In this document: positions 1 to 64,000 of the stretch, in pieces
Layout: every line of letters starts with the position of its first letter
Position numbering within the stretch: position 1 is the first letter of the stretch
Source: Candidatus Magasanikiibacteriota bacterium
GTDB lineage: Bacteria > Patescibacteriota > Patescibacteriia > Magasanikbacterales > GWA2-37-8
Direction of reading: 5' to 3'
Assembly: GCA_017991415.1 (NCBI GenBank)
Contig: JAGOQR010000002.1
Coordinates: 17,026 to 81,025, forward strand
DNA: 64,000 nt
Position numbers and translations under genes: made by a program
Notes under the pieces: generated by a model
What the model was told of the DNA's origin: nothing
The model's database searches: none
What the model saw: only the letters and a program-made list of their open reading frames with translations

Positions 1-2721
1 GTTAGCAGCTGCTAATTTTACTTTAGCTAACTGTACGCCAGTCTGGTTAGGACCATAGATCTTGGAAAGAGTTGTAGCGTCGGATACGGAAGTAACGTTT
101 AAGTTACCAGCACCAACTGTTACTTGTTGACCAGCAACAATGCTGCCAGTTCCACTTGTTCCACTGTCTTTACCAGTATAGTTGTAACTAGCAAAAGAAG
201 TAGTTACTACTCCAGAAGCTCCGGATGTAATATAAGCTTTCAATTGCAATGTTACTGTCTGACTCTTCAAAACAGTTAAGTCAAAGCTGTAGCTGTTAGA
301 TGTACTAGCAACTGTACTTTGAGTTGTTCCTAACTGAGTTGAACCGTTCCAAAGGGACATGTTCTGGAACATTTCGGAAGCTTGACCTGTAGCAAGACCA
401 AAGTTTACGCTAACACTACTCAAGCGAACATCTTCAGAAGTACCAGCTGTACAAATGTACTGACCGATAACTGTAGTTGAACCTGGAGCGCGAGTAACGT
501 TACCCATGGCTGTATCCTTATAACATGTCAATGAAGTTGCATTAACAGTTAATTGGTTAGCTTCTGTACTTGTGTTTACTGCACTTGGTAAACCGTCAGC
601 AAAATCTAAGGTAGAAAGTCTCTTTCCGTAGAAGTTACCAATACCAACTTTATAGCTTACGCCAGAAGTTGCTACTGAATCAACACTACCAACTACTTCT
701 AAAGTCTTAGTTTGGTTGGAAGTTAAGTTGATGTAACTTGACAATGTGTTCTGAGCTCCGCCTGCATATAGGGAAGCAGTAGAAGCAGCAACAGTCAAGT
801 AAACAGTTCCGTCTGCAGCATCACGAACAACTACGTTGCCAGTGAGTTTTGTCTTTGAACCGCTGCCTTGGTTAATACCAAGACCCATTTTGCGCAATTC
901 CATACTTTCACCAACACCTTTAACATCGAAACGAGCTAACACAATATTTTGTGCGCCAGAAGAAATGTTTCCAGCAGGAGCAGTAGTGGATTTGTTAACG
1001 GTTAAAGTACCAGAACCCATGTTGAACCAACCACTTGTACTTGTTGTATCAGTAAAGCTGGTAGGTAGAACGTAGAAACCAGTAGTTATACCTTTTACTA
1101 ACATGTCATAATCACTCTGTAGGTGAACATTGAAGTTACGGGTTGAACCGTTTACAACGTCAACTTTTACAGATAAATCACGACTTGTGCTCTTTGGTAC
1201 AACGTAAGGAGTAGCAAAGTTAACTGTTACATAGCGGTTACTCATTGAAGCAGTCATTCCAAGTTGAGTTCCATTTGGGGCAAAAACGCTCCAGTTGGCT
1301 AAATCATTATCTTGGATAGTACCAGCTACAAAGAAAGTAAGCTTTGAAATAGAGATATCTTCGTTACCACTTGATTCGGTAAATCTGAATTTAGCAACTT
1401 CTTTTTGTAAGTCACCAATTTGCAGGTTACCAGAAGCTGTGCTTGCTGGTTGAGTTGCTTGTCCGCCAACTGATTGACCTGAAACAGTATAGGAAGCTAA
1501 GGAAGCATTTCCATCAATGATAGCCATTTGGTTACCAACGATTGGGAATGAACCGCCAACTGTACCATTACTCATTACATCAGTAGAAGCAGCAACACTG
1601 AATCCTACTAAGCCAGAGTTGGCAGCAGGAGCGATGTTAACAGCAACTGTCAAAGATTCAGAAGCTCCAGCGCCTACGAGTACTGGGTATGAACCAAAAC
1701 TTACAGTAATTTTGTTATCTGAAGTTAAGGAAGTCATAACATCACCGTGGCGATTTCCCATTGAATCCCAAACACTAACACCAGTAATATTGCTATTTGC
1801 AATCAAACCAGTTTTAGTCAAAGTAAGACCTGTAACTTGAGTAGCTGCACTAGCACTAAAGTTAAGTTTCAAAACTTTGTTATAAGCAGAACCGTCAGCT
1901 AGGTTACCGGCAGCTGGATTATCAGCAGCTAAAGTAACGGAAAGGTTTCCACCAGTAACTGGAGTAGAAACGATAGCACCGTCTTGAGTTCTGTTGGTTA
2001 GAACAGATTCCATAGCATCAATCATGGTGCCAACGGTTGTACCAGTTAGGTAAGAAGCAGGAACAGCATGAACGAAAGCAGCTTTAAATCTGTTTGCGGT
2101 CATACCAGTAGCTGTAACTTCACGTAATACATTGCTTGCAGCAACATACCAAGTTTTTCCAGCATTGCTTACGAGCATACCTTCATGAACCATACCAGAA
2201 ACATCAGCTCCTCTATTTACATAGTGAGGCCAGAATGCGTCTGCAACAGTCATTACTTTATAGTTTGCTCCATACAAAGCTGTAGCATCAGTTGTACTGA
2301 TTTTAGCTAAAGAGTTTCCAGGTAATACAGCATACAATTGATCTGAAGAAATTCTCTTCAAAAGGTATGCACCAGAGCGGTAGTTAACAGCGCCTGGGTA
2401 AGAACTAGGAACAGCTAAAGAATCAAAACAGTCCTGTGTTATTGTTACATAACCAGCATACTGATTTGCAGCAGTAGCTGAAAGACCTGTCCAACTCTTG
2501 AATTCATCCCCTGAAGGGAAGTATAAAATTTGATTATTTTTGTTGACAGCATAGATAGCTGCTTTACCAGATACCTTTACCATGTCACCGGCGGAAAGCG
2601 TTGGACAAACTGCTGCATTTGCAACAGGAACCAAAGCTGCAACGCCTAGAGCCCACAACATAGTAGCTCCAACAACGCTAACCGTAAAGATTTTTTTTAC
2701 GGATTTTAATACATCGGTCAT
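1..2721 (-). CDS. large secreted repeat-rich surface protein (S-layer-like); 5' end only, C-terminus runs off window start
   Basis: ATG at 2721 (minus) followed by a signal-peptide-like N-terminus (MTDVLKSVKKIFTVSVVGATMLWALGVAALVPVANA). Plus-strand frame-1 triplets spot-checked over 1-240 carry no tta/cta/tca, so the minus frame is open there. Thr/Ser/Val/Gly/Asn-rich beta-rich repetitive composition. No competing ORFs over 2.7 kb. Missing from the ORF track presumably because it is truncated by the window edge. Confidence 0.5.
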   Translation of the reverse strand, partial: MTDVLKSVKKIFTVSVVGATMLWALGVAALVPVANAAVCPTLSAGDMVKVSGKAAIYAVNKNNQILYFPSGDEFKSWTGLSATAANQYAGYVTITQDCFDSLAVPSSYPGAVNYRSGAYLLKRISSDQLYAVLPGNSLAKISTTDATALYGANYKVMTVADAFWPHYVNRGADVSGMVHEGMLVSNAGKTWYVAASNVLREVTATGMTANRFKAAFVHAVPASYLTGTTVGTMIDAMESVLTNRTQDGAIVSTPVTGGNLSVTLAADNPAAGNLADGSAYNKVLKLNFSASAATQVTGLTLTKTGLIANSNITGVSVWDSMGNRHGDVMTSLTSDNKITVSFGSYPVLVGAGASESLTVAVNIAPAANSGLVGFSVAASTDVMSNGTVGGSFPIVGNQMAIIDGNASLASYTVSGQSVGGQATQPASTASGNLQIGDLQKEVAKFRFTESSGNEDISISKLTFFVAGTIQDNDLANWSVFAPNGTQLGMTASMSNRYVTVNFATPYVVPKSTSRDLSVKVDVVNGSTRNFNVHLQSDYDMLVKGITTGFYVLPTSFTDTTSTSGWFNMGSGTLTVNKSTTAPAGNISSGAQNIVLARFDVKGVGESMELRKMGLGINQGSGSKTKLTGNVVVRDAADGTVYLTVAASTASLYAGGAQNTLSSYINLTSNQTKTLEVVGSVDSVATSGVSYKVGIGNFYGKRLSTLDFADGLPSAVNTSTEANQLTVNATSLTCYKDTAMGNVTRAPGSTTVIGQYICTAGTSEDVRLSSVSVNFGLATGQASEMFQNMSLWNGSTQLGTTQSTVASTSNSYSFDLTVLKSQTVTLQLKAYITSGASGVVTTSFASYNYTGKDSGTSGTGSIVAGQQVTVGAGNLNVTSVSDATTLSKIYGPNQTGVQLAKVKLAAAN

Positions 2722-2940
2722 AATTTTAAATTATTATTCTTTAATCTAGTGCGCCCCGCTAAAATACGAAGTCGCTAGATTAAAGTTTGTTTCAATCAAC
2801 GAAACCGTTAGGTTTGTTGATTGAACTACAATGGTTTTACGAGCTTCTATAAGCCCTCGACCTGATGTAAAACCGCGATTAACACTTTCCTTCCCGCCTC
2901 CTCCGATACAATATCGAAAAAATACGGGATTTTATCTCTC

Positions 2941-2978
2941 TCCTCTGTGCTATAGAAATTAATCTATTCCACAGAGGA
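2941..2978 (-). terminator. hairpin (tcctctgtg / cacagagga) downstream of the anti-sigma gene; no clear U-run
   Basis: 9-bp inverted repeat 16 nt after the stop of the 2994..4334 gene. No adjacent T-run, so weak. Confidence 0.2.
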
Positions 2979-2993
2979 AAGAAATAATTTAGA

Positions 2994-4334
2994 TTATCTT
3001 AAGGTAGTGGTTGGTTTTGGAACTATTACTGGAGTGGTTGATACATTTATTTTTATAGTATTTGATGTAGTTACTCCAACACTAAGGCTACTACTAACAG
3101 GGGTAGTTGTAACAAAAATACTAGTAGAAGCAGTAAGTGGAGCATCTGCCGCAACTGCAACTACTGGCAAGATGCCTTGCACTGCCTTTAATGTATCGTC
3201 AGTAATTTTTTCAACTTGAGTACTCACTGCATTAGCTTCTTTTATTTTTCCAACAGCTAGGGAAAGATTATCTTGAGACAATAATATCTGCCCTTCACTT
3301 ACCGTTTCTCCCGTTTTAACATTAAACTGCTGGGCTGTGTTTACAGCTGCCTGGGTTTGTTTGGAAGTCTCTTCTATTTTATCGGATAATTCTTGTGTAT
3401 TATTGGATGTAGATGAATTTTTAATATCTTGAACAATAGCAGCATTTACTTCTGTTTTAACTATACCTACAGCTTTGTTTACTTCCACCATACTTTGCTT
3501 GGACTCGGCCGCATCTGTTACCGCTGATTGAAGCTGCTGGTTAATGGCTGCCTTAACCTCATCTTTTGATACACTCACATCTCCTTGTAAATGCTTCTCT
3601 ACCATAACTTCTACAGCTTTTACCGCTGTTTCTTTTGCTATATCTTTTACTTGAGAAACTTGAGTTGATAAATCGCCTGTACTTGCAACATCGTTGATAA
3701 GTAAATTAACTTTAACTTCTTTTAAAACTTTTTGTATATCCTGAGTAGTTTGATTAATATTTTTTGCAGCCTCTCCAGTTGAACCGTTAGTTGTTTTTAT
3801 TTCTTCTAATTTATTACTTACGCTATTTAATTCTTGTTTTAAATCATTAACTGTTTTGGAAACAATTTCAATTTTTGAAGGATCGTTCTGAGAAACAATA
3901 CTTTTTATTTCTACAGCTCTTCTTTTAGCAAATTCACCGTGCAGACTAGCGGCCTCATTTTTATTGCCAACAACCTCAGCACTTACTGACTGAAATGTTT
4001 CAGTTGCGCGCTTTGCAGAATAAAGCCATTCGCCAGGTAATGATTCGTAAGAAGCACTTACAGTTGCAACCCAACTTCCAACACCCATAGCCAGGATAAG
4101 GATTATCGCTGTCATTGGTTTGATAACTCTATATACCAATGTTTGTGGCAAGAAAATTGAAGTTGCTTGCCAAAAATTATCGACATTAAACTTAATTCGA
4201 TTATTATTTTTTGTAGAAACAGTATTTCTAATCTGAGACAACAAAAGCTCTCGGTTATTTTTTAACCATTCTTCACTCGGTCCAGTATCAGCATGCTTCA
4301 AGGATTTCAATTGTCTGATTATTTCTTTAGACAT
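2994..4334 (-). CDS. membrane-anchored anti-sigma-factor-like protein (short cytoplasmic N-domain, one TM helix, long coiled-coil ectodomain, S/T/P/V-rich C-terminal tail)
   Basis: Immediately downstream of and co-oriented with the ECF sigma gene. One hydrophobic helix (AIILILAMGVGSWVATV) about 75 aa from the N-terminus. Lys/Glu/Gln-rich heptad-like ectodomain. Low-complexity T/P/S/V tail. Confidence 0.4.
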   Translation of the reverse strand: MSKEIIRQLKSLKHADTGPSEEWLKNNRELLLSQIRNTVSTKNNNRIKFNVDNFWQATSIFLPQTLVYRVIKPMTAIILILAMGVGSWVATVSASYESLPGEWLYSAKRATETFQSVSAEVVGNKNEAASLHGEFAKRRAVEIKSIVSQNDPSKIEIVSKTVNDLKQELNSVSNKLEEIKTTNGSTGEAAKNINQTTQDIQKVLKEVKVNLLINDVASTGDLSTQVSQVKDIAKETAVKAVEVMVEKHLQGDVSVSKDEVKAAINQQLQSAVTDAAESKQSMVEVNKAVGIVKTEVNAAIVQDIKNSSTSNNTQELSDKIEETSKQTQAAVNTAQQFNVKTGETVSEGQILLSQDNLSLAVGKIKEANAVSTQVEKITDDTLKAVQGILPVVAVAADAPLTASTSIFVTTTPVSSSLSVGVTTSNTIKINVSTTPVIVPKPTTTLR

Positions 4335-4364
4335 AACGTATTAACTATACCTTTACCCGATTTT

Positions 4365-4937
4365 TTATACTTTATTTTCTAACAATTCTTTTAATTTATG
4401 TAAGGCTCTATGCAATGTTACTCGTATTGATACTCGGCCCTTTCCAGTTATCTCGGCAATCTCACTCACTTCTAATTCATCGACATATCTTAGAGTAACA
4501 ATTTCTCGATATTCTTGTTTTAAATTTTTTAAAGCTTTAATGATTTTTTGAACTTCAATTTTTTCTCCTATTTTTTCTTCGAAGCCAATCACCCAACTTT
4601 CTTTACCTTGTATATTCTCGCCCCCATCATCATCGATGGAAAAAACTTCTTTATGACTTGTTTTCGAACGATACAAGTCAATAACAGAGTTGCGCGCTAA
4701 TTTATATAAAAGACCGCTAAAACTTTCTATACTTTTTTTCTCATTTATATATCGCCATGCTTTCAAGAACACTTCAGAAGTAATATCTTCGGCCTCTTCA
4801 CGATTTGCAACTTTAAAAAAAACAAAGCTATAGATTCGTCTAGCATAAATATCATATAGCTGAGCAAAAGCTTCTGGATCCTTTTTGGTGTGAAGCTTAA
4901 AGAGGAGGATTTTTTCAGAGATTTTATTTCTAGACAT
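4365..4937 (-). CDS. ECF-type RNA polymerase sigma factor (sigma-70 family regions 2 and 4)
   Basis: Region-2-like EAFAQLYDIYARRIYSFVFFKVANREEAEDITSEVFLKAW and region-4 HTH LRYVDELEVSEIAEITGKGRVSIRVTLHRALHKLKE. The track ORF begins at a TTG (5006) with 23 hydrophobic non-sigma residues, so the ATG at 4937 (MSRNKISEK...) is preferred. Confidence 0.75.
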   Translation of the reverse strand: MSRNKISEKILLFKLHTKKDPEAFAQLYDIYARRIYSFVFFKVANREEAEDITSEVFLKAWRYINEKKSIESFSGLLYKLARNSVIDLYRSKTSHKEVFSIDDDGGENIQGKESWVIGFEEKIGEKIEVQKIIKALKNLKQEYREIVTLRYVDELEVSEIAEITGKGRVSIRVTLHRALHKLKELLENKV

Positions 4938-5123
4938 TATAGTAGACGTAGAAATAAGAATTATGTTACAGTTTTCGAAAATCACATTAATTTTCAACCA
5001 TTTCAATGGTTAACATGTTAGCAAAATAAAGGGCAGAAGTCAAATAGAGACCATAGAATTTAAAATGATTTTTGATGCTTCAAATTAATGCTCAGCTGCA
5101 AAAAAAGAAATTAAATTTTGTAT

Positions 5124-5159
5124 TTTTTATTTGTATACTCTAGTGTATACAAATAAAAA
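5124..5159. promoter_or_regulatory. perfect palindrome tttttatttgtatac-N6-gtatacaaataaaaa (operator-like) in the divergent sigma/HTH intergenic region
   Basis: 15-bp perfect inverted arms with a 6-bp spacer (tctagt), read directly from the sequence. Confidence 0.45.
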
Positions 5160-5200
5160 ATACGAGAAAAATCCTTGAGAACAAGAGCTTTACCCCTGTT

Positions 5201-5244
5201 TTTTACAGTATTTGTATACACTTGTGTATACAAATACTGTAAAA
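5201..5244. promoter_or_regulatory. second perfect palindrome ttttacagtatttgtatac-N6-gtatacaaatactgtaaaa, about 80 bp from the first, sharing the core ATTTGTATAC
   Basis: 19-bp perfect inverted arms with a 6-bp spacer (acttgt). Same 10-bp core as the first palindrome. Confidence 0.45.
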
Positions 5245-5373
5245 ATAAAATCATAAAAACAGAGATAACCGTCGTATTATTGACAAAAAACCAATTATTT
5301 GATATACTTGTCTAGATTAGTCTATACAAACACAAATTAAAATAGACTTACATAATCTTTTGATCTACTCCCT

Positions 5374-5718
5374 ATGGAACAAATTGTGCCACATGCCGAG
5401 CCTACAAAAGAAGTAATACGAGTTTCAATATCTGAAGCTGCGAAATTATTTGGCGTAAACTCACAAACTATTCGTAGAGCAATCGCCTCTAAGGAGGTCA
5501 TTTATATAGTGGTGGCTGGACGATATAAGCTCAATTTTGAAAGCCTTGTTAAATGGTCCCAGCGACACACCACTATAAAAAACAAGCTTGAAAAAAAAGG
5601 GATCGGTCAATTTATTGGTGATTGGAAAATTAAAAATCCGCTCTACTCCCCTAGCCCAAAAATTGTGCCTAGTAAAAAAACAGACGACTCACCAAGCACT
5701 TCTCCCGAAACTCTTTAA
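5374..5718 (+). CDS. small DNA-binding protein, excisionase/HTH_17-type helix-turn-helix
   Basis: VSISEAAKLFGVNSQTIRRAIASKEVIYIVVAGRYKLNFESLVKW matches the excisionase-family HTH pattern (target-Glu-Ala-Ala-x-Leu-x-Gly-Val-Ser...Ile-Arg-Arg). Divergent from the ECF sigma operon across the palindromes. Confidence 0.5.
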   Translation: MEQIVPHAEPTKEVIRVSISEAAKLFGVNSQTIRRAIASKEVIYIVVAGRYKLNFESLVKWSQRHTTIKNKLEKKGIGQFIGDWKIKNPLYSPSPKIVPSKKTDDSPSTSPETL

Positions 5719-5721
5719 ATC

Positions 5722-5749
5722 AAAAACCTCCTCTATTCGGGAGGTTTTT
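5722..5749 (+). terminator. rho-independent terminator (aaaaacctcc-tctattc-gggaggttttt)
   Basis: GC-containing stem flanked by an A-run and a T-run, directly after the stop of the 5374..5718 gene. Confidence 0.55.
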
Positions 5750-5818
5750 AATTTATTTATATAGTTGTAGAAAACGCATATACGATATATAATAACCCTG
5801 CAAAATACTAACAAAAAT

Positions 5819-7564
5819 ATGCTTAATTTTCTTAAAAATCACTATCACAAAAAATACCACGGCATGTATCAGCATGCAAAAAAACTCTTTGTTTTTGACC
5901 TTGCCCTACTATCTCTCGCTATTGTCATGATGATAAGTAGCGCAGTGTTATTTTTCTGGAAACCGAGCATTGCTGGTCTTATTAACATCTCTCTCTCTTT
6001 GGGCCAAGAACGAATACAAAGCGGTGACGCAGTCCGACTAACTATTGATTATACAAATAATAGCAAACAAAATTTGAAAGATGTATCCCTTGGACTGCGT
6101 TTACCAGAAGGTTTTATTATAGACCGCACCAAAACATCAAGCGATACCTTTTCTGAGCACTCTATCTTTACTGCAATAAAAGAATTAAAAGCTGGCGCTT
6201 CTGGACAATCAGAAATCTACGGTCAATTTTGGACAGAACCAAAAGCAGAAAAACATTTTATTGCCAACCTTTCGTACAGACCAGAAAATAAAAATAGTCG
6301 GGAACAAAAACTATCTTCTTTAATATCAACTATTTCTGACAGTATTCTGGTTGGCAAAATTACCATACTCACCTCTACTTTTTCAAATACACCTGTACAA
6401 TTCACGTACACCCTTCAAAACTTGAGCGACAACCAAATCAGCAATATCTCACTTACACACAACTTAAACAAAGGTGCTATTGCCGAAAAAGATCTATCCA
6501 ACATCTCTCTTTCACCAAACGGAATCAAAGTAATACAAGGGGGATTTACGAGCCCAGAAAAATCGGGCAAGTACACATACTCCATCACACCCCAGGTGCT
6601 AGCCAACAACCACCTTATTCCACAAGGCTCGCTCAATACCGAACTAAACATTATTTCACCACAAATAATCTCTGGTGCTCGCTTATTAGGCAATGTAGCA
6701 TTTGCAGAACCAGGGCAAGTATTGCCAGTAGAAATAAGATGGGAAAATACAAGTAACTTTAAACTCGAAAACCTGACGCTTCACATTACAACCAACCTCA
6801 CTGGAGCCATTGATTGGAAAAAAACTGCCCGAGAAAATGGAGCTACAGCCGAAAATAATGGAATATTTTTTGATAGCAAATCCAGAACTAGTCTTAGTAA
6901 CGGCTCTCCAAAAAATAGCGATACATTTACGGTAAATATATACCTACTTTCCACCCTGGGCTTACCTCAAACAGAGAACGCTAAACTAGAAATATACCCA
7001 ATAATGAAAGCAAGTGCCCCTGGAATAACTGATGCAACATTTAGCCAGGACGGCTCTCGCACATCCCTTCCACTCGCCACAGAAGTAAAATTTATCGACA
7101 CAGAGGCGCGCTATTACACAGCCGAAGGCGATCAGTTGGGCCGCGGAACTCTTCCACCTACTGTTGGCAAAAATACCAAATATTGGGTTTTTGTAAAAAT
7201 AGCCAACACCTCTAACGCTTTAGAGAACATTAGCTTTAACACTACATTACCCGAAGGTGTCGAATTGAGCGGCAAACAAAGCACTACTATTGGCCCTCAG
7301 CTGCTCTATAATGCTCTTAACCGCTCTATTTCTTGGCAATACTATACTTTGCCCGCAAACAGCCAAACCGGCCTTTATTTTGAAGTGTCAGTTACTCCTA
7401 ATCAGTCCCAGGTTGGAAAAAATATACAGCTTACTAACTCTCTTAATTTCTCGGCTACAGATGATTATGTTGGAAAAAAATTCAACATCTCCCACACCCC
7501 AATCTTCAACACGCTTAACAAAAACGACCGAGGCTCCAACCTCGGATCAAAGGTACTTCCTTAG
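5819..7564 (+). CDS. membrane-anchored protein with repeated DUF11/CARDB-like beta-sandwich repeats
   Basis: N-terminal TM segment (LFVFDLALLSLAIVMMISSAVLFFW). Recurring motifs of the type DAVRLTIDYTNNS...LPEGF and GQVLPVEIRWENTSN...LENLTLHITTNLTG. Asn/Ser/Thr-rich. Confidence 0.4.
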   Translation: MLNFLKNHYHKKYHGMYQHAKKLFVFDLALLSLAIVMMISSAVLFFWKPSIAGLINISLSLGQERIQSGDAVRLTIDYTNNSKQNLKDVSLGLRLPEGFIIDRTKTSSDTFSEHSIFTAIKELKAGASGQSEIYGQFWTEPKAEKHFIANLSYRPENKNSREQKLSSLISTISDSILVGKITILTSTFSNTPVQFTYTLQNLSDNQISNISLTHNLNKGAIAEKDLSNISLSPNGIKVIQGGFTSPEKSGKYTYSITPQVLANNHLIPQGSLNTELNIISPQIISGARLLGNVAFAEPGQVLPVEIRWENTSNFKLENLTLHITTNLTGAIDWKKTARENGATAENNGIFFDSKSRTSLSNGSPKNSDTFTVNIYLLSTLGLPQTENAKLEIYPIMKASAPGITDATFSQDGSRTSLPLATEVKFIDTEARYYTAEGDQLGRGTLPPTVGKNTKYWVFVKIANTSNALENISFNTTLPEGVELSGKQSTTIGPQLLYNALNRSISWQYYTLPANSQTGLYFEVSVTPNQSQVGKNIQLTNSLNFSATDDYVGKKFNISHTPIFNTLNKNDRGSNLGSKVLP

Positions 7565-7571
7565 AAGTCAA

Positions 7572-8753
7572 CTACTTTAAAAAAGTAAAAAAACTTTTTA
7601 ACGTAAACCAGGTAAACGTTGCTAGTACAGGTATTGCCAGTAGCCAGAAGTGACGTAACCCATATGAGGAATCATCCAAATCCCCTTTTTTTCTGGCTTG
7701 CCAACAAACAAATACAAGCAACAACGCCTCAGCACCAATCACTGCCCCTCCTGCAACACTTAAAATTGTAATAAACTCACGCAAACCAAAGATAAATAAA
7801 AGAATCGGAACGCCAATCACTAAAAATTCTGCTAACACGGTATTAATTTTGCTATCCCATACAAAACTCTGTTTCAACGCAATACCTGATCCAATAAAGC
7901 CTGCACTCATAGCTAAAATAGCAAAAATATTACTTAATACGAGCACTCCTGTACCAAATTTTTCTCCTAATCCAATAGTAGCTATTTCTGAAGTTTGTAG
8001 TCCTGTGGCACCCACCACTGCCAGGGCAAATATAATATACACAGCCACTGGTATCAAAGACCCAATAATCAAAGCCTTCTTAAAACTTTTTTGATCTTTT
8101 GGTAATAATGCATGCGCCTCTATTATTGCAGGTGTCCCATTTAAAGCAAACAAGATGACTCCGTATGGTAAAAAAATATTACTCAGATCTGTGTACGCCC
8201 AATGAGCAATTTTAAAATCCTTTAAAATAAAAATTGAAAGACCTACTATAATACTTATTACAATAATACTAAGAATTTTTTCTACAACTTTTATAGTTTG
8301 CAAGCCACGCCAGACTATAATACTCGCAATAGCCCAAAAAACACCGCTCCATACAACTGGCTCACCACCAAATAAAGCGGCAAGCGACTGTCCTTCGCCG
8401 GCTATATAGGCAAGCAGGGCACCAAAAGACCCAAAAATAATCATGACATTAATAAAATATTTAGGCCACCTGCCTAGATATTTGCCAACCAAACCCGGTA
8501 TTTGCAAAGATTCTTTGGTTTTTACTGCTATTTCTCCAAGCATAAGATTAAGAGATAGCATAATAAAACCCAACACGAGTATATAGGCAATACCAACTTT
8601 GAGACCTACTTGCGCAACAACATACGGAACGCCTAAGACACCAGCTCCGATAGTCATACCCGTAATCATAAATACTGCATCGGCAACTGAAACTGGTTTT
8701 TTATATACACCTTGATGTAAAATAATTTTTTTCTCCTCAACCAACCTACTCAT
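7572..8753 (-). CDS. amino acid permease (AAAP/aromatic amino acid permease-like, 10-11 TM)
   Basis: N-terminal ITGMTIGAGVLGVPYVVAQVG motif typical of Trp/Tyr-type and AAAP permeases. Multi-TM hydropathy. Confidence 0.5.
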   Translation of the reverse strand: MSRLVEEKKIILHQGVYKKPVSVADAVFMITGMTIGAGVLGVPYVVAQVGLKVGIAYILVLGFIMLSLNLMLGEIAVKTKESLQIPGLVGKYLGRWPKYFINVMIIFGSFGALLAYIAGEGQSLAALFGGEPVVWSGVFWAIASIIVWRGLQTIKVVEKILSIIVISIIVGLSIFILKDFKIAHWAYTDLSNIFLPYGVILFALNGTPAIIEAHALLPKDQKSFKKALIIGSLIPVAVYIIFALAVVGATGLQTSEIATIGLGEKFGTGVLVLSNIFAILAMSAGFIGSGIALKQSFVWDSKINTVLAEFLVIGVPILLFIFGLREFITILSVAGGAVIGAEALLLVFVCWQARKKGDLDDSSYGLRHFWLLAIPVLATFTWFTLKSFFTFLK

Positions 8754-8820
8754 ATATAAAAGTAAATTTAAAAAATGATAATATAATTATAACACACTTT
8801 AATAAAATAACCTCTTACGC

Positions 8821-8850
8821 TTGACAAAATTGCTATTTTATGGTTAAAAT
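8821..8850 (+). promoter_or_regulatory. sigma-70-like promoter TTGACA-N18-TAAAAT carrying the extended motif ATTTTATGGTTAAAAT
   Basis: ttgaca at 8821-8826 and taaaat at 8845-8850. Points toward the GC-rich lipoprotein gene. Confidence 0.35.
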
Positions 8851-8874
8851 ACTGAGTTCTTTTAATGAATTCTT

Positions 8875-8928
8875 AGAACTAGCAAGAATTTTGAGCACTA
8901 CACATTGCCCAAAATTCTCGCTAGTTCT
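8875..8928. repeat. long hairpin (18-bp arms agaactagcaagaatttt / aaaattctcgctagttct, one mismatch) with loop ...cactacacattgccc, at the left edge of GC-rich island 1
   Basis: Inverted repeat read directly. The loop shares the 9-mer acacattgc with the H3 hairpin loop at 25493-25554. Confidence 0.4.
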
Positions 8929-8987
8929 GGCAGCCTCGCCCGATATCCGGGAAAGGTTTTGTCTCCTACCGAGAGAGTGAGGATCAC

Positions 8988-9587
8988 ATGCGTACCACGC
9001 TCACGATCACGACGACCATGGCACTGCTGATGCTCATCCTGGGCTGCAGCTCCACCAACGTCAAGCGCGCAACCACCGCCAAGTCGGCCAAGGTGACCGC
9101 CACGACGAAGACGGAGTCCAAGGAGGCGAGGAAGAAGTCGAGCGACAAGAGCGCCGAGGTCAAGAAGAAGTCGAGCAGCAGCGGCACGGTCATCGGCTAC
9201 TCGACGAAGTCGGACTACATCGTGCGGGTCTCGGGACAGAAGAACCCCGAGGTCATCCAGTTCTTGCGGCGGCTGGAGAACCAGTGCAGCTGCCCCGACG
9301 ACCTGATCACCCAGCGCATCAAGCCCACGAAGACGACTGGCAACGACGTCAGTGCGTTCAAGCTGTCGCTCTCGCCAGGAATGGGGGCGCACATCGTCTT
9401 CCAGGTGATGGTCGACGACCCCAACAACAGCGAGAACAGGGTCTACCTAAGTGAGCAAGACTGGCCGTCAATCACAGCGTTTGACGGCACCATCGACTCC
9501 CTGCGAGAAGTCGGCGTGTGGAGGAGTGGCTCCTACGGCGGCAAGGGGCGGGGGCTGTTCAAGATCGAGGAGCTCATCGTCGAGTAG
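8988..9587 (+). CDS. lipoprotein of foreign (high-GC) origin, function unknown
   Basis: Lipobox LILGC after a hydrophobic signal peptide. Almost every codon ends in G or C (roughly 60% GC by eye) against a roughly 35% GC host. SD-like GAGG 7 nt upstream. Confidence 0.55.
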   Translation: MRTTLTITTTMALLMLILGCSSTNVKRATTAKSAKVTATTKTESKEARKKSSDKSAEVKKKSSSSGTVIGYSTKSDYIVRVSGQKNPEVIQFLRRLENQCSCPDDLITQRIKPTKTTGNDVSAFKLSLSPGMGAHIVFQVMVDDPNNSENRVYLSEQDWPSITAFDGTIDSLREVGVWRSGSYGGKGRGLFKIEELIVE

Positions 9588-9646
9588 AAGCGCGTGCTTC
9601 TGCAGGATGCCAGGAAGGGCAAGGACGCGGAGCCTTGTCCCGTGTT

Positions 9647-9682
9647 GTAACTATAATTTGTATATATACAAATTATAGTTAC
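9647..9682. repeat. 36-bp perfect palindrome gtaactataatttgtata|tatacaaattatagttac at the right edge of GC-rich island 1
   Basis: Perfect inverted repeat with no spacer. Half-site AATTTGTATA resembles the 5124-5244 palindromes. Confidence 0.5.
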
Positions 9683-9704
9683 CGGGATAAGGATACTAAA
9701 ATTT

Positions 9705-9737
9705 AAAACAGCCCCGATACTATCGGGGCTGTTTTAT
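9705..9737. terminator. bidirectional rho-independent terminator (aaaacagccccgata-c-tatcggggctgtttt)
   Basis: Perfect GC-rich stem with an A-run on one side and a T-run on the other. Lies between the lipoprotein gene (+) and the tRNA genes (-). Confidence 0.6.
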
Positions 9738-9741
9738 TATG

Positions 9742-9815
9742 TAGGCGCTTAGGGATTCGAACCCTAGACCTCCTCGGTGTAAACGAGGCGCTCTAACCAA
9801 CTGAGCTAAACGCCC
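9742..9815 (-). tRNA. tRNA-Val (anticodon TAC)
   Basis: Minus-strand cloverleaf GGGCGTT-TA-GCTCAGTTGGTTAGAGC-G-CCTCG-TTTACAC-CGAGG-AGGTC-TAGGGTTCGAATCCCTA-AGCGCCT-A. Anticodon loop TT-TAC-AC. Confidence 0.7.
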
Positions 9816-9878
9816 GATTTATCGATATAATCCACAAAGCAGTTGTCTTAAATTGCTTATTTAAGAAAATTACTTTCG

Positions 9879-9951
9879 TGGGTCGGCTGGGGATCGAACC
9901 CAGGACCACTGCCTTAAAAGGGCATTGCTCTACCAGCTGAGCTACCGACCC
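9879..9951 (-). tRNA. tRNA-Lys (anticodon TTT)
   Basis: Minus-strand cloverleaf GGGTCGG-TA-GCTCAGCTGGTAGAGC...CTTTTAA...CTGGGTTCGATCCCCAG-CCGACCC-A. Perfect 7-bp acceptor stem. Confidence 0.7.
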
Positions 9952-10014
9952 AAATTTTGAATAAATACGTATATGACTTTACGGACTTAATTCTATACTA
10001 ATTTAAAAAAATAA

Positions 10015-11088
10015 TCAAGAGCTAATACTTTTTATAATCTCTACTATCTTGAGGGGGTTGGCTGGGGGCAAAACTGTATGCAAACGGTCAGCTAAATACT
10101 CTCTTGTTTCGGGTAATTCTATCATATCTGCCACAATTCTGGCCAACTTAAGACCACTATCAGTTCTTTCATCCAAAACTATAGCTGCCTTATTTTCTAC
10201 CAATAATTTAGTATTTACTTCTTGATGAGTCCCAGACATCGGAATAAGGATTGCTGCTTTGCCCAAAGCAGCAAGCTCTGTAATTGTACCAAAACCAGCG
10301 CGAGCAATAACTACATCGGCAATAGCATACACATCTCGGATGCCAGATTTTAAAAATTGATAGACATGATAATTAGGAAATACTTTGGTTGCATTTTCTT
10401 GTAATTGTTTAGGTCTTTCTTTACCTACTAAATGAATAACATGCCAATTTCGCGGCCAAGCTGGTAACGCCTCAATAACTAATTTGTTTATGGTAGATGA
10501 GCCCGTACCACCTCCCATAGCCAAAATTATTGGCGCACCTTCTGGAATATTAAATTTTTTTCTTGATTCAACTATACTTTGTACCGACAAATCACGCACT
10601 GGATTTCCAATCCACTCTGTCTTATACTCTGGAAAAGCAGATTGACTATCACGCAATGCAGTTGTAATTTTTTTGGCAGTGTATGACATTATTTTGTTTG
10701 CCAAACCAACTTGAGCATCCTGTTGATGAACCCATGCTGGAATTCCCAAAGCAAAAGCAGCCGCATGAAGCGGCACACTTACAAAACCACCAGCAGTAAT
10801 AAGCAAGTCTGGTTTCTTTTGCCATAACAAAAATAAAGATTGAAAAAAACCAAATACTATTTTGAAGATATCAAAGATATTCCACAGAGAAATATAGCGA
10901 CGAAGTTTGCCCGATATAATAGTAAAAAATGGAATATTATACTCGGCAATTAATTCTTTTTCAGGACCACGCTCGGTACCCACCCAAAAAAACACGGCTT
11001 GAGGATCATGTTTTTTATATATTTCTGCTACCGCTAAAAGTGGCACCACTGGCCCTAATGTACCTCCGCCAGAGAACATTATTTTCAT
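10015..11088 (-). CDS. murG: undecaprenyldiphospho-muramoylpentapeptide beta-N-acetylglucosaminyltransferase MurG
   Basis: MKIMFSGGGTLGPVVPLLAV N-terminal G-loop. Conserved MurG C-terminal domain (PMSGTHQEVN...). The track ORF starts at an upstream TTG (11115); the ATG at 11088 is preferred. Confidence 0.8.
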   Translation of the reverse strand: MKIMFSGGGTLGPVVPLLAVAEIYKKHDPQAVFFWVGTERGPEKELIAEYNIPFFTIISGKLRRYISLWNIFDIFKIVFGFFQSLFLLWQKKPDLLITAGGFVSVPLHAAAFALGIPAWVHQQDAQVGLANKIMSYTAKKITTALRDSQSAFPEYKTEWIGNPVRDLSVQSIVESRKKFNIPEGAPIILAMGGGTGSSTINKLVIEALPAWPRNWHVIHLVGKERPKQLQENATKVFPNYHVYQFLKSGIRDVYAIADVVIARAGFGTITELAALGKAAILIPMSGTHQEVNTKLLVENKAAIVLDERTDSGLKLARIVADMIELPETREYLADRLHTVLPPANPLKIVEIIKSISS

Positions 11089-11173
11089 AATCAAAATGAG
11101 TGAGCGAGGCGACAAACTTGCTTAATCACCTCCGAACGAATTAGTTTATATCTTAATATAATCAAGATATTAT

Positions 11174-12364
11174 TTAAGAAAATAATTTACTTTTTTCCAT
11201 TTCCTGCATAAGAACAGTTAACCTGCTAGCAGCAGCACCTAGGTCTAACCGACCATTTTGTTTGGCGCACGATTTAGTCATATCAAATACCAATTCTTGT
11301 AAATCTCTAACAAGCTTCATGCTATCAGGATTAAGATCTTTTCGAACAGAAAGCAGGTAATCTTCTATAATATCTTCTAGGCAACAACCAAACTGGAATA
11401 CTTCTTCGTACGGACTAATTTTAAATTTATTATCCTGATTTTCGTCTAAAATACCTGTACCGTATAAATTATTTTTTTGAAACTTACTTATAGGAGCTTG
11501 TAAACCTCGACCATATTTTCCACCTTTACCAATACGCATATACACTTCCACACCTTTTCTTACCAATCCTTCTAAATCGAAAAGAACTCCCTGTAATTTT
11601 TGACCGTGTTGCTCTACGCCCAAATTAGAGGGGTGGATATCTTGCAGCACTAGTCCATGGCTATCCAAATAAAGAGCTGCGTTTATACAGTCTCTCAACA
11701 CAGAAAGAGCAGGGAGAAATTTTTTTTTGCCCAAAGATTGATTTTCTAAAAAATCACTCAGTGAAACAAAAGATCGTTTTTCATAAATGGCCACGTGATT
11801 TTGCTCATCATACTTGACCATCCGAACAACATTAGGATGTGACGGAAGCTTTAAAAAATCCTTATGAGCAAGCGCAATCTCTTCTCTATATTCTTCATTT
11901 AAATTTTGTTGATCTTTTAAGATTTTCTCAGAACCATTATTAATATCAAAAATGATACTAATATTATTTTTGTCTCGAGGGCTATCCGTTTTTGGTCGCA
12001 CTAAATCGATAATAAAAAGATAAATTGTACTATCAATCTTACCTTTTAACTCTTCAATCAATGCTTTTTTTACCCTATCTACAGTTTTTTGTAAAATTAA
12101 AATATCGTCGTGAGATAATGTTGTATTATTATCTGCAGACACCGCCCGGAAAGACCTTTGGATTTTTTTATCACTCAGCGCATCTATAACAAAGGATATT
12201 TTTTCATCCTTATGCGCTGTTTCTATTTCTGCAAGATGAGAGATAATAGCCTGAGCATACTGTTGAAGTTCGGCGTGAGCAATAACATCATTATTAACTA
12301 ATTTTGCTTCTAAGTCGTCTTTAGGAGAAATGCGCATCTCTGGAGCAAAAGACTCTATTTTCAT
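11174..12364 (-). CDS. hypothetical protein with an atypical protein-kinase-like C-terminal domain
   Basis: HPNVVRM, LVLQDIHPSNLGV (HxD...N catalytic-loop-like) and FDLEGL (DFG-like) motifs. Lies in the dnaG-rpoD operon position. Confidence 0.3.
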   Translation of the reverse strand: MKIESFAPEMRISPKDDLEAKLVNNDVIAHAELQQYAQAIISHLAEIETAHKDEKISFVIDALSDKKIQRSFRAVSADNNTTLSHDDILILQKTVDRVKKALIEELKGKIDSTIYLFIIDLVRPKTDSPRDKNNISIIFDINNGSEKILKDQQNLNEEYREEIALAHKDFLKLPSHPNVVRMVKYDEQNHVAIYEKRSFVSLSDFLENQSLGKKKFLPALSVLRDCINAALYLDSHGLVLQDIHPSNLGVEQHGQKLQGVLFDLEGLVRKGVEVYMRIGKGGKYGRGLQAPISKFQKNNLYGTGILDENQDNKFKISPYEEVFQFGCCLEDIIEDYLLSVRKDLNPDSMKLVRDLQELVFDMTKSCAKQNGRLDLGAAASRLTVLMQEMEKSKLFS

Positions 12365-12366
12365 AA

Positions 12367-13680
12367 TTAATAATCTTTCAACTTACTAATAATATCCATG
12401 TGCTGAATCTTTTCGAGTGCTTTTGCCTCAATCTGACGAATACGTTCACGGGTCACATCAAATTCTTTTCCTACTTCTTCCAAAGTATGCGTTACTCCGT
12501 CGGTAAGACCAAATCTCATTTCCAAAATCTTTTGTTCACGAGGAGAAAGATCTTTAATTGCGTCTTTAACATAATCTTTGAGGATTTGAAGCCCTGCTAC
12601 TCTATCTGGAGACATATTTTTTACATCCTCTACAAAGTCTTGCAACGAAGAATCATCATCGTCATCATCACCAACTGACATTTCGAGCGATACAGTATCT
12701 TGAGAAATTTTAATAATATGATTGATTTTATCTACTTCTTCGCCCATTTCTGCAGCTAATTCTTCTGGAGTTGGATCACGACCCAAATCTTGCAACAACC
12801 GACGCTGAACCTGCTGGAAACGGTTAATAGTTTCCACCATATGCACGGGGATACGAATTGTGCGTGATTGATCGGCCAAGGCACGTGTAATAGCCTGACG
12901 TATCCACCACGTAGCATACGTAGAAAATTTATACCCTTTACGGTAATCAAATTTTTTCACAGCTCTAAACAAGCCTATATTACCTTCTTGGATTAAATCG
13001 AGTAATGATAATGATTTACCAACAAATTTCTTGGCAATTGAAACTACTAATCTTAAATTTGCTTCAATTAGTTTTCTATCTGCTTCTTTATCTCCTCTTT
13101 CTTTACGTTTTGCCAAAGACACCTCTTCGGCTGCTTTTAGCAGCGGTATTTTACCAATTTCTCGCAAATACATCTGAATAGAATCAGAAGAAATCTGCCC
13201 TAAATCAAATGGCGTATCCATATCTGGCTGTGCGCCTTGAAATTGTTTTAACAGCTGCACACTTTCAGTTTTTCGACCAAGCAAATTACCTGTCATTTCT
13301 ACGATAGTCACGCCATTTTTATCTAACAAATCCATAAACCCTTCATATAGATCTAGATATCGTTCTGGCCTCGAAAATACTGCTTCTGCTTCGGTTTGAG
13401 TAATAAAACCACGAGTACGCCCTTTGGCGACCAAAGCCCAGATATCTTTAAGAGTTGGCTCAAGCACTATTTCTTCTGGCTCGACTCGTTTATTTTTTTT
13501 ATTTTTAAAAAAATTATTTTTCTTATTTTGCGCGACATGGTTCTTACCTGTAAATTTTTTCTTTAAAACTTTTACGCTTTTTGATTTTACTAAAACTTTT
13601 TTCTCCCTTTTTTGCTCACGCGTATGTTTAACGCGCAATGGCTTGGAAGCTTTCTTGATTGTACCCTTTTTTTTCACCAT
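12367..13680 (-). CDS. rpoD: RNA polymerase primary sigma factor RpoD (sigma-70) with Lys-rich N-terminal extension
   Basis: Regions 1.2-4 present, including [38 protein letters not shown] and the region-4 [30 protein letters not shown]. Confidence 0.9.
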
Positions 13681-13713
13681 AGGGATACTTTATATAAAAT
13701 TAACGTGGATTAT

Positions 13714-15501
13714 TTAACCTAACTCTACTATTTCTTTTAAAATCTTTTGAACCTCTTCTGAATTTTTATCTTTTTCAGCTTCTTTTAACGAATCGTATAA
13801 TGCCTGCCGCCTCTCTTTGTGCCACTCCCCTTTTATGGCACTAAATAAATTGGACAGCTCTTTTATGGCCATCTCTACATCAAAACTACCGTAATCTTTA
13901 TCTATTTTCAGGACTAAAATATCAATGGCAGATCGTTCTTCAGGCGTCAAACCTTGTTTAAAGGCTTCGATATTAACACTCCCATTATAGTGTTTTTTTA
14001 AAGACTCGTAAAGCCCAAGCATAGGGGTACCACTAAAAAATTCTGCCCGTAAATGCGGCATATACTCTGGCACTATCTTGGGAAACTTGAGCAATAATGC
14101 AAAAAAGCTTTCAGACAATGCATGTATTTTACCCTTTTTATCCCAAGTACTCTCTTTTATTTTTACATCTTCAACACTGGCTGCCCTGGTACTATTTGTA
14201 TTATTTTTTGGTACTGCAATTGCAGAAATACGTCGCATTTCTGTCACAAGTGTAGCCCTTTCCACATTTATCTCTTCGGCTAATTTATTAATCCAATGTT
14301 CCCGCTCAACAGCATACGGAATACGAATAATCTCGGACAACAAATTATTAGCAATCTTCTGCTTTTCTTTTGGATCAGTTTTATCAACATCTAAAAAATT
14401 GGCGCTAAAATACCAATCCATTATTTCTTTAGCATCTGCAACTGCTTTAAACCAAACTGCTTTATCTTTTTTCAAACATTCATCTGCATCTTTGCCTGCA
14501 CCAGGTGGAATTTGAATAATCTTTATACTCATCCCTTGCTCAAGAGCCAAATCTATACCGCGTTTTGCCGCGTTTTGACCAGCTGCATCAGCATCAAAAG
14601 CAATGGCAATATTATTAGAATATCTTTTGAGCAGCTTAATCTGCTCAAACGTAAGCGCTGTACCCGAGGAAGCGACTACGTTTTTCATACCTGCCTGATG
14701 ACAGGCTATCACATCCATCTGACCCTCAACCAGCACCACAAAATCCTTAGCTTTAATATCTATTTTTGCCTTATTGAGGCCGTATAAAACCCTGGACTTA
14801 TCATATACAAGTGTCTGTGGCGTATTAACATATTTCCCACCTGACTTCTCCGTTTCAACAAGCACTCGCCCCGTAAAGCCAACCGCATTGCCATGAGCAT
14901 CCCAAATTGGAAACATTATTCTACCGCGAAACCGATCATAAAAACCCCCGCCATCTTTTTTTATAACCAAACCAGAAGCAACCAAATCATCGATATTATT
15001 ACCCTTATTTAAAAGATACTTAGTAAGCAGGTCCCACTGATCAGGAATAAAACCTATCTGCCAATCTACAATCGTTTCGTGAGATAACTCGCGCCTTTTT
15101 AAATAATCCCTTGCTCCAACAGAAGCTGGAATTTCCAACAAAAAATGATGGAAAAAATGAGCGGCCTTATTATTTATTTCAATGATTCTATTTTTTTGAC
15201 TTTTATTAACTTCGTTCGCATATGTATCCAATTTTACCCCTGCTCTCTGCGCCAAAATTTTAAGTGCTTCAGAAAAATCAAGGCCTTCCATTTCCTGCAC
15301 AAAAGAAAAAACATCGCCACCTTTTCCACAACCAAAACAATGCCAAAATTGCTTTTCTGGCTGTACCATAAATGAAGGTGATTTTTCGTTATGAAACGGA
15401 CAATTGGCTTTCCAGTTTATACCAGCTTTTTTAAGCTGTACGTACTCCCCGATAATCTGCACAATGTCCAGCCTATCTTTTATAGCTTGCGTGTCGGTCA
15501 T
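13714..15501 (-). CDS. dnaG: DNA primase DnaG
   Basis: CHC2 zinc finger CPFHNEKSPSFMVQPEKQFWHCFGCGKGGDVFSFV and TOPRIM domain (VVLVEGQMDVIACHQAG...AFDADAAG). Confidence 0.9.
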   Translation of the reverse strand: MTDTQAIKDRLDIVQIIGEYVQLKKAGINWKANCPFHNEKSPSFMVQPEKQFWHCFGCGKGGDVFSFVQEMEGLDFSEALKILAQRAGVKLDTYANEVNKSQKNRIIEINNKAAHFFHHFLLEIPASVGARDYLKRRELSHETIVDWQIGFIPDQWDLLTKYLLNKGNNIDDLVASGLVIKKDGGGFYDRFRGRIMFPIWDAHGNAVGFTGRVLVETEKSGGKYVNTPQTLVYDKSRVLYGLNKAKIDIKAKDFVVLVEGQMDVIACHQAGMKNVVASSGTALTFEQIKLLKRYSNNIAIAFDADAAGQNAAKRGIDLALEQGMSIKIIQIPPGAGKDADECLKKDKAVWFKAVADAKEIMDWYFSANFLDVDKTDPKEKQKIANNLLSEIIRIPYAVEREHWINKLAEEINVERATLVTEMRRISAIAVPKNNTNSTRAASVEDVKIKESTWDKKGKIHALSESFFALLLKFPKIVPEYMPHLRAEFFSGTPMLGLYESLKKHYNGSVNIEAFKQGLTPEERSAIDILVLKIDKDYGSFDVEMAIKELSNLFSAIKGEWHKERRQALYDSLKEAEKDKNSEEVQKILKEIVELG

Positions 15502-15574
15502 ACGTGAATTAAATGAAACACTTATACAAAAATACTACCCTATAAAGGCAATAAAGAAAAGTGCCAGCAATTTT

Positions 15575-16288
15575 CTAACCTTTTGCCTCTAATCGAGCAA
15601 AAATACTTAGGATTTTAGGAGTTTCTGGCGTATCTTTTACAACTCTGCTCAAATAGCTATCAAAATCTTCCCCATCCTGCACATAGCTCGGAAACATACT
15701 CATACGTTCTCTCATAGTCTCCTTATTTAGTTCGGGATGAAACATAAAACCCCAGATTCTCTTACCTGCTACCCTAAAGGCACTCCATGGAACCTTACTT
15801 GATTTAGCCAATGGGATAATATGCGGCGGTAAATCACTTGGCGTATCCTTGTGCCCTAAATGAACCGTAAATTTTTGAGGTAGCTGAGAAAAAATAGGGT
15901 CATCTTCCGCATGTTTAAAAAGCTCGACTTCAAAAGTACCTGTTTCTTGCATAGCTGGATCACACACCACCTTGCCCCCTTGATGCAGAGCCAAAATTTG
16001 CGACCCAAAACAAATACCCATAGTTGGAATATTTTTTTCAACTACTCGATCCAAAAAATTAAAAACTTTGGGAAGCCACGTATTTTCTCCATCTCCTTTT
16101 GATAAATAAAATTGCCCGCTACCACCCAAGATTATTCCAGAAAAATCATCTATCGTAAGAGTGCTCAAATCATCTTCAATGGCATTAAAAAAACTAAAGT
16201 TTGCATCTGAACAAATACTTGTAAAACATTTTTGCGCATGCTCTTTTGAAGCATCTATACTAAATTGAACAACAAGAACTTTATTCAT
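15575..16288 (-). CDS. class I glutamine amidotransferase-like protein
   Basis: GATase1-like motif MGICFGSQILA with catalytic Cys and downstream His (FHPE). Confidence 0.5.
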   Translation of the reverse strand: MNKVLVVQFSIDASKEHAQKCFTSICSDANFSFFNAIEDDLSTLTIDDFSGIILGGSGQFYLSKGDGENTWLPKVFNFLDRVVEKNIPTMGICFGSQILALHQGGKVVCDPAMQETGTFEVELFKHAEDDPIFSQLPQKFTVHLGHKDTPSDLPPHIIPLAKSSKVPWSAFRVAGKRIWGFMFHPELNKETMRERMSMFPSYVQDGEDFDSYLSRVVKDTPETPKILSIFARLEAKG

Positions 16289-16291
16289 ATA

Positions 16292-17557
16292 CTACTCTCT
16301 TCGAAGGGCATCAATTGGATTAAGCTCGGCAGCTTTTTTGGCAGGATAAAGCCCAAATAAAACTCCGATACAAGCAGAAAATCCGACTGATAAAATTATA
16401 GAAAAAACAGGAATACTATATACCCAATTAAAGTTATTTGAAATTGCAATAAAATATACAAGAAGCGCAAGTAATGCGCCAATTATCACGCCGACCACAC
16501 CGCCAATAAAAGTAAGTAAAACAGACTCAAAAAGAAACTGCCACAATATATCCTTTGATCGCGCGCCCAACGCCTTACGCAACCCTATTTCAAAAACTCT
16601 TTCTGAAACAGAAACATACATAATATTCATAATACCAACGCCGCCTACAACCAAAGAGATACAGACTAAGGCTACTAACAAAAATGTTATTCCGCTCACA
16701 ACACTACCGAGAATGGATACTGCCTCTTCCATGGTATTAATTGTGAAATCATCTTTATTCGGATCAGTAATATCATGGTTAGCACGGATTATTTGATTAA
16801 GATCCTCCACAGTTTGTTTTGATAAATTTTTATCTTTCATTTTGGCAATAATGTTTCGCACATAGTCTATACCTAAAACTCTTTTTTGCATGGTCTTAGT
16901 GGGCAAAATAATCATATTATCCATGTCCATACCAAAACTAGCCCCTCGCTTTACTGCAGTGCCAGCGACTCTAAAGGGCTTACCTTTAATATAAATAGTT
17001 TTTCCTGCAGCTGTATCATCACCAAACAATTTTTCTTTTACGCTCGAGCCTAGAACTACTATTTGTGTTAACGAATCCTCTTCTTCTTTGGTAAACATTC
17101 TCCCTTCGGCCAAGCTAAATTTTTCTACCTCAGGCATATTATAGCCTTGACCAACAAGCGTTACCGTTTTTATCTGACCCTGATAAGAAACTACTGCTTG
17201 GCCTATTACCCATCCATACGCCGCCACAATATTTGGATGCTTGCCAACATCTACGGTATCGCTATTTTTTAATGTAGTAATAGTTACTCCACTTGATTGC
17301 CCAATCGCATTTTCTGTTGAAGAACCTTTGGTGCTTGGAATTTTTACCTCAATGCTAAGCGTATCAGAACCAAACACTTCTAGCTGACTCATAATAAATT
17401 TATCCAAACCTCGGCCTGCAGCCAAAATAGTTATCACTACTGCAATACCAATACTAATGCCGAGAATCGTTAAGACAGACCTTGTTTTTTGCGCTAACAA
17501 AGAAGTTATAGCTAACTTAATATTTGTTCTGAGACTATCAAAAAAATAACTATTCAT
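16292..17557 (-). CDS. ABC transporter permease, MacB/FtsX family
   Basis: N-terminal TM helix, large MacB-like extracytoplasmic domain, C-terminal FtsX 3-TM bundle. The ATG at 17557 is preferred over the track TTG at 17572. Confidence 0.7.
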   Translation of the reverse strand: MNSYFFDSLRTNIKLAITSLLAQKTRSVLTILGISIGIAVVITILAAGRGLDKFIMSQLEVFGSDTLSIEVKIPSTKGSSTENAIGQSSGVTITTLKNSDTVDVGKHPNIVAAYGWVIGQAVVSYQGQIKTVTLVGQGYNMPEVEKFSLAEGRMFTKEEEDSLTQIVVLGSSVKEKLFGDDTAAGKTIYIKGKPFRVAGTAVKRGASFGMDMDNMIILPTKTMQKRVLGIDYVRNIIAKMKDKNLSKQTVEDLNQIIRANHDITDPNKDDFTINTMEEAVSILGSVVSGITFLLVALVCISLVVGGVGIMNIMYVSVSERVFEIGLRKALGARSKDILWQFLFESVLLTFIGGVVGVIIGALLALLVYFIAISNNFNWVYSIPVFSIILSVGFSACIGVLFGLYPAKKAAELNPIDALRRE

Positions 17558-18788
17558 ATCGTAGTGCTTCAATTGGGTTTAATTTACTTGCGCGTCTGGC
17601 AGGGACGATACCAAAAACCAAACCAATACTAACACCAACAACACAAGCAGTAAAAATCGATGAAAAAGAAACAACTATGTCCCAATGATACCCTTGACTT
17701 TGCGCTATCTTTCCAGCCACAAACGAAATAAGGGTTCCAAGTAAAATCCCTGCAAGAGCTCCTAAAAAAGTAATCATTACCGTTTCAATTAAAAATTGAG
17801 TGATAATATTACGATTAGTAGCACCAACCGCTTTGCGCAAACCAATCTCTCTTGTTCTTTCTTGTACGGCTGCTAACATAATATTCATAATACCGATACC
17901 ACCTACGATAAGCGAAATAGCAGCAATCGCTGATAAGAAAATTTTGAGCGCATTGGTAATATTGGTAAGTGCATCAAGTCCTTGCGCTGTTGTACGAACT
18001 GAAAAATCGTCCTCTTCAGGATTAGTAATTTTATGTCGTTCACGTAAAACCTGCTTAATATACTCTACTGCCTTATCCACGTTTTCTGCTTTATCTATTT
18101 TTATACGCCCAAAGCTTACATAATCTATCCCGAGTAATAATTTTTGAGCAGTGGTAATCGGAGTATAGACCTGGTTATCTTGATTTTGGAAACCGCTACT
18201 TCCTCTTTCTACCATAACACCGATAACCGTAAACGGTGTTTTTTTAATTCTAATCTGCTTACCAAGCGGATCGGTACCCTCAAACAATTCTTTTGCCACC
18301 TGACTACCAAGCACCACCACCCGAGCAAGACCCTTTTCTTCTTCTTCAGAAAAAAATCTTCCTACTCGCACCTCAGTATCTTCGACATTAGGCAGATCTG
18401 CTGATACACCCACAAAACTAGTATCAGTTTTATTATCACCCCAATTAATTGTTTCTGCACCACGCACATACCCTGTAACAGAAACAATACTAGGAAATTC
18501 AGGCCCTGTAAGAGCTTTCATATCTTCGTATTTAAGGGTGGTTACAACTATTCCCATTGCCGAGGCTGGAGGACCGTTGTCTTCTGATTTTCCTGGTAAG
18601 ACACCAATTAGATTTGAACCAAGACTTGTAACCTGATTTAAAATTAAGCTTTGCGCGCCCGCACCCACTGACATCACCACAATTACAGACATGATTCCAA
18701 TAACAATACCAAGCATCGTCAAAAATGATCGTACTTTATTACGACCAATAATACTTAAAACACTGCGAATTTCTTTTAAAATATTCAT
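17550..18788 (-). CDS. ABC transporter permease, MacB/FtsX family (second, paralogous subunit)
   Basis: Same architecture as the neighbouring permease, with clear similarity in the C-terminal FtsX domain. Confidence 0.7.
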   Translation of the reverse strand: MNILKEIRSVLSIIGRNKVRSFLTMLGIVIGIMSVIVVMSVGAGAQSLILNQVTSLGSNLIGVLPGKSEDNGPPASAMGIVVTTLKYEDMKALTGPEFPSIVSVTGYVRGAETINWGDNKTDTSFVGVSADLPNVEDTEVRVGRFFSEEEEKGLARVVVLGSQVAKELFEGTDPLGKQIRIKKTPFTVIGVMVERGSSGFQNQDNQVYTPITTAQKLLLGIDYVSFGRIKIDKAENVDKAVEYIKQVLRERHKITNPEEDDFSVRTTAQGLDALTNITNALKIFLSAIAAISLIVGGIGIMNIMLAAVQERTREIGLRKAVGATNRNIITQFLIETVMITFLGALAGILLGTLISFVAGKIAQSQGYHWDIVVSFSSIFTACVVGVSIGLVFGIVPARRASKLNPIEALRYE

Positions 18789-18809
18789 AAAATTCTCAGG
18801 TTCTTTCGA

Positions 18810-19532
18810 CTATTTTATCAACTCATTTCCTTCTTTTGCAAGCAATCTGTTAGCAACCAAAGAATCTTCAATTATCAGACCATCCTTGATACGTAAAATA
18901 CGTTTTGCATGCTCTGCAGTATATTTTTCATGGGTTACCAAAATAATGGTACGGCCCGATTCGTTGAGACCTTGTAAAATCCGCATCACCTGAAGACCTG
19001 ATTTTGAATCTAAATTACCTGTTGGTTCATCAGCAAAAATAACGGACGGATTATTTACCAAAGACCTGGCAATAGCTACTCGCTGCTTCTCACCACCAGA
19101 TAATTGATTAGAAAAATAATCTAACCGATGTTCAAGACCCACAGAAACAAGCGCCTCTTTTGCTTTTTTTTCTCTCTCTGCCTGATCCATTTTAACATAG
19201 GTAAGAGGCAACATAACATTTTCCATTACAGTAGTGCGTGGCAACAAATTAAAGGCCTGAAATACAAACCCCACTTGATTACTTCGCATTTGAGCAAGTT
19301 GATCATCCGTCAAATCACTCACATTTTTACCATCAAAAATATATTCACCAGTTGTCAGTTTATCCAAAAAACCAAGAATATGCATGAGGGTAGACTTGCC
19401 AGATCCACTAGGACCCATTATAGCTACAAACTCCCCTTTTTCGATATTAAAATTCAAGCCATGCAATACACCGGTTTTTACACCCTCATTTTCGTAATTC
19501 TTTATTAAATTTTTTATCTCTATAAGTGCCAT
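18810..19532 (-). CDS. ABC transporter ATP-binding protein (MacB/LolD-type)
   Basis: Walker A GPSGSGKST, signature LSGGEKQRVAIARSL, Walker B IIFADEPTGNLD. Confidence 0.85.
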   Translation of the reverse strand: MALIEIKNLIKNYENEGVKTGVLHGLNFNIEKGEFVAIMGPSGSGKSTLMHILGFLDKLTTGEYIFDGKNVSDLTDDQLAQMRSNQVGFVFQAFNLLPRTTVMENVMLPLTYVKMDQAEREKKAKEALVSVGLEHRLDYFSNQLSGGEKQRVAIARSLVNNPSVIFADEPTGNLDSKSGLQVMRILQGLNESGRTIILVTHEKYTAEHAKRILRIKDGLIIEDSLVANRLLAKEGNELIK

Positions 19533-19534
19533 AA

Positions 19535-21094
19535 TTATTTTACACTTAAGATGACATCATCTCCTTCACTCAAACCTTCTAAAATCTCTACTCGGCCACT
19601 ATCAGCCCGAATACCTAATTTAACATCTACATCAACTGATGTGCCATTTTCTAGAACCTTAACATACTTTCCCTTATCTCCTGTTCGTACAGCTCTTAAT
19701 GGGATAAAGAGAGCACCCACACGAGAATCTGTGCTAATTTTAACATTAGCCGTCATGCCAGGCTTAATATCTTTTTCTGAATCATTAATGGTAATAGTTA
19801 CCTTGTAATAAACCACGTCGGAAATATCTGTTGAACCTGGCTCCATATTTATAACTTTACCACTAAACTGCACATCATCTCCAAACGCATCAAGCGTAAT
19901 AGCTACGGTATCACCAATTTTTAATTTAGAAATATCAGTTTCTGGAATATCAACTTTTACTTCGTAGTGAGGAACAAAAATTCGTACCATCTCTTCACTA
20001 GAAGCAGTAAACTCTCCTACTTTTTTATTAATAGAAGTAACAACTCCATCTATTGGAGCCCGAATAATAGCCTTATTACGATTTGCCACGGCTTGCGACA
20101 GGGCAGCTCTATAGGCAGCAATATCTACCTCACGTACTGGATTTATTTTATTTTTATAATTTGCCAACGCTTGATTATAGAGAGCTTCTTTTATTTTTAA
20201 GGATACTTTACCATCAGCAATCGCTTGTTTAGCATTGGTTAGACTCGTAAGCTGAACATTCATACTAGTTCTTGCAGTATCAATAGTAGTTTTTTTAGTT
20301 GATAGAGAAGTTTGAGAAAGGCTTGCCCCTGTAACTGACGCATTAAGCACATCACCAGTCGCAACAAGCAATTTATTCATCTGCACATACGTTTCAATAG
20401 AGGATACGAGCGCAGCATCAATTTCGGCAGCTGGGGAAGCACTGGTAAGAGGCCCTACCTTAATTCTATTTTGCGCAACCAAACTCTTAACAAGCTGATA
20501 CTGAGAATTAGCTAAATTCAATTTATCTAAATCAGAAACAGATAACAACGATTGAAATTCATCATTAGCACTTGTATTATCTATACCTAAAATATTATCC
20601 ACTTGCACAAGACCATCATCTAATTTTATAAGAGATGATTGCAATACAACTACAGAATCTTCGTAGGCATTAACAACTACCTGACTATTCTGCAAATCTG
20701 CTTCTGCTTGGTCGAGCACCGCCTTATAATAATCTTTTTCGGACTGGGTACCTCCAGCCAATTTTTGATTCAAGTTTGCCTGAGCTTGAGCTACGGCCGC
20801 ATTTAATTCGGCGAGTTTTAGACTAGCCAATACCTGGCCTGCCTTTACTTTGGCTCCAGCAATCACACTTACCTTTTCTATCACTCCTGGGACTTCAAAA
20901 CGCAGAGACAAATCACTTTGCGATTCTACTTTACCAGTTGCTTCAACGGTTTGCTGCAAATCACCTTTTTCTACTTTCACCGTTTCGTACTCTGGTGGTT
21001 TGTTAGCTTTTTTAACCTGACCATATACAACTACCCCTACCAAAGCGAGGGCCGCTATAATAACGTAGAACTTTTTTAACTTAAAAATTCCCAT
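19535..21094 (-). CDS. HlyD/MacA-family periplasmic adaptor (membrane fusion protein)
   Basis: N-terminal TM anchor, biotinyl-lipoyl-like halves flanking a long coiled-coil, C-terminal beta-barrel domain. First gene of the ABC efflux operon. Confidence 0.65.
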   Translation of the reverse strand: MGIFKLKKFYVIIAALALVGVVVYGQVKKANKPPEYETVKVEKGDLQQTVEATGKVESQSDLSLRFEVPGVIEKVSVIAGAKVKAGQVLASLKLAELNAAVAQAQANLNQKLAGGTQSEKDYYKAVLDQAEADLQNSQVVVNAYEDSVVVLQSSLIKLDDGLVQVDNILGIDNTSANDEFQSLLSVSDLDKLNLANSQYQLVKSLVAQNRIKVGPLTSASPAAEIDAALVSSIETYVQMNKLLVATGDVLNASVTGASLSQTSLSTKKTTIDTARTSMNVQLTSLTNAKQAIADGKVSLKIKEALYNQALANYKNKINPVREVDIAAYRAALSQAVANRNKAIIRAPIDGVVTSINKKVGEFTASSEEMVRIFVPHYEVKVDIPETDISKLKIGDTVAITLDAFGDDVQFSGKVINMEPGSTDISDVVYYKVTITINDSEKDIKPGMTANVKISTDSRVGALFIPLRAVRTGDKGKYVKVLENGTSVDVDVKLGIRADSGRVEILEGLSEGDDVILSVK

Positions 21095-21098
21095 ATGA

Positions 21099-21317
21099 TT
21101 ATTTTAAATGTTTATTTAATATAGTAAGCAAGCTTTGCATCATTTTTTGAGGTACCAAAATCAGTTTACCGAAATGTTCTACTACCAAAAACTGATCTCC
21201 GTTTTTTAATTTTAATTTGCCACGAGCTTCTTTCGGAATAACAATCTGACCACGCTCTCCCAAAACAGTAGTGCCGTACACCTTAATACCATCTTTATCA
21301 AGAAAATCCTTTGCCAT
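21099..21317 (-). CDS. AbrB/MazE/SpoVT-family DNA-binding protein
   Basis: ERGQIVIPKEARGKLKLKNGDQFLV swapped-hairpin barrel motif. 4 bp upstream of the efflux operon. Confidence 0.5.
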   Translation of the reverse strand: MAKDFLDKDGIKVYGTTVLGERGQIVIPKEARGKLKLKNGDQFLVVEHFGKLILVPQKMMQSLLTILNKHLK

Positions 21318-21376
21318 AAATCAAACAATTTAAGTATGATTAATCATACTTATCATACTCGGTTTTACCCCACGCG

Positions 21377-22849
21377 TCAATGGCGTGTAATAGCCCGTTC
21401 CCAATCCTGTGTTTGGCTTAGATACACATCTTTAATCTTAAAAAAATATTCCTTGGCAGCATCGTGATCGTTTGGAATAATTCCATCAAGAATTGCCTCC
21501 TCAATAGCTTCTTTTATCCTTCCTACAGTTGGGCCAGGTTTTAACCCAGCTAATTCCATTATTTCTTCCCCTCGTAACGGCGACTGAAACGCTCTAAGCT
21601 TGTCTTTTTCCAGAACCTCAGCAATCTTTTTTTCTAAAAAATCATAGTTTTTTAGTCGTTTTTCTTTTTTGTATGGATTACCACTCGTAATATCGCTCCG
21701 ACCAAGAATCAACAAATCTTCTAATTCTTCACCTAAATTTACTACCAACCGACGTACCGCCGAATCAGTAATACCATCATCCATCAGGCCTATTGGCTGC
21801 ATATGCCAACGCACTAATTTTGCTAAATAATCGGTGTCATTTTTAGAAAAACGTAGTCGTTTACTTATTCCATAGACCATTTTCTTACCAACATGTTCAT
21901 GTTGATGAAATGTCCAGCCAATTTTTGGCATTAATTTTTTAGTAGCTGGTTTACCAATATCATGGAATAACCCTGCCAAACGAAGCAGCGTTTTGTTCGA
22001 TCGTTCGGCAACATTATCCACTACTTTAAATGTGTGAACCAAATTATCTTTATGTTGATGACCATATACATCCTCTACTCCTTCTAGTTTAGAAATTTCT
22101 GGTAAAACCAAATCTAGTAAATGTGTTTGCCACATTAAGGTAAGACCGGTAGACGGCTTTGGACATGCCATTAATTTAAAAAGTTCTTCGCATACCCGCT
22201 CTGCGGAAATAATCTTCAGTCGTTCTCGATTACTATGAATAGACTCTAATGTTTTTGCTTCAATAAAAAAATCGAGCTGACTGGCAAACCGCACAGCTCG
22301 CATCATACGCAACGGATCGTCAATAAAAGTTTTGTCTGGATCAAGGGGTGTGCGCAGTGTTTTATTCTCCAAATCTTTTTGCCCATCAAAAGGGTCGATA
22401 ATTTCTTTTTTGAGTTTATCTACGCTTGGCCAAGAACGACTGCAAAAAACTGATACGGGGGCAGCCATGGCATTCACTGTAAAATCTCTCCTCGCTAAAT
22501 CTTCTGCGAGCGTGGTCTGTTCTACTTTTGGCTTACGTGAATTTGAATCATATTTTTCGGTGCGTGCTCCTGCAAACTCTAACACCATTTGTTCGGACTC
22601 GCCCTCAGCTTGAAAAATATAACGAGCAGTATCAAAATCAGGAAACTCAACCAAACTACCAATCTGCTTAAGCGCGTCATCAAATTTTTTAGCAAATTCC
22701 AAACCACTTCCTACTACCACAAAATCGACATCTTTTTTTTGCTCCCTGCCTAACAAAAAATCACGCACAAAACCACCCACTACAAAAACTGGTAATGCGT
22801 GCTCCTTTGAAACCAAATCAACCTGCTTAAATATTTTCTGCACATTCAT
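21377..22849 (-). CDS. cca: CCA-adding tRNA nucleotidyltransferase with HD domain
   Basis: Pol-beta nucleotidyltransferase motif GGFVRDFLLG...DVDF, RRDFTVNAMA, and HD domain (HDIGKP). Confidence 0.75.
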   Translation of the reverse strand: MNVQKIFKQVDLVSKEHALPVFVVGGFVRDFLLGREQKKDVDFVVVGSGLEFAKKFDDALKQIGSLVEFPDFDTARYIFQAEGESEQMVLEFAGARTEKYDSNSRKPKVEQTTLAEDLARRDFTVNAMAAPVSVFCSRSWPSVDKLKKEIIDPFDGQKDLENKTLRTPLDPDKTFIDDPLRMMRAVRFASQLDFFIEAKTLESIHSNRERLKIISAERVCEELFKLMACPKPSTGLTLMWQTHLLDLVLPEISKLEGVEDVYGHQHKDNLVHTFKVVDNVAERSNKTLLRLAGLFHDIGKPATKKLMPKIGWTFHQHEHVGKKMVYGISKRLRFSKNDTDYLAKLVRWHMQPIGLMDDGITDSAVRRLVVNLGEELEDLLILGRSDITSGNPYKKEKRLKNYDFLEKKIAEVLEKDKLRAFQSPLRGEEIMELAGLKPGPTVGRIKEAIEEAILDGIIPNDHDAAKEYFFKIKDVYLSQTQDWERAITRH

Positions 22850-22881
22850 AACTCTTTTAGCAAACTAACACTCATCTAAAA

Positions 22882-23916
22882 TTATACTTTTTTATTGTTT
22901 CCTACTCGCCTATCAGCCACCTCTTGTTCGACCCAACCTTCTTTAACTAGTTTTTTAACAGAATTTTCCATGGTTTCCATACCGTCTTTAATACCTGTCT
23001 GAATAGAAGACTTAATTTGACCAACTTCATTATTACGAATTAAATTAGCCACTGCAGGAGTGTTAATTAGAATCTCTCGTGCTGGCACTCGACCACCATC
23101 TTTGGCTGGTAACAACTGTTGCGCTACTACCCCTCGTAGAACTGCAGATAGCTGGATAAGCACTTGTTTTTGTTTTGCACCTTCAAACACATCAACGATA
23201 CGCTCTACCGCTTCGGCAGCTGTAGGGGTATGTAAGGTAGAAAATACCAAGTGACCAGTTTCAGCAGCAGTAAGCACAGTAGCAATAGTTTCTGGATCAC
23301 GCATCTCACCCACAAAAATAACGTTAGGATCTTGACGCAACACATATTTAAGCGCATTAGCAAAAGAATTTGTATCTTTGCCAACTTCGCGTTGTTCAAT
23401 GAGACTTTTTTTATCTTGAAAAGCAAATTCTATAGGATCTTCAATGGTAATAACATGAGTTTTGCGTGTCTTATTTATCTCCTCAATCATAGAGGCAATG
23501 GTAGTAGTTTTTCCAGAACCAGTCGGGCCTGTAATCAAAACTAGACCATCAAGCAGTTTGGTCATTTCCATAAGTACAGGTTCGAAACGTAAATCTTCTG
23601 GACTTGGAATACTCGCTGGAATAACACGAGCGCTTAACCCTGCATTATCACTTTGCTGATGTAAATTAACTCTAAAACGAATATCGCCTACTCCGTAACT
23701 AATATCTAGTTCTTTCTCTGTCGCATATTTTACCTGCTGTTCTTTGGTTAGCAATTCATTAATCTCAGCAAGGAGCTCTTTATTACTGAGCGGCTTATCA
23801 TCCAAATCTTTGAGCTCTCCTTCTACGCGAATCATCGGCAATTCACCGCCAATTAAATGCAAATCTGAAGCATCCTGTTTAATAGCTTCTTTAAAATAAG
23901 AGTCTAGCTTGAGCAT
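22882..23916 (-). CDS. pilT: type IV pilus retraction ATPase PilT
   Basis: Walker A GPTGSGKTTT, Asp box, His box. About 344 aa, typical of PilT. Confidence 0.8.
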   Translation of the reverse strand: MLKLDSYFKEAIKQDASDLHLIGGELPMIRVEGELKDLDDKPLSNKELLAEINELLTKEQQVKYATEKELDISYGVGDIRFRVNLHQQSDNAGLSARVIPASIPSPEDLRFEPVLMEMTKLLDGLVLITGPTGSGKTTTIASMIEEINKTRKTHVITIEDPIEFAFQDKKSLIEQREVGKDTNSFANALKYVLRQDPNVIFVGEMRDPETIATVLTAAETGHLVFSTLHTPTAAEAVERIVDVFEGAKQKQVLIQLSAVLRGVVAQQLLPAKDGGRVPAREILINTPAVANLIRNNEVGQIKSSIQTGIKDGMETMENSVKKLVKEGWVEQEVADRRVGNNKKV

Positions 23917-24016
23917 ACAAATAACTTAGTAAAAATTAATTTTATTGCTTTAATAATAACACAGGACTCTCCCTCTGAGAAGAGAGCCCCTTACAGACTA
24001 ACACTGAGGCAGTGCA

Positions 24017-24604
24017 TTAATTAAATATAACTTCCACTTCCCTATCTCCCGCTACCAATCGCACTAATCGTTCAATTTCTTTTTTTGTATTATCTTTAGC
24101 TTCACTTTGTACTGCATCGCTGTGCGCCGCTTCCAAAGCCGCTTCTTTGAGCTTGGCATACGCCGCATTGTATCCATCATCATTATTAAAAACCTTTTTT
24201 AAAAGTCCTTGTTTATTTTGCAAGGTAACATCTCCTATTAACTCTACACCATGATCTTCAAGAGCAGACACAGTTACCGAAACTTTGCGCACATCTACCT
24301 GAATATCTTCTGGCGAAAGCTTATTTAAATCTACCCCTAAACTGGCTTTCATAGTACCTATAGCTACAATATCTTGCCCCCAGAAAAAATCCTTAAACGA
24401 ACTTCCTGTAGAACGATCGATCTTTATCTGCTGTGTAATTATATATGTCTCAGTTACCAAAAACCCTTCATGCTTAAGCGCTTGCACAATAGATTGAGAA
24501 CTTATCTGCTCACCTGGTTTATTTGGTTTTCCTAGACGGTAACCCAACAAAACACCTCCCAGTAAAACAAACAGAACCCCAATAATAATTAATTTATTTT
24601 TCAT
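24017..24604 (-). CDS. membrane-anchored protein, DUF4230-like
   Basis: Start taken at the ATG at 24604 (MKNKLIIIGVLFVLLGG...). The track ORF extends to 24922 only by reading through the GC-rich insert. Confidence 0.45.
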   Translation of the reverse strand: MKNKLIIIGVLFVLLGGVLLGYRLGKPNKPGEQISSQSIVQALKHEGFLVTETYIITQQIKIDRSTGSSFKDFFWGQDIVAIGTMKASLGVDLNKLSPEDIQVDVRKVSVTVSALEDHGVELIGDVTLQNKQGLLKKVFNNDDGYNAAYAKLKEAALEAAHSDAVQSEAKDNTKKEIERLVRLVAGDREVEVIFN

Positions 24605-24664
24605 ACTAACTAATATTAAAATACCTCTATTATACTTATCTAAACGTACCACAAAGACTGTCCT

Positions 24665-24690
24665 TTGCCAAGCAAATTTTATGGTAAAAA
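24665..24690 (+). promoter_or_regulatory. third copy of the ATTTTATGG(T)TAAAAT promoter-like motif (TTGCCA-N15-TAAAAA), immediately left of hairpin H2
   Basis: aaattttatggtaaaaat matches the 8835-8850 motif with one deleted base. The -35 and spacing are poor. Confidence 0.2.
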
Positions 24691-24696
24691 TTAAAC

Positions 24697-24758
24697 AAAA
24701 AGACCGCCTGCTCATTATTTTCCACACTATGAAAAATAATGAGCATAGAGGCGGTCTT
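24697..24758 (-). terminator. hairpin H2 (cassette-associated): aaaagaccgcctgctcattatttt / aaaataatgagc-ATAG-aggcggtctt, loop ccacactatg; acts as a rho-independent terminator for the minus-strand GC-rich gene
   Basis: About 22-bp stem with a 4-nt bulge. A run of T follows on the minus strand. Homologous to H3. Confidence 0.55.
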
Positions 24759-24827
24759 CTGGTTGAATCCGCATATGCCCCCTGTGCCAGGAAGGAAGCA
24801 AGGCGAATGAGTATAGGAGGGCGATGG

Positions 24828-25220
24828 TCAGTTCGCCCAGGAGAACGACTCGAACGGAAGCGCCGAAGCCATGACTCGCACCTGCGGAGCCTCACCGGTG
24901 CTCCGCGGCTCGATCCAGTCACGGCTGCGACGCACCTTCTTGCGCGTCGGCCCCACCACTGCAGCCATCGGAATCTTCTTGAAGATCTCGATCACGCCGG
25001 TGGGCTTCTCCCCCTTGCAGATCTTGTTGATCCGCATCCAGAGCGGCTCGGTCAGCAGCTCCGACTTGTCGAACGCGCAGACCGTGCCAGAACCACCTGC
25101 ATCATGCCTCACGTGCGGACGAGGCCGCTCGCTCGTGGCGAGCGGTCCCTTGACGTAGCGGCAGACCGTCCCATCGGGACGCTTCTGAACCAACACGAAC
25201 ACAAACAGTTGCTTGCTCAT
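24828..25220 (-). CDS. small protein (130 aa) of foreign high-GC origin, function unknown
   Basis: ATG at 25220 with GAGAGG 7 nt upstream (MSKQLFVFVLVQKRPDGTV...). Third codon positions are almost all G/C. The opposite-strand ORF is Arg-rich antisense noise. Confidence 0.5.
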   Translation of the reverse strand: MSKQLFVFVLVQKRPDGTVCRYVKGPLATSERPRPHVRHDAGGSGTVCAFDKSELLTEPLWMRINKICKGEKPTGVIEIFKKIPMAAVVGPTRKKVRRSRDWIEPRSTGEAPQVRVMASALPFESFSWAN

Positions 25221-25452
25221 CGGAACGCACCTCTCATGATTGCCGAGAAAAGAAACCTCACATTTTGGCTGCGAAAAGCTCAGGTAGAGCATCTTGGAAA
25301 CAGTCACCCCCCGTGACTGCTCCTACTTTTCACATGAAAATGCCAAACTGCAAACTGTATACTTAATGTAAAAATATACACTATGCAAGTTAGCATTATT
25401 CAAGTAAAGATAGGCCAAACGTAAATAACAAAAAAATTAAAAGAACTACAAG

Positions 25453-25481
25453 ATTATAGCCATAAAATACTCAAATGTCAA
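25453..25481 (-). promoter_or_regulatory. perfect consensus sigma-70 promoter TTGACA-N17-TATAAT on the minus strand, carrying ATTTTATGGCTATAAT
   Basis: tgtcaa at 25476-25481 and attata at 25453-25458 (plus coordinates), spacer exactly 17. Directed at the GC-rich gene starting at 25220. Confidence 0.5.
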
Positions 25482-25492
25482 TATAAATTAAA

Positions 25493-25554
25493 AAAAGACC
25501 GCCTGTTTATTATTTTCACACATTGCATAAAAACAATAAACATAAGGCGGCCTT
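25493..25554 (-). terminator. hairpin H3 (cassette-associated): aaaaagaccgcctgtttattatttt / aaaacaataaac-ATA-aggcggcctt, loop cacacattgcat; terminator of the second GC-rich gene
   Basis: Homologous to H2, with compensatory stem changes (gctc/gagc versus gttt/aaac) and the same bulge position. A T-run follows on the minus strand. Confidence 0.55.
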
Positions 25555-25589
25555 CTTCGTGCGCCGCGGACACCCTGCTCCCCGAGGAG

Positions 25590-25841
25590 CTAGAGTGCCG
25601 AAGGACGGAGATCGCTGAAGTCGCAGATCAGCGTCTGCGCACCAGGGAACAGAGGAACATGACCACGGTGTGGTGAGACGTTGGCATCTCGCATCAGTTT
25701 GATGAAGGCCGAGAGGTTCGCATGTCGATCTGGAGTGGCGACAGGCACCTTTTCGAACGGAAAGAAGGCTTGGAACACCTCCACATCGCCATCCTGACGA
25801 CCAACCTTCACGATACAGTGAACTCGCAGAGTCTTCTTCAT
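25590..25841 (-). CDS. small protein (83 aa) in GC-rich island 3, function unknown
   Basis: ATG at 25841 (MKKTLRVHCIVKVGRQDGDVEV...); an alternative GTG start lies at 25883. GC-rich codon third positions. Weak N-terminal resemblance to the 24828..25220 product. Confidence 0.35.
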   Translation of the reverse strand: MKKTLRVHCIVKVGRQDGDVEVFQAFFPFEKVPVATPDRHANLSAFIKLMRDANVSPHRGHVPLFPGAQTLICDFSDLRPSAL

Positions 25842-26042
25842 AGGAGGCCTTGGAAACCCTTGAGAGAACGTTGCACAACGCACAGAAGTCCTGAATGGAA
25901 ACCATACAATGGCTACGAAAAGTCGCTTATGCGACCTCTCACTTCTGTCTTATAGGCATTGCTAATTTGCATACTCCTCACCTCGTACAGAGATGGTAAA
26001 TATGCAAATTAACAAACGCGATTATTTGAAAGAACTTGCAGC

Positions 26043-26071
26043 AGTATACACACAAAAAACACGTCTGTCAA
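26043..26071 (-). promoter_or_regulatory. sigma-70-like promoter TTGACA-N17-TATACT on the minus strand, upstream of the island-3 gene
   Basis: tgtcaa at 26066-26071 and agtata at 26043-26048 (plus coordinates), spacer 17. Confidence 0.4.
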
Positions 26072-26106
26072 CAGAAGCATACAGACACTTGAATACCTAC
26101 GATTGT

Positions 26107-27189
26107 TTAAAGTTCTAAAAGTGTATTTTCTCCTAAAATCATCTTTTGCTCACTTGACTTACTTTGCATAACAGTTACGCCCGAACCAATAATACTACCT
26201 GCAATCTTAACATTGGCACTTATATGACATTTATTGAGAATAATAGAGTCGCTAATTTGAGCATTTTTAATAGTACTCCCCGCACCAATAGTAGTGTTAG
26301 GATAAATAACACAATCCTCGAGAGTGCAGTTTTCAGCAATAAGGACTGGGCCTGTGATTTTTACATTTTTATTTACTGTGGTGCCAATACCAATCCGCAC
26401 CTTACCCTCTATGTACGCGCCAGGCTCAACAATACCTTCTACCTTAAAATTTTCTGGAATAATTTCTTTAAGCAAAAGCTCGCTCGCTAAAATTAAATCC
26501 TCTGGTTTGCCCGTATCCTTCCACCAACCCGTAATTTCTTTATACCCAACACGTAATTTATTTTTCAAAAAATCGGAGTGTATGCTCGATATTTCGTATT
26601 CTCCCCTATCACTTTTAGCAATATTATCGAATGCGTTAAAAAAAACTTTCGGACCATATAAATAAATACCTGTAACTGCAAAATCGTTGGGCGGCACCTT
26701 CGGTTTCTCCACCACGTCTATCAACTTTCCTTGATCATCTAAAACTGGCACACCAAATCGTTCTGGATCTGGTACTTTGGACAAAGCAAGCATACAATCA
26801 TAATTACCATGGGAAAATTCATCAATAAAAGTATCCAAGCTACCCAAAATAACATTATCTGATAAATAAAACAAAAACGGATCATTCCCAATAAATTTTT
26901 CGGCCTGTTTAACTACATGGGCAATGCCTTGTGGGCCACCCTCTTGCTCAAAGAAAGTGATATTGACTCCCCAATGCCCTCCATCACCAATATATTTTTG
27001 TAACTCTGTATCACCTGGATTAGTGTTTATAAAAATATCAGTCACACCCGCAGCTACCACTTTTTCAATAGCATGAAAAATCATTGGCTTATTGGCCAAC
27101 GGAATTAAATGTTTATTCATGGTAGAGGTAACTGGGCGTAACCGTGTTGCTCTTCCCCCTCCCGTTAAAATAGCTTTTTTAATTTTCAT
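26107..27189 (-). CDS. sugar-phosphate nucleotidyltransferase (glucose-1-phosphate thymidylyltransferase-like) with C-terminal left-handed beta-helix domain
   Basis: N-terminal GGGRATRLRP G-loop. Hexapeptide repeats in the C-terminal third. Confidence 0.6.
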   Translation of the reverse strand: MKIKKAILTGGGRATRLRPVTSTMNKHLIPLANKPMIFHAIEKVVAAGVTDIFINTNPGDTELQKYIGDGGHWGVNITFFEQEGGPQGIAHVVKQAEKFIGNDPFLFYLSDNVILGSLDTFIDEFSHGNYDCMLALSKVPDPERFGVPVLDDQGKLIDVVEKPKVPPNDFAVTGIYLYGPKVFFNAFDNIAKSDRGEYEISSIHSDFLKNKLRVGYKEITGWWKDTGKPEDLILASELLLKEIIPENFKVEGIVEPGAYIEGKVRIGIGTTVNKNVKITGPVLIAENCTLEDCVIYPNTTIGAGSTIKNAQISDSIILNKCHISANVKIAGSIIGSGVTVMQSKSSEQKMILGENTLLEL

Positions 27190-27213
27190 ACATTCAAATA
27201 ATTTTACAAAACC

Positions 27214-28308
27214 TTACCAAAAAATAATACGCTTTGCAACAAACCAATATGCGGTCATGAGTGGATTTGCAACATATTTGAGCAATGGATTATCAATATC
27301 TTTTTCATCAAAAATTACTTTGTCTACAGCTGTGGCCAACATGTAACTATCTGACACTTTCCGAATTGATTGGATATGCTTTCTTTTTTCTAACCAAAGG
27401 GCCCAATGGCGTGGCGTAAGCCAATATGTATATACTTGCATTTTTAAAGAAAACCAGCCAGCCATAATGGAAAATAATACCAATCCAGCCTCCATAATAA
27501 TAGCCATCGGCAATAGCAAAAGCAGTGTTGGCCATTTAAAATACATCAGCATAACTGCAAACCGATTTCTTTCCATGTTATAAAATTTATCCTTATTACG
27601 ACTGAATTGATACTTGTGATAAAAAATAGCATCTCTTATTATGGAGACCTTGTATCCCACCGCTTTCATGCGAAGCGAATATTCCAAATCTTCATGATAC
27701 ATAAAAAAATCCTTATCCCAAAAACCATATTCTGTAAGCAGTCGCGCGCGCATAATTATAGAAGCGCCGCTTGCATAACCAACTTCTTGGACTTCCTGCA
27801 ACTGTAAATCGCTTTTTTTAAACCTAAAACTACCACAATAACCGAAACCTAAATAATGAAAAGAGTTGCCTGCAGTGTTAACTAAATCTGTTTCTGGATA
27901 AAGCAAAAGCAATGATTGAGCGGCTCCAATCGTACTATCTTTTTCCATAGCCCGAACCATCTTTTCCAAACAATCGGCGGCCATAAAGCCATCGTTATTA
28001 TGAAAATAAATATAATCAAAACCATGTTTAAGCGCCCAGGCTATACCGACATTATTTCCTCCAGCAAAACCTAAATTCTCTGCTTGCGGCAACAAGGTAA
28101 CATGCGGAATTGTTTTTCCAGAAATAGGCATCAATTTTTCTTCCAAAGCTCTCATAGAAGAACCTGCCTGTGGATGAGGATTATCTACAACTACAAATTC
28201 TACCCTTTCTTTAGGATATGTACTTTTTTCTAAAGCCGAAATAGCATCATCCAAATAAATTTCTGAATGATAGGATAGATAAATAATTGCCACTTTTGGA
28301 TACTCCAT
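27214..28308 (-). CDS. family 2 glycosyltransferase with C-terminal TM segments
   Basis: GT-A fold with a DxD-containing N-terminal domain (VVVDN). Hydrophobic C-terminus. Confidence 0.6.
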   Translation of the reverse strand: MEYPKVAIIYLSYHSEIYLDDAISALEKSTYPKERVEFVVVDNPHPQAGSSMRALEEKLMPISGKTIPHVTLLPQAENLGFAGGNNVGIAWALKHGFDYIYFHNNDGFMAADCLEKMVRAMEKDSTIGAAQSLLLLYPETDLVNTAGNSFHYLGFGYCGSFRFKKSDLQLQEVQEVGYASGASIIMRARLLTEYGFWDKDFFMYHEDLEYSLRMKAVGYKVSIIRDAIFYHKYQFSRNKDKFYNMERNRFAVMLMYFKWPTLLLLLPMAIIMEAGLVLFSIMAGWFSLKMQVYTYWLTPRHWALWLEKRKHIQSIRKVSDSYMLATAVDKVIFDEKDIDNPLLKYVANPLMTAYWFVAKRIIFW

Positions 28309-28316
28309 ACAGATAT

Positions 28317-29165
28317 TTAGTGGGTAAAAAATTTAAAATTATTTCGCCATTTCCACATATATTTAAGCCAGCTTGCCAGATGAATACGGGCCAATTTATT
28401 TTTTACCAAAGCTCTCAACACACCTGGTATTTTTGCTGACTCTCGAGTATGTTTATGCGTAATTATAATATCATGGACATAGTATATTGGCCAACCAAAA
28501 TTCCACATGGTGCGACACCAGTCACTGTCTTCCAAATACATAAAATACCGCTCATCAAACCAACCTACCTGATCAACAGTTTCTTTGCGCACCATCATAG
28601 CTGCTCCCAAGACCCAATCAACGGGCATCGTACTGTTATGATCAAAATCTTTCATAAGTAGCTTATCAGAGAATCTGCGAATCCAGGCGTATTTTTTATC
28701 CAAATTTATTTGCTTTAAAGGCTTGATGAGCATTGATTGTAAATCAAAACGATAACAAGAATATTGCAAACTGCCATCGGTATTAAGTAATTTTGGACCA
28801 ACGCAACCAATTTTAGGATGGTCATCCATAAATTTAATAAGCCGCTCAATTACTTTGGAATTTTCTGGCAGAACAGTATCTGGATTAAGGGCAAAGTAAT
28901 AACGAGCTGGGGTTGATTTAAAACCCATCGTATTACCTTTGCCAAAACCAATATTACCATTACAATCTACGTACTTTACTTGAGGGTATTTGGAAGCTAA
29001 TTCTTCTTTAATATTGTCTTTATTTTCTGAATTATCGGCTACTGTAACTTGTATAGCATAAGGACAATCTGAAACATCTTTAAAAACCGAAGCGAGCGCA
29101 TCAAGAATATCATTCTTCATTAAATAATTGAGAAAAACAATATTTATATCTTTTACATGCTCCAT
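28317..29165 (-). CDS. family 2 glycosyltransferase
   Basis: GT2 motifs (TVADNSENKD...LNPDT...YLEDSDW). Confidence 0.6.
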   Translation of the reverse strand: MEHVKDINIVFLNYLMKNDILDALASVFKDVSDCPYAIQVTVADNSENKDNIKEELASKYPQVKYVDCNGNIGFGKGNTMGFKSTPARYYFALNPDTVLPENSKVIERLIKFMDDHPKIGCVGPKLLNTDGSLQYSCYRFDLQSMLIKPLKQINLDKKYAWIRRFSDKLLMKDFDHNSTMPVDWVLGAAMMVRKETVDQVGWFDERYFMYLEDSDWCRTMWNFGWPIYYVHDIIITHKHTRESAKIPGVLRALVKNKLARIHLASWLKYMWKWRNNFKFFTH

Positions 29166-30199
29166 AACGCGCGCACCTCTCGCCAGTTTAATTTTCTGGC
29201 ATGTTTAATAAAGTTTCTTTTTTTCTTTAAAATTTTCCTTAGAACCCACACCTCGCGTAGCCCAACCAAAACGGCACGATCAAAAATTAAAAAATAAACG
29301 AACTTCTTTAGTTCATACCACAAAATCCAAGGAAAATCAAGGGTTACATTCTGCCAATACTCATTCTTATACAACGTCATCAGATGGTTTTTGTAACTAT
29401 GATATTTTACCCATTGAGACTGCCCTTTCTTATTATGAGCAGCAGCCCTATCGCTCGCCTGTTTTGGTCCAGCCGCAGAACGATCATGGTAAGCAACTGC
29501 ACCGAGTAAAACACCTGCTTGCAGACCGAGGGCTGCCATTCGGTACGCCAAATCGACATCCTCTTTGTATGCATGATACGACTCATCAAAAACTGTGCCG
29601 TCCTCTGGAAAAACTACCTCTTGCAACGCAGATCTTCTAAAGACTGGCAGCGCCCCAGAAACACCAAATACCCGCAACAAATCCAAGTTGTGCAACTTGT
29701 TTTTTACCGCTTCCCACTGTTGTCCTGTATACTGCTCTACCACTCGCCTGTTACGATATACCTGCAACCCAAGCGTATCTATTTGATTAGTAAAACTATT
29801 TACTAAATTTTTATCTGATTCGATAAAATTCCACTTCATCAATCTCGGCGATACAACTGCAAGACTAGAATTATTATCCAAAAATGTAACTACCTTTTCC
29901 AAACAGTCCGAAGTCAAATACATATCCTGGTTGAGCATCAAAATATACTCACCATTTGTTTTTTTAAAGGCCATATTATGACCACCAGCAAACCCCAAAT
30001 TAGTTTTATTTTCTACCAATTCATGCTGGACTGAAAAATTTACTAATTCTTTTTTCATTGCTTCTACCATGCCATCGGTAGAGTTATTATCAATAACAAG
30101 CAGCTCCCAATTTTTAAAAGATTGCTTACGCAAAGAATCAAAAAGAAATGGTACGTACTTTGCCCCATTCCAGGTAACTAAATGCACGGAAAGTTTCAT
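29153..30199 (-). CDS. family 2 glycosyltransferase
   Basis: GT2 motifs (LLVIDNNSTDG...MLNQDM). Confidence 0.6.
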   Translation of the reverse strand: MKLSVHLVTWNGAKYVPFLFDSLRKQSFKNWELLVIDNNSTDGMVEAMKKELVNFSVQHELVENKTNLGFAGGHNMAFKKTNGEYILMLNQDMYLTSDCLEKVVTFLDNNSSLAVVSPRLMKWNFIESDKNLVNSFTNQIDTLGLQVYRNRRVVEQYTGQQWEAVKNKLHNLDLLRVFGVSGALPVFRRSALQEVVFPEDGTVFDESYHAYKEDVDLAYRMAALGLQAGVLLGAVAYHDRSAAGPKQASDRAAAHNKKGQSQWVKYHSYKNHLMTLYKNEYWQNVTLDFPWILWYELKKFVYFLIFDRAVLVGLREVWVLRKILKKKRNFIKHARKLNWREVRALWSM

Positions 30200-30213
30200 A
30201 TATTTCTTTTATC

Positions 30214-31071
30214 TTACTCATGATGAATAAATGTGGCGCGCCACCAAGCCATAGCAATGCCAACTGGCCGCAACAAAAAAATCCACATCCATTTATACCA
30301 TGGTTCCCATTTTTGAAAATATAACAACATACTCGCGGTAAACTGTTTTTGTTTCCAGAGACTAGCTCGCTGTTTAAAACTTTGCCCAACATAATCTATG
30401 CAACTAATAATTGGTGTATGCATCACTTTAAATCCTAGTTTTTTTACTTCTTTGCAAAGATCAACATCTTCAAACCAAATAAAATATCGTGGATCAAACA
30501 CCCAGCCTAATTTTTGATAAACCTCTCGTCGCATAATCATAAAAGATCCGCGCACGGAGTCTACTTCTTGCTCCACACAAGCATCAAAGTCTTTAAATAA
30601 ATACGTATCAGTAATTTTTGGAAATAAGTGAGGTAATTTTAAAATTATAGCCAACTGATCCCAAACTTTTGGGAATCGACGCGGCTGCGCATCTGTATTT
30701 AAATTTCCATGCTCATCTAAAAGTTTACAGCTCGCCAAACCCACATCTGAATGTTTTTCCATCCAATCTACCATTATATCCAAACTGCCTGGTGCCACCC
30801 GCATATCAGGATTTAAAAAAAGCAAAAAATCGCCTTGAGCGATCTTGGCAGCTTGGTTATTAGGGTAAGCAAAACCAGTATTACTATTATTTTTTATAAG
30901 TTTTATATGAGAAAACTCTGTTTCAATAATACGTACTGTATCATCAGTCGAAGCGTTATCTACAATAATGTGCTCAAACAAAATATCTTGACATCCCGCT
31001 AACACAGATTTAATTTGCTCTCTTATGAGAGCAGCAGAATTCCAAGTAACTGTAATTATGGAAAGCCGCAT
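30214..31071 (-). CDS. family 2 glycosyltransferase
   Basis: GT2 motifs (IVDNASTDD...FLNPDM...WFEDVD). Confidence 0.6.
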   Translation of the reverse strand: MRLSIITVTWNSAALIREQIKSVLAGCQDILFEHIIVDNASTDDTVRIIETEFSHIKLIKNNSNTGFAYPNNQAAKIAQGDFLLFLNPDMRVAPGSLDIMVDWMEKHSDVGLASCKLLDEHGNLNTDAQPRRFPKVWDQLAIILKLPHLFPKITDTYLFKDFDACVEQEVDSVRGSFMIMRREVYQKLGWVFDPRYFIWFEDVDLCKEVKKLGFKVMHTPIISCIDYVGQSFKQRASLWKQKQFTASMLLYFQKWEPWYKWMWIFLLRPVGIAMAWWRATFIHHE

Positions 31072-31074
31072 AGA

Positions 31075-32139
31075 TTATTTTTTAAGTTCAGCCTTAAAAA
31101 AATCTACAAACGGAATAGCAGTTGGATCTATGCCCTGCAACATAGCTGAATAAAAACTTATATAGCTGCTCAAAATCAAAACCTCACACGCTTGAGCGAG
31201 CTTATTTTTTTCTTGAGCTACATATACAGCATATCCAATATTGTTTTTATCTAAGATCTTTTTAGTAATTTCATATCTTTTTTGCACACGGCTATCGTAC
31301 AAACCAGATTCTACCATTAAAAATGTAACTCCATTTTTATTAGCTTCTGGATAAAGCATGCCTTCCATTAAGTGATGATTTAGTTCTGGCACAATAAAAT
31401 AACCAGCAAAACGCTTAGCATTTTCATTCATCTGATTAGCTGCAATATGCACATTCCCCGATAAATGCTCAGAGGCTACATACCAAACACTCTTACCAGA
31501 CAAGTTTGCCGCCAATTGTTTGGCTCTATTTTTTTCTTGAGCTGCACCAACCCCAAATACCGAATTATAATGGGCAATTACCTGTAAACAATTTTTTATT
31601 TGTGAGCTAGATACCTGCAACAGTCCAACCTGAACAAGCAATGCAATTTGCCCAAATACAGAATACCCTAACCCCATACGAGGTGAGCCACACGGATTAT
31701 TGTTGGTAGAAAAAATGAGGCTAGGAATCTTATTTTTCTGAGCCCATTCCCCCAATTTCCCTCCAGAACAAATTACTAAAATTTTTGCTTTTTTCTTTTT
31801 TGCCTCCCCCGCTGCGCTTACCACTTCTTCGGTAGAACCAGAATAACTCGAGGCAATGACAAGTGTTTTTTCAGAAATAAAACTTGGAATTTGATATCCA
31901 TTTATAATTTCTACTGGAACTGCAAGATTTTTAAAAAAAATAGATTTAATAACATGTGCACCCAAAGCTGACCCACCCATGCCCAACACCACAATACTAG
32001 TTACTTTTTTATACGCAGATGGAATTTTTATTTTTTTTGCCTGAGCCAACACTTCTTCTATCTGCTGACCGAAGAGCTCTATACTCCCCAACATATTTTT
32101 GGAGTCTAGTTGACTAATTTTTTCTTTATTATCCAACAT
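31075..32139 (-). CDS. SIS-domain sugar isomerase (bifunctional phosphoglucose/phosphomannose isomerase-like)
   Basis: Two SIS-like halves (VVLGMGGSALGAHV ... ILVICSGGKL). Confidence 0.45.
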   Translation of the reverse strand: MLDNKEKISQLDSKNMLGSIELFGQQIEEVLAQAKKIKIPSAYKKVTSIVVLGMGGSALGAHVIKSIFFKNLAVPVEIINGYQIPSFISEKTLVIASSYSGSTEEVVSAAGEAKKKKAKILVICSGGKLGEWAQKNKIPSLIFSTNNNPCGSPRMGLGYSVFGQIALLVQVGLLQVSSSQIKNCLQVIAHYNSVFGVGAAQEKNRAKQLAANLSGKSVWYVASEHLSGNVHIAANQMNENAKRFAGYFIVPELNHHLMEGMLYPEANKNGVTFLMVESGLYDSRVQKRYEITKKILDKNNIGYAVYVAQEKNKLAQACEVLILSSYISFYSAMLQGIDPTAIPFVDFFKAELKK

Positions 32140-32151
32140 AAAATATTAATT

Positions 32152-33093
32152 TTAATACTGACCTAGGTTTGTTACTAGCCCCAACTTCTCTTTAGTTTCT
32201 TTATTAACTTTTTCCATTACCTTACCTGCACCATCACTATCCATATTTTTCTTTAATTCTACCATTACCTCCTTCATTCTTTCATGAATTTCTTTTAAAT
32301 GAATTCCTATGTTATTCAACTTTGTTGTATCAAGCACTGCATCTACTCGTTCGGCGAGGGTCATCTTGTTTAACTCTTCTTTGCTAATTTTTACAAATTC
32401 CATCTCTGGTTTTACAATTTCCTTCAGCGCAAGCGCTATCTCATACGGAGTAGTAACTCCTGGATTCACTACATTGTACACACCAGTTTCATCTCGAGAA
32501 ATTAAATCATGTGTTACCTGCATTAAATCTTCTACAACCGTACAAGAATTAGGTGTATCAATAAATTTATTGTACGTCAGCATTTTAGTGAGTGCGTTAC
32601 GCGGATCTACTTTGGCAGATAATAGCTGCCTTGGCCTTAATAATAAGGCCTGTAAACCATGGCGCTTTTGGCGATGGACAAGCATTTCTTCGGCCCATAC
32701 CTTTGTCCAAGAATAAAAACAAAGAGGGCTTGGCACTACAAATTCTGTTTGAGCATCAGCCGCGTTTTTACTTTCCAAAACACAGCCACTCGAAATGTGA
32801 AGTAAATAAATATTTTTTTCTTGACAGACCCTACCTACCACATCGGCGCCCATCGTATTAATTTCAAAAGCTTCTGTTTTATTTTGTTCACACCAGTCAA
32901 TATTGGTTTTAGCGGCAGTATTAATAACCAAATCTGGATTAACTATTTCTATTTTTTCTCTAACGGTCTGTTCATTGCGAACATCTAACTCTGAACCAAA
33001 AATAGCCACTGTTACACCTTGGTTTTCAAAATAATCTTTATAGAATGTTCCCAACTGTCCCGCACCTGTAATTAATATCCTTTTTGGCTGCAT
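32152..33093 (-). CDS. dTDP-4-dehydrorhamnose reductase-like (RmlD family) NAD(P)-dependent reductase
   Basis: ILITGAGQLG Rossmann motif; ...DLVINTAAKTNIDWCEQNKTEAFEINTMG...LLHISSGCVLES pattern. The ATG at 33093 is preferred over the track TTG. Confidence 0.5.
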   Translation of the reverse strand: MQPKRILITGAGQLGTFYKDYFENQGVTVAIFGSELDVRNEQTVREKIEIVNPDLVINTAAKTNIDWCEQNKTEAFEINTMGADVVGRVCQEKNIYLLHISSGCVLESKNAADAQTEFVVPSPLCFYSWTKVWAEEMLVHRQKRHGLQALLLRPRQLLSAKVDPRNALTKMLTYNKFIDTPNSCTVVEDLMQVTHDLISRDETGVYNVVNPGVTTPYEIALALKEIVKPEMEFVKISKEELNKMTLAERVDAVLDTTKLNNIGIHLKEIHERMKEVMVELKKNMDSDGAGKVMEKVNKETKEKLGLVTNLGQY

Positions 33094-33110
33094 ACACAAA
33101 ATTAAGATAA

Positions 33111-34121
33111 TTAGTTTTTTTCTGAGTATTGTTTTTTAAAATATTCCAAATGCTCTCCATTTTTTAATGGCTGCCACCAGGCTGTATTATTTTTATACCA
33201 CGCGATTACTTCTCGCAAACCTTGCAAAAAATCTTTTTCTGCTTTCCAACCTAAATCTTTGGTAATTTTTGAACAATTAATTGCATAGCGCCTATCATGA
33301 CCTGGCCTATCTTTTACAGGCTCAATCATATCTTCTGCCATACCCATTTCGGTCAAGATGAGTTTTGTTAATTCAATATTTTCCATTTCTGTTCCAGAGC
33401 CAATATTATATACCTCACCCGGTTTTGCCTTATGCAACACCGCATCAATTGCTCGACAATGGTCGCTCGTATGAACCCACTCACGAACATTCTTACCATC
33501 TCCATATAACGGAACTTTTTTACCTTCTAATAAATTAGTAATAAAAAATGGGATTAGTTTTTCTGGGTATTGATTTGTGCCATAAAAATTACAGCTATGT
33601 GTTACCACTACTGGCGTTTGATAGGTAACAAAGTATGCACGACAGAGGTGGTCGCCACCAGCCTTGGCAGCAGAGTATGGACTGTTCGGGAAAAAAGAAG
33701 AGTCTTCACTAAAACTTCCTTTTTCTATACTTCCATACACCTCATCGGTGGACACCTGTACCATCTTGGCCAATTTAAAATTCTTAGTAGCTTCTAATAG
33801 ATTAAACGTACCAAGCACTTCCGTACGTAAAAATGTATCAGGATCCATAATAGACCTATCTACATGAGTTTCTGCTGCATAGTTTACAATTGCATCAATA
33901 CTATATTTTTGCACTACAGTATTTACCTCTTCTCTATTACAAATATCACCACGAACAAATGTATATCGAGGATTATCAGAAACTTCTCGCACATTTTCTA
34001 AATTTCCAGCGTATGTAAGTTTATCAAAATTTACAACATGGTATTCTGGATATTGAGCGAGGATATATTTTATAAAATGGGAGCCCATAAACCCCGCTCC
34101 TCCACAAACTAGTAATTTCAT
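33111..34121 (-). CDS. rfbB: dTDP-glucose 4,6-dehydratase (RmlB)
   Basis: MKLLVCGGAGFMGSHF Rossmann motif, catalytic TDEVYG/YSAAKA motifs. About 337 aa. The ATG at 34121 is preferred. Confidence 0.7.
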   Translation of the reverse strand: MKLLVCGGAGFMGSHFIKYILAQYPEYHVVNFDKLTYAGNLENVREVSDNPRYTFVRGDICNREEVNTVVQKYSIDAIVNYAAETHVDRSIMDPDTFLRTEVLGTFNLLEATKNFKLAKMVQVSTDEVYGSIEKGSFSEDSSFFPNSPYSAAKAGGDHLCRAYFVTYQTPVVVTHSCNFYGTNQYPEKLIPFFITNLLEGKKVPLYGDGKNVREWVHTSDHCRAIDAVLHKAKPGEVYNIGSGTEMENIELTKLILTEMGMAEDMIEPVKDRPGHDRRYAINCSKITKDLGWKAEKDFLQGLREVIAWYKNNTAWWQPLKNGEHLEYFKKQYSEKN

Positions 34122-34133
34122 AGAAAACAATAA

Positions 34134-35234
34134 TTAAATTTTACTTGACCTGCTCACACTTGCAACCACGCCTACGGCAGCGAGCGCAATAAGCATCGCT
34201 GACCCCCCGTGGCTGATAAACGGCAAGGGCACACCCGTAAGAGGCAATAACCCAATAATAGTACCAATATTTAAAAAAGATTGCCAAATAAACCATATCA
34301 TAATCCCTGCTGCAAGTAAACGACCAAACTCATCGGGCGCACCCTTAGCAATCTTAAGGCCACGTAGCGCTAAAAATGTAATTAAAAAAACCAAACCAGT
34401 AGTCATAAGCAAGCCCATTTCTTCTGCAATCACCGCAAAAATTGAATCGGCCTGCACTTCTGGAAGATACTGAAACTTTTGTCTTGAATGACCAAGACCT
34501 GTGCCCCAAAAACCTCCAGACCCCACAGCAAGATAAGCTTGATTTATTTGATATCCAATACCTTGGGGATCGAGTTCTGGGTGCAAAAATGTAGTAAGCC
34601 GTTCCACTCTATATGGAGCTACTAGTAAAAGCACAACAAAGGCTACTACACCCACCAGACCAAGGATAAGCAGATATACCTTGGGAATATGCGCTAGATA
34701 TAACATGGCAAAAATAATTACTACCAAAATAGAAAGCGTACCAACATCTGGCTGGGCCAGTATGAGTAAAATAGCTGGTGATAACATAGCAAAAATTGGC
34801 ACTAATCCATTTTTCCAATCTCTCAGATCCCTTCCTTCAGAAAGAAGTTTAGCAAGAATGATAATAAGGGTAAGTTTTACAAACTCTGATGGTTGAAAAC
34901 TAAGACCAAAAAGCTGCACCCAACTTTTTGATCCATTTATAACAAGCCCTACCCCTGGTATAAATACCAAACAAAGCGCTATTAAGGAAAAAAAGTATAA
35001 GATTCCTCCAAATTTCTGCAAAAACCTATAATTAATCTTAGCTAAAACGAGCAACAAAAATAGTCCTGGCAAAAAACCAAACAACAGTTGTTTTTTAACA
35101 AAAAAATAAGTATCGCCAAACTTAGCGTAACCCATCGGAGCGCTTGCCGAAGCAAGCATCACTAGTCCAAATATCACTAAAATTGCAAAAAGTAATAAAA
35201 ATAATCTATCTGCTGATTGTTTAATTTTCTCCAT
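34134..35234 (-). CDS. ftsW: SEDS-family peptidoglycan glycosyltransferase FtsW/RodA
   Basis: 10-TM profile with the conserved large extracytoplasmic loop and C-terminal PLPFISHGGSAM motif. Confidence 0.7.
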   Translation of the reverse strand: MEKIKQSADRLFLLLFAILVIFGLVMLASASAPMGYAKFGDTYFFVKKQLLFGFLPGLFLLLVLAKINYRFLQKFGGILYFFSLIALCLVFIPGVGLVINGSKSWVQLFGLSFQPSEFVKLTLIIILAKLLSEGRDLRDWKNGLVPIFAMLSPAILLILAQPDVGTLSILVVIIFAMLYLAHIPKVYLLILGLVGVVAFVVLLLVAPYRVERLTTFLHPELDPQGIGYQINQAYLAVGSGGFWGTGLGHSRQKFQYLPEVQADSIFAVIAEEMGLLMTTGLVFLITFLALRGLKIAKGAPDEFGRLLAAGIMIWFIWQSFLNIGTIIGLLPLTGVPLPFISHGGSAMLIALAAVGVVASVSRSSKI

Positions 35235-35254
35235 AAAACCTATTTGTTCTTAAT

Positions 35255-35611
35255 TTACGAATTAAGTTTTACCAGAAAAATGATACTAGCCATTAAAAAT
35301 AGATGGAAAAATAACACCCAAAAACTTAATAACCGACCCAAAAATTTATCAAATGAATAAGAGAGTGAAGAAAATAAAAAATTGACTATAATTACCATAA
35401 TCCCAGCTAGTGGCATATAAAAAATCTGCCACCAATCACCTACCAAATCAACCCCAAAAATGATATTATAGTGCAAAAATACCTGGCCAACATCTGGTCT
35501 AATATTAGCGATCAAATCCCACCACAAAAATATCTGGATTAAAAGTACTCCTATAAATGGTACAGAGATCCATAGGTCACGAAAGAATAGTTTAGGAGGA
35601 TAAAATATCAT
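35255..35611 (-). CDS. small integral membrane protein, unknown
   Basis: Three predicted TM helices. No recognisable motif. Confidence 0.3.
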   Translation of the reverse strand: MIFYPPKLFFRDLWISVPFIGVLLIQIFLWWDLIANIRPDVGQVFLHYNIIFGVDLVGDWWQIFYMPLAGIMVIIVNFLFSSLSYSFDKFLGRLLSFWVLFFHLFLMASIIFLVKLNS

Positions 35612-35680
35612 AATAAACCAGTATAGATGTCCATTAAAAATGGGCTAAATTCTGCTTTATTTTAGCAATTTTACTATATA

Positions 35681-35709
35681 TTGACAAGTTTACCGATTTA
35701 TACTATAAT
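35681..35709 (+). promoter_or_regulatory. perfect consensus sigma-70 promoter TTGACA-N17-TATAAT upstream of rpmA
   Basis: ttgaca at 35681-35686 and tataat at 35704-35709, spacer 17. Confidence 0.5.
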
Positions 35710-35753
35710 AAGCCCACGATTTTTGTTAATTGCTAATTGTTAATTTTTAAAAT

Positions 35754-36032
35754 ATGTCTCATAAAAAAGCGGGTGGCTCCACTCGGTTGGGTCGCGATTC
35801 TGCCGCTCAACGCTTAGGTGTTAAACTTCACGATGGTGAAGTAGTTAAAAAAGGAATGATTATCATTCGCCAAAGAGGCACTAAATTCCACCCTGGAAAA
35901 AATGTCAAAAAAGGCGGAGATGACACAATTTTTGCTATGGCAAACGGTAAGGTGAAATTCACCCAACATAAAAGACGTCGTTTTGACGGCACTATGAAAA
36001 TGTTCAAATTTGTTCACGTTGTCACAGAATAA
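35754..36032 (+). CDS. rpmA: 50S ribosomal protein L27
   Basis: [24 protein letters not shown] is the canonical L27 N-terminus. Confidence 0.9.
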
Positions 36033-36039
36033 TAACACT

Positions 36040-36076
36040 AAAACAAAAAACCTCCTGCTAACAGGAGGTTTTTTGT
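36040..36076. terminator. bidirectional rho-independent terminator (aaaaaacctcctg-ttagc-aggaggttttttg)
   Basis: Perfect stem with A/T runs on both sides, between the convergent rpmA gene and the epimerase gene. Confidence 0.6.
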
Positions 36077-36083
36077 TTTAGTG

Positions 36084-36977
36084 TTATTTCTTAAGCTGTA
36101 ACAAACCTTCTTGAAGCGTAACGGTTGGCTCCCAACCCAGCACACTCTTTGCTAAACTTCTATCCGCTTCAATAAAACGCATCTCCCCAAAACGCGGATC
36201 AATATTAACAGTTTCACCTCCAATTAAAGCAGCTATTTCATTAACGCTTGTTTGCTTGCCTGATCCAATATTAATTGGAGCACCACTATTAATTATATTT
36301 TGATTCCAAGCTAAAATATTTGCTCGCACAACATCCGAAACATGCACATAATCACGAGTACTTTTACCATCTCCTACTATGGTTAATTTCTGTCCTTTTT
36401 TCTGCTGCTCCAAAAAAATTGGAATGACCATAGGGTAAGAACCTGTAGCCAATTTCCGCGGCCCAAAAACATTAAAATAACGAAGGCAAACGGTTGATAA
36501 ATTATACAACGAAGAAAATAAACGGCAATATTCTTCTCCCATCAACTTATGGAGACCGTATGGACTGAGCGGTCTGGTAATAAAAGATTCTTGAATTGGC
36601 AGCACCTTTTGCTCGCCATAGGTGGCGCACGAAGAAGAAAAAACTACTTTTTTAACGTTATTTTCCTTGGCGGCCAACAACACATTAAGCGTTCCTGTTA
36701 CATTAATTTCATGCGTAGTAGCTGGATCCTCAACAGACACTTGCAATCGCGGATCTGCCGCCAAATGGAATACTGCTTCAACGCCTTTAAAAATTTTACT
36801 GATTTTTTTATAATCACGTATATCTGCCTTATAAAACTTTGCTTTTTTATTAATAAATTCTTTTTTTCCAAGCATTAAATTGTCAACTACAAACACCTCA
36901 TGACCAAGAGCCACCAAAGCGTCAGTGAGGTGGGAACCAATAAATCCCGCACCTCCCGTAACAACTAACTTAGACAT
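36084..36977 (-). CDS. NAD-dependent sugar epimerase (UDP-glucose 4-epimerase-like, short form)
   Basis: VVTGGAGFIGSH Rossmann motif; YxxxK (YGLHK). Confidence 0.55.
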   Translation of the reverse strand: MSKLVVTGGAGFIGSHLTDALVALGHEVFVVDNLMLGKKEFINKKAKFYKADIRDYKKISKIFKGVEAVFHLAADPRLQVSVEDPATTHEINVTGTLNVLLAAKENNVKKVVFSSSCATYGEQKVLPIQESFITRPLSPYGLHKLMGEEYCRLFSSLYNLSTVCLRYFNVFGPRKLATGSYPMVIPIFLEQQKKGQKLTIVGDGKSTRDYVHVSDVVRANILAWNQNIINSGAPINIGSGKQTSVNEIAALIGGETVNIDPRFGEMRFIEADRSLAKSVLGWEPTVTLQEGLLQLKK

Positions 36978-36986
36978 ATAGGAATA

Positions 36987-38393
36987 TTATAATTTATTTC
37001 CTGGTAAAAACGGAGATCCGACAGATATAATACTATAACCTTTTTTTTGCAAACTTTCAAACCGACCTTGCAATATTCTTCTGCCATCCATTACTAAATA
37101 TGGGGCACTGCATACTTTTTCTATTTTTTCTCCCAGCAAACTAAACTGAGGCCAATCGGTCAAGATAATACAAGCATCACTTTGTTCAAGAGCTTGCTCT
37201 TCACTATCTGTATAATTTATTTTTTCGTCCCGAGAACCATTCTTGGATAAAAACGATTTAAACATTGGCAGAGCGGTAGGGTCATATACTTTAATTGCAG
37301 CCACTCCGTCAGCTATTAAATGATTAACAATATCAAATGCAGGAGAATTTCGAACATCATTAGTACCTTGCTTAAATGCAACCCCTAATATTGCAATTGT
37401 TTTTCCTTTCCAAGAAAAACTTGCTTCTTTTTCCGCTCGACTATAAAAATAGTCTCGCTGAAACTTATTTTCTTCTAAGGTTAGACGCACCTGATGAGCC
37501 CTACCTCCAGCTTCCTCTATCTGATGGGCCAATGAAGCGGCGTCTTTTATAAAACAGCTCCCTCCCGCATAAACACTGTCATAAAAACCCCAGGTGCCAA
37601 TACGAGGGTCGCTTGTAATAATTTTACGCACATTTTCAAACCGTACATCAGCAAACGATTCACAAACTCTCCCCATAACGCTAAACGTATTGGCCAATCT
37701 ATTAAACAACAAAAAATTTGCTAATAACTTACCAGCTGCAGCCTCAAATGGGTTAACTTCAATATATTGAATGGAAGTCGCATTGTGAAAACGACCGTAA
37801 ACCTCTCTCATTACCGCAAAATCCTTTTCACTTTCTGCCCCGATAATAATTCTATCTGGCCGCACAGAACCTTCCATAGCCTTACCCTCTACTAAGAATT
37901 CTGGATTAGAAACTACACCAATATTTTTTACACCATGACTATTCATTATATTACTTGTTTCTCTAACCATATTTATCGGCACGGTACTTTTATTTACAAT
38001 CACAACATACTTACTTTGCTCGCCATTATTTCTTTTCAATAAATTATCAGCCAATTTTTCCGTAGCCTGGTAATAAAAAGAAAGGTCAGACTCACCTTCT
38101 GAATTATTTTTTTCAGGTGTAGGTAAACATAAAAAAATAGCATCAACTGATTCTAGGCTTTCAATTACCTCGTCATAATTACTAGAAAATTTTATTCTCT
38201 CTTTATTTAAAAGCAACATTTCTCCCAGCCCTTTTTCAAATAAACACGACTCTATCTGATCGATATCATTTGAGCCTAATTTTTTTATTTTACTGTCATC
38301 TATATCATAGACAAGCACATCATGCCCAGAATCTGCCGAGATAGCAGCTGAACAAGTCCCCACATAACCAGATCCTATATATAAAATTTTCAT
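36987..38393 (-). CDS. UDP-glucose/GDP-mannose 6-dehydrogenase family protein
   Basis: MKILYIGSGYVGTCSAAIS N-terminal NAD motif. Catalytic Cys region GGSCFIKD. Confidence 0.65.
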   Translation of the reverse strand: MKILYIGSGYVGTCSAAISADSGHDVLVYDIDDSKIKKLGSNDIDQIESCLFEKGLGEMLLLNKERIKFSSNYDEVIESLESVDAIFLCLPTPEKNNSEGESDLSFYYQATEKLADNLLKRNNGEQSKYVVIVNKSTVPINMVRETSNIMNSHGVKNIGVVSNPEFLVEGKAMEGSVRPDRIIIGAESEKDFAVMREVYGRFHNATSIQYIEVNPFEAAAGKLLANFLLFNRLANTFSVMGRVCESFADVRFENVRKIITSDPRIGTWGFYDSVYAGGSCFIKDAASLAHQIEEAGGRAHQVRLTLEENKFQRDYFYSRAEKEASFSWKGKTIAILGVAFKQGTNDVRNSPAFDIVNHLIADGVAAIKVYDPTALPMFKSFLSKNGSRDEKINYTDSEEQALEQSDACIILTDWPQFSLLGEKIEKVCSAPYLVMDGRRILQGRFESLQKKGYSIISVGSPFLPGNKL

Positions 38394-38437
38394 ATATTAA
38401 TTATAGATAAAGCCAGAATTTTTTAATTAAACAATTA

Positions 38438-39295
38438 TTATTTTAAATAATTCATAAGCAACGCAACTGCCATTCTAATTTTTATTCCCAGCCAAATAAT
38501 AAAATTAAAAAGTATATTATACTGGCTATAAAAATGCTTTTTATAATACAGCCACATTGATTCATAAAAATTAACCAGTGATTGCACTCGGCGCTTGCCG
38601 CTACTCTGACCACCAAAATGAATTATTCGTGCGTCACTTACATAGACTGTTTTCCAGCCCTTATCAAACACTCTCTTAGAAAAATCTAAATCTTCACCAT
38701 ACATAAAAAACATCTCATCAAACCCACCCAACTCTTGATATACTTGCCTACGAAACATCATGGCTGCCCCTGATAGCGCCTGGGTAGGGCCAGTAATTTC
38801 TGGATCAGAAGCAAACTGTTTGTAGTTATTTATCACCTTATTTTGTTTAAAAATTTTGGTCAAACCGAACAGATGAAAAAAGGAATTTATCGGGTTTGGT
38901 AACATACGACGACAAGCATGCTGGAAACTCAAATCTCTATTTAGAAGACGGGGGCCTACCATCATAGTATCAATGTGCGAGTCCAGATAGCTTACTAATT
39001 TATTCAGAGCACCGTCTAAAACTACAACATCTGTATTTAAAAACATGAGGTAATCCCCTTTTGCTATTTTCAACCCTTGATTATTAGCTTTACCAAAACC
39101 AACATTTTCTGTATTTGCGATAAGTACTACCTGCGGAAATTCAGCTTTGATCATTTCTACACTGCCATCAGCAGAATTATTATCAATAACAATTATCTCA
39201 AAATCAAACCCTTTGGTTTCTTTCAAAACAGAGGCTATAGCATCTTTTGTCAACTCTTTTGTTTTCCAATTAACCAAAATAACTGATAATTTCAT
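38438..39295 (-). CDS. family 2 glycosyltransferase
   Basis: IVIDNNSADGS...FLNTDV GT2 motifs. Confidence 0.6.
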   Translation of the reverse strand: MKLSVILVNWKTKELTKDAIASVLKETKGFDFEIIVIDNNSADGSVEMIKAEFPQVVLIANTENVGFGKANNQGLKIAKGDYLMFLNTDVVVLDGALNKLVSYLDSHIDTMMVGPRLLNRDLSFQHACRRMLPNPINSFFHLFGLTKIFKQNKVINNYKQFASDPEITGPTQALSGAAMMFRRQVYQELGGFDEMFFMYGEDLDFSKRVFDKGWKTVYVSDARIIHFGGQSSGKRRVQSLVNFYESMWLYYKKHFYSQYNILFNFIIWLGIKIRMAVALLMNYLK

Positions 39296-39312
39296 ATACT
39301 ATAATTACCTTT

Positions 39313-40278
39313 TTACGGCTCAAATTTAATCTTCCCAGTTTTTCTTTCGTACACACCCACTGGCCAACCACACATCTTAGCAAGATCTCCATAAGCCACT
39401 AATATAGGCACCAAAATAAAACCGATTATCTTTTTTAAAAAAGATAAATGTTTAGAGAAAAAAATCCATCGTAGCCAAAATCTTCTTACATAGTCTAAGA
39501 ACCCTAATAAAAATATAAGCATAAACCACTTACTAACAGATAGCGATAAAAACAACAAAATAATATTTATGAAATAATAAGTATATCTTATAATCTGCCT
39601 ACGCAGCCACAGCTTACCATGCCCATCACTTCTAGTATACCCAAATAACTGTTTAAAATAAGTTTTTAGAGTTGTTCGAGGTCTCCAAAAAACCAAGGGC
39701 TCACGAACATACTCTACCTGTATGCCAAGTTTGAAAATCTTAAAATCAAAGACCACATCTTCACAAAGCGGGATCCACTCTGGATACCCACCTGCTTTTT
39801 CCCAAACCTCTTTTTTAAAGGCAACCGAGCGACTTGATGGCAGCCATCTTTTACTAAGTTCAGCAGGTGCAGGCACTGTTGCGGCTGCAATTCCATAGAC
39901 GAGCAGACCATCTTCTTTTTTAAACCATGGACCAAATCCAGTTGTAACAAAAATGCTTTGGCCAGATAAAATAGGATCGGTGATTTTTCTAAACCAATTG
40001 ATATCATAATTACAACCCGCATCTGTTACCACAATAATATCACCTCTTGTTTTAGAAATAGCAAAATTACGACCAGTTGAAATATTACCAGGGTGCTGAA
40101 AAACAGTAATTAAATTATTTTGCTTACTCTTCTCGACCAGAAACTCCCAAGTCCCATCCTGTGAACCTCCATCTACGATAACTATCTCATCTGGTAAAGA
40201 TGTCTGAGACAGAACACCTTCTAGCCAATCAGGCAGATTATTTTTTTCATTTAAAACTGTAGCAATAAGTGAGATCAT
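39313..40278 (-). CDS. family 2 glycosyltransferase with C-terminal TM segments
   Basis: IVIVDGGSQDGT...VVTDAG GT2 motifs. Hydrophobic C-terminus. Confidence 0.55.
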   Translation of the reverse strand: MISLIATVLNEKNNLPDWLEGVLSQTSLPDEIVIVDGGSQDGTWEFLVEKSKQNNLITVFQHPGNISTGRNFAISKTRGDIIVVTDAGCNYDINWFRKITDPILSGQSIFVTTGFGPWFKKEDGLLVYGIAAATVPAPAELSKRWLPSSRSVAFKKEVWEKAGGYPEWIPLCEDVVFDFKIFKLGIQVEYVREPLVFWRPRTTLKTYFKQLFGYTRSDGHGKLWLRRQIIRYTYYFINIILLFLSLSVSKWFMLIFLLGFLDYVRRFWLRWIFFSKHLSFLKKIIGFILVPILVAYGDLAKMCGWPVGVYERKTGKIKFEP

Positions 40279-40305
40279 AGACTACCCTATCTTTGTTAAA
40301 AAATA

Positions 40306-40788
40306 TTAACCATTTACTAAATCCCAAGAATACGGAATTTTCTTAGACAATGGATCAAGACGAGTAATTTCTTCTTTGTCATGCGGCAAGGTGGCACAAT
40401 TAGCAACAATAACTGGCGTAATACTAATGCATTTAAATCCGTTCCACACACCTGCTGGCACTTTAACCAACAATCTATTATCCTCTCCTATATATATTTC
40501 CATCAGGTTACCTTTTGTAGCACTCCCCTTACGATCATCATATAAAACTAATTTTGCCATACCATAAATTGCGCTATACATAAGCGCCATTTCTTTATGT
40601 AAATGCCAAGCTTTAATTACGCCTGGATTAGCTTTTGAAAAATATATCTCTCCAAATTTCTCAAAAATAGGATTATCGTTACGTAACATATGATAAATAG
40701 CCCCGCGCTCATCGGGAATAACAGTAAGTTTTTGTATTTCCACGCCCTCAATAGGGCCTCCCGTAACACCAAATAGTTGGTCTGCCAT
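40306..40788 (-). CDS. cupin-fold dTDP-4-dehydrorhamnose 3,5-epimerase-like protein (RmlC family)
   Basis: RmlC-like cupin core (DERGAIYHMLR...KAWHLHKEM...LYDDRKGSAT). Confidence 0.45.
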   Translation of the reverse strand: MADQLFGVTGGPIEGVEIQKLTVIPDERGAIYHMLRNDNPIFEKFGEIYFSKANPGVIKAWHLHKEMALMYSAIYGMAKLVLYDDRKGSATKGNLMEIYIGEDNRLLVKVPAGVWNGFKCISITPVIVANCATLPHDKEEITRLDPLSKKIPYSWDLVNG

Positions 40789-40791
40789 ATA

Positions 40792-41736
40792 TTATAATTT
40801 CTTAAAGTTAAGGTGGTAATCAATAGTTTTTTGCAGACCCTCCTCTATTCCAATCTTTGCTATCCAACCAAGCTCATCATGAGCTTTTTTTCCATCACAA
40901 GAGACATAAAAAATCTCATTCTTTTGATAGGGCTTATCATATCGCACCAACCCAGAGATTGCAAGCTTATCTTCTAAGATATGGATTATATTTTTAATCG
41001 AAACAGGCTTATTACTGCCGACATTAAACACGACATGATTCGACTTTTTTGATATCGAAAAATCAATCGCTTTTATAAAGGCATCTACAACATCACTCAC
41101 ATACGTAAAATTCCACTGCTGCTCCGAAGGAGTTAATTGGATCTCTTTTTTATCAATAAAATTTTTAATTAAATATGAAAAAAGTTTTTCATTATCTTTA
41201 GGGCCATATGCTGAAAATATTCTTAAATATACCGATGACAAGCCGTACCAACGAGCATAATCGCCTAGCAAATCATGCACCATTAACTTTGTACGTGCAT
41301 ATAGGTTATACGGCTTAACAGGTGATGATTCGGAAAGAATGCTTTTATGCTCTAGATCATACTCAAAAAAACTACCTGCCGAGACAATTGATTGAACATT
41401 ATATTTTATCATAATATCCAGCAATGTTGCAGGAAAAACAATATTAGCATCCATAAGCTGTTTAGCTTCCGCAGATGAGCTGTGATATTTTATATACTTG
41501 GCGGCTAAATGAACAACACAATCAATTGACTGCTCTACAAATGCACGCTCCATATCTTCAAGCGTATCGCTGTATATTTTTATATTTTCATGTTGAAGCA
41601 CGTCTTTTATCCGCCATGTATCAGAATGAGCGCGCACAATTACAGATACAACACAACCTGATTCTAACAACTCAGCAACCAAATGGGACCCAATGAAGCC
41701 TGTCGCCCCCGTAACCAAAACATGCTGTACTTTCAT
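40792..41736 (-). CDS. NAD-dependent epimerase/dehydratase family protein
   Basis: VLVTGATGFIGSHL Rossmann motif; YxxxK (YARTK). Confidence 0.55.
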   Translation of the reverse strand: MKVQHVLVTGATGFIGSHLVAELLESGCVVSVIVRAHSDTWRIKDVLQHENIKIYSDTLEDMERAFVEQSIDCVVHLAAKYIKYHSSSAEAKQLMDANIVFPATLLDIMIKYNVQSIVSAGSFFEYDLEHKSILSESSPVKPYNLYARTKLMVHDLLGDYARWYGLSSVYLRIFSAYGPKDNEKLFSYLIKNFIDKKEIQLTPSEQQWNFTYVSDVVDAFIKAIDFSISKKSNHVVFNVGSNKPVSIKNIIHILEDKLAISGLVRYDKPYQKNEIFYVSCDGKKAHDELGWIAKIGIEEGLQKTIDYHLNFKKL

Positions 41737-41746
41737 AGATTTAAAT

Positions 41747-42628
41747 TTATGACAAGAAATTTTTTAACCGTTTAACCAGCAAACTAAGAGGTCCTAGTAT
41801 TACCACTTCTGCAATAATAGCACGCCGCCTCCACCCCGAATAATGCTTTTTTACAAATAGAACGAGGCTCTGTAGGGTTAGCTGTAGTCGGCGCTTATCA
41901 TACCGAGTCTTAAAACTACCGCCATACACGTGCATCACAGGATCACAATTGATAACAATACATTTCCAACCAGCTTTACGTAACCGTAAACATAAATCAG
42001 TATCTTCAAAATACATATAAAAATCTTCGGCCATAAAACCAACATCACTCACTGCTTTTTTTCTTAAAAAGATAGCTGCCCCCGTAACATAATCGAGCTC
42101 GAGTCCACTCGCAGGAATTGTCTGAGGAAATATTCCAATTTGTTTAATTTTTTGCCTGAATGATACAGGCAGCAATTTACTGACTGGCAATAAATATAAA
42201 AACACATTAAGCGGTGTAGGAAAGAAGCCACCAACTGATTGCAGCGATTTATTGGGGTATACGAGCTGAGGACCAACTGCACCAACCTCTGGATGAGATT
42301 CTAAATATGCATATAGTTCTTCGAGGCTATGAGCGCCTGTTTCTGTATCACTGCTAAGCAACCAGACATACGGCTGTGTCGCAAACTCACGCATAGCCCG
42401 GTTATTTGCCCCTGCGTACCCTAAATCTTTTTCATTTTGAATATACTGTACCTGGGGGAAAGCAGCGCGCAAATATTTTATAGTTTCGTCACCAGAATTA
42501 TTATCAATAATAATTACCTGTTGTGGCAAAGAAGCTGAGGCATACAAAGCCTGCAATGCTTTCATGGCAAACTCTTTTGTTTTATACGTACTAATTATGA
42601 CAGATACTGGCAAAATTTTCTTTTCCAT
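41747..42628 (-). CDS. family 2 glycosyltransferase (tandem paralogue A)
   Basis: GT2 motifs. Strongly similar over its whole length to the next gene. Confidence 0.6.
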   Translation of the reverse strand: MEKKILPVSVIISTYKTKEFAMKALQALYASASLPQQVIIIDNNSGDETIKYLRAAFPQVQYIQNEKDLGYAGANNRAMREFATQPYVWLLSSDTETGAHSLEELYAYLESHPEVGAVGPQLVYPNKSLQSVGGFFPTPLNVFLYLLPVSKLLPVSFRQKIKQIGIFPQTIPASGLELDYVTGAAIFLRKKAVSDVGFMAEDFYMYFEDTDLCLRLRKAGWKCIVINCDPVMHVYGGSFKTRYDKRRLQLTLQSLVLFVKKHYSGWRRRAIIAEVVILGPLSLLVKRLKNFLS

Positions 42629-42638
42629 ATATCCATTT

Positions 42639-43517
42639 TTAAATAAAAGATTTAAGTTTTTTAAAAAACAAACTAACTTTAGACAAAATAAAAATCTCTA
42701 TCAAAATTCCTATTTTTTTTGGACCTGTGTAGTAACGTTTAACAAAAAAAACAAGACTACTCAAAAATAACCCCAAACGTCTCTCGTCATACTTTGTTTT
42801 AAAACTACCCCCATAGACATGCATCACAGGATCTGTATCAATAGCCCGTATGTGCCAACCTGCTTTTTTTAATCGCCAACACAGATCTGTTTCCTCAAAA
42901 TACATAAAATAATCCTCGGAAAGCAACCCTACTTGATCGAGTGCTTCTTTGCGTAACAAACAGGCAGCCCCTGTCACATAGTCTAGCTCAATACCATCTT
43001 TTTGGATTGGCTGAGGGTACAAAGCAATACTTTTAAATGTATACAGAATTTTTTTTGGTAAAAAAATAGTAAAAGGCACCAAGTACATAAAAACATTTTG
43101 TACTGTTGGAAAAAATCCTCCTACTGATTGCCACTCGCGGTTTGGATATACAAGCTGAGGACCAGCAGCAGCAATCTTCGGATGTAGGGAGATAAAATTA
43201 ACCAATTCTTCCAAACTTTTTTTACCAGTTTCAGTATCGCTATTTAAAAGCCAAATATACGGCTGGGTAGAAAATTGTCTAATAGCCTGATTATTAGCTT
43301 TGGCAAATCCTAAATTTTCCTTATTAGCAATAACCTTAATATAAGGAAATTCACGCGCCAGAGCCTCTATGCTACCATCCTGCGAGTCATTATCTACCAG
43401 AACAACTTCTGCAGGCTCTACACTTGAATTATATAAAGCCAAAATAGCCTGCCGCGTCAGCACCAAAGTCTTATAGTTAACTATCACCACGGTAACTGGA
43501 ACAACTTTTTTTTCCAT
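42639..43517 (-). CDS. family 2 glycosyltransferase (tandem paralogue B)
   Basis: Shares QPYxWLLxSDTETG, SVGGFFPT, LDYVTGAA, DPVMHVYGGSFKTxYDxRRL with 41747..42628. Confidence 0.6.
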   Translation of the reverse strand: MEKKVVPVTVVIVNYKTLVLTRQAILALYNSSVEPAEVVLVDNDSQDGSIEALAREFPYIKVIANKENLGFAKANNQAIRQFSTQPYIWLLNSDTETGKKSLEELVNFISLHPKIAAAGPQLVYPNREWQSVGGFFPTVQNVFMYLVPFTIFLPKKILYTFKSIALYPQPIQKDGIELDYVTGAACLLRKEALDQVGLLSEDYFMYFEETDLCWRLKKAGWHIRAIDTDPVMHVYGGSFKTKYDERRLGLFLSSLVFFVKRYYTGPKKIGILIEIFILSKVSLFFKKLKSFI

Positions 43518-43523
43518 ACTACC

Positions 43524-45770
43524 CTATTTAAGAGTTAACAGATACACTGCATACTTATAGTCATAGCTTTGCCTACCAGTTAGTCGCTGTTTAAGCTTTA
43601 ACAAGGTAGGATCTGTCGGAACAGATTGAAATGTATCGACTACTACAAAACCATTTGGAATCTTGTCTGATGTGCCAGCGGATTCATATGCGCTATCCCC
43701 ATCAGAGCCAGTCGTAAAAAACCAAAATCGACTTTCTCCTACAATTGAACCAGCAAATACTTTTTCAAGATTGATTGGTGTTAAATTTTGAAAATATGTA
43801 TCTTTATAAAAATCATACAAACCAATACCCGCATCACCATTAATAATCAAATAGTCCCCTGTTCGTGCGTTGTTTTTTACAAATTCATAGCCTTTAAAAC
43901 CATTAAAATAACTTCCATTGATATACTGTGCAGACTGATAAAAATTATATAGGCCGCAGAGCGATACAACTACCATAGCGCCTAAAATAAAATATTTTCC
44001 TATACGATTCTTAACCTGCCAAGCGATTGTGCTTACCAGCATAATAAATAAGGGGAAGGCTACAAAAACATACTTAGGATACACGATAAAATTATATCGT
44101 GGATTAGCATAATTTAGAAAAAGCACATTCAATATAATTGAAGAAAAAAATAGGTATAGCAGAAGGTATGTTGGCTGGGAAAAATTCTTTCTATACAAAC
44201 CTCTTACCAAAAAGAACAGCAACGTAATCATAGTTACTACTCCCAAACCAAAAACTACCCAATTCCAAGGCAATATATTTTCCCCAAAAAAATAAGAGTA
44301 AAAATGAATCAAAAAATCGGATACTTTATCTATCAGAGATCGGCCTAGCAAGCTTGCTTTTTCAAAGCCCTTATCATGCTGCTTAAAAATCCTGAGATAA
44401 AATAGGTATACAATAGGTAAAAATGAAGTAGCGAGCGCTGCCTGACCAAGAAACCATTGTTTGATTACCATAACCCTGGTCGTTCTTATAAGAGTATAAA
44501 AGTAGTAGAGATTAACTAAAACGACTTCATATATGAAATGAGGCATATCAGCATAGCCAAGAAGTGCTGCAAAAATTAAAAATTTTATGAATGATTTTTT
44601 TTCATACCCCTGTAATATAATTTTGCAAAAATAAAACAAACTTACGAGCATCAAAAATCCAGACAGACTATGATATCGAGCCATTTGTGAAATAAGCAGA
44701 AAATAAGAAGAAATTGAGGTTAAGAATACAGTCCATCTGGCCAGCACCTTGTCCTTAAACAATAAAACAGAAAAATAATACACGGTAATTAATATGCCAA
44801 GACCAGATACCATAGAAACCAACCTAATACCGAGCTCCTTAGCGGCAAATAATTTATAAGAAATGATTACTAGAAGATAATACAGTGGCGGATGATTATC
44901 AGGGACTTTAAAGTATGCACGTAAAAAATCAATTGGATTTGGATTCTGATACATATACTCCAAAACAGCCTGCTCATCCATCCAAAAAGACCGCGCACTC
45001 ACCCTATATAAAAGCAAAAAAAGACCTAAGAGTAAAAGCCCTATAAAATACAAACTACTTTTATCATCTTGCAGCAACCGAGCCACCTTATAAAGAGAAT
45101 ACTTGGCAATCTGACCAAAAAATAGGAAGTATTCACTATAATTTAATTTTGAAGTGCTAAATTTTCTGATTCTAAATACAAACGGTATTTCTTTGAAATG
45201 GGTATACCTGGCTTTAACCAAAATTTCTAGTAAAATCTTATACCCTTTTGTTTCTAAGTTAACCCCGTCTAGAATACTCTTTTTAATAAAGAAATAACCA
45301 CTTAACGGATCCTTAACCTTGGTTAGTTTTGAGGCAAAAAATACCCCTACATTTGATACTAATTTTCTCCACCATTTCCATTTTTCTACAGAGCTCCCCG
45401 GGCTAAACCTACTACCAATAGCAACGTCTTGCTGCTCTAAAGAAAAAATTAGATCATTTAATATTTTTGGATCGTGGCTTAAGTCTGCATCCATCACACC
45501 AACATACGGGCGATTTGATAATGCAAAGCCCTCAATCACTGCACTGCCGAGCCCTAATTTACCAGAGCGATGGATAACCTGAATAGGATATTTTTTTTTC
45601 AAGTCTTCAGCCACAGCGCCAGTTCCATCTGGAGACGCGTCGTCAACAAAAATAATCTCCGCATCGATTCGAGCCCTATCCAAATTACTAAAAATTTCTT
45701 CTACCAATAATGGCAGATTGAGAGCCTCATTATAGGTAGGAATAATAATTGATACTTTCATCTCTGACAT
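43524..45770 (-). CDS. fusion: polyprenyl-phosphate sugar synthase-like GT2 domain (Dpm1/ArnC-like) + large polytopic GT-C-like membrane domain
   Basis: N-terminal 230 aa carries VSIIIPTYNEALNLPLLV...FVDDASPDGT...GVMDADLSHDP. It is followed by about 500 aa with 11 or more TM helices. Confidence 0.5.
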   Translation of the reverse strand: MSEMKVSIIIPTYNEALNLPLLVEEIFSNLDRARIDAEIIFVDDASPDGTGAVAEDLKKKYPIQVIHRSGKLGLGSAVIEGFALSNRPYVGVMDADLSHDPKILNDLIFSLEQQDVAIGSRFSPGSSVEKWKWWRKLVSNVGVFFASKLTKVKDPLSGYFFIKKSILDGVNLETKGYKILLEILVKARYTHFKEIPFVFRIRKFSTSKLNYSEYFLFFGQIAKYSLYKVARLLQDDKSSLYFIGLLLLGLFLLLYRVSARSFWMDEQAVLEYMYQNPNPIDFLRAYFKVPDNHPPLYYLLVIISYKLFAAKELGIRLVSMVSGLGILITVYYFSVLLFKDKVLARWTVFLTSISSYFLLISQMARYHSLSGFLMLVSLFYFCKIILQGYEKKSFIKFLIFAALLGYADMPHFIYEVVLVNLYYFYTLIRTTRVMVIKQWFLGQAALATSFLPIVYLFYLRIFKQHDKGFEKASLLGRSLIDKVSDFLIHFYSYFFGENILPWNWVVFGLGVVTMITLLFFLVRGLYRKNFSQPTYLLLYLFFSSIILNVLFLNYANPRYNFIVYPKYVFVAFPLFIMLVSTIAWQVKNRIGKYFILGAMVVVSLCGLYNFYQSAQYINGSYFNGFKGYEFVKNNARTGDYLIINGDAGIGLYDFYKDTYFQNLTPINLEKVFAGSIVGESRFWFFTTGSDGDSAYESAGTSDKIPNGFVVVDTFQSVPTDPTLLKLKQRLTGRQSYDYKYAVYLLTLK

Positions 45771-45773
45771 AGA

Positions 45774-46931
45774 TTATTTAATAGTACTAAACCCCTCTCT
45801 ATTTTGCCAAAAATAGTGCCAACTGCAAACTATATTATTATGACACTCGTCAAGAATAGTAAAAACATGAGCATATCGTAAGGTATTTTGAAGAATATAC
45901 GGTGCTACTACCAAAAGAATAATCACAAAAATACTGACATACTTCCAAAATTTTCCTTTTTTAAATAGTTCATACAAAGCATATACAGCTATAGGTAAAA
46001 ATAGCCATGCGGAAATAAATACTGTTCGAGCAATAAATACTGGCCAAGAAAAATATGAAAAAGATGTGGGTAGTATGGCTAACAAATATACTCCTATATC
46101 TTTATCAACACTACGGCGATTTTTATAGAGCAACCCTAAACCACAAATAACTGGAATCCAGACTAAATTATAAGTACTTACATTTACACCAAACCAACGT
46201 ATAAATTTATAATTATCTGGACCCCAGTACTTCCATGTATCAAGAATATATGTAAACGAAGAAAAACCTATCTCCAGACCTCGCAACGAATTGATTACCA
46301 TAGTAATCAGAGGGAAAAAAGCAAACAATACTAGATACTGAATTGTTCTTTTTAAATTATTATTCTCTAATAAGATAATTATCCCTGCAAAAACTGCCCC
46401 CATGGCACCAGATTCTTTTGTAAGCATGCCAAATGCCACCGAAACACTGCTGAGCAGCAACCAACCATTGTGTTTTTGTTCTCGCCATCGCCAAATGGCA
46501 TATATAGTAAGTACACACCAAAAATAACCTCCGATATCTTGCACTTGGGTTAAGCCATATCGAATCATGGCATAGTTTGTAGCTACAAGTAATGCAGTTA
46601 TAAAACCAATCCATTTATTCTTAAAAACCCGAGCAACTAAAGCATGGGTAAGAAACAAGAGGCCGAAGTAAAAAATAATATTTATAACAATAATACTTTG
46701 TGCAGGAGATAAGAAAAAAAGAAGCTTGGCGCCCACAAGCGGATAGAAAGGCACCATATATCGATTAGGTACTAATACTTGGCTTTCACCTTTGAAAAAC
46801 TCAACCGTACTAATAAAGGTATCTGTATCATTGTTTGGATGAAAACCAAACGCAACATAAAAAATAACCAGATTTAAAACTCCAATAATAAAGAGCGCTA
46901 TATGTAGACTATTTTTTCTAAAAAAATCCAT
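45774..46931 (-). CDS. polytopic membrane protein, GT-C-like glycosyltransferase candidate
   Basis: 10 or more TM helices. No soluble domain. Confidence 0.3.
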   Translation of the reverse strand: MDFFRKNSLHIALFIIGVLNLVIFYVAFGFHPNNDTDTFISTVEFFKGESQVLVPNRYMVPFYPLVGAKLLFFLSPAQSIIVINIIFYFGLLFLTHALVARVFKNKWIGFITALLVATNYAMIRYGLTQVQDIGGYFWCVLTIYAIWRWREQKHNGWLLLSSVSVAFGMLTKESGAMGAVFAGIIILLENNNLKRTIQYLVLFAFFPLITMVINSLRGLEIGFSSFTYILDTWKYWGPDNYKFIRWFGVNVSTYNLVWIPVICGLGLLYKNRRSVDKDIGVYLLAILPTSFSYFSWPVFIARTVFISAWLFLPIAVYALYELFKKGKFWKYVSIFVIILLVVAPYILQNTLRYAHVFTILDECHNNIVCSWHYFWQNREGFSTIK

Positions 46932-46953
46932 ACATGTATAGATCTATCTTGAT

Positions 46954-47670
46954 TTAATATGTTTTAATACGCCATTTTAAAATAGTCCACAACACAACCA
47001 ACCCGTCTCGATATCGAATTTTTTTTCCTTCAGCAAAAGTTCTTGGGTTATAATGAATAGGAACTTCAATAATGTTGAGCCCCTTTCTAAATAGCTTACA
47101 CAATAATTCAATATCATAGGCAAAACCATTGGCTTCAATTGGCACATGAGCCATAAGCTGACGAGGAATTATTTTGTAACAAGAAAAAAAATCCGTGCCT
47201 CGACGATTATATAACAGATTGATACTAGTAATTATGAGTTTATTGCCCAAATAGGTAAGCGGATGCGGATGAGACCAGCCCGTTCGATAATTATTTGGAC
47301 CATTAAACAAGACTCGTGAACCAACACTAATGTCTGCTTTTTTTTCAAGCACTGGCGCAAGCAAGGCGGCTAAATCTTCTGGATCATATTCAAGGTCAGC
47401 ATCCTGAATAGTGATATAATCCCCTGTTGCCTCAGCAATACCTATTTTTACGGAAGCACCCTTACCGCTATTTTTCTCTTTAAAAATAACTTTATAGGTG
47501 TTCGCTATATTTTTTAAAATCTCTTTAGTACCATCTATTGAACAATCATCAACAATGATGATTTCTTTTTCACAATGAGGTAACACAACCTGATCTACTT
47601 TTTTTAGTATTTCAAGAATTGTATTTTTCTCATTATAAACTGGAATAACTATGGAAAGCTTGACAGACAT
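46954..47670 (-). CDS. family 2 glycosyltransferase (polyprenyl-phosphate glycosyltransferase-like)
   Basis: MSVKLSIVIPVYNEKNT...IVDDCSIDGT...IQDADLEYDP. The ATG at 47670 is preferred over 47694. Confidence 0.6.
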   Translation of the reverse strand: MSVKLSIVIPVYNEKNTILEILKKVDQVVLPHCEKEIIIVDDCSIDGTKEILKNIANTYKVIFKEKNSGKGASVKIGIAEATGDYITIQDADLEYDPEDLAALLAPVLEKKADISVGSRVLFNGPNNYRTGWSHPHPLTYLGNKLIITSINLLYNRRGTDFFSCYKIIPRQLMAHVPIEANGFAYDIELLCKLFRKGLNIIEVPIHYNPRTFAEGKKIRYRDGLVVLWTILKWRIKTY

Positions 47671-47671
47671 A

Positions 47672-48835
47672 TTACAATAACGAACTATACACATGAGCTA
47701 ACTTCTTCTTAAAGAGATCTACATCAAATCGTCCTTTTTCTTTTACACAAGCCTCTTTTAAACTACGGTAAAGATTATCATTGTCCAGTGCCAACAGGGC
47801 TTTTTTAAATGCTACCGGGTTTGCGTCAACTACCAAAATACCTGCAGATCCTACAACTTCAGGAATAGCCCCAGAAGTTGTACTAATGATTGGACAGCCT
47901 TGCAAAATAGCGTCTACTAAAGAGTAACCAAACTGCTCTTGCCAGGTCCTCGTTGGCGTACTACCTAAAAGAAAAGAATGGGCATGTTTATATAATTGTT
48001 TTATTTCTTTATTTGAAATACTGCCAATAGATATAACGGTATCAGACAGGCCAAGCTCCAAAACTAATCTGCGAAAATTGAGAGACTCTTTACCATCTCC
48101 AACCACTACTAATTTTCTATTTTGTTGTTTTGTTTCTCTTAGGTACATCTTCCAGGCATACAAAACATCGTAGATGCCTTTTTCCCAAACCATACGACCA
48201 ACAAAAAGACTGAACACGCTATTTTTTAAATTTAGAGTTTCAACGAGCGTACCAGCACCTGCCTCTATAGTAAGCGCTGGATAAACCACTTCTACCTGGT
48301 TTTGTGCAGCGCCCATCTCGTAAGCCAACTCGGCTGAATCGTGAGAATATGCCAAAAATTTATCTACCCCTAAAATAGTTTCTTTAATTATACCATTTAT
48401 TTTTTTTCTCCAATACTGGGGTGGGGAGCTAAAACCTGGCCAATAATTATATTCAAATCTCCCGAATGTATTATCAACAAAATTAGCAACTACTTTAAGT
48501 TTCGGATTATTCTTTTTTGCCCGCACACACTGAAGCGTATAATAGTTATACGCTTCAACACCATGCGCAATATTAAAATCTATAAGTTTTTTTTCTAGCC
48601 CAAACATTCGTTGATATTGACCAAACCCATATTTAAAATAATTTTTTAAAAAAAAATTATCCGCTGTAGCAGGCAACCTTACAACCTCTAGGTTGATATT
48701 ATGCAAAGGGAAAACATTTTTTCTACCACAAAAAGCTGTCGTTTCAAACTGATCTCCTAAACCTTCCCACAAGGCTGCTTCTTGCTCTTTAAGACTATCT
48801 CCGCGAACTAAAGCGATTTTTATTTTTTCTCCCAT
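47672..48835 (-). CDS. GT-B fold glycosyltransferase (family 4-like)
   Basis: C-terminal GT1/GT4 motif FVGRMVWEKGIYDV...E...FGYSLVDA. Confidence 0.55.
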   Translation of the reverse strand: MGEKIKIALVRGDSLKEQEAALWEGLGDQFETTAFCGRKNVFPLHNINLEVVRLPATADNFFLKNYFKYGFGQYQRMFGLEKKLIDFNIAHGVEAYNYYTLQCVRAKKNNPKLKVVANFVDNTFGRFEYNYWPGFSSPPQYWRKKINGIIKETILGVDKFLAYSHDSAELAYEMGAAQNQVEVVYPALTIEAGAGTLVETLNLKNSVFSLFVGRMVWEKGIYDVLYAWKMYLRETKQQNRKLVVVGDGKESLNFRRLVLELGLSDTVISIGSISNKEIKQLYKHAHSFLLGSTPTRTWQEQFGYSLVDAILQGCPIISTTSGAIPEVVGSAGILVVDANPVAFKKALLALDNDNLYRSLKEACVKEKGRFDVDLFKKKLAHVYSSLL

Positions 48836-48847
48836 AATAGATTTTTA

Positions 48848-49837
48848 TTAAAGCTTTTTCATTCGCCCGCTTATTTGCTCCATCATTTTAGTTACTTTAT
48901 ATCCAAAATCAAAACCGGTAAGTGGTGTTTTGCCCATATTTACACATTCAATAAAATGATCGAGCTCGTTTTTTAAAGGCTCTTGAGCAACAACCGAAGC
49001 AATAACTGGCTGATCAGCTGCACCAGGTAAAAATAAAGAGGATTGTTTTTTATCCCAAACTGGATATTTATGTTGGAACGATTTTAATTTATGCTCATCA
49101 CGATCATTAAAAAGTACCATGCCACTATCGCCTACTAGGGTAATTTTCCTAACTTTTTCAGGCCAGTACCAAGAGGTTAATAAATGGACCATGAGACCGC
49201 TTTGAAATGTTACGCTCACCGCCCCAAAATCATCGTTGTTAGTTTTGCCAATTGAACGACGAGCCCCCGCAACGCTCTTTACCTTACCAGGAGAAAATAG
49301 ATATTCTAAAATAGCACAATCATGAATAGCTGCATCCATAAAACTACCTACATCAGCACGAAATGGGCCGCAATACAGGTTTTCACCGAGAACATACTTT
49401 ACTATGCCAAGTTCTTTAATATGATTTTTAAGATATCGAATGTAATCATTATATACATATTGAAAACCAACCATGAAGACTAGTTTTTTATTTTTTTTCA
49501 ATTCTTTTTTAATAGCATGTGTTTCCGCAACACTAATAACCATCGGCTTTTCAACAAAAACATGCTTGCCCGCACGAAGGGCTTTCACAATTACCTGAGC
49601 ATGAGTAGATGGCGGTGTGGCAATTACCACACAATCAATACACACGTCATTAATAATCTCATCTGCATCCAAACTAATTTTTACATTCTCAGGAAGATGA
49701 ATAGCACTTTTTTTAAACACGTCGCCAGATTTATTTGCCACTGCTACCAACTGCACATCTGGATTTTCCTGCAATAAACGAGCATAATGCTTACCAAAAT
49801 GCCCTAACCCTATGATCCCAAATTGCAGGGTTTTCAT
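48848..49837 (-). CDS. Gfo/Idh/MocA-family NAD(P)-dependent oxidoreductase
   Basis: LQFGIIGLGHFGKHYARLL N-terminal Rossmann motif; EKP motif. Confidence 0.6.
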   Translation of the reverse strand: MKTLQFGIIGLGHFGKHYARLLQENPDVQLVAVANKSGDVFKKSAIHLPENVKISLDADEIINDVCIDCVVIATPPSTHAQVIVKALRAGKHVFVEKPMVISVAETHAIKKELKKNKKLVFMVGFQYVYNDYIRYLKNHIKELGIVKYVLGENLYCGPFRADVGSFMDAAIHDCAILEYLFSPGKVKSVAGARRSIGKTNNDDFGAVSVTFQSGLMVHLLTSWYWPEKVRKITLVGDSGMVLFNDRDEHKLKSFQHKYPVWDKKQSSLFLPGAADQPVIASVVAQEPLKNELDHFIECVNMGKTPLTGFDFGYKVTKMMEQISGRMKKL

Positions 49838-49856
49838 ATTTTAAATCAAACTAATT

Positions 49857-52148
49857 TTATGCCAACACACTTTTCATCCACCTATACGAACGACGTAGAC
49901 CATCGTGCAAATTAATGGATGGATGGTAATCAATCATTGATTTTGCTTTGGATAAATCAGGACATCGTCTTGATGGCTCATCTTGCGGATAGGTCTCTGG
50001 GTAGTTCACTAGGCTTATTTCAACTTTTTTATCAGTCACAACTTCTGCCACAACATCTGCCAAACTTTTCATGTTAATTTCTTGATCATCATTACCAATA
50101 TTAAATACTTCTCCATTTTTATCAGAAAGCAATACCTTAAAGAAACCAATCATTGCGTCTGAAACATAACAAAAAGTACGTGTTTGATTGCCTTTATCAT
50201 GTACGGGGAGTGGCATACCAGCGATAGCTTGGCTTAAGAATGTGGGTACTACCCGATAATCTTTAGCGCTCATACCTGGCCCATATACATTAAATGGACG
50301 AACAAATTTTACTGGGGTCTTGTGTGTTTGGTAATAGGCCATGCAAAGTGTTTCACCAAGGCGTTTGGACTCATCGTAGCAAGATCTTGGACCAATTGAA
50401 GAAACATTTCCTTTATATGTTTCAGGAGTAGGGATAAACTTTGGATCCGGATCACCATAAATTTCACTGGAACTAAAATACAAAATACTCTTAACATTTT
50501 TTGCCATGCCTAATTTTAGCATGTTATTTAAGCCTAAGACAGTCCCTTCAATTGTTTCGATTGGAAACTTTTTATAATATACAGGAGATGCAATACCCGC
50601 AGCAGAAACTATATAATCGATCGGTGTATCAATAGTAATTTCATTACAAATATTATGTTCTTTAAACTCAATATGTTCACTATATAAATCTTTAAGAAGA
50701 TTATTCTTTCTACCAACAATATGATTATCCAACGAAAGAATTTTACATGGTTCTTTAAAGTATTTTTTATTAAGCAAATCTATAATGGCTGTAAAATAAC
50801 TGCCAATAAAACCAGACCCACCTGTAATTAACACACGCTTACCTTCAAGAGGCTTGGCAATTTCGGCAATAGCCTTGGTAATAACGTCAAGATCTTCCTC
50901 TACTACACCGTTAACAATATGCGCAAACGGCACGGGAATAATAAAATTAGTAAAATCTGGGCACTGCTTAATGATAGAATCAGCAAAATTCCAGGCCAAA
51001 ATTAATATATAGTCTGGCGGAGTTTCCGCAAGGGCTGTTTTTGCTAATACTGGAATATGTGTTCCTGGTGTATATAAACCTTGCTTCCAAACACTATCAT
51101 CCACGACATAATCAACAATATCTGGCCCAATATTAAAATAGTTTAATAAGGTATTGCCTTTTGCTGGCGCGCCATAAGCAACAATACGTTTTCCTTTAGC
51201 TTTTAAATCTGCGAGCAAATCCAAAAGCCGTGTTTTATTTTCGGTAATTTTCTGTTGGAAATTTAGATGTGTTTCTATATCATGAATTTTTACGGCATCT
51301 TCTTGAGCAATAAATGCATTCACACTTGGCATAACCTGATTTTTTCCACCATTTTTTTGCACAAAAACCCTCAAGGAACCACCGTGAGTATCTGTTCTAT
51401 CAACGTCAAAAACTTCCATACCCAAACGCTTGAATAAGGTGCTTATAGTTTTAACTGTGAAATACGAAAGATGCTCGTGATATATTGTATCGAATAAATT
51501 CTTACCAATTAAATCTACTAAGTAATAGGCTTCAATAATAAATACACCGTCATCAGCAAGTAGTGTTTTTACACCAGCCACCACCTCGTCTAAATCGTCT
51601 ATATGAGGAAACACACTTGTCGCTGTCATGATTGATGCTTTGCCTTTTTCTGCTACTATTTTTTGAGCAACTTCTGAAGTAAAATAAGCGGCCATTGTTT
51701 CAATTCCATTTTTAGTAGCCATAGCTGCAATGTTGGCAGCTGGGTCAACTCCCATTACTTTTACACCAGCTTCTTTATACGGACGTAATAAAATTCCGTC
51801 ATTGCTCCCAATATCGACTACTAATGATTCGTTATTTAGACCAAACCGATTTATCATTTCTCCTGCAAACGTTTTGAAATGAGAAACGAACACGGGAGAA
51901 GTTGAAGACGTATACACATAGTTACCGAATAAAAGATCTGGCGAAACAACATGCCCAAGCTGAACAAAAGAACAGTCTTTGCAAAAAAATAGCTCTAAGG
52001 GAAAACTAGGTTCATCGTTTCCAAGATCCTCTTTTTTTAAAAAAGCATTAGCTGGCGGAGTACTTCCCAGACTTAAAACTTTTTCTAAATTTTTCCCCTT
52101 ACAAACACGACAGATTTCACTTTTTTTGTACAAAGATTCATTGGACAT
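49857..52148 (-). CDS. bifunctional fusion: NDP-sugar C-methyltransferase domain (TylC3-like) + UDP-glucuronate decarboxylase/UXS-like short-chain dehydrogenase domain
   Basis: N-terminal zinc ribbon CRVCKGKNLEKV...LANAFL...FFCKDCSFVQL, SAM-MTase core and C-methyltransferase C-terminal domain (about 410 aa). This is followed by VLITGGSGFIGSY...SSSEIYGDP...YDESKR (about 330 aa). Confidence 0.55.
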   Translation of the reverse strand: MSNESLYKKSEICRVCKGKNLEKVLSLGSTPPANAFLKKEDLGNDEPSFPLELFFCKDCSFVQLGHVVSPDLLFGNYVYTSSTSPVFVSHFKTFAGEMINRFGLNNESLVVDIGSNDGILLRPYKEAGVKVMGVDPAANIAAMATKNGIETMAAYFTSEVAQKIVAEKGKASIMTATSVFPHIDDLDEVVAGVKTLLADDGVFIIEAYYLVDLIGKNLFDTIYHEHLSYFTVKTISTLFKRLGMEVFDVDRTDTHGGSLRVFVQKNGGKNQVMPSVNAFIAQEDAVKIHDIETHLNFQQKITENKTRLLDLLADLKAKGKRIVAYGAPAKGNTLLNYFNIGPDIVDYVVDDSVWKQGLYTPGTHIPVLAKTALAETPPDYILILAWNFADSIIKQCPDFTNFIIPVPFAHIVNGVVEEDLDVITKAIAEIAKPLEGKRVLITGGSGFIGSYFTAIIDLLNKKYFKEPCKILSLDNHIVGRKNNLLKDLYSEHIEFKEHNICNEITIDTPIDYIVSAAGIASPVYYKKFPIETIEGTVLGLNNMLKLGMAKNVKSILYFSSSEIYGDPDPKFIPTPETYKGNVSSIGPRSCYDESKRLGETLCMAYYQTHKTPVKFVRPFNVYGPGMSAKDYRVVPTFLSQAIAGMPLPVHDKGNQTRTFCYVSDAMIGFFKVLLSDKNGEVFNIGNDDQEINMKSLADVVAEVVTDKKVEISLVNYPETYPQDEPSRRCPDLSKAKSMIDYHPSINLHDGLRRSYRWMKSVLA

Positions 52149-52159
52149 ACTTATAAATT

Positions 52160-52555
52160 CTAGATCAAATTAACACGAACGGTATCTTCTTCGTAATTTT
52201 CTTGACTACGAGATTTTAAAGCCATAACAACCCAAACAGAGTCTTCGGTGAATTTCATAGCATGAGCAATCATCGGACCCGAAAAAACCATGTCACCAGC
52301 CTCAAGCATTACTCTTGTTTCTTGGCTCAAATCAGGCTGACCATCTTTAAGAGGCGCTTCGATATATTCCATTTTTCCAGAATACATATATACATAATGA
52401 CCATCTTCTTTATGATAGTGATTAGCGCGCACAGAACCTTTTGTAGAAGTAATTAATAAAATACTCTTAATTGAGGTTTTGCCATCATCTAACAGCTTTG
52501 TAATTGACCCTCGTGCATCAGTAAAATCTGGCTGAATATTTTTTGTAATCTCCAT
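52160..52555 (-). CDS. cupin-fold sugar 3,4-ketoisomerase-like protein (FdtA/WxcM-like)
   Basis: 131 aa. DARGSITKL...VRANHYHK pattern resembling FdtA-type dTDP-4-keto-6-deoxyhexose isomerases. Confidence 0.4.
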   Translation of the reverse strand: MEITKNIQPDFTDARGSITKLLDDGKTSIKSILLITSTKGSVRANHYHKEDGHYVYMYSGKMEYIEAPLKDGQPDLSQETRVMLEAGDMVFSGPMIAHAMKFTEDSVWVVMALKSRSQENYEEDTVRVNLI

Positions 52556-52620
52556 ATTTATGGTAATTTAAGATAAATAAATGACTATAAAATTATATTA
52601 TAAAGCCTAAACAAAGTCAA

Positions 52621-53448
52621 TTACCGATGTTTTAAACTTTTTTGTATCCTCCACACTTCTAAATAAAGGGAGAAATAGTATATATACTGCTGAAAAGCCA
52701 AATTCCAACCCGTATAACTAGCCCACAAACCATTTTTGAGCTGCCCTAAGAAGGTCTTTATAGGATACACCATCAGATGAAATAATGGGTAACGCACTAC
52801 GTGACTTGCATATGCCTTCCATTTATCAGGGGTTGTATTAAAGCATTCATAAGAAACCAACTCGGGGAAAAAATATCGCGCATGAAGAGGTACCCACATA
52901 CCTTTTTTTCTTCTAAAACTTTTCCAAGAGATATTATTGTACGCGGGTCTATGCCTCAAAAAAATACCAAGCTTTTCACTTTTTCCATCGACTTCCCCCA
53001 TAGCATGAGGAATACCTACAAAATGCATTGCAGTTTTATTAAAAAGACAGCCTTTTTGAATACCATTCGCATAAAAAGCATTCGAACCATCCCACATTTC
53101 CCAATTAAAAATATACCGATTCACCCCATTTGTATGTTCTATCTTCTCTCTAATTAAAGAGAAGTCTTTTGCTTCTAGATACTCATCAGCATCAACGAGT
53201 AGTATCCAGTCCCCTATAGCCTGGTTAAAACAAAAAACAAAGTGCAGGGTAGAAATACCAGCATGAGGTCTAACAAAAACTTTATCTGTATATTCCCGAG
53301 CAATATCTAGGGTCTTATCCTTACATTCACCGTCATGCACGACAATTATTTCGTCAACCAAATTCTTAATGCTCTCGAGGCAACGTCTTATTACTTTTTC
53401 TTCGTTAAAAACGATGAGGCACGCTGAGATTTTTTTGTCTTCCGCCAT
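52621..53448 (-). CDS. family 2 glycosyltransferase
   Basis: ISACLIVFNEEKVIRRCLESI...VHDGECKDKT...LVDADE. Confidence 0.55.
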   Translation of the reverse strand: MAEDKKISACLIVFNEEKVIRRCLESIKNLVDEIIVVHDGECKDKTLDIAREYTDKVFVRPHAGISTLHFVFCFNQAIGDWILLVDADEYLEAKDFSLIREKIEHTNGVNRYIFNWEMWDGSNAFYANGIQKGCLFNKTAMHFVGIPHAMGEVDGKSEKLGIFLRHRPAYNNISWKSFRRKKGMWVPLHARYFFPELVSYECFNTTPDKWKAYASHVVRYPLFHLMVYPIKTFLGQLKNGLWASYTGWNLAFQQYIYYFSLYLEVWRIQKSLKHR

Positions 53449-53460
53449 ATGCTTAAATAA

Positions 53461-54192
53461 TTATTTGAGATTTTTCTTTAAAAATTCCTCTACCTCTTTA
53501 TATTTTTCCATATCATCAATACACTTCGTATAATCATCACATTCATAACTATAAAATTTAAGACCGCGTCTGACAATATCGGGCAGAAGTTGTTTGCCGA
53601 TCTCAAAATACGTGTTAGCGGGAACATATCGAAGAATCTCTTTTTTCAAAATAAAGACACCCTTCATTCTATACGCATTGGCATAAGTTGTGGTGTGAGG
53701 TTTGGGATGTATTGCTACATAACCGTTATCAGCAGCGACTTCAGCCACATCCGCATCTTGATAATAGTCGGTTTTTTGCATTTTTTGAATACCAAGAGCA
53801 TCTGAATAGTTTGCAAACTCTTTTTCCATTTTAGAATAATCCATCAAACTAAACATGTCTCCATAAATCACAAAAAAAGTACTATCTAACAAACTTTCAA
53901 AATCTTTTACGCCGCCGGCTGTGCCCAAAGCTTCTTTTTCTTGAAAATAATTTATTTTTACCCCCCACGGCTTACCATCTCCAAAATAATCACGGATAAT
54001 ATCAGGAAGGTGATATAAATTTATAAAAAACTCTGTCACACCATGTTTTTTAAATTGCTCTATATTCCACTCGAGAAGCGGCTTATCAAAAAAAGGAATC
54101 ATTGGCTTTGGCATGGTGTCAGTTAGTGGACGCATGCGAGTGCCCAGACCAGCACATAAAATAACTGCTTGCTTAATCTTAATGCTATCCAT
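53461..54192 (-). CDS. D-glycero-alpha-D-manno-heptose 1-phosphate guanylyltransferase-like nucleotidyltransferase (HddC-like)
   Basis: AVILCAGLGTRMRPLTDTMPKPMIPF G-loop. 243 aa, no LbH domain. Sits next to the gmhA/hddA/gmhB genes. Confidence 0.5.
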   Translation of the reverse strand: MDSIKIKQAVILCAGLGTRMRPLTDTMPKPMIPFFDKPLLEWNIEQFKKHGVTEFFINLYHLPDIIRDYFGDGKPWGVKINYFQEKEALGTAGGVKDFESLLDSTFFVIYGDMFSLMDYSKMEKEFANYSDALGIQKMQKTDYYQDADVAEVAADNGYVAIHPKPHTTTYANAYRMKGVFILKKEILRYVPANTYFEIGKQLLPDIVRRGLKFYSYECDDYTKCIDDMEKYKEVEEFLKKNLK

Positions 54193-54198
54193 ATAATT

Positions 54199-54798
54199 TT
54201 ATCTTTCTATAATTTGCACAGCCTGCCTCAAATCTTTTACTTCGAAATCAGGTTTTATATTTTTATATTTTTTATCTAATCTGGCATGTCCAGGACCAGT
54301 CTTTACTAAAATAGTTTTAAGGCCTGATTTTTTTCCAGCAACTATATCAATCAGAGCATCCCCGACCATAAAACTTTTTTTTATATCAATTTTTAACTGC
54401 TTAGAAGCACGAAGAATCATCCCAGGCGCTGGTTTTCGACAACGACAACGCACGCGATATTTTTTAAGGTTTGCTTTCGGGTGGTGTGGACAAAAATGCA
54501 CAACATCTATACGTGCTCCTTTTTTTTTCAATCTATTAATAAGAGCTGCGTGAATTGCATCGATCTCTTTCTCGTCGACCATCCCACGGGCAACAACTGG
54601 TTGATTTGTTATTACAATTACTAAAAAACCATTCCGGTTTAACTCGCGAATTGCAGATGATACTCCAGGCAAAAGCCGAAGATCTTGTACAGAATGCATT
54701 AAATCAACATGCTGAATAATTGTTCCGTCACGATCAAAAAAAACCGCTTTATTTAAACGAGAATTAACTTTTATAGGTGCAAAACTTTCCTCATTCAT
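54199..54798 (-). CDS. gmhB: D,D-heptose 1,7-bisphosphate phosphatase GmhB (HAD family)
   Basis: FFDRDGTI HAD motif I, and the GmhB-specific zinc-binding CPHHP...CRCRKPAPGM motif. Confidence 0.7.
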   Translation of the reverse strand: MNEESFAPIKVNSRLNKAVFFDRDGTIIQHVDLMHSVQDLRLLPGVSSAIRELNRNGFLVIVITNQPVVARGMVDEKEIDAIHAALINRLKKKGARIDVVHFCPHHPKANLKKYRVRCRCRKPAPGMILRASKQLKIDIKKSFMVGDALIDIVAGKKSGLKTILVKTGPGHARLDKKYKNIKPDFEVKDLRQAVQIIER

Positions 54799-54831
54799 AA
54801 ACGACCCTTATGCTTAACTATACTTCCTAAA

Positions 54832-55422
54832 TTATCCTGCTGAATGATCAAAATAATCTTGAAAATATGTAATAATAAGATGCAGCACAACACAATGCAC
54901 TCCTTCGACTATTCCGTATTCTCCTTTTTCGGTTTTCACTAAAATTTTTGCATCGGATAATTCGTTAAGCTTTCCCCCATCAAAGCCAGAGAGGCCAATT
55001 ACAGGTACCTTACGTGATTTTGCTAACTCAACTGCCTTTATTATATTTATTGAGTTGCCAGAACTCGATATAGCAATTATTACATCTGCATCTTGCAGAT
55101 AATTTTGCAACGGACCAGCAAAGACCATATCATACCCAATATCATTGGCCCAAGCAGTAAGTTCTGACTCTGTAGAAGGCAATCGCACTGCCTGAAAACG
55201 CCGTGAATGTTTTTCTAAATTATGACTAAAAACAGTTTTATTAAAATCACCAACCCAATGAGTCGCCAAAGCCAAAGACCCTCCGTTACCAAAAATATAA
55301 ATACGACCATCACGCTCATAACAGGCCTGCAAAATATTTATTGCTTTAGCAATTTCTTCGTGAGGCAGATTCTCTAAAGAACCTGTAGCTTTATTGGCAA
55401 ATTTTTTTATATATTCAAGCAT
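54832..55422 (-). CDS. gmhA: phosphoheptose isomerase GmhA (SIS domain)
   Basis: IYIFGNGGSLALATHWVGDF and ISSSGNSINI SIS motifs. About 196 aa. Confidence 0.7.
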   Translation of the reverse strand: MLEYIKKFANKATGSLENLPHEEIAKAINILQACYERDGRIYIFGNGGSLALATHWVGDFNKTVFSHNLEKHSRRFQAVRLPSTESELTAWANDIGYDMVFAGPLQNYLQDADVIIAISSSGNSINIIKAVELAKSRKVPVIGLSGFDGGKLNELSDAKILVKTEKGEYGIVEGVHCVVLHLIITYFQDYFDHSAG

Positions 55423-55429
55423 ACTATAT

Positions 55430-56455
55430 TTATACTAGATTTGTGTGAGGAGCATGACCTTCGTTATACAAAATCTCTGCACCAGACTTAGCAAATTTGA
55501 TTGGTATTTCCTGGAAATTCAACATATTATTTTCAGTAGCAATTTTTTTCATTGCTTGTTGTATTGCAGATTTTTTTTCTGGTGAAGATAGAAACATGAC
55601 ACACCCACCGCCACCTGCACCTAATACTTTTCCTCCCCAAGCTCCCGCTTCCATACCTGCCTCATATAATTTATCTATTAAAGGATTGGAAACATTCGAA
55701 GCCAACGACTTCTTTTTTACCCACCCATTATGCAGCATCCAGCCCAATCCTTTAAAATCTCCTGCGAGCAAACGCGCTTCAAACTCCAACACAGAGTCAG
55801 CCATCTCTTTAAGTGTTTCAAATTTTTTGTCGATATTTGTTTTTTGTTCAGTAAGAACACTCGAGGCATTACGAGTAAGGCCAGTAAAAAAAACTGACAA
55901 ACTATTTTCTAAAATGGAACTTTTTTTATAATCTAAAAGTACAGGTCGTACGTCTACAGAATCATCCGCATTAAACTGTATAACATTAAAACCACCAAAC
56001 GAAGATGCAAACTGATCTTGCGGACCAATTGGCTCTCCCAACAATTCTATCTCCAGACGAGCTGCATATTTTGCCGCTTCATACGGATCCAATTTCTTGC
56101 CTAAAAAAGCATGAAGCGCTTTACCAAGTGCTACCGAAAAACTAGAGGAAGAACCTAGCCCAGTTTTAGCAGGCAAATTTGCAAATGAGCTTATTTCAAT
56201 ATTTTTATGGATACCAAGATCAAGCAGCGCGGCTTTGATGCGTGTATGCTGCAACTCTGCAGGATGATCAACAGTCTCTGTGAGAGAATATTTAGCAGAA
56301 ATTTTATCTATAAGGGGTGTGTGATTAACTACCACATAGACATATTTATCTATAGCGGTAGATATAACACGACCTGTATATTTTCGGTAAAAATCTGGTA
56401 AATCAGTCCCCCCACCCACAAAACTCATGCGTAACGGCGCTCTTACTATAATCAT
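55430..56455 (-). CDS. GHMP-family D-glycero-D-manno-heptose 7-phosphate kinase (HddA-like)
   Basis: MIIVRAPLRMSFVGGGTDLPDFY N-terminus and GHMP motif PAKTGLGSSSS. The ATG at 56455 is preferred. Confidence 0.6.
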   Translation of the reverse strand: MIIVRAPLRMSFVGGGTDLPDFYRKYTGRVISTAIDKYVYVVVNHTPLIDKISAKYSLTETVDHPAELQHTRIKAALLDLGIHKNIEISSFANLPAKTGLGSSSSFSVALGKALHAFLGKKLDPYEAAKYAARLEIELLGEPIGPQDQFASSFGGFNVIQFNADDSVDVRPVLLDYKKSSILENSLSVFFTGLTRNASSVLTEQKTNIDKKFETLKEMADSVLEFEARLLAGDFKGLGWMLHNGWVKKKSLASNVSNPLIDKLYEAGMEAGAWGGKVLGAGGGGCVMFLSSPEKKSAIQQAMKKIATENNMLNFQEIPIKFAKSGAEILYNEGHAPHTNLV

Positions 56456-56582
56456 AAGTAACAAATTAACGTGGGTCAAATGGCCCGCTAAAAGTTGAAT
56501 TTAGCGGTATATTACGCTATCCCATATTTTTTTCAAGCCCACCACACTTCTGGCTCGAAAGGATTTGATATAAAAACGAGAT

Positions 56583-57683
56583 CTATTTTATGCCTATTTT
56601 TAATTTTTTTAACGACTGAATATCGGCCCGCTTATCAAAACCCTCTTTTTTATACCAAGCTACATACTCTGCAATAGCATCTTGTGTCGTATATTGAGGA
56701 GCCCAGCCGAACTTTTTAAGTTTAGAGATATCAGAAACTGCATGCCTCGTATCCGTGCGACGATAGCCCCCCACCATTATTTCTGACATTGAACCAGCGA
56801 TACGCTTAACATCTGCTGCAAAATCAATAATAGCATGTTTTTTTCCACCACCAACATTAAATATACTAAAATCAGTTTCATGATTTGTGAGCGCTAAAAC
56901 ATTAGCCCGCACGACATCATGTACATTAACAAAATCTCTCGTGCTTCCACCGTCCTCGTAGACAGTAATGGGCACTCCAGCGATCGCCTGGCTAACAAAA
57001 ATTCTCAGCGCTCCTGAATATATATTTTTTGGCGACTGACGTTCTCCTTGCACTATAGAGTAACGTAAGCAGGTAGTAGGAATATTGTAGGTCTTGCCCA
57101 GCAGTAAAGAAATTTCTTCCAAGGATTTCTTTGATAATCCGTACGAATTGGTTGGCAAAATTATTTGATCTTCTGCAAAAGAAACTGGTGTAGCCGCAGA
57201 ACCACAGGCACAGACAATATTCCAATGAGAGTTATCAAGTTGCTCCTGGGAACGTAATGGGGCATAAAAAAACTTCTTTTCGCGATTACAGATATACTGA
57301 CCATCACCGTACACAAACTGAGAGCTAGCCAAAACAACTTTTTTTATTGGCAATTTTTTCTCCACAATACATTCATACAAAAACGATGTGGAAACAGAGT
57401 TGGTTTGAAAAAAAGTACTAAAATCCAAACGCTGATCTTGATAAGCGGCTAAATGCAATACGGCAGATACACCCTTGAGAGCCTTTAACCAATCTTGTTT
57501 TTTTCGCACATCGCCACGCACCAAATCATACCCTTTTTTAGCAAGATACTTAGGCCATTTTCCAGCATGAACTTCTTTCTGTAGATTATCTAAAATACGA
57601 ATTTTCCAACCCTGCGCAGCCAACTCGTCGGCTGTATGAGACCCAATAAATCCAGCACCGCCAGTAATAAGAATAGTTTTCAT
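56583..57683 (-). CDS. NAD-dependent epimerase/dehydratase family protein (candidate GDP-heptose-modifying enzyme)
   Basis: ILITGGAGFIGSH Rossmann motif. The ATG at 57683 is preferred. Lies adjacent to the heptose genes. Confidence 0.45.
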   Translation of the reverse strand: MKTILITGGAGFIGSHTADELAAQGWKIRILDNLQKEVHAGKWPKYLAKKGYDLVRGDVRKKQDWLKALKGVSAVLHLAAYQDQRLDFSTFFQTNSVSTSFLYECIVEKKLPIKKVVLASSQFVYGDGQYICNREKKFFYAPLRSQEQLDNSHWNIVCACGSAATPVSFAEDQIILPTNSYGLSKKSLEEISLLLGKTYNIPTTCLRYSIVQGERQSPKNIYSGALRIFVSQAIAGVPITVYEDGGSTRDFVNVHDVVRANVLALTNHETDFSIFNVGGGKKHAIIDFAADVKRIAGSMSEIMVGGYRRTDTRHAVSDISKLKKFGWAPQYTTQDAIAEYVAWYKKEGFDKRADIQSLKKLKIGIK

Positions 57684-57810
57684 ACATCTATATTTAGAAG
57701 CATAATAAAAATAACTTACCATGCTTAAACATAAAAATCAATGCATGTAAATTAAATTGACCCACTGCTTTATCAAAGCAATGGGCCGAAGTCGAATTTT
57801 TCTATTACTC

Positions 57811-58368
57811 CTACAAGGCGGTAAGATAAGCAATTGCTTGTCTAACACACTCCTCAATCGTATGTGGCGGCGAGGTATCAAGTTCAAGGTGTGGCAAGAC
57901 TGGTGTGTCATAGCGACTCTTGACTTCGTGATACCGTGCAAGTGAGTTCACAGACGAAACAGAGTTAACGCCGAAATGGCGTCTAGAAAGACGATCTGCA
58001 ATTTCTTGATCTGTATCATTCTGAGGATGACACCAGATAACTCGCAGATTCACCGAGGGGCAACCAGTCAACACACGTTGAAAATTCTCCCAGTAACTGG
58101 ACCGAGAGAACGTCGCTGTAATGATGAGAGATTTGCCCACTCTCAAACCAATACCAACTGCAGCGTACAAGAGCTCGTAACTACCCTTCATCTCCACCCG
58201 ATCCAATTCCATTGCAGCCTCGGAAACATCGGGGAAAGGATTGGGCAAACCAAAGTGCAAAGCACGGATTCGATCAATATCGAGCCAGTGAATGCCAAGT
58301 TCACTAGAGATCTGACTTGCCAGAGTATCCTTGCCAGACACTGGCCAACCACAAATAACCACGATCAT
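57811..58368 (-). CDS. P-loop NTPase/kinase (AAA_33-like), noticeably higher GC than its neighbours
   Basis: Walker A ICGWPVSGKDT at the N-terminus. About 185 aa. Roughly 48% GC by eye against a roughly 35% flank. Confidence 0.4.
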   Translation of the reverse strand: MIVVICGWPVSGKDTLASQISSELGIHWLDIDRIRALHFGLPNPFPDVSEAAMELDRVEMKGSYELLYAAVGIGLRVGKSLIITATFSRSSYWENFQRVLTGCPSVNLRVIWCHPQNDTDQEIADRLSRRHFGVNSVSSVNSLARYHEVKSRYDTPVLPHLELDTSPPHTIEECVRQAIAYLTAL

Positions 58369-58455
58369 TTGGGGTAGTTGGAGTAGTTGTTTAATCACTC
58401 TAATTCTCCTTGCAAAGGAGTATAATTGTTTTTTATTCCTTAGTCAATTATATGT

Positions 58456-59787
58456 TTAAATACCAAATCGGTGCTCCAAAAAATCTCTGACTTTAAAATA
58501 AAACTGCCTTGGCTTATTCAGCACATTAATGCAAACTTCCCCAATCGACAATTCTCCAAACTCTTGCTTGAGGCGTTTTTTATACTCTTCCTTATAGGCC
58601 AGAATTTCTTCCTGCGAAGGATAGAAATCAACACCCTTATAGTAACTAATTATTTTTGGATCAACATATTGATTGTTCTGCACCATTTTTTCAACTGCAA
58701 TCTTTTCTAGTTGCTCAGCAGTTCTTTTTGGATCATACATGCGGGCAACTTTTTCACGAGCTGCTTCTCCCATTTGAAGCCTCTGATTTTTATTTTTATA
58801 TAGATACTCTACTGCTCGAGCAAATGTTTGTGGATGATTAGCAATAATACCCGTTTTCATATGCTCAATCATTTCGAGCTGATTATTATCGCGATCTGGC
58901 GTAGAATTAATTACAACTGGTTTTTTAAATACCCCCGCTTCAGCTAATGTCATACCAAATGATTCTCCAATTTTTGAAGTATGAGTATAGACATCAATCG
59001 TTTTAAAAAATAACGCAACTTCACGATCATCAAGCGTGGCAGGCAACAAAATATAATGATCTTTATATTTACTTGCCCGCACTCTTCTTTTTCTTGATTC
59101 TGGCATTTCTTGAACAATAAATTTTATATTAGGCACAAGCTTAACAAGATATGGCATCATATACAACAGCAGGTCACTCCATTTTTCTATAGCTGGACGA
59201 CACAATTTACCTATCACAAAATCGCCCTCTCTGATGCCTAATTTATTTTTATAAGCCTGTATATCAGCCTCTGATACCTGTATAGCATCCCAACCGGCAC
59301 AATCAATAGGATGGTAGACAATCTTAGTTTTTTCAAAATCAAAGCGCCCCACTTCCTTTATATATCTTTCATTGAGCATCATCTTACTAACCTGCAAACT
59401 ACAGTCAATCAGAGGAAAACTTTTCTCATCAAATTTACCAAAAAAATTAGTTTCTAAGATAACAATTTTTGGGTTAATCAACTTTGCCTGACGATACAAT
59501 TCATATTGAAACGAATCATAATGACCAGACCGATGCATATGAATAATATCTATCTTCCATTTTTTTATCGCTTCTTTCACTACTTCAATATTTTTATCTG
59601 CAATCACGTACTCTGTGCCAATACGAGTAAAGTCCTGCTCTTTCCCTCCTACTTTTCCTTCAGAAAGCACTTTAGCTTCAAACCATTCTCTATTTATACC
59701 TTTACAAAAATTCAAAACAATCCGATTGGTACAATCAATCTTATGAATAATCTCTAAAATATTAATTTTTTGATTTGTATGTGTCAT
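58456..59787 (-). CDS. GT-B fold glycosyltransferase (family 4-like)
   Basis: C-terminal SKIGESFGMTLAEAGVFKKPVV GT1/GT4 motif. Confidence 0.5.
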   Translation of the reverse strand: MTHTNQKINILEIIHKIDCTNRIVLNFCKGINREWFEAKVLSEGKVGGKEQDFTRIGTEYVIADKNIEVVKEAIKKWKIDIIHMHRSGHYDSFQYELYRQAKLINPKIVILETNFFGKFDEKSFPLIDCSLQVSKMMLNERYIKEVGRFDFEKTKIVYHPIDCAGWDAIQVSEADIQAYKNKLGIREGDFVIGKLCRPAIEKWSDLLLYMMPYLVKLVPNIKFIVQEMPESRKRRVRASKYKDHYILLPATLDDREVALFFKTIDVYTHTSKIGESFGMTLAEAGVFKKPVVINSTPDRDNNQLEMIEHMKTGIIANHPQTFARAVEYLYKNKNQRLQMGEAAREKVARMYDPKRTAEQLEKIAVEKMVQNNQYVDPKIISYYKGVDFYPSQEEILAYKEEYKKRLKQEFGELSIGEVCINVLNKPRQFYFKVRDFLEHRFGI

Positions 59788-59796
59788 AAAAATTAA

Positions 59797-60573
59797 TTAA
59801 TTATGGGCGAACAGTTTAAATTTATACATTGCCCTAGATACTATAAGAATAATAAAATTTACTACGGATTGAGTCCAAGATAATTGCATGCCACTATTTT
59901 TAAAGACATCTGGCAATGGCTCTGTTATAGAGCGCCCAACAATACAGTAGGTTAATATTCTGCGATTAATTCTCTGCCCTCCCGATGTATAATCTTCACG
60001 ATCTTTAGATGAGCGAGCCAAATGAGTTAAATGCCAAAATTTATGCTGCAATAAATATATTTTTTTTGTCTTAAAAAAATCCTCGCCTTTTTTTGTATAC
60101 GGTGCATCTTCATTATAACTCCCCTTCCAACAAACATCTCCGTTTTTTATAAAACGAGCAGTTGTATAGCTTTGTTTATAATGTCTATGATATACGTCTC
60201 CTACACATTCATAAAAATTACTGGTAATACCCTCGTACAAACCGCCATTCATAATTTGGACTGCCTCAAGCACTGCTTCTTTTTTCCAAACCTCATCACC
60301 GTCCAAAATCATAAACCAGTCAGTTTTTGTTCGCTCAATCATCTCTTGGCGCAACGCTGTATGCCGAACTTTATCAGCACTGCCCTTTTCTTCAAAAATT
60401 ATTTTATGAGGATACGTTAATTGTAGTTGTTTTATTATAGCAACTGTTTTATCAGTAGAGCCTGTATCGAAAACCAATACTTCATCAACAAAATCTATAA
60501 CAGAAGAAATGGCATAACCAATAAAATTTTCTTCATTCTTTACCAAACAGTGAGCAGTAAGTGTTACGGACAT
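59797..60573 (-). CDS. family 2 glycosyltransferase-like protein
   Basis: HCLVKNEENFIGYAI...LVFDTGSTDKT...ILDGDE. Confidence 0.5.
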   Translation of the reverse strand: MSVTLTAHCLVKNEENFIGYAISSVIDFVDEVLVFDTGSTDKTVAIIKQLQLTYPHKIIFEEKGSADKVRHTALRQEMIERTKTDWFMILDGDEVWKKEAVLEAVQIMNGGLYEGITSNFYECVGDVYHRHYKQSYTTARFIKNGDVCWKGSYNEDAPYTKKGEDFFKTKKIYLLQHKFWHLTHLARSSKDREDYTSGGQRINRRILTYCIVGRSITEPLPDVFKNSGMQLSWTQSVVNFIILIVSRAMYKFKLFAHN

Positions 60574-60585
60574 AAATTTCTATAA

Positions 60586-61887
60586 TTACATTGCTACTAT
60601 ATCCTTTTTTTTAAGTAGGTACAAAGCACAGAATATGTTGTAAAGAAGCGATACTAATATGCCAAGGCCAAACGTATACGCGGCGCCCATAATTCCAAAA
60701 ATAGGGATAAGAATGATATTGCCGATAATATTAACAAGCAAACCAGTAAAACCAGCCCAAAAAACTAAGTGCGTCCGATTAAAAACAGTAATAGTCAAAG
60801 AAAAAGGAATAGCGATAATATTTAAGACCAAACTATATGCCAACACCAGATACACAGGCATGGAAGACAAATATTTTTGACCAAAAAATAATGGGATTAG
60901 GAACTGAGATGGATAGATAAACAACGCCACGCTAATTGCCACAACCAGAGTCCACTTAACAGTGCGTTTAATAAAAATAATAAGCGCAGCTTTATCAGTC
61001 AAGCTACTGGCTCTTGGCGTAAGAGCCGAATTAATAGAGCTATAAATTAATGGGAAGAACTGAATAAGCTGGTAGGCCACATTATAGATAGCCACATTGG
61101 CCAGGCCCATCAAACGACTAATCATAACACTATCAATTCTTGTAGCAAAAATAGACATGAGCGAAGAAATTGTTAACCAAAAACTAAATTTAACCAAATC
61201 AGAATGCAACTTGCTCTTTGCTTCGGTGCTAATAACAGTCTTGCGAAAATTTTCTGGCAAAACTTTATAGTTGGTTAAAAATAAAAGCCACGGAACAAAA
61301 ATATATACTGAGAGATATGCAAAGAGATTAGTCACACCAAAAGCAAGTAAAATTATAGCTATAATTAAACGGAGCACCCCTTTGAGCGACTGAAGCGAGG
61401 CATTATAAAAAAATCTTTGCTTTGCTTGCAAAAAAGTAGCAAGGAATCCAAGCAACACAACCCCTCCAATACCAAGGAAGGAATATGCTAAATATGGCGC
61501 CACCTCAGGCTCACCCAAAACATACCTGGCGAGAGGGTAGGAAAAAACAACTCCCCCAACGGTAAGCACCCAGGTCAAGGCCACACGCCATTGCCAGATT
61601 GTTTTTATCAACTGACTTAACTTCTCTGACTGGTTAGTAGAAATATAATAGGGGGCAAACCTAAGCAGCCCTGCATTAAGACCAAAATCTGATAATTCAG
61701 CTACCGTACTCAGAGCCAAAATCGAAAGAGAAAAAACACCAAAACGATCGGCATTCATCATGCGTGCCAATAAAATATTTAAAACAAATAAAGAAACGCC
61801 ATTGATGAGATAACTAAAATAAATAAAGCTGGCGTGATGCAGGGCTTTTTTTTGAAAAATTAATTTTACTCTTTCTTGAATATGCAT
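60586..61887 (-). CDS. MOP-superfamily polysaccharide flippase (Wzx-like)
   Basis: 12-14 TM helices. Typical Wzx-like length and organisation. Confidence 0.5.
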   Translation of the reverse strand: MHIQERVKLIFQKKALHHASFIYFSYLINGVSLFVLNILLARMMNADRFGVFSLSILALSTVAELSDFGLNAGLLRFAPYYISTNQSEKLSQLIKTIWQWRVALTWVLTVGGVVFSYPLARYVLGEPEVAPYLAYSFLGIGGVVLLGFLATFLQAKQRFFYNASLQSLKGVLRLIIAIILLAFGVTNLFAYLSVYIFVPWLLFLTNYKVLPENFRKTVISTEAKSKLHSDLVKFSFWLTISSLMSIFATRIDSVMISRLMGLANVAIYNVAYQLIQFFPLIYSSINSALTPRASSLTDKAALIIFIKRTVKWTLVVAISVALFIYPSQFLIPLFFGQKYLSSMPVYLVLAYSLVLNIIAIPFSLTITVFNRTHLVFWAGFTGLLVNIIGNIILIPIFGIMGAAYTFGLGILVSLLYNIFCALYLLKKKDIVAM

Positions 61888-61890
61888 ATA

Positions 61891-63426
61891 TTATTCTTTG
61901 ACTGATTTACCAGAAGCAGCAATAGAATCTTCAATATTATAATTAACCATTCTCCACTTATAGAGATAGTACGACGGATATACGAACACTGAAATTACAA
62001 CATAATAAAAAAACCACAGATGCATGGTGGCATCTCCCCCATTAGTAATCTGAAAATTAAGCATCCATACGAAGTAAAAAAATAATGGTGAGATGGTAAT
62101 CCAAGCAGTAATTTTTTTTATATATTCATTTTTACTTTTTATATACGCCATTATACCAAGCGGCAAAAGCCACGTTGTATACCATGGCCAGACTGCCTTT
62201 TGCCAAAAAATCATATACACCACCATACTCACAAAAAATGCATTTAAAAAATCGACTTCACTTAAAACCGCTCTTCTAAAAATAACTAATAGAGATTTTT
62301 TGATAAATGGATACATAAAATATAAAACCACCGACAACAAACCAAATTGTACAAACCTGGTTAGATACCAATGATAGTTGACTCCAATCAAAAAATTGAA
62401 TAATGGCGCAAGCGTATAATAGAGAACAGCAAAGGTACTACTGACTGCCCATTTTGATAGTTTTGATATGGTGTCAAAAACAATAAATCCGCGCCAAAAT
62501 GTACCCCATGCCAAAACAGTTATAATTGCGGAAATTAATATACCAGCCAATTGCCCACCAAGCATCTTCTTCCAATTTTGCCCATCTATATCTTGCCACC
62601 ACTTAACCACAAACCATGGCACAAAAAATATTGGTATAAATTTTATCCAAATACCTATAAACAAACACGGCAATACCAACCACCATTTTTTACGTTGAGC
62701 AAAAATTAAAGCTATCAGAATAAATACCAGCCAAATCGCATCAAAATGACCACTTACCATCCATTCAAACAACGCTGCTGGCTGTAACAGCCATAATAGC
62801 CATAGATTATTTTTCTCTACTGCATTCGAAGAAGTGTCCAAAAATTTCCACAAAAGCCAACCTAACAAAAAGAAAAATAGACCAACAACTACTTTCCACA
62901 AGAGAATAAAGATAACTACATTGTCATGACTTATAGCATACAGGGCACCGAAAACTCGAGCCGTAACAGGTCCATACGGAAACTTATCATTTAATTTTGC
63001 GGGCGGTTGTACAAAGTGGTTTTCTCTATTCCATTCCTGCACAAACATATCTGTACCAGCATGCTCAGCCTTGCCCGCATAAAAATAAAATACCACATCT
63101 CCAGAAGCAAAAGGCACAACCAAAGAAGCCAAAAAAATAAATAGGGCTGCTATCCATACAATTTTTTTGCTGTATGGTTCCTTTTCACGATTTTGATAAA
63201 ATTTCCACAAAAAAAATCCTGAATAAACAAGACAAGTAAAAATTAAAAAAAGCAAACAAACAAGTGTGACTCGTAACCCTGCACTGAGGTGAGCCGAACA
63301 AAAAAGCCAGCTCATACCAAAATAGCATGCACGCCCAACTATCTTTGGATATTGCAATACCGAAAATAACGCTAGAGCTAACCAGCCTGAGAGACCAAAG
63401 GTAATGGCCTTCCTGAGATAGGACAT
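61891..63426 (-). CDS. polytopic membrane protein (GT-C-like glycosyltransferase or polymerase candidate)
   Basis: 14 or more TM helices. Confidence 0.3.
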   Translation of the reverse strand: MSYLRKAITFGLSGWLALALFSVLQYPKIVGRACYFGMSWLFCSAHLSAGLRVTLVCLLFLIFTCLVYSGFFLWKFYQNREKEPYSKKIVWIAALFIFLASLVVPFASGDVVFYFYAGKAEHAGTDMFVQEWNRENHFVQPPAKLNDKFPYGPVTARVFGALYAISHDNVVIFILLWKVVVGLFFFLLGWLLWKFLDTSSNAVEKNNLWLLWLLQPAALFEWMVSGHFDAIWLVFILIALIFAQRKKWWLVLPCLFIGIWIKFIPIFFVPWFVVKWWQDIDGQNWKKMLGGQLAGILISAIITVLAWGTFWRGFIVFDTISKLSKWAVSSTFAVLYYTLAPLFNFLIGVNYHWYLTRFVQFGLLSVVLYFMYPFIKKSLLVIFRRAVLSEVDFLNAFFVSMVVYMIFWQKAVWPWYTTWLLPLGIMAYIKSKNEYIKKITAWITISPLFFYFVWMLNFQITNGGDATMHLWFFYYVVISVFVYPSYYLYKWRMVNYNIEDSIAASGKSVKE

Positions 63427-63494
63427 AATCGAAAGGTATGGCCGAAATTAATATAACTATAAATTAACGCGTTGAGATTTTGAACGATAGCTGC

Positions 63495-64000
63495 TTACGA
63501 TTCGTAGGCGCTCAAAAAATCTGCAAAACATTCAACAATATACGCCATCATTTCTTTGGTAAGCCCTGGATATACGCCGATCCAGAACGTATTATTCATA
63601 ATTAAATCAGTATTTTTAAGATCTCCAACAACTCTATATTCTATTTTATTATTTATAAAATACGGCTGCTTAGTAAGATTGCCTGCAAACAAATACCGAG
63701 TAGCAATTTGCTTCTCCTGAAAGAATTGAACAATAAGATCTCGATCAAACGGCGCATCAGGTTTGATAGTAAGCAAGAACCCGAACCAACTTGGGTCAGC
63801 ATTATCCAACCACTTTGGTAAAATGAAATATTTTTCAAATTTCTGCAACGCAGAATACAAAATCTTAAAATTTTCTTTGCGTTTTGCTACAAAACTTTCC
63901 AATTTATCAAGCTGCGCCACTCCCAAAGCAGCTTGAATATCGGTAACCTTCAAATTATAACCTAGCTCTGAATAAATATATTTATGATCATAGCCATACG
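63495..64000 (-). CDS. DegT/DnrJ/EryC1/StrS-family sugar aminotransferase, C-terminal part (5' end beyond window)
   Basis: C-terminal domain motifs ...DIQAALGVAQLDKLESFVAKRKENF...WFGFLLT... The ORF is still open at the window end. Confidence 0.6.
   Translation of the reverse strand, partial: YGYDHKYIYSELGYNLKVTDIQAALGVAQLDKLESFVAKRKENFKILYSALQKFEKYFILPKWLDNADPSWFGFLLTIKPDAPFDRDLIVQFFQEKQIATRYLFAGNLTKQPYFINNKIEYRVVGDLKNTDLIMNNTFWIGVYPGLTKEMMAYIVECFADFLSAYES

What the first reader, a model, noticed from the sequence alone, without database searches (positions are those of the whole stretch)
49857..52148. Single-polypeptide fusion of an NDP-sugar C-methyltransferase and a UXS-like decarboxylase/4-keto-forming dehydrogenase
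The first about 410 aa have the hallmark TylC3/NovU-type C-methyltransferase N-terminus: a Cys-x2-Cys...Cys-x2-Cys zinc ribbon, a LANAFL substrate motif and a SAM-binding core. The last about 330 aa are a UDP-glucuronate-decarboxylase-like SDR with GxxGxxG, SSSEIYGDP and YDESKR motifs. C-methyltransferases act on 4-keto sugars, which are exactly what UXS-type enzymes generate. The fusion would channel the keto intermediate and predicts a C-methyl-branched pentose or hexose in this organism's glycan. I do not recognise this domain combination as a described enzyme.
Basis: partly seen in the sequence, partly recalled or inferred. Interest (0 to 1): 0.55.

Follow-up and report, generated by a model that had tools for sequence, protein, structure and literature searches.

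The report
Fused sugar decarboxylase and C-methyltransferase
One gene in this candidate-phyla bacterium joins an enzyme that turns UDP-glucuronic acid into a reactive keto-pentose to an enzyme that adds a methyl branch to keto-sugars; the same two enzymes sit side by side or fused in hundreds of other microbes, which points to a widespread, still undescribed route to a methyl-branched pentose for cell-surface glycans.

Summary
Window 49857-52148 (-) is one 763-aa ORF. Residues 1-412 are a complete TylC3/TcaB9/MtmC-type sugar C-methyltransferase. Residues 413-763 are an extended SDR far closer to human UDP-xylose synthase (E 3e-57) than to any other solved SDR. All catalytic residues of both halves are kept. 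It is not a frameshift artefact: the identical protein occurs on 7 independently assembled contigs, and more than 100 full-length homologs exist.

The fusion is a special case of a widespread unit. Of 80 reference-genome loci picked with SDR-only motifs, 71 carry the C-MT nearby. Most are adjacent separate genes. Fusions arose at least three times, in both domain orders. The conserved operon is FdtA-like cupin, C-MT, SDR, then a GFO/IDH/MocA oxidoreductase. A DPMS/ArnC-like GT2 and often UDP-glucose dehydrogenase lie nearby; the window has its own at 36987-38393.

Best reading: an Arn-like pathway runs UDP-GlcA to UDP-4-keto-pentose to a C-methylated pentose to a polyprenyl-phosphate donor. 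The methyl position and the roles of the cupin and GFO are unresolved. I found no description in the literature. Databases name these proteins only generically.

The parts
49857..52148 (-). Fusion gene, 763 aa: C-methyltransferase joined to a UXS-like decarboxylase SDR
   Evidence: ORF; Pfam; PDB matches; identical protein on 7 contigs; more than 100 full-length homologs
50913..52148 (-). C-methyltransferase module (aa 1-412): Zn ribbon, SAM-MT core and PF08484 C-terminal domain
   Evidence: PF08421, PF13489 and PF08484. MtmC 2e-95 and TcaB9 2e-73, with equivalents of Y76, H181, Y222, E224 and H225 at Y77, H182, Y223, E225 and H226. These are invariant in A1/A2 and 61-69 of 69 across loci
49857..50912 (-). 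UXS/ArnA-like extended SDR module (aa 413-763): predicted UDP-GlcA 4-oxidase/decarboxylase
   Evidence: hUXS1 E 3e-57 versus 7e-27 for the next SDR. S560, E562, Y591, K595 and R728 correspond to hUXS1 T118, E120, Y147, K151 and R277. They are conserved in 73 of 73 loci, with S or T at the first position
52160..52555 (-). 131-aa cupin directly upstream; FdtA/QdtA-fold (NDP-4-keto-sugar 3,4-ketoisomerase-like)
   Evidence: Present in 48 of 75 loci, always on the same strand, and immediately upstream of the MT in 37 of 48. AF2 pLDDT 96.8. Foldseek top hits are FdtA, QdtA, FdtD, HCAN_0198 and WlaRA, TM 0.71-0.74. Cupin-MT and MT-cupin fusions exist
48848..49837 (-). GFO/IDH/MocA oxidoreductase directly downstream; candidate keto-sugar reductase
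   Evidence: Pfam. Nearest NCBIfam model is UDP-GlcNAc 3-dehydrogenase, 4e-39, below cutoff. Present in 40 of 75 loci, median distance 1 nt downstream
47672..48835 (-). GT4 glycosyltransferase that co-occurs with the module
   Evidence: Pfam; same cluster found in 24 of 75 loci
46954..47694 (-). Small GT2, polyprenyl-phosphate glycosyltransferase-like (DPMS/ArnC/AglJ type)
   Evidence: Same cluster found in 41 of 75 loci. NCBIfam AglJ 4e-29, ArnC 3e-14, PpgS 8e-11. PDB DPMS 5mlz 2e-20 and ArnC 9hwj 2e-13
43524..46931 (-). Two GT-C (PMT_2/ArnT-type) membrane glycosyltransferases; the 748-aa one is fused to a GT2. Candidate users of the lipid-linked sugar
   Evidence: Pfam PF13231/PF02366 and PF00535; NCBIfam. 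Their link to the module is inferred from proximity only
36987..38393 (-). UDP-glucose 6-dehydrogenase-like gene: supply of UDP-glucuronic acid in the same same-strand cluster
   Evidence: phmmer versus the locus UGDH cluster, 2e-34. TIGR03026 scores 262 bits against a cutoff of 189.8; best equivalogs are TuaD and AglM

Best explanation
The gene encodes a bifunctional nucleotide-sugar enzyme.

Proposed steps:
1. The C-terminal UXS/ArnA-type SDR oxidises UDP-glucuronic acid at C4 with bound NAD+ and decarboxylates it to UDP-4-keto-pentose. The UDP-GlcA is made by the UDP-glucose dehydrogenase in the same cluster.
2. The N-terminal TylC3/TcaB9-type enzyme takes this keto-sugar. It removes the proton next to the carbonyl with its conserved His and transfers a methyl group from SAM to that carbon. 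By analogy with all structurally characterised relatives, this carbon is most likely C3.
3. The keto group is then reduced. This is done either by the NADH left on the SDR domain (completing a UXS-like cycle, which would explain why the two active sites are kept together) or by the GFO/IDH/MocA oxidoreductase encoded next door.
4. The FdtA-like cupin encoded immediately upstream reshapes the keto intermediate, by ketoisomerisation or epimerisation.
5. The resulting UDP-C-methyl-pentose is loaded onto a polyprenyl phosphate by the small DPMS/ArnC-like GT2. GT-C enzymes then use it to decorate a surface molecule. Overall this is an Arn-like pathway in which methylation replaces transamination and formylation.

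Shown here: domain identities, conserved catalytic residues, the reality of the fusion, and the conserved gene neighbourhood.

Inferred: the substrate, the order of steps, the methyl position, which enzyme reduces, and the lipid carrier.
For: Domain identity and catalytic residues.

Coupling of the two modules:
- 71 of 80 loci selected with SDR-only motifs also carry the C-MT. Of these, 42 are directly adjacent in the order MT>SDR, often with 4-nt overlaps.
- Fusions occur in both orders and from at least 3 origins, and the MT and SDR trees are congruent.
- Further fusions occur within the module: cupin-MT followed by an SDR gene, and MT-cupin.

UDP-GlcA as substrate:
- The SDR is specifically UXS-like and keeps the Glu and Arg needed for decarboxylation in 73 of 73 sequences.
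- UDP-glucose 6-dehydrogenase is adjacent in 15 of 75 loci and present in the window's cluster.

Lipid-carrier step:
- A DPMS/ArnC/AglJ-like GT2 is in 41 of 75 loci.
- PMT_2 GT-C genes lie in the window and in L005.
- Minimal Woesearchaeota loci consist of just GT2, cupin and the fusion among housekeeping genes.

Parallel design: the same SDR subclade is fused to a split transketolase, followed by a small GT2, with a PMT-type GT-C nearby.
Against: - There is no biochemical evidence for any step.
- An FdtA-type 3,4-ketoisomerase cannot act on a 3-C-methylated 4-keto sugar. The simple order decarboxylate, C3-methylate, reduce therefore leaves the most conserved partner (the cupin) without a role (notebook 'unexplained').
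- The neighbouring GFO enzyme is nearest to C3 oxidoreductases. This hints at a 3-keto intermediate and a different methyl position.
- The AF2 model gives no confident inter-domain geometry (pTM 0.58), so channelling is unsupported.
- The SDR scores far below the NCBIfam cutoffs for UXS/U4kpxs and ArnA (83 against 294 bits, and 71 against 777). It is a distinct subfamily whose substrate could differ.
- Characterised family members of the MT use dTDP-6-deoxyhexoses, not UDP-pentoses.
Confidence: 0.6

Rival explanations
1. Same enzymes, different order and product. The SDR works like ArnA and releases UDP-4-keto-pentose and NADH. The FdtA-like cupin moves the carbonyl to C3. The MT methylates a carbon next to the 3-keto group (C4 or C2). 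The GFO/IDH/MocA enzyme, or a classical SDR in some loci, reduces C3. The product is a 4-C- or 2-C-methyl pentose rather than a 3-C-methyl pentose.
For: - The cupin has the 3,4-ketoisomerase fold and an HxH pair.
- The GFO protein is nearest to nucleotide-sugar 3-dehydrogenases.
- The operon order is cupin-MT-SDR-GFO.
- A separate reductase (GFO in 25 loci, classical SDR in 5) is present in 30 of 50 loci with full flanks.
- Cupin-MT fusions exist.
Against: - The invariant core is MT plus SDR. The cupin is present in 66% of the 50 loci with full flanks and GFO in 50%, and some loci have neither.
- MT catalytic residues are identical to those of C3-methylating enzymes acting on 4-keto sugars.
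- Minimal loci lack any separate reductase.
Confidence: 0.25
2. The MT methylates C5, as NovU does. This converts the 4-keto-pentose into a 4-keto-6-deoxyhexose, which the cupin and a reductase then process as in ordinary 6-deoxyhexose or 3-amino-sugar pathways.
For: - The family includes a C5-methyltransferase (NovU; from my own knowledge, not tested here).
- FdtA/QdtA-type cupins normally act on 4-keto-6-deoxyhexoses.
- DegT aminotransferases occur in 9 loci.
Against: - This is a roundabout route to sugars that a single 4,6-dehydratase makes.
- The best-matching solved relatives are all C3-methyltransferases.
- The aminotransferase is present in only 9 of the 50 loci with full flanks (18%).
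Confidence: 0.07
3. The two halves serve unrelated pathways: plain UDP-xylose synthesis, and C-methylation of a dTDP-deoxyhexose. They are fused only by chance of adjacency. Alternatively, the SDR uses another uronic acid such as UDP-GlcNAcA.
For: - Glycan clusters mix many sugar pathways. The window also holds an NDP-heptose pathway.
- The SDR is below the equivalog cutoffs.
- In-frame stop-start junctions make accidental fusion easy.
Against: - Adjacency or fusion is seen in 71 of 80 loci across many phyla, in both fusion orders, with at least 3 origins and congruent trees.
- The linked dehydrogenase is of the UDP-glucose type, not the UDP-GlcNAc or UDP-ManNAc type.
- No dTDP-glucose 4,6-dehydratase is conserved in the neighbourhood.
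Confidence: 0.08

Closest known systems
ArnA (bifunctional UDP-GlcA oxidative decarboxylase / UDP-Ara4N formyltransferase) and the Arn pathway (ArnB, ArnC, ArnT)
   Same: - A two-domain protein with the UDP-GlcA decarboxylase SDR at the C-terminus and a sugar-modifying domain at the N-terminus.
- The Ser-Glu, Tyr-x3-Lys and Arg catalytic set.
- A pathway context with an ArnC-like polyprenyl-phosphate GT2 and ArnT-like GT-C enzymes.
   Different: - The N-terminal domain is a SAM C-methyltransferase, not a formyltransferase.
- No aminotransferase is consistently linked (9 of 50 loci).
- The SDR is closer to UXS (3e-57) than to ArnA (about 1e-14).
- The NCBIfam ArnA score is 71 bits against a cutoff of 777.
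UDP-xylose synthase (UXS1; 2b69, 4gll)
   Same: It is the best solved relative of residues 435-760. GxxGxxG, DNxxxGRKxN, (S/T)SE, YDExKR, QTR and the R277 equivalent are all conserved.
   Different: - UXS stands alone and returns the hydride to the unmodified 4-keto-pentose.
- Here the SDR forms a separate subfamily with an extra N-terminal helix, and it is almost always paired or fused with a C-MT.
- It scores below the NCBIfam UXS/U4kpxs cutoff.
TylC3 / TcaB9 / KijD1 / MtmC NDP-sugar C3-methyltransferases
   Same: The three-domain architecture, the four Zn cysteines, and the catalytic Tyr, His, Tyr, Glu and His.
   Different: - Known members are standalone enzymes of antibiotic deoxysugar pathways. 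They act on dTDP-4-keto-6-deoxyhexoses supplied by a 4,6-dehydratase.
- Here the keto-sugar supplier is a decarboxylase, so the predicted substrate is a UDP-pentose.
- The context is cell-surface glycan synthesis in CPR, DPANN and marine bacteria.
CapF (Cap5F) of Staphylococcus aureus: SDR fused to a cupin acting on a UDP-4-keto sugar
   Same: An SDR and a small NDP-sugar cupin cooperate on a UDP-4-keto intermediate. The cupin profile matches the Cap5F cupin domain (E 9e-4).
   Different: - CapF has no methyltransferase or decarboxylase.
- The roles of the CapF domains (C3 epimerisation by the cupin, C4 reduction by the SDR) are recalled from my own knowledge and were not tested here.
UDP-apiose/UDP-xylose synthase (UAXS; 6h0p)
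   Same: It is the only known route from UDP-GlcA through a 4-keto intermediate to a branched-chain pentose. It is an SDR related to the C-terminal half (E 2e-21).
   Different: UAXS makes the branch by ring contraction within one active site and needs no SAM. Here the branch would be an added methyl group from a separate domain.

Membership tests
TylC3/TcaB9-type NDP-sugar C-methyltransferase | Three-part architecture: PF08421 Zn-binding domain, class-I SAM MT core and PF08484 C-terminal domain | tested here: met
   All three score above the Pfam gathering cutoffs (82.7, 60.0 and 186.2 bits)
TylC3/TcaB9-type NDP-sugar C-methyltransferase | Four zinc-binding cysteines, and catalytic residues equivalent to TcaB9 Y76, H181, Y222, E224 and H225 | tested here: met
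   C13, C16, C56, C59, Y77, H182, Y223, E225 and H226 align to these positions. They are invariant in A1/A2. Across 69 loci, Y, H and Y are 69/69 and the E-H pair is 61/69
TylC3/TcaB9-type NDP-sugar C-methyltransferase | SAM-dependent C-methylation of an NDP-4-keto sugar | not testable with these tools
   Needs an enzyme assay
UXS/ArnA-type UDP-glucuronic acid decarboxylase (extended SDR) | Rossmann GxxGxxG, a catalytic Ser/Thr-Tyr-Lys triad, and the decarboxylase-specific Glu (hUXS1 E120) and Arg (R277) | tested here: met
   G443, G446, G449, S560, E562, Y591, K595 and R728. Conserved in 73 of 73 loci
UXS/ArnA-type UDP-glucuronic acid decarboxylase (extended SDR) | Closer to UXS than to other extended SDRs (4,6-dehydratases, epimerases) | tested here: met
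   hUXS1 E 3e-57 against 7e-27 or weaker for all other solved SDRs. The motif is SSE, not the TDE of 4,6-dehydratases
UXS/ArnA-type UDP-glucuronic acid decarboxylase (extended SDR) | Reaches the curated NCBIfam equivalog cutoff (PRK11908 UXS/U4kpxs; PRK08125 ArnA) | tested here: not met
   83.4 bits against a cutoff of 294, and 71.3 against 777. It is a distinct subfamily and should not be filed as an orthologue of either
UXS/ArnA-type UDP-glucuronic acid decarboxylase (extended SDR) | Turnover of UDP-GlcA with loss of CO2 | not testable with these tools
   Indirect support only: UDP-glucose 6-dehydrogenase is linked in 15 of 75 loci and in the window
FdtA/QdtA NDP-4-keto-sugar 3,4-ketoisomerase (for the upstream cupin) | A small (about 135 aa) cupin fold superimposable on FdtA/QdtA | tested here: met
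   AF2 pLDDT 96.8. The top 22 Foldseek PDB hits are all 3,4-ketoisomerases, TM 0.71-0.74 over 130-134 aligned columns
FdtA/QdtA NDP-4-keto-sugar 3,4-ketoisomerase (for the upstream cupin) | The catalytic His-x-His pair (FdtA H49/H51) | tested here: inconclusive
   H46-Y-H48 is invariant or nearly so, and H98 is invariant. The position is consistent with the collinear profile alignment 11-119 versus 11-123 of FdtA. I could not obtain a residue-level alignment to FdtA. The same residues also resemble a metal-binding cupin site
FdtA/QdtA NDP-4-keto-sugar 3,4-ketoisomerase (for the upstream cupin) | Reaches the Pfam PF05523 gathering score | tested here: not met
   22.4 bits against a cutoff of 23 for the window protein. 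8 of 18 family members match at E<0.01
Polyprenyl-phosphate glycosyltransferase (DPMS/ArnC/GtrB-type GT2) (for 46954-47694) | A GT-A catalytic domain most similar to Dol-P/Und-P sugar synthases | tested here: inconclusive
   The best PDB matches are DPMS 5mlz (2e-20) and ArnC 9hwj (2e-13). The best NCBIfam match is AglJ (4e-29), but all matches are below cutoff. Only a short hydrophobic C-terminal helix is present, not the multi-helix membrane domain

The most novel reading that the evidence does not exclude
The pair or fusion is an 'interrupted UDP-xylose synthase'. The SDR oxidises and decarboxylates UDP-GlcA and hands the 4-keto-pentose to the C-methyltransferase. It then takes the methylated keto-sugar back and reduces it with its own transiently formed NADH. 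The product is a nucleotide sugar not yet known in nature, UDP-3-C-methyl-pentose (or, with the cupin and GFO enzymes, a 4-C-methyl isomer). This sugar is then carried on polyprenyl phosphate and displayed on the surfaces of CPR bacteria, DPANN archaea and abundant marine bacteria, including Prochlorococcus and SAR11 relatives.
Probability: 0.4. Interest if true: 0.72.

Novelty: new variant of a known kind. Interest (0 to 1): 0.6.

Why it matters
- It would add a second route from UDP-glucuronic acid to a branched-chain pentose, besides UDP-apiose synthase. It would also be the first use of a TylC3-type C-methyltransferase on a UDP-pentose outside antibiotic deoxysugar pathways.
- The module is widespread, so an unknown methyl-branched sugar may be a common component of microbial surface glycans. 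It occurs in CPR, DPANN, Alpha- and Gammaproteobacteria, Nitrospinaceae, Prochlorococcus and Pelagibacteraceae single-cell genomes, Omnitrophota and Elusimicrobia. It also occurs in cultured Sorangium, Mycobacterium and Pontiellaceae strains.
- The repeated fusion, in either order, gives a clean and testable case. It asks how an SDR with a tightly bound cofactor can share its keto intermediate with a second active site.
- The cultured carriers make the prediction experimentally approachable.

Tried and rejected
1. Frameshift or assembly artefact: rejected. The identical protein is on 7 contigs and full-length homologs are numerous.

2. The adjacent NDP-heptose genes (SIS, GHMP kinase, HAD, NTP-transferase; 53461-56479) as substrate suppliers for the fusion: rejected. 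They are not conserved around the pair elsewhere; an NTP-transferase cluster is in only 6 of 75 loci.

3. Plasmid collection search: it found only MT-type matches next to unrelated oxidoreductases. None covered at least 80% of the query, so it was uninformative.

4. AF2 model of the whole fusion, to look for a fixed interface: pTM is 0.58 and a conserved SDR loop (562-587) has pLDDT below 50. No conclusion on channelling is possible.

5. The cupin as an oxalate-decarboxylase-like enzyme. The OxdC hits cover only the generic HxH...H cupin core (about 65 residues). Full-length sequence and fold matches are to NDP-sugar cupins. I kept this only as a hint of possible metal binding.

6. Residue-level alignment of the cupin to FdtA: not obtained, because the alignments printed were all OxdC.

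7. Six literature searches combining C-methyltransferase, TcaB9 or 3-C-methyl terms with UXS, UDP-GlcA or pentose terms: nothing relevant. Subscription-only papers are not covered.

8. Solved relatives of the GFO protein: only generic inositol or sugar dehydrogenases, which say nothing about regiochemistry.
Full report
**1. The observation**

Window 49857-52148 on the minus strand is a single ATG-initiated ORF of 763 aa.

Residues 13-407 carry the three Pfam domains that together define the TylC3/TcaB9 class of nucleotide-sugar C-methyltransferases:
- PF08421 zinc-binding domain, E 2e-23
- PF13489 SAM methyltransferase core
- PF08484 C-methyltransferase C-terminal domain, E 5e-55

Residues 439-753 are an extended SDR (PF01370 at 3e-40, and PF16363).

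Against solved structures, the N-terminal half matches MtmC (4rv9, 2e-95), TcaB9 (2e-73) and KijD1 (8e-71). The C-terminal half matches human UDP-xylose synthase at 3e-57. The next best SDR of any other kind reaches only 7e-27. The only correction is that the 'LANAFL' motif reads PPANAFL.

**2. Catalytic residues**

The alignment to TcaB9 places four cysteines (C13, C16, C56, C59) on its zinc site. It places Y77, H182, Y223, E225 and H226 on TcaB9 Y76, H181, Y222, E224 and H225. The E224Q mutant entry 4e2y in the same output confirms the register.

The alignment to hUXS1 places S560, E562, Y591, K595 and R728 on T118, E120, Y147, K151 and R277. The numbering was derived from the printed alignment. 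The roles of these residues in UXS come from my knowledge of the UXS and ArnA literature.

The motif is S-S-E, as in decarboxylases, and not the T-D-E of 4,6-dehydratases.

Across 73 SDR and 69 MT domains from other genomes, these positions are essentially invariant.

The SDR nevertheless scores far below the NCBIfam cutoffs for UXS/U4kpxs and ArnA. It is a separate subfamily, not an orthologue of either.

**3. The fusion is real, but it is the rarer form of a common gene pair**

The identical protein is called on 7 contigs from different sequencing runs. More than 100 clusters of full-length homologs, from 97% to 52% identity, come from CPR bacteria (Magasanikbacteria, Woesebacteria) and DPANN archaea.

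A second group (P0110, P0115-P0120) has the two modules in the opposite order, with the SDR first.

A scan of one genome per species used two peptide motifs that both lie in the SDR. It returned 80 loci. In 71 of them the C-MT is nearby. The breakdown is:
- 42 are directly adjacent separate genes in the order MT>SDR, often with 4-nt overlaps or an in-frame stop-start junction
- 3 are fused MT-SDR
- 3 are fused SDR-MT
- The rest are a few hundred bases to a few kb apart, or cut by contig ends

Taxa include Alpha- and Gammaproteobacteria, Nitrospinaceae, Prochlorococcus and Pelagibacteraceae single-cell genomes, Elusimicrobia, Omnitrophota and Verrucomicrobia. Cultured Sorangium sp. So ce1078, Mycobacterium sp. 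E796 and Pontiellaceae B12219 are also represented.

Neighbour-joining trees of the two domains are broadly congruent. They place the fused genes in at least three separate positions, one of them sister to an unfused SDR>MT pair. Fusion therefore happened repeatedly. This is strong comparative evidence that the two enzymes work on the same pathway intermediate.

**4. The conserved module**

I clustered all ORFs within 7 kb of the pair in 75 non-redundant loci. I then restricted the counts to the 50 loci with at least 3 kb on both sides.

| Partner | In 75 loci | In 50 full-flank loci | Notes |
|---|---|---|---|
| ~135-aa cupin | 48 | 33 | Always same strand; immediately upstream of the MT in 37 of 48 |
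| ~243-aa GT2 | 41 | 31 | Window copy at 46954-47694 |
| GFO/IDH/MocA oxidoreductase | 40 | 25 | Directly downstream |
| GT4 | 24 | 19 | Window copy at 47672-48835 |
| Small class-I methyltransferase | 20 | 16 | |
| UDP-glucose 6-dehydrogenase | 15 | 11 | AglM/TuaD-like; above the TIGR03026 cutoff |
| DegT aminotransferase | 9 | 9 | |

The window has the whole set:
- cupin at 52160-52555
- GFO at 48848-49837
- GT4 at 47672-48835
- GT2 at 46954-47694
- two PMT_2/ArnT-type GT-C proteins at 43524-46931
- a UDP-glucose dehydrogenase-like gene at 36987-38393

In Woesearchaeota the module shrinks to GT2, cupin and the fusion, embedded among housekeeping genes.

Other fusions occur inside the module:
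- cupin-MT (P0149), itself followed by an SDR gene
- MT-cupin (P0175)
- the same SDR subclade fused to a split transketolase (P0250), followed by a small GT2, with a PMT-type GT-C nearby

**5. The partners**

The cupin family has no functional name in any source. Its AF2 model is very confident (pLDDT 96.8). The best structural matches are all NDP-4-keto-sugar 3,4-ketoisomerases (FdtA, QdtA, FdtD, HCAN_0198, WlaRA) at TM 0.71-0.74 over the full length. They rank ahead of the larger RmlC epimerases.

The cupin has an invariant H46-x-H48 pair and an invariant H98. The titles of the FdtA entries name H49 and H51 as the mutated residues. The same histidines also resemble a metal-binding cupin core.

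The GFO protein is nearest to nucleotide-sugar 3-dehydrogenases, but below cutoff. Solved relatives are uninformative.

The small GT2 is nearest to dolichyl-phosphate mannose synthase and ArnC and to AglJ, Dol-P-hexose transferase and PpgS.

**6. Mechanism**

The best-supported reading is an Arn-like pathway:
1. UDP-glucose is converted to UDP-GlcA by the dehydrogenase.
2. UDP-GlcA is converted to UDP-4-keto-pentose by the SDR module.
3. The keto-pentose is C-methylated by the MT module.
4. The keto group is reduced.
5. The sugar is transferred to a polyprenyl phosphate by the small GT2.
6. GT-C enzymes use the lipid-linked sugar.

The domain chemistry follows from the conserved catalytic residues. 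The substrate follows from the UXS-type residues and the linked dehydrogenase. The rest is inference.

Because the invariant core is MT plus SDR, and some loci have nothing else, I favour a core cycle in which the SDR's own NADH re-reduces the methylated keto-sugar. This would explain why the two active sites are kept adjacent or fused. However, the AF2 model of the fusion gives no confident inter-domain geometry (pTM 0.58).

The main unresolved point is the cupin. A 3,4-ketoisomerase cannot act on a sugar already methylated at C3. There are two possibilities:
- It acts first, and the methyl goes next to a 3-keto group. The GFO enzyme then reduces C3.
- It does something else, such as epimerisation or an alpha-ketol shift.

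I therefore commit to 'C-methyl-branched pentose from UDP-GlcA' at about 0.6. I give C3 as the position only about 0.4.

**7. Comparison with what is known, and novelty**

It works like ArnA in architecture: a C-terminal decarboxylase plus an N-terminal modifying domain, in a lipid-carrier context. It works like UXS in the SDR chemistry, and like TylC3 and TcaB9 in the methyl transfer.

It is not a member of the ArnA or UXS equivalogs (cutoffs not met). It has no formyltransferase domain.

Six full-text searches found no paper that links these enzyme types. Database names are generic: 'NAD-dependent epimerase/dehydratase family protein', 'NDP-hexose 3-C-methyltransferase' and 'UDP-glucuronate decarboxylase'.

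I rate it a new variant of known kinds, of moderate to high interest. It predicts an undescribed sugar in many environmentally abundant lineages, and it is directly testable.

Noticed in passing
L089 8001-10846 (protein P0250): The same UXS-like SDR subclade is fused to a transketolase N-terminal (ThDP) domain. It is followed by the transketolase pyr/C-terminal half and then a small GT2. A PMT-type GT-C and a UbiA/FAD/short-chain-dehydrogenase trio lie nearby. This suggests a parallel pathway that adds a two-carbon branch to the keto-pentose.
   Followed up: partly
window 53461-56479 (-): A complete NDP-D-glycero-D-manno-heptose set sits directly upstream of the module: HddA-like GHMP kinase, GmhA-like SIS isomerase, GmhB-like HAD phosphatase and HddC-like nucleotidyltransferase. 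It is not conserved around the pair in other genomes, so it is probably a second sugar of the same glycan.
   Followed up: partly
window 43524-45770 (-): A 748-aa protein fuses a polyprenyl-phosphate-type GT2 domain to a PMT_2 (ArnT-like GT-C) membrane domain. The enzyme that makes the lipid-linked sugar and the one that uses it are thus in a single polypeptide.
   Followed up: no
loci L020, L027, L031, L068, L069, L071, L073, L083 (MT genes): Eight of the 69 paired C-methyltransferases have Asp-Arg in place of the Glu-His pair that includes the proposed catalytic base of TcaB9. They form one divergent clade, which includes Mycobacterium sp. E796.
   Followed up: partly
loci L010, L011, L014, L015, L017, L018, L021, L022: In several unfused pairs the SDR start codon follows the MT stop codon by 0-3 nt, in frame. 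A single point mutation would fuse the genes, which may explain the repeated fusions.
   Followed up: no
window 1-64000: Almost every gene in the 64 kb is on the minus strand, with GC skew negative throughout. Bacterial markers (DnaG, FtsW, CCA-adding enzyme) and DUF5667 proteins fit a CPR/Patescibacteria genome. Two tRNA genes lie at 9742-9815 and 9879-9951.
   Followed up: partly
window 1-2730 (-) and 61891-63426 (-): Two large ORFs (a 910-aa fragment and a 511-aa protein) have no Pfam match. The second lies next to the Wzx-like flippase gene, at the edge of the glycan cluster.
   Followed up: no
window 49857-52148, residues 562-587: The stretch EIYGDPDPKFIPTPETYKGNVSSIGP is nearly invariant in the family, yet it is predicted with pLDDT below 50 in the AF2 model. 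It may be a loop that orders only on substrate binding or oligomerisation.
   Followed up: no
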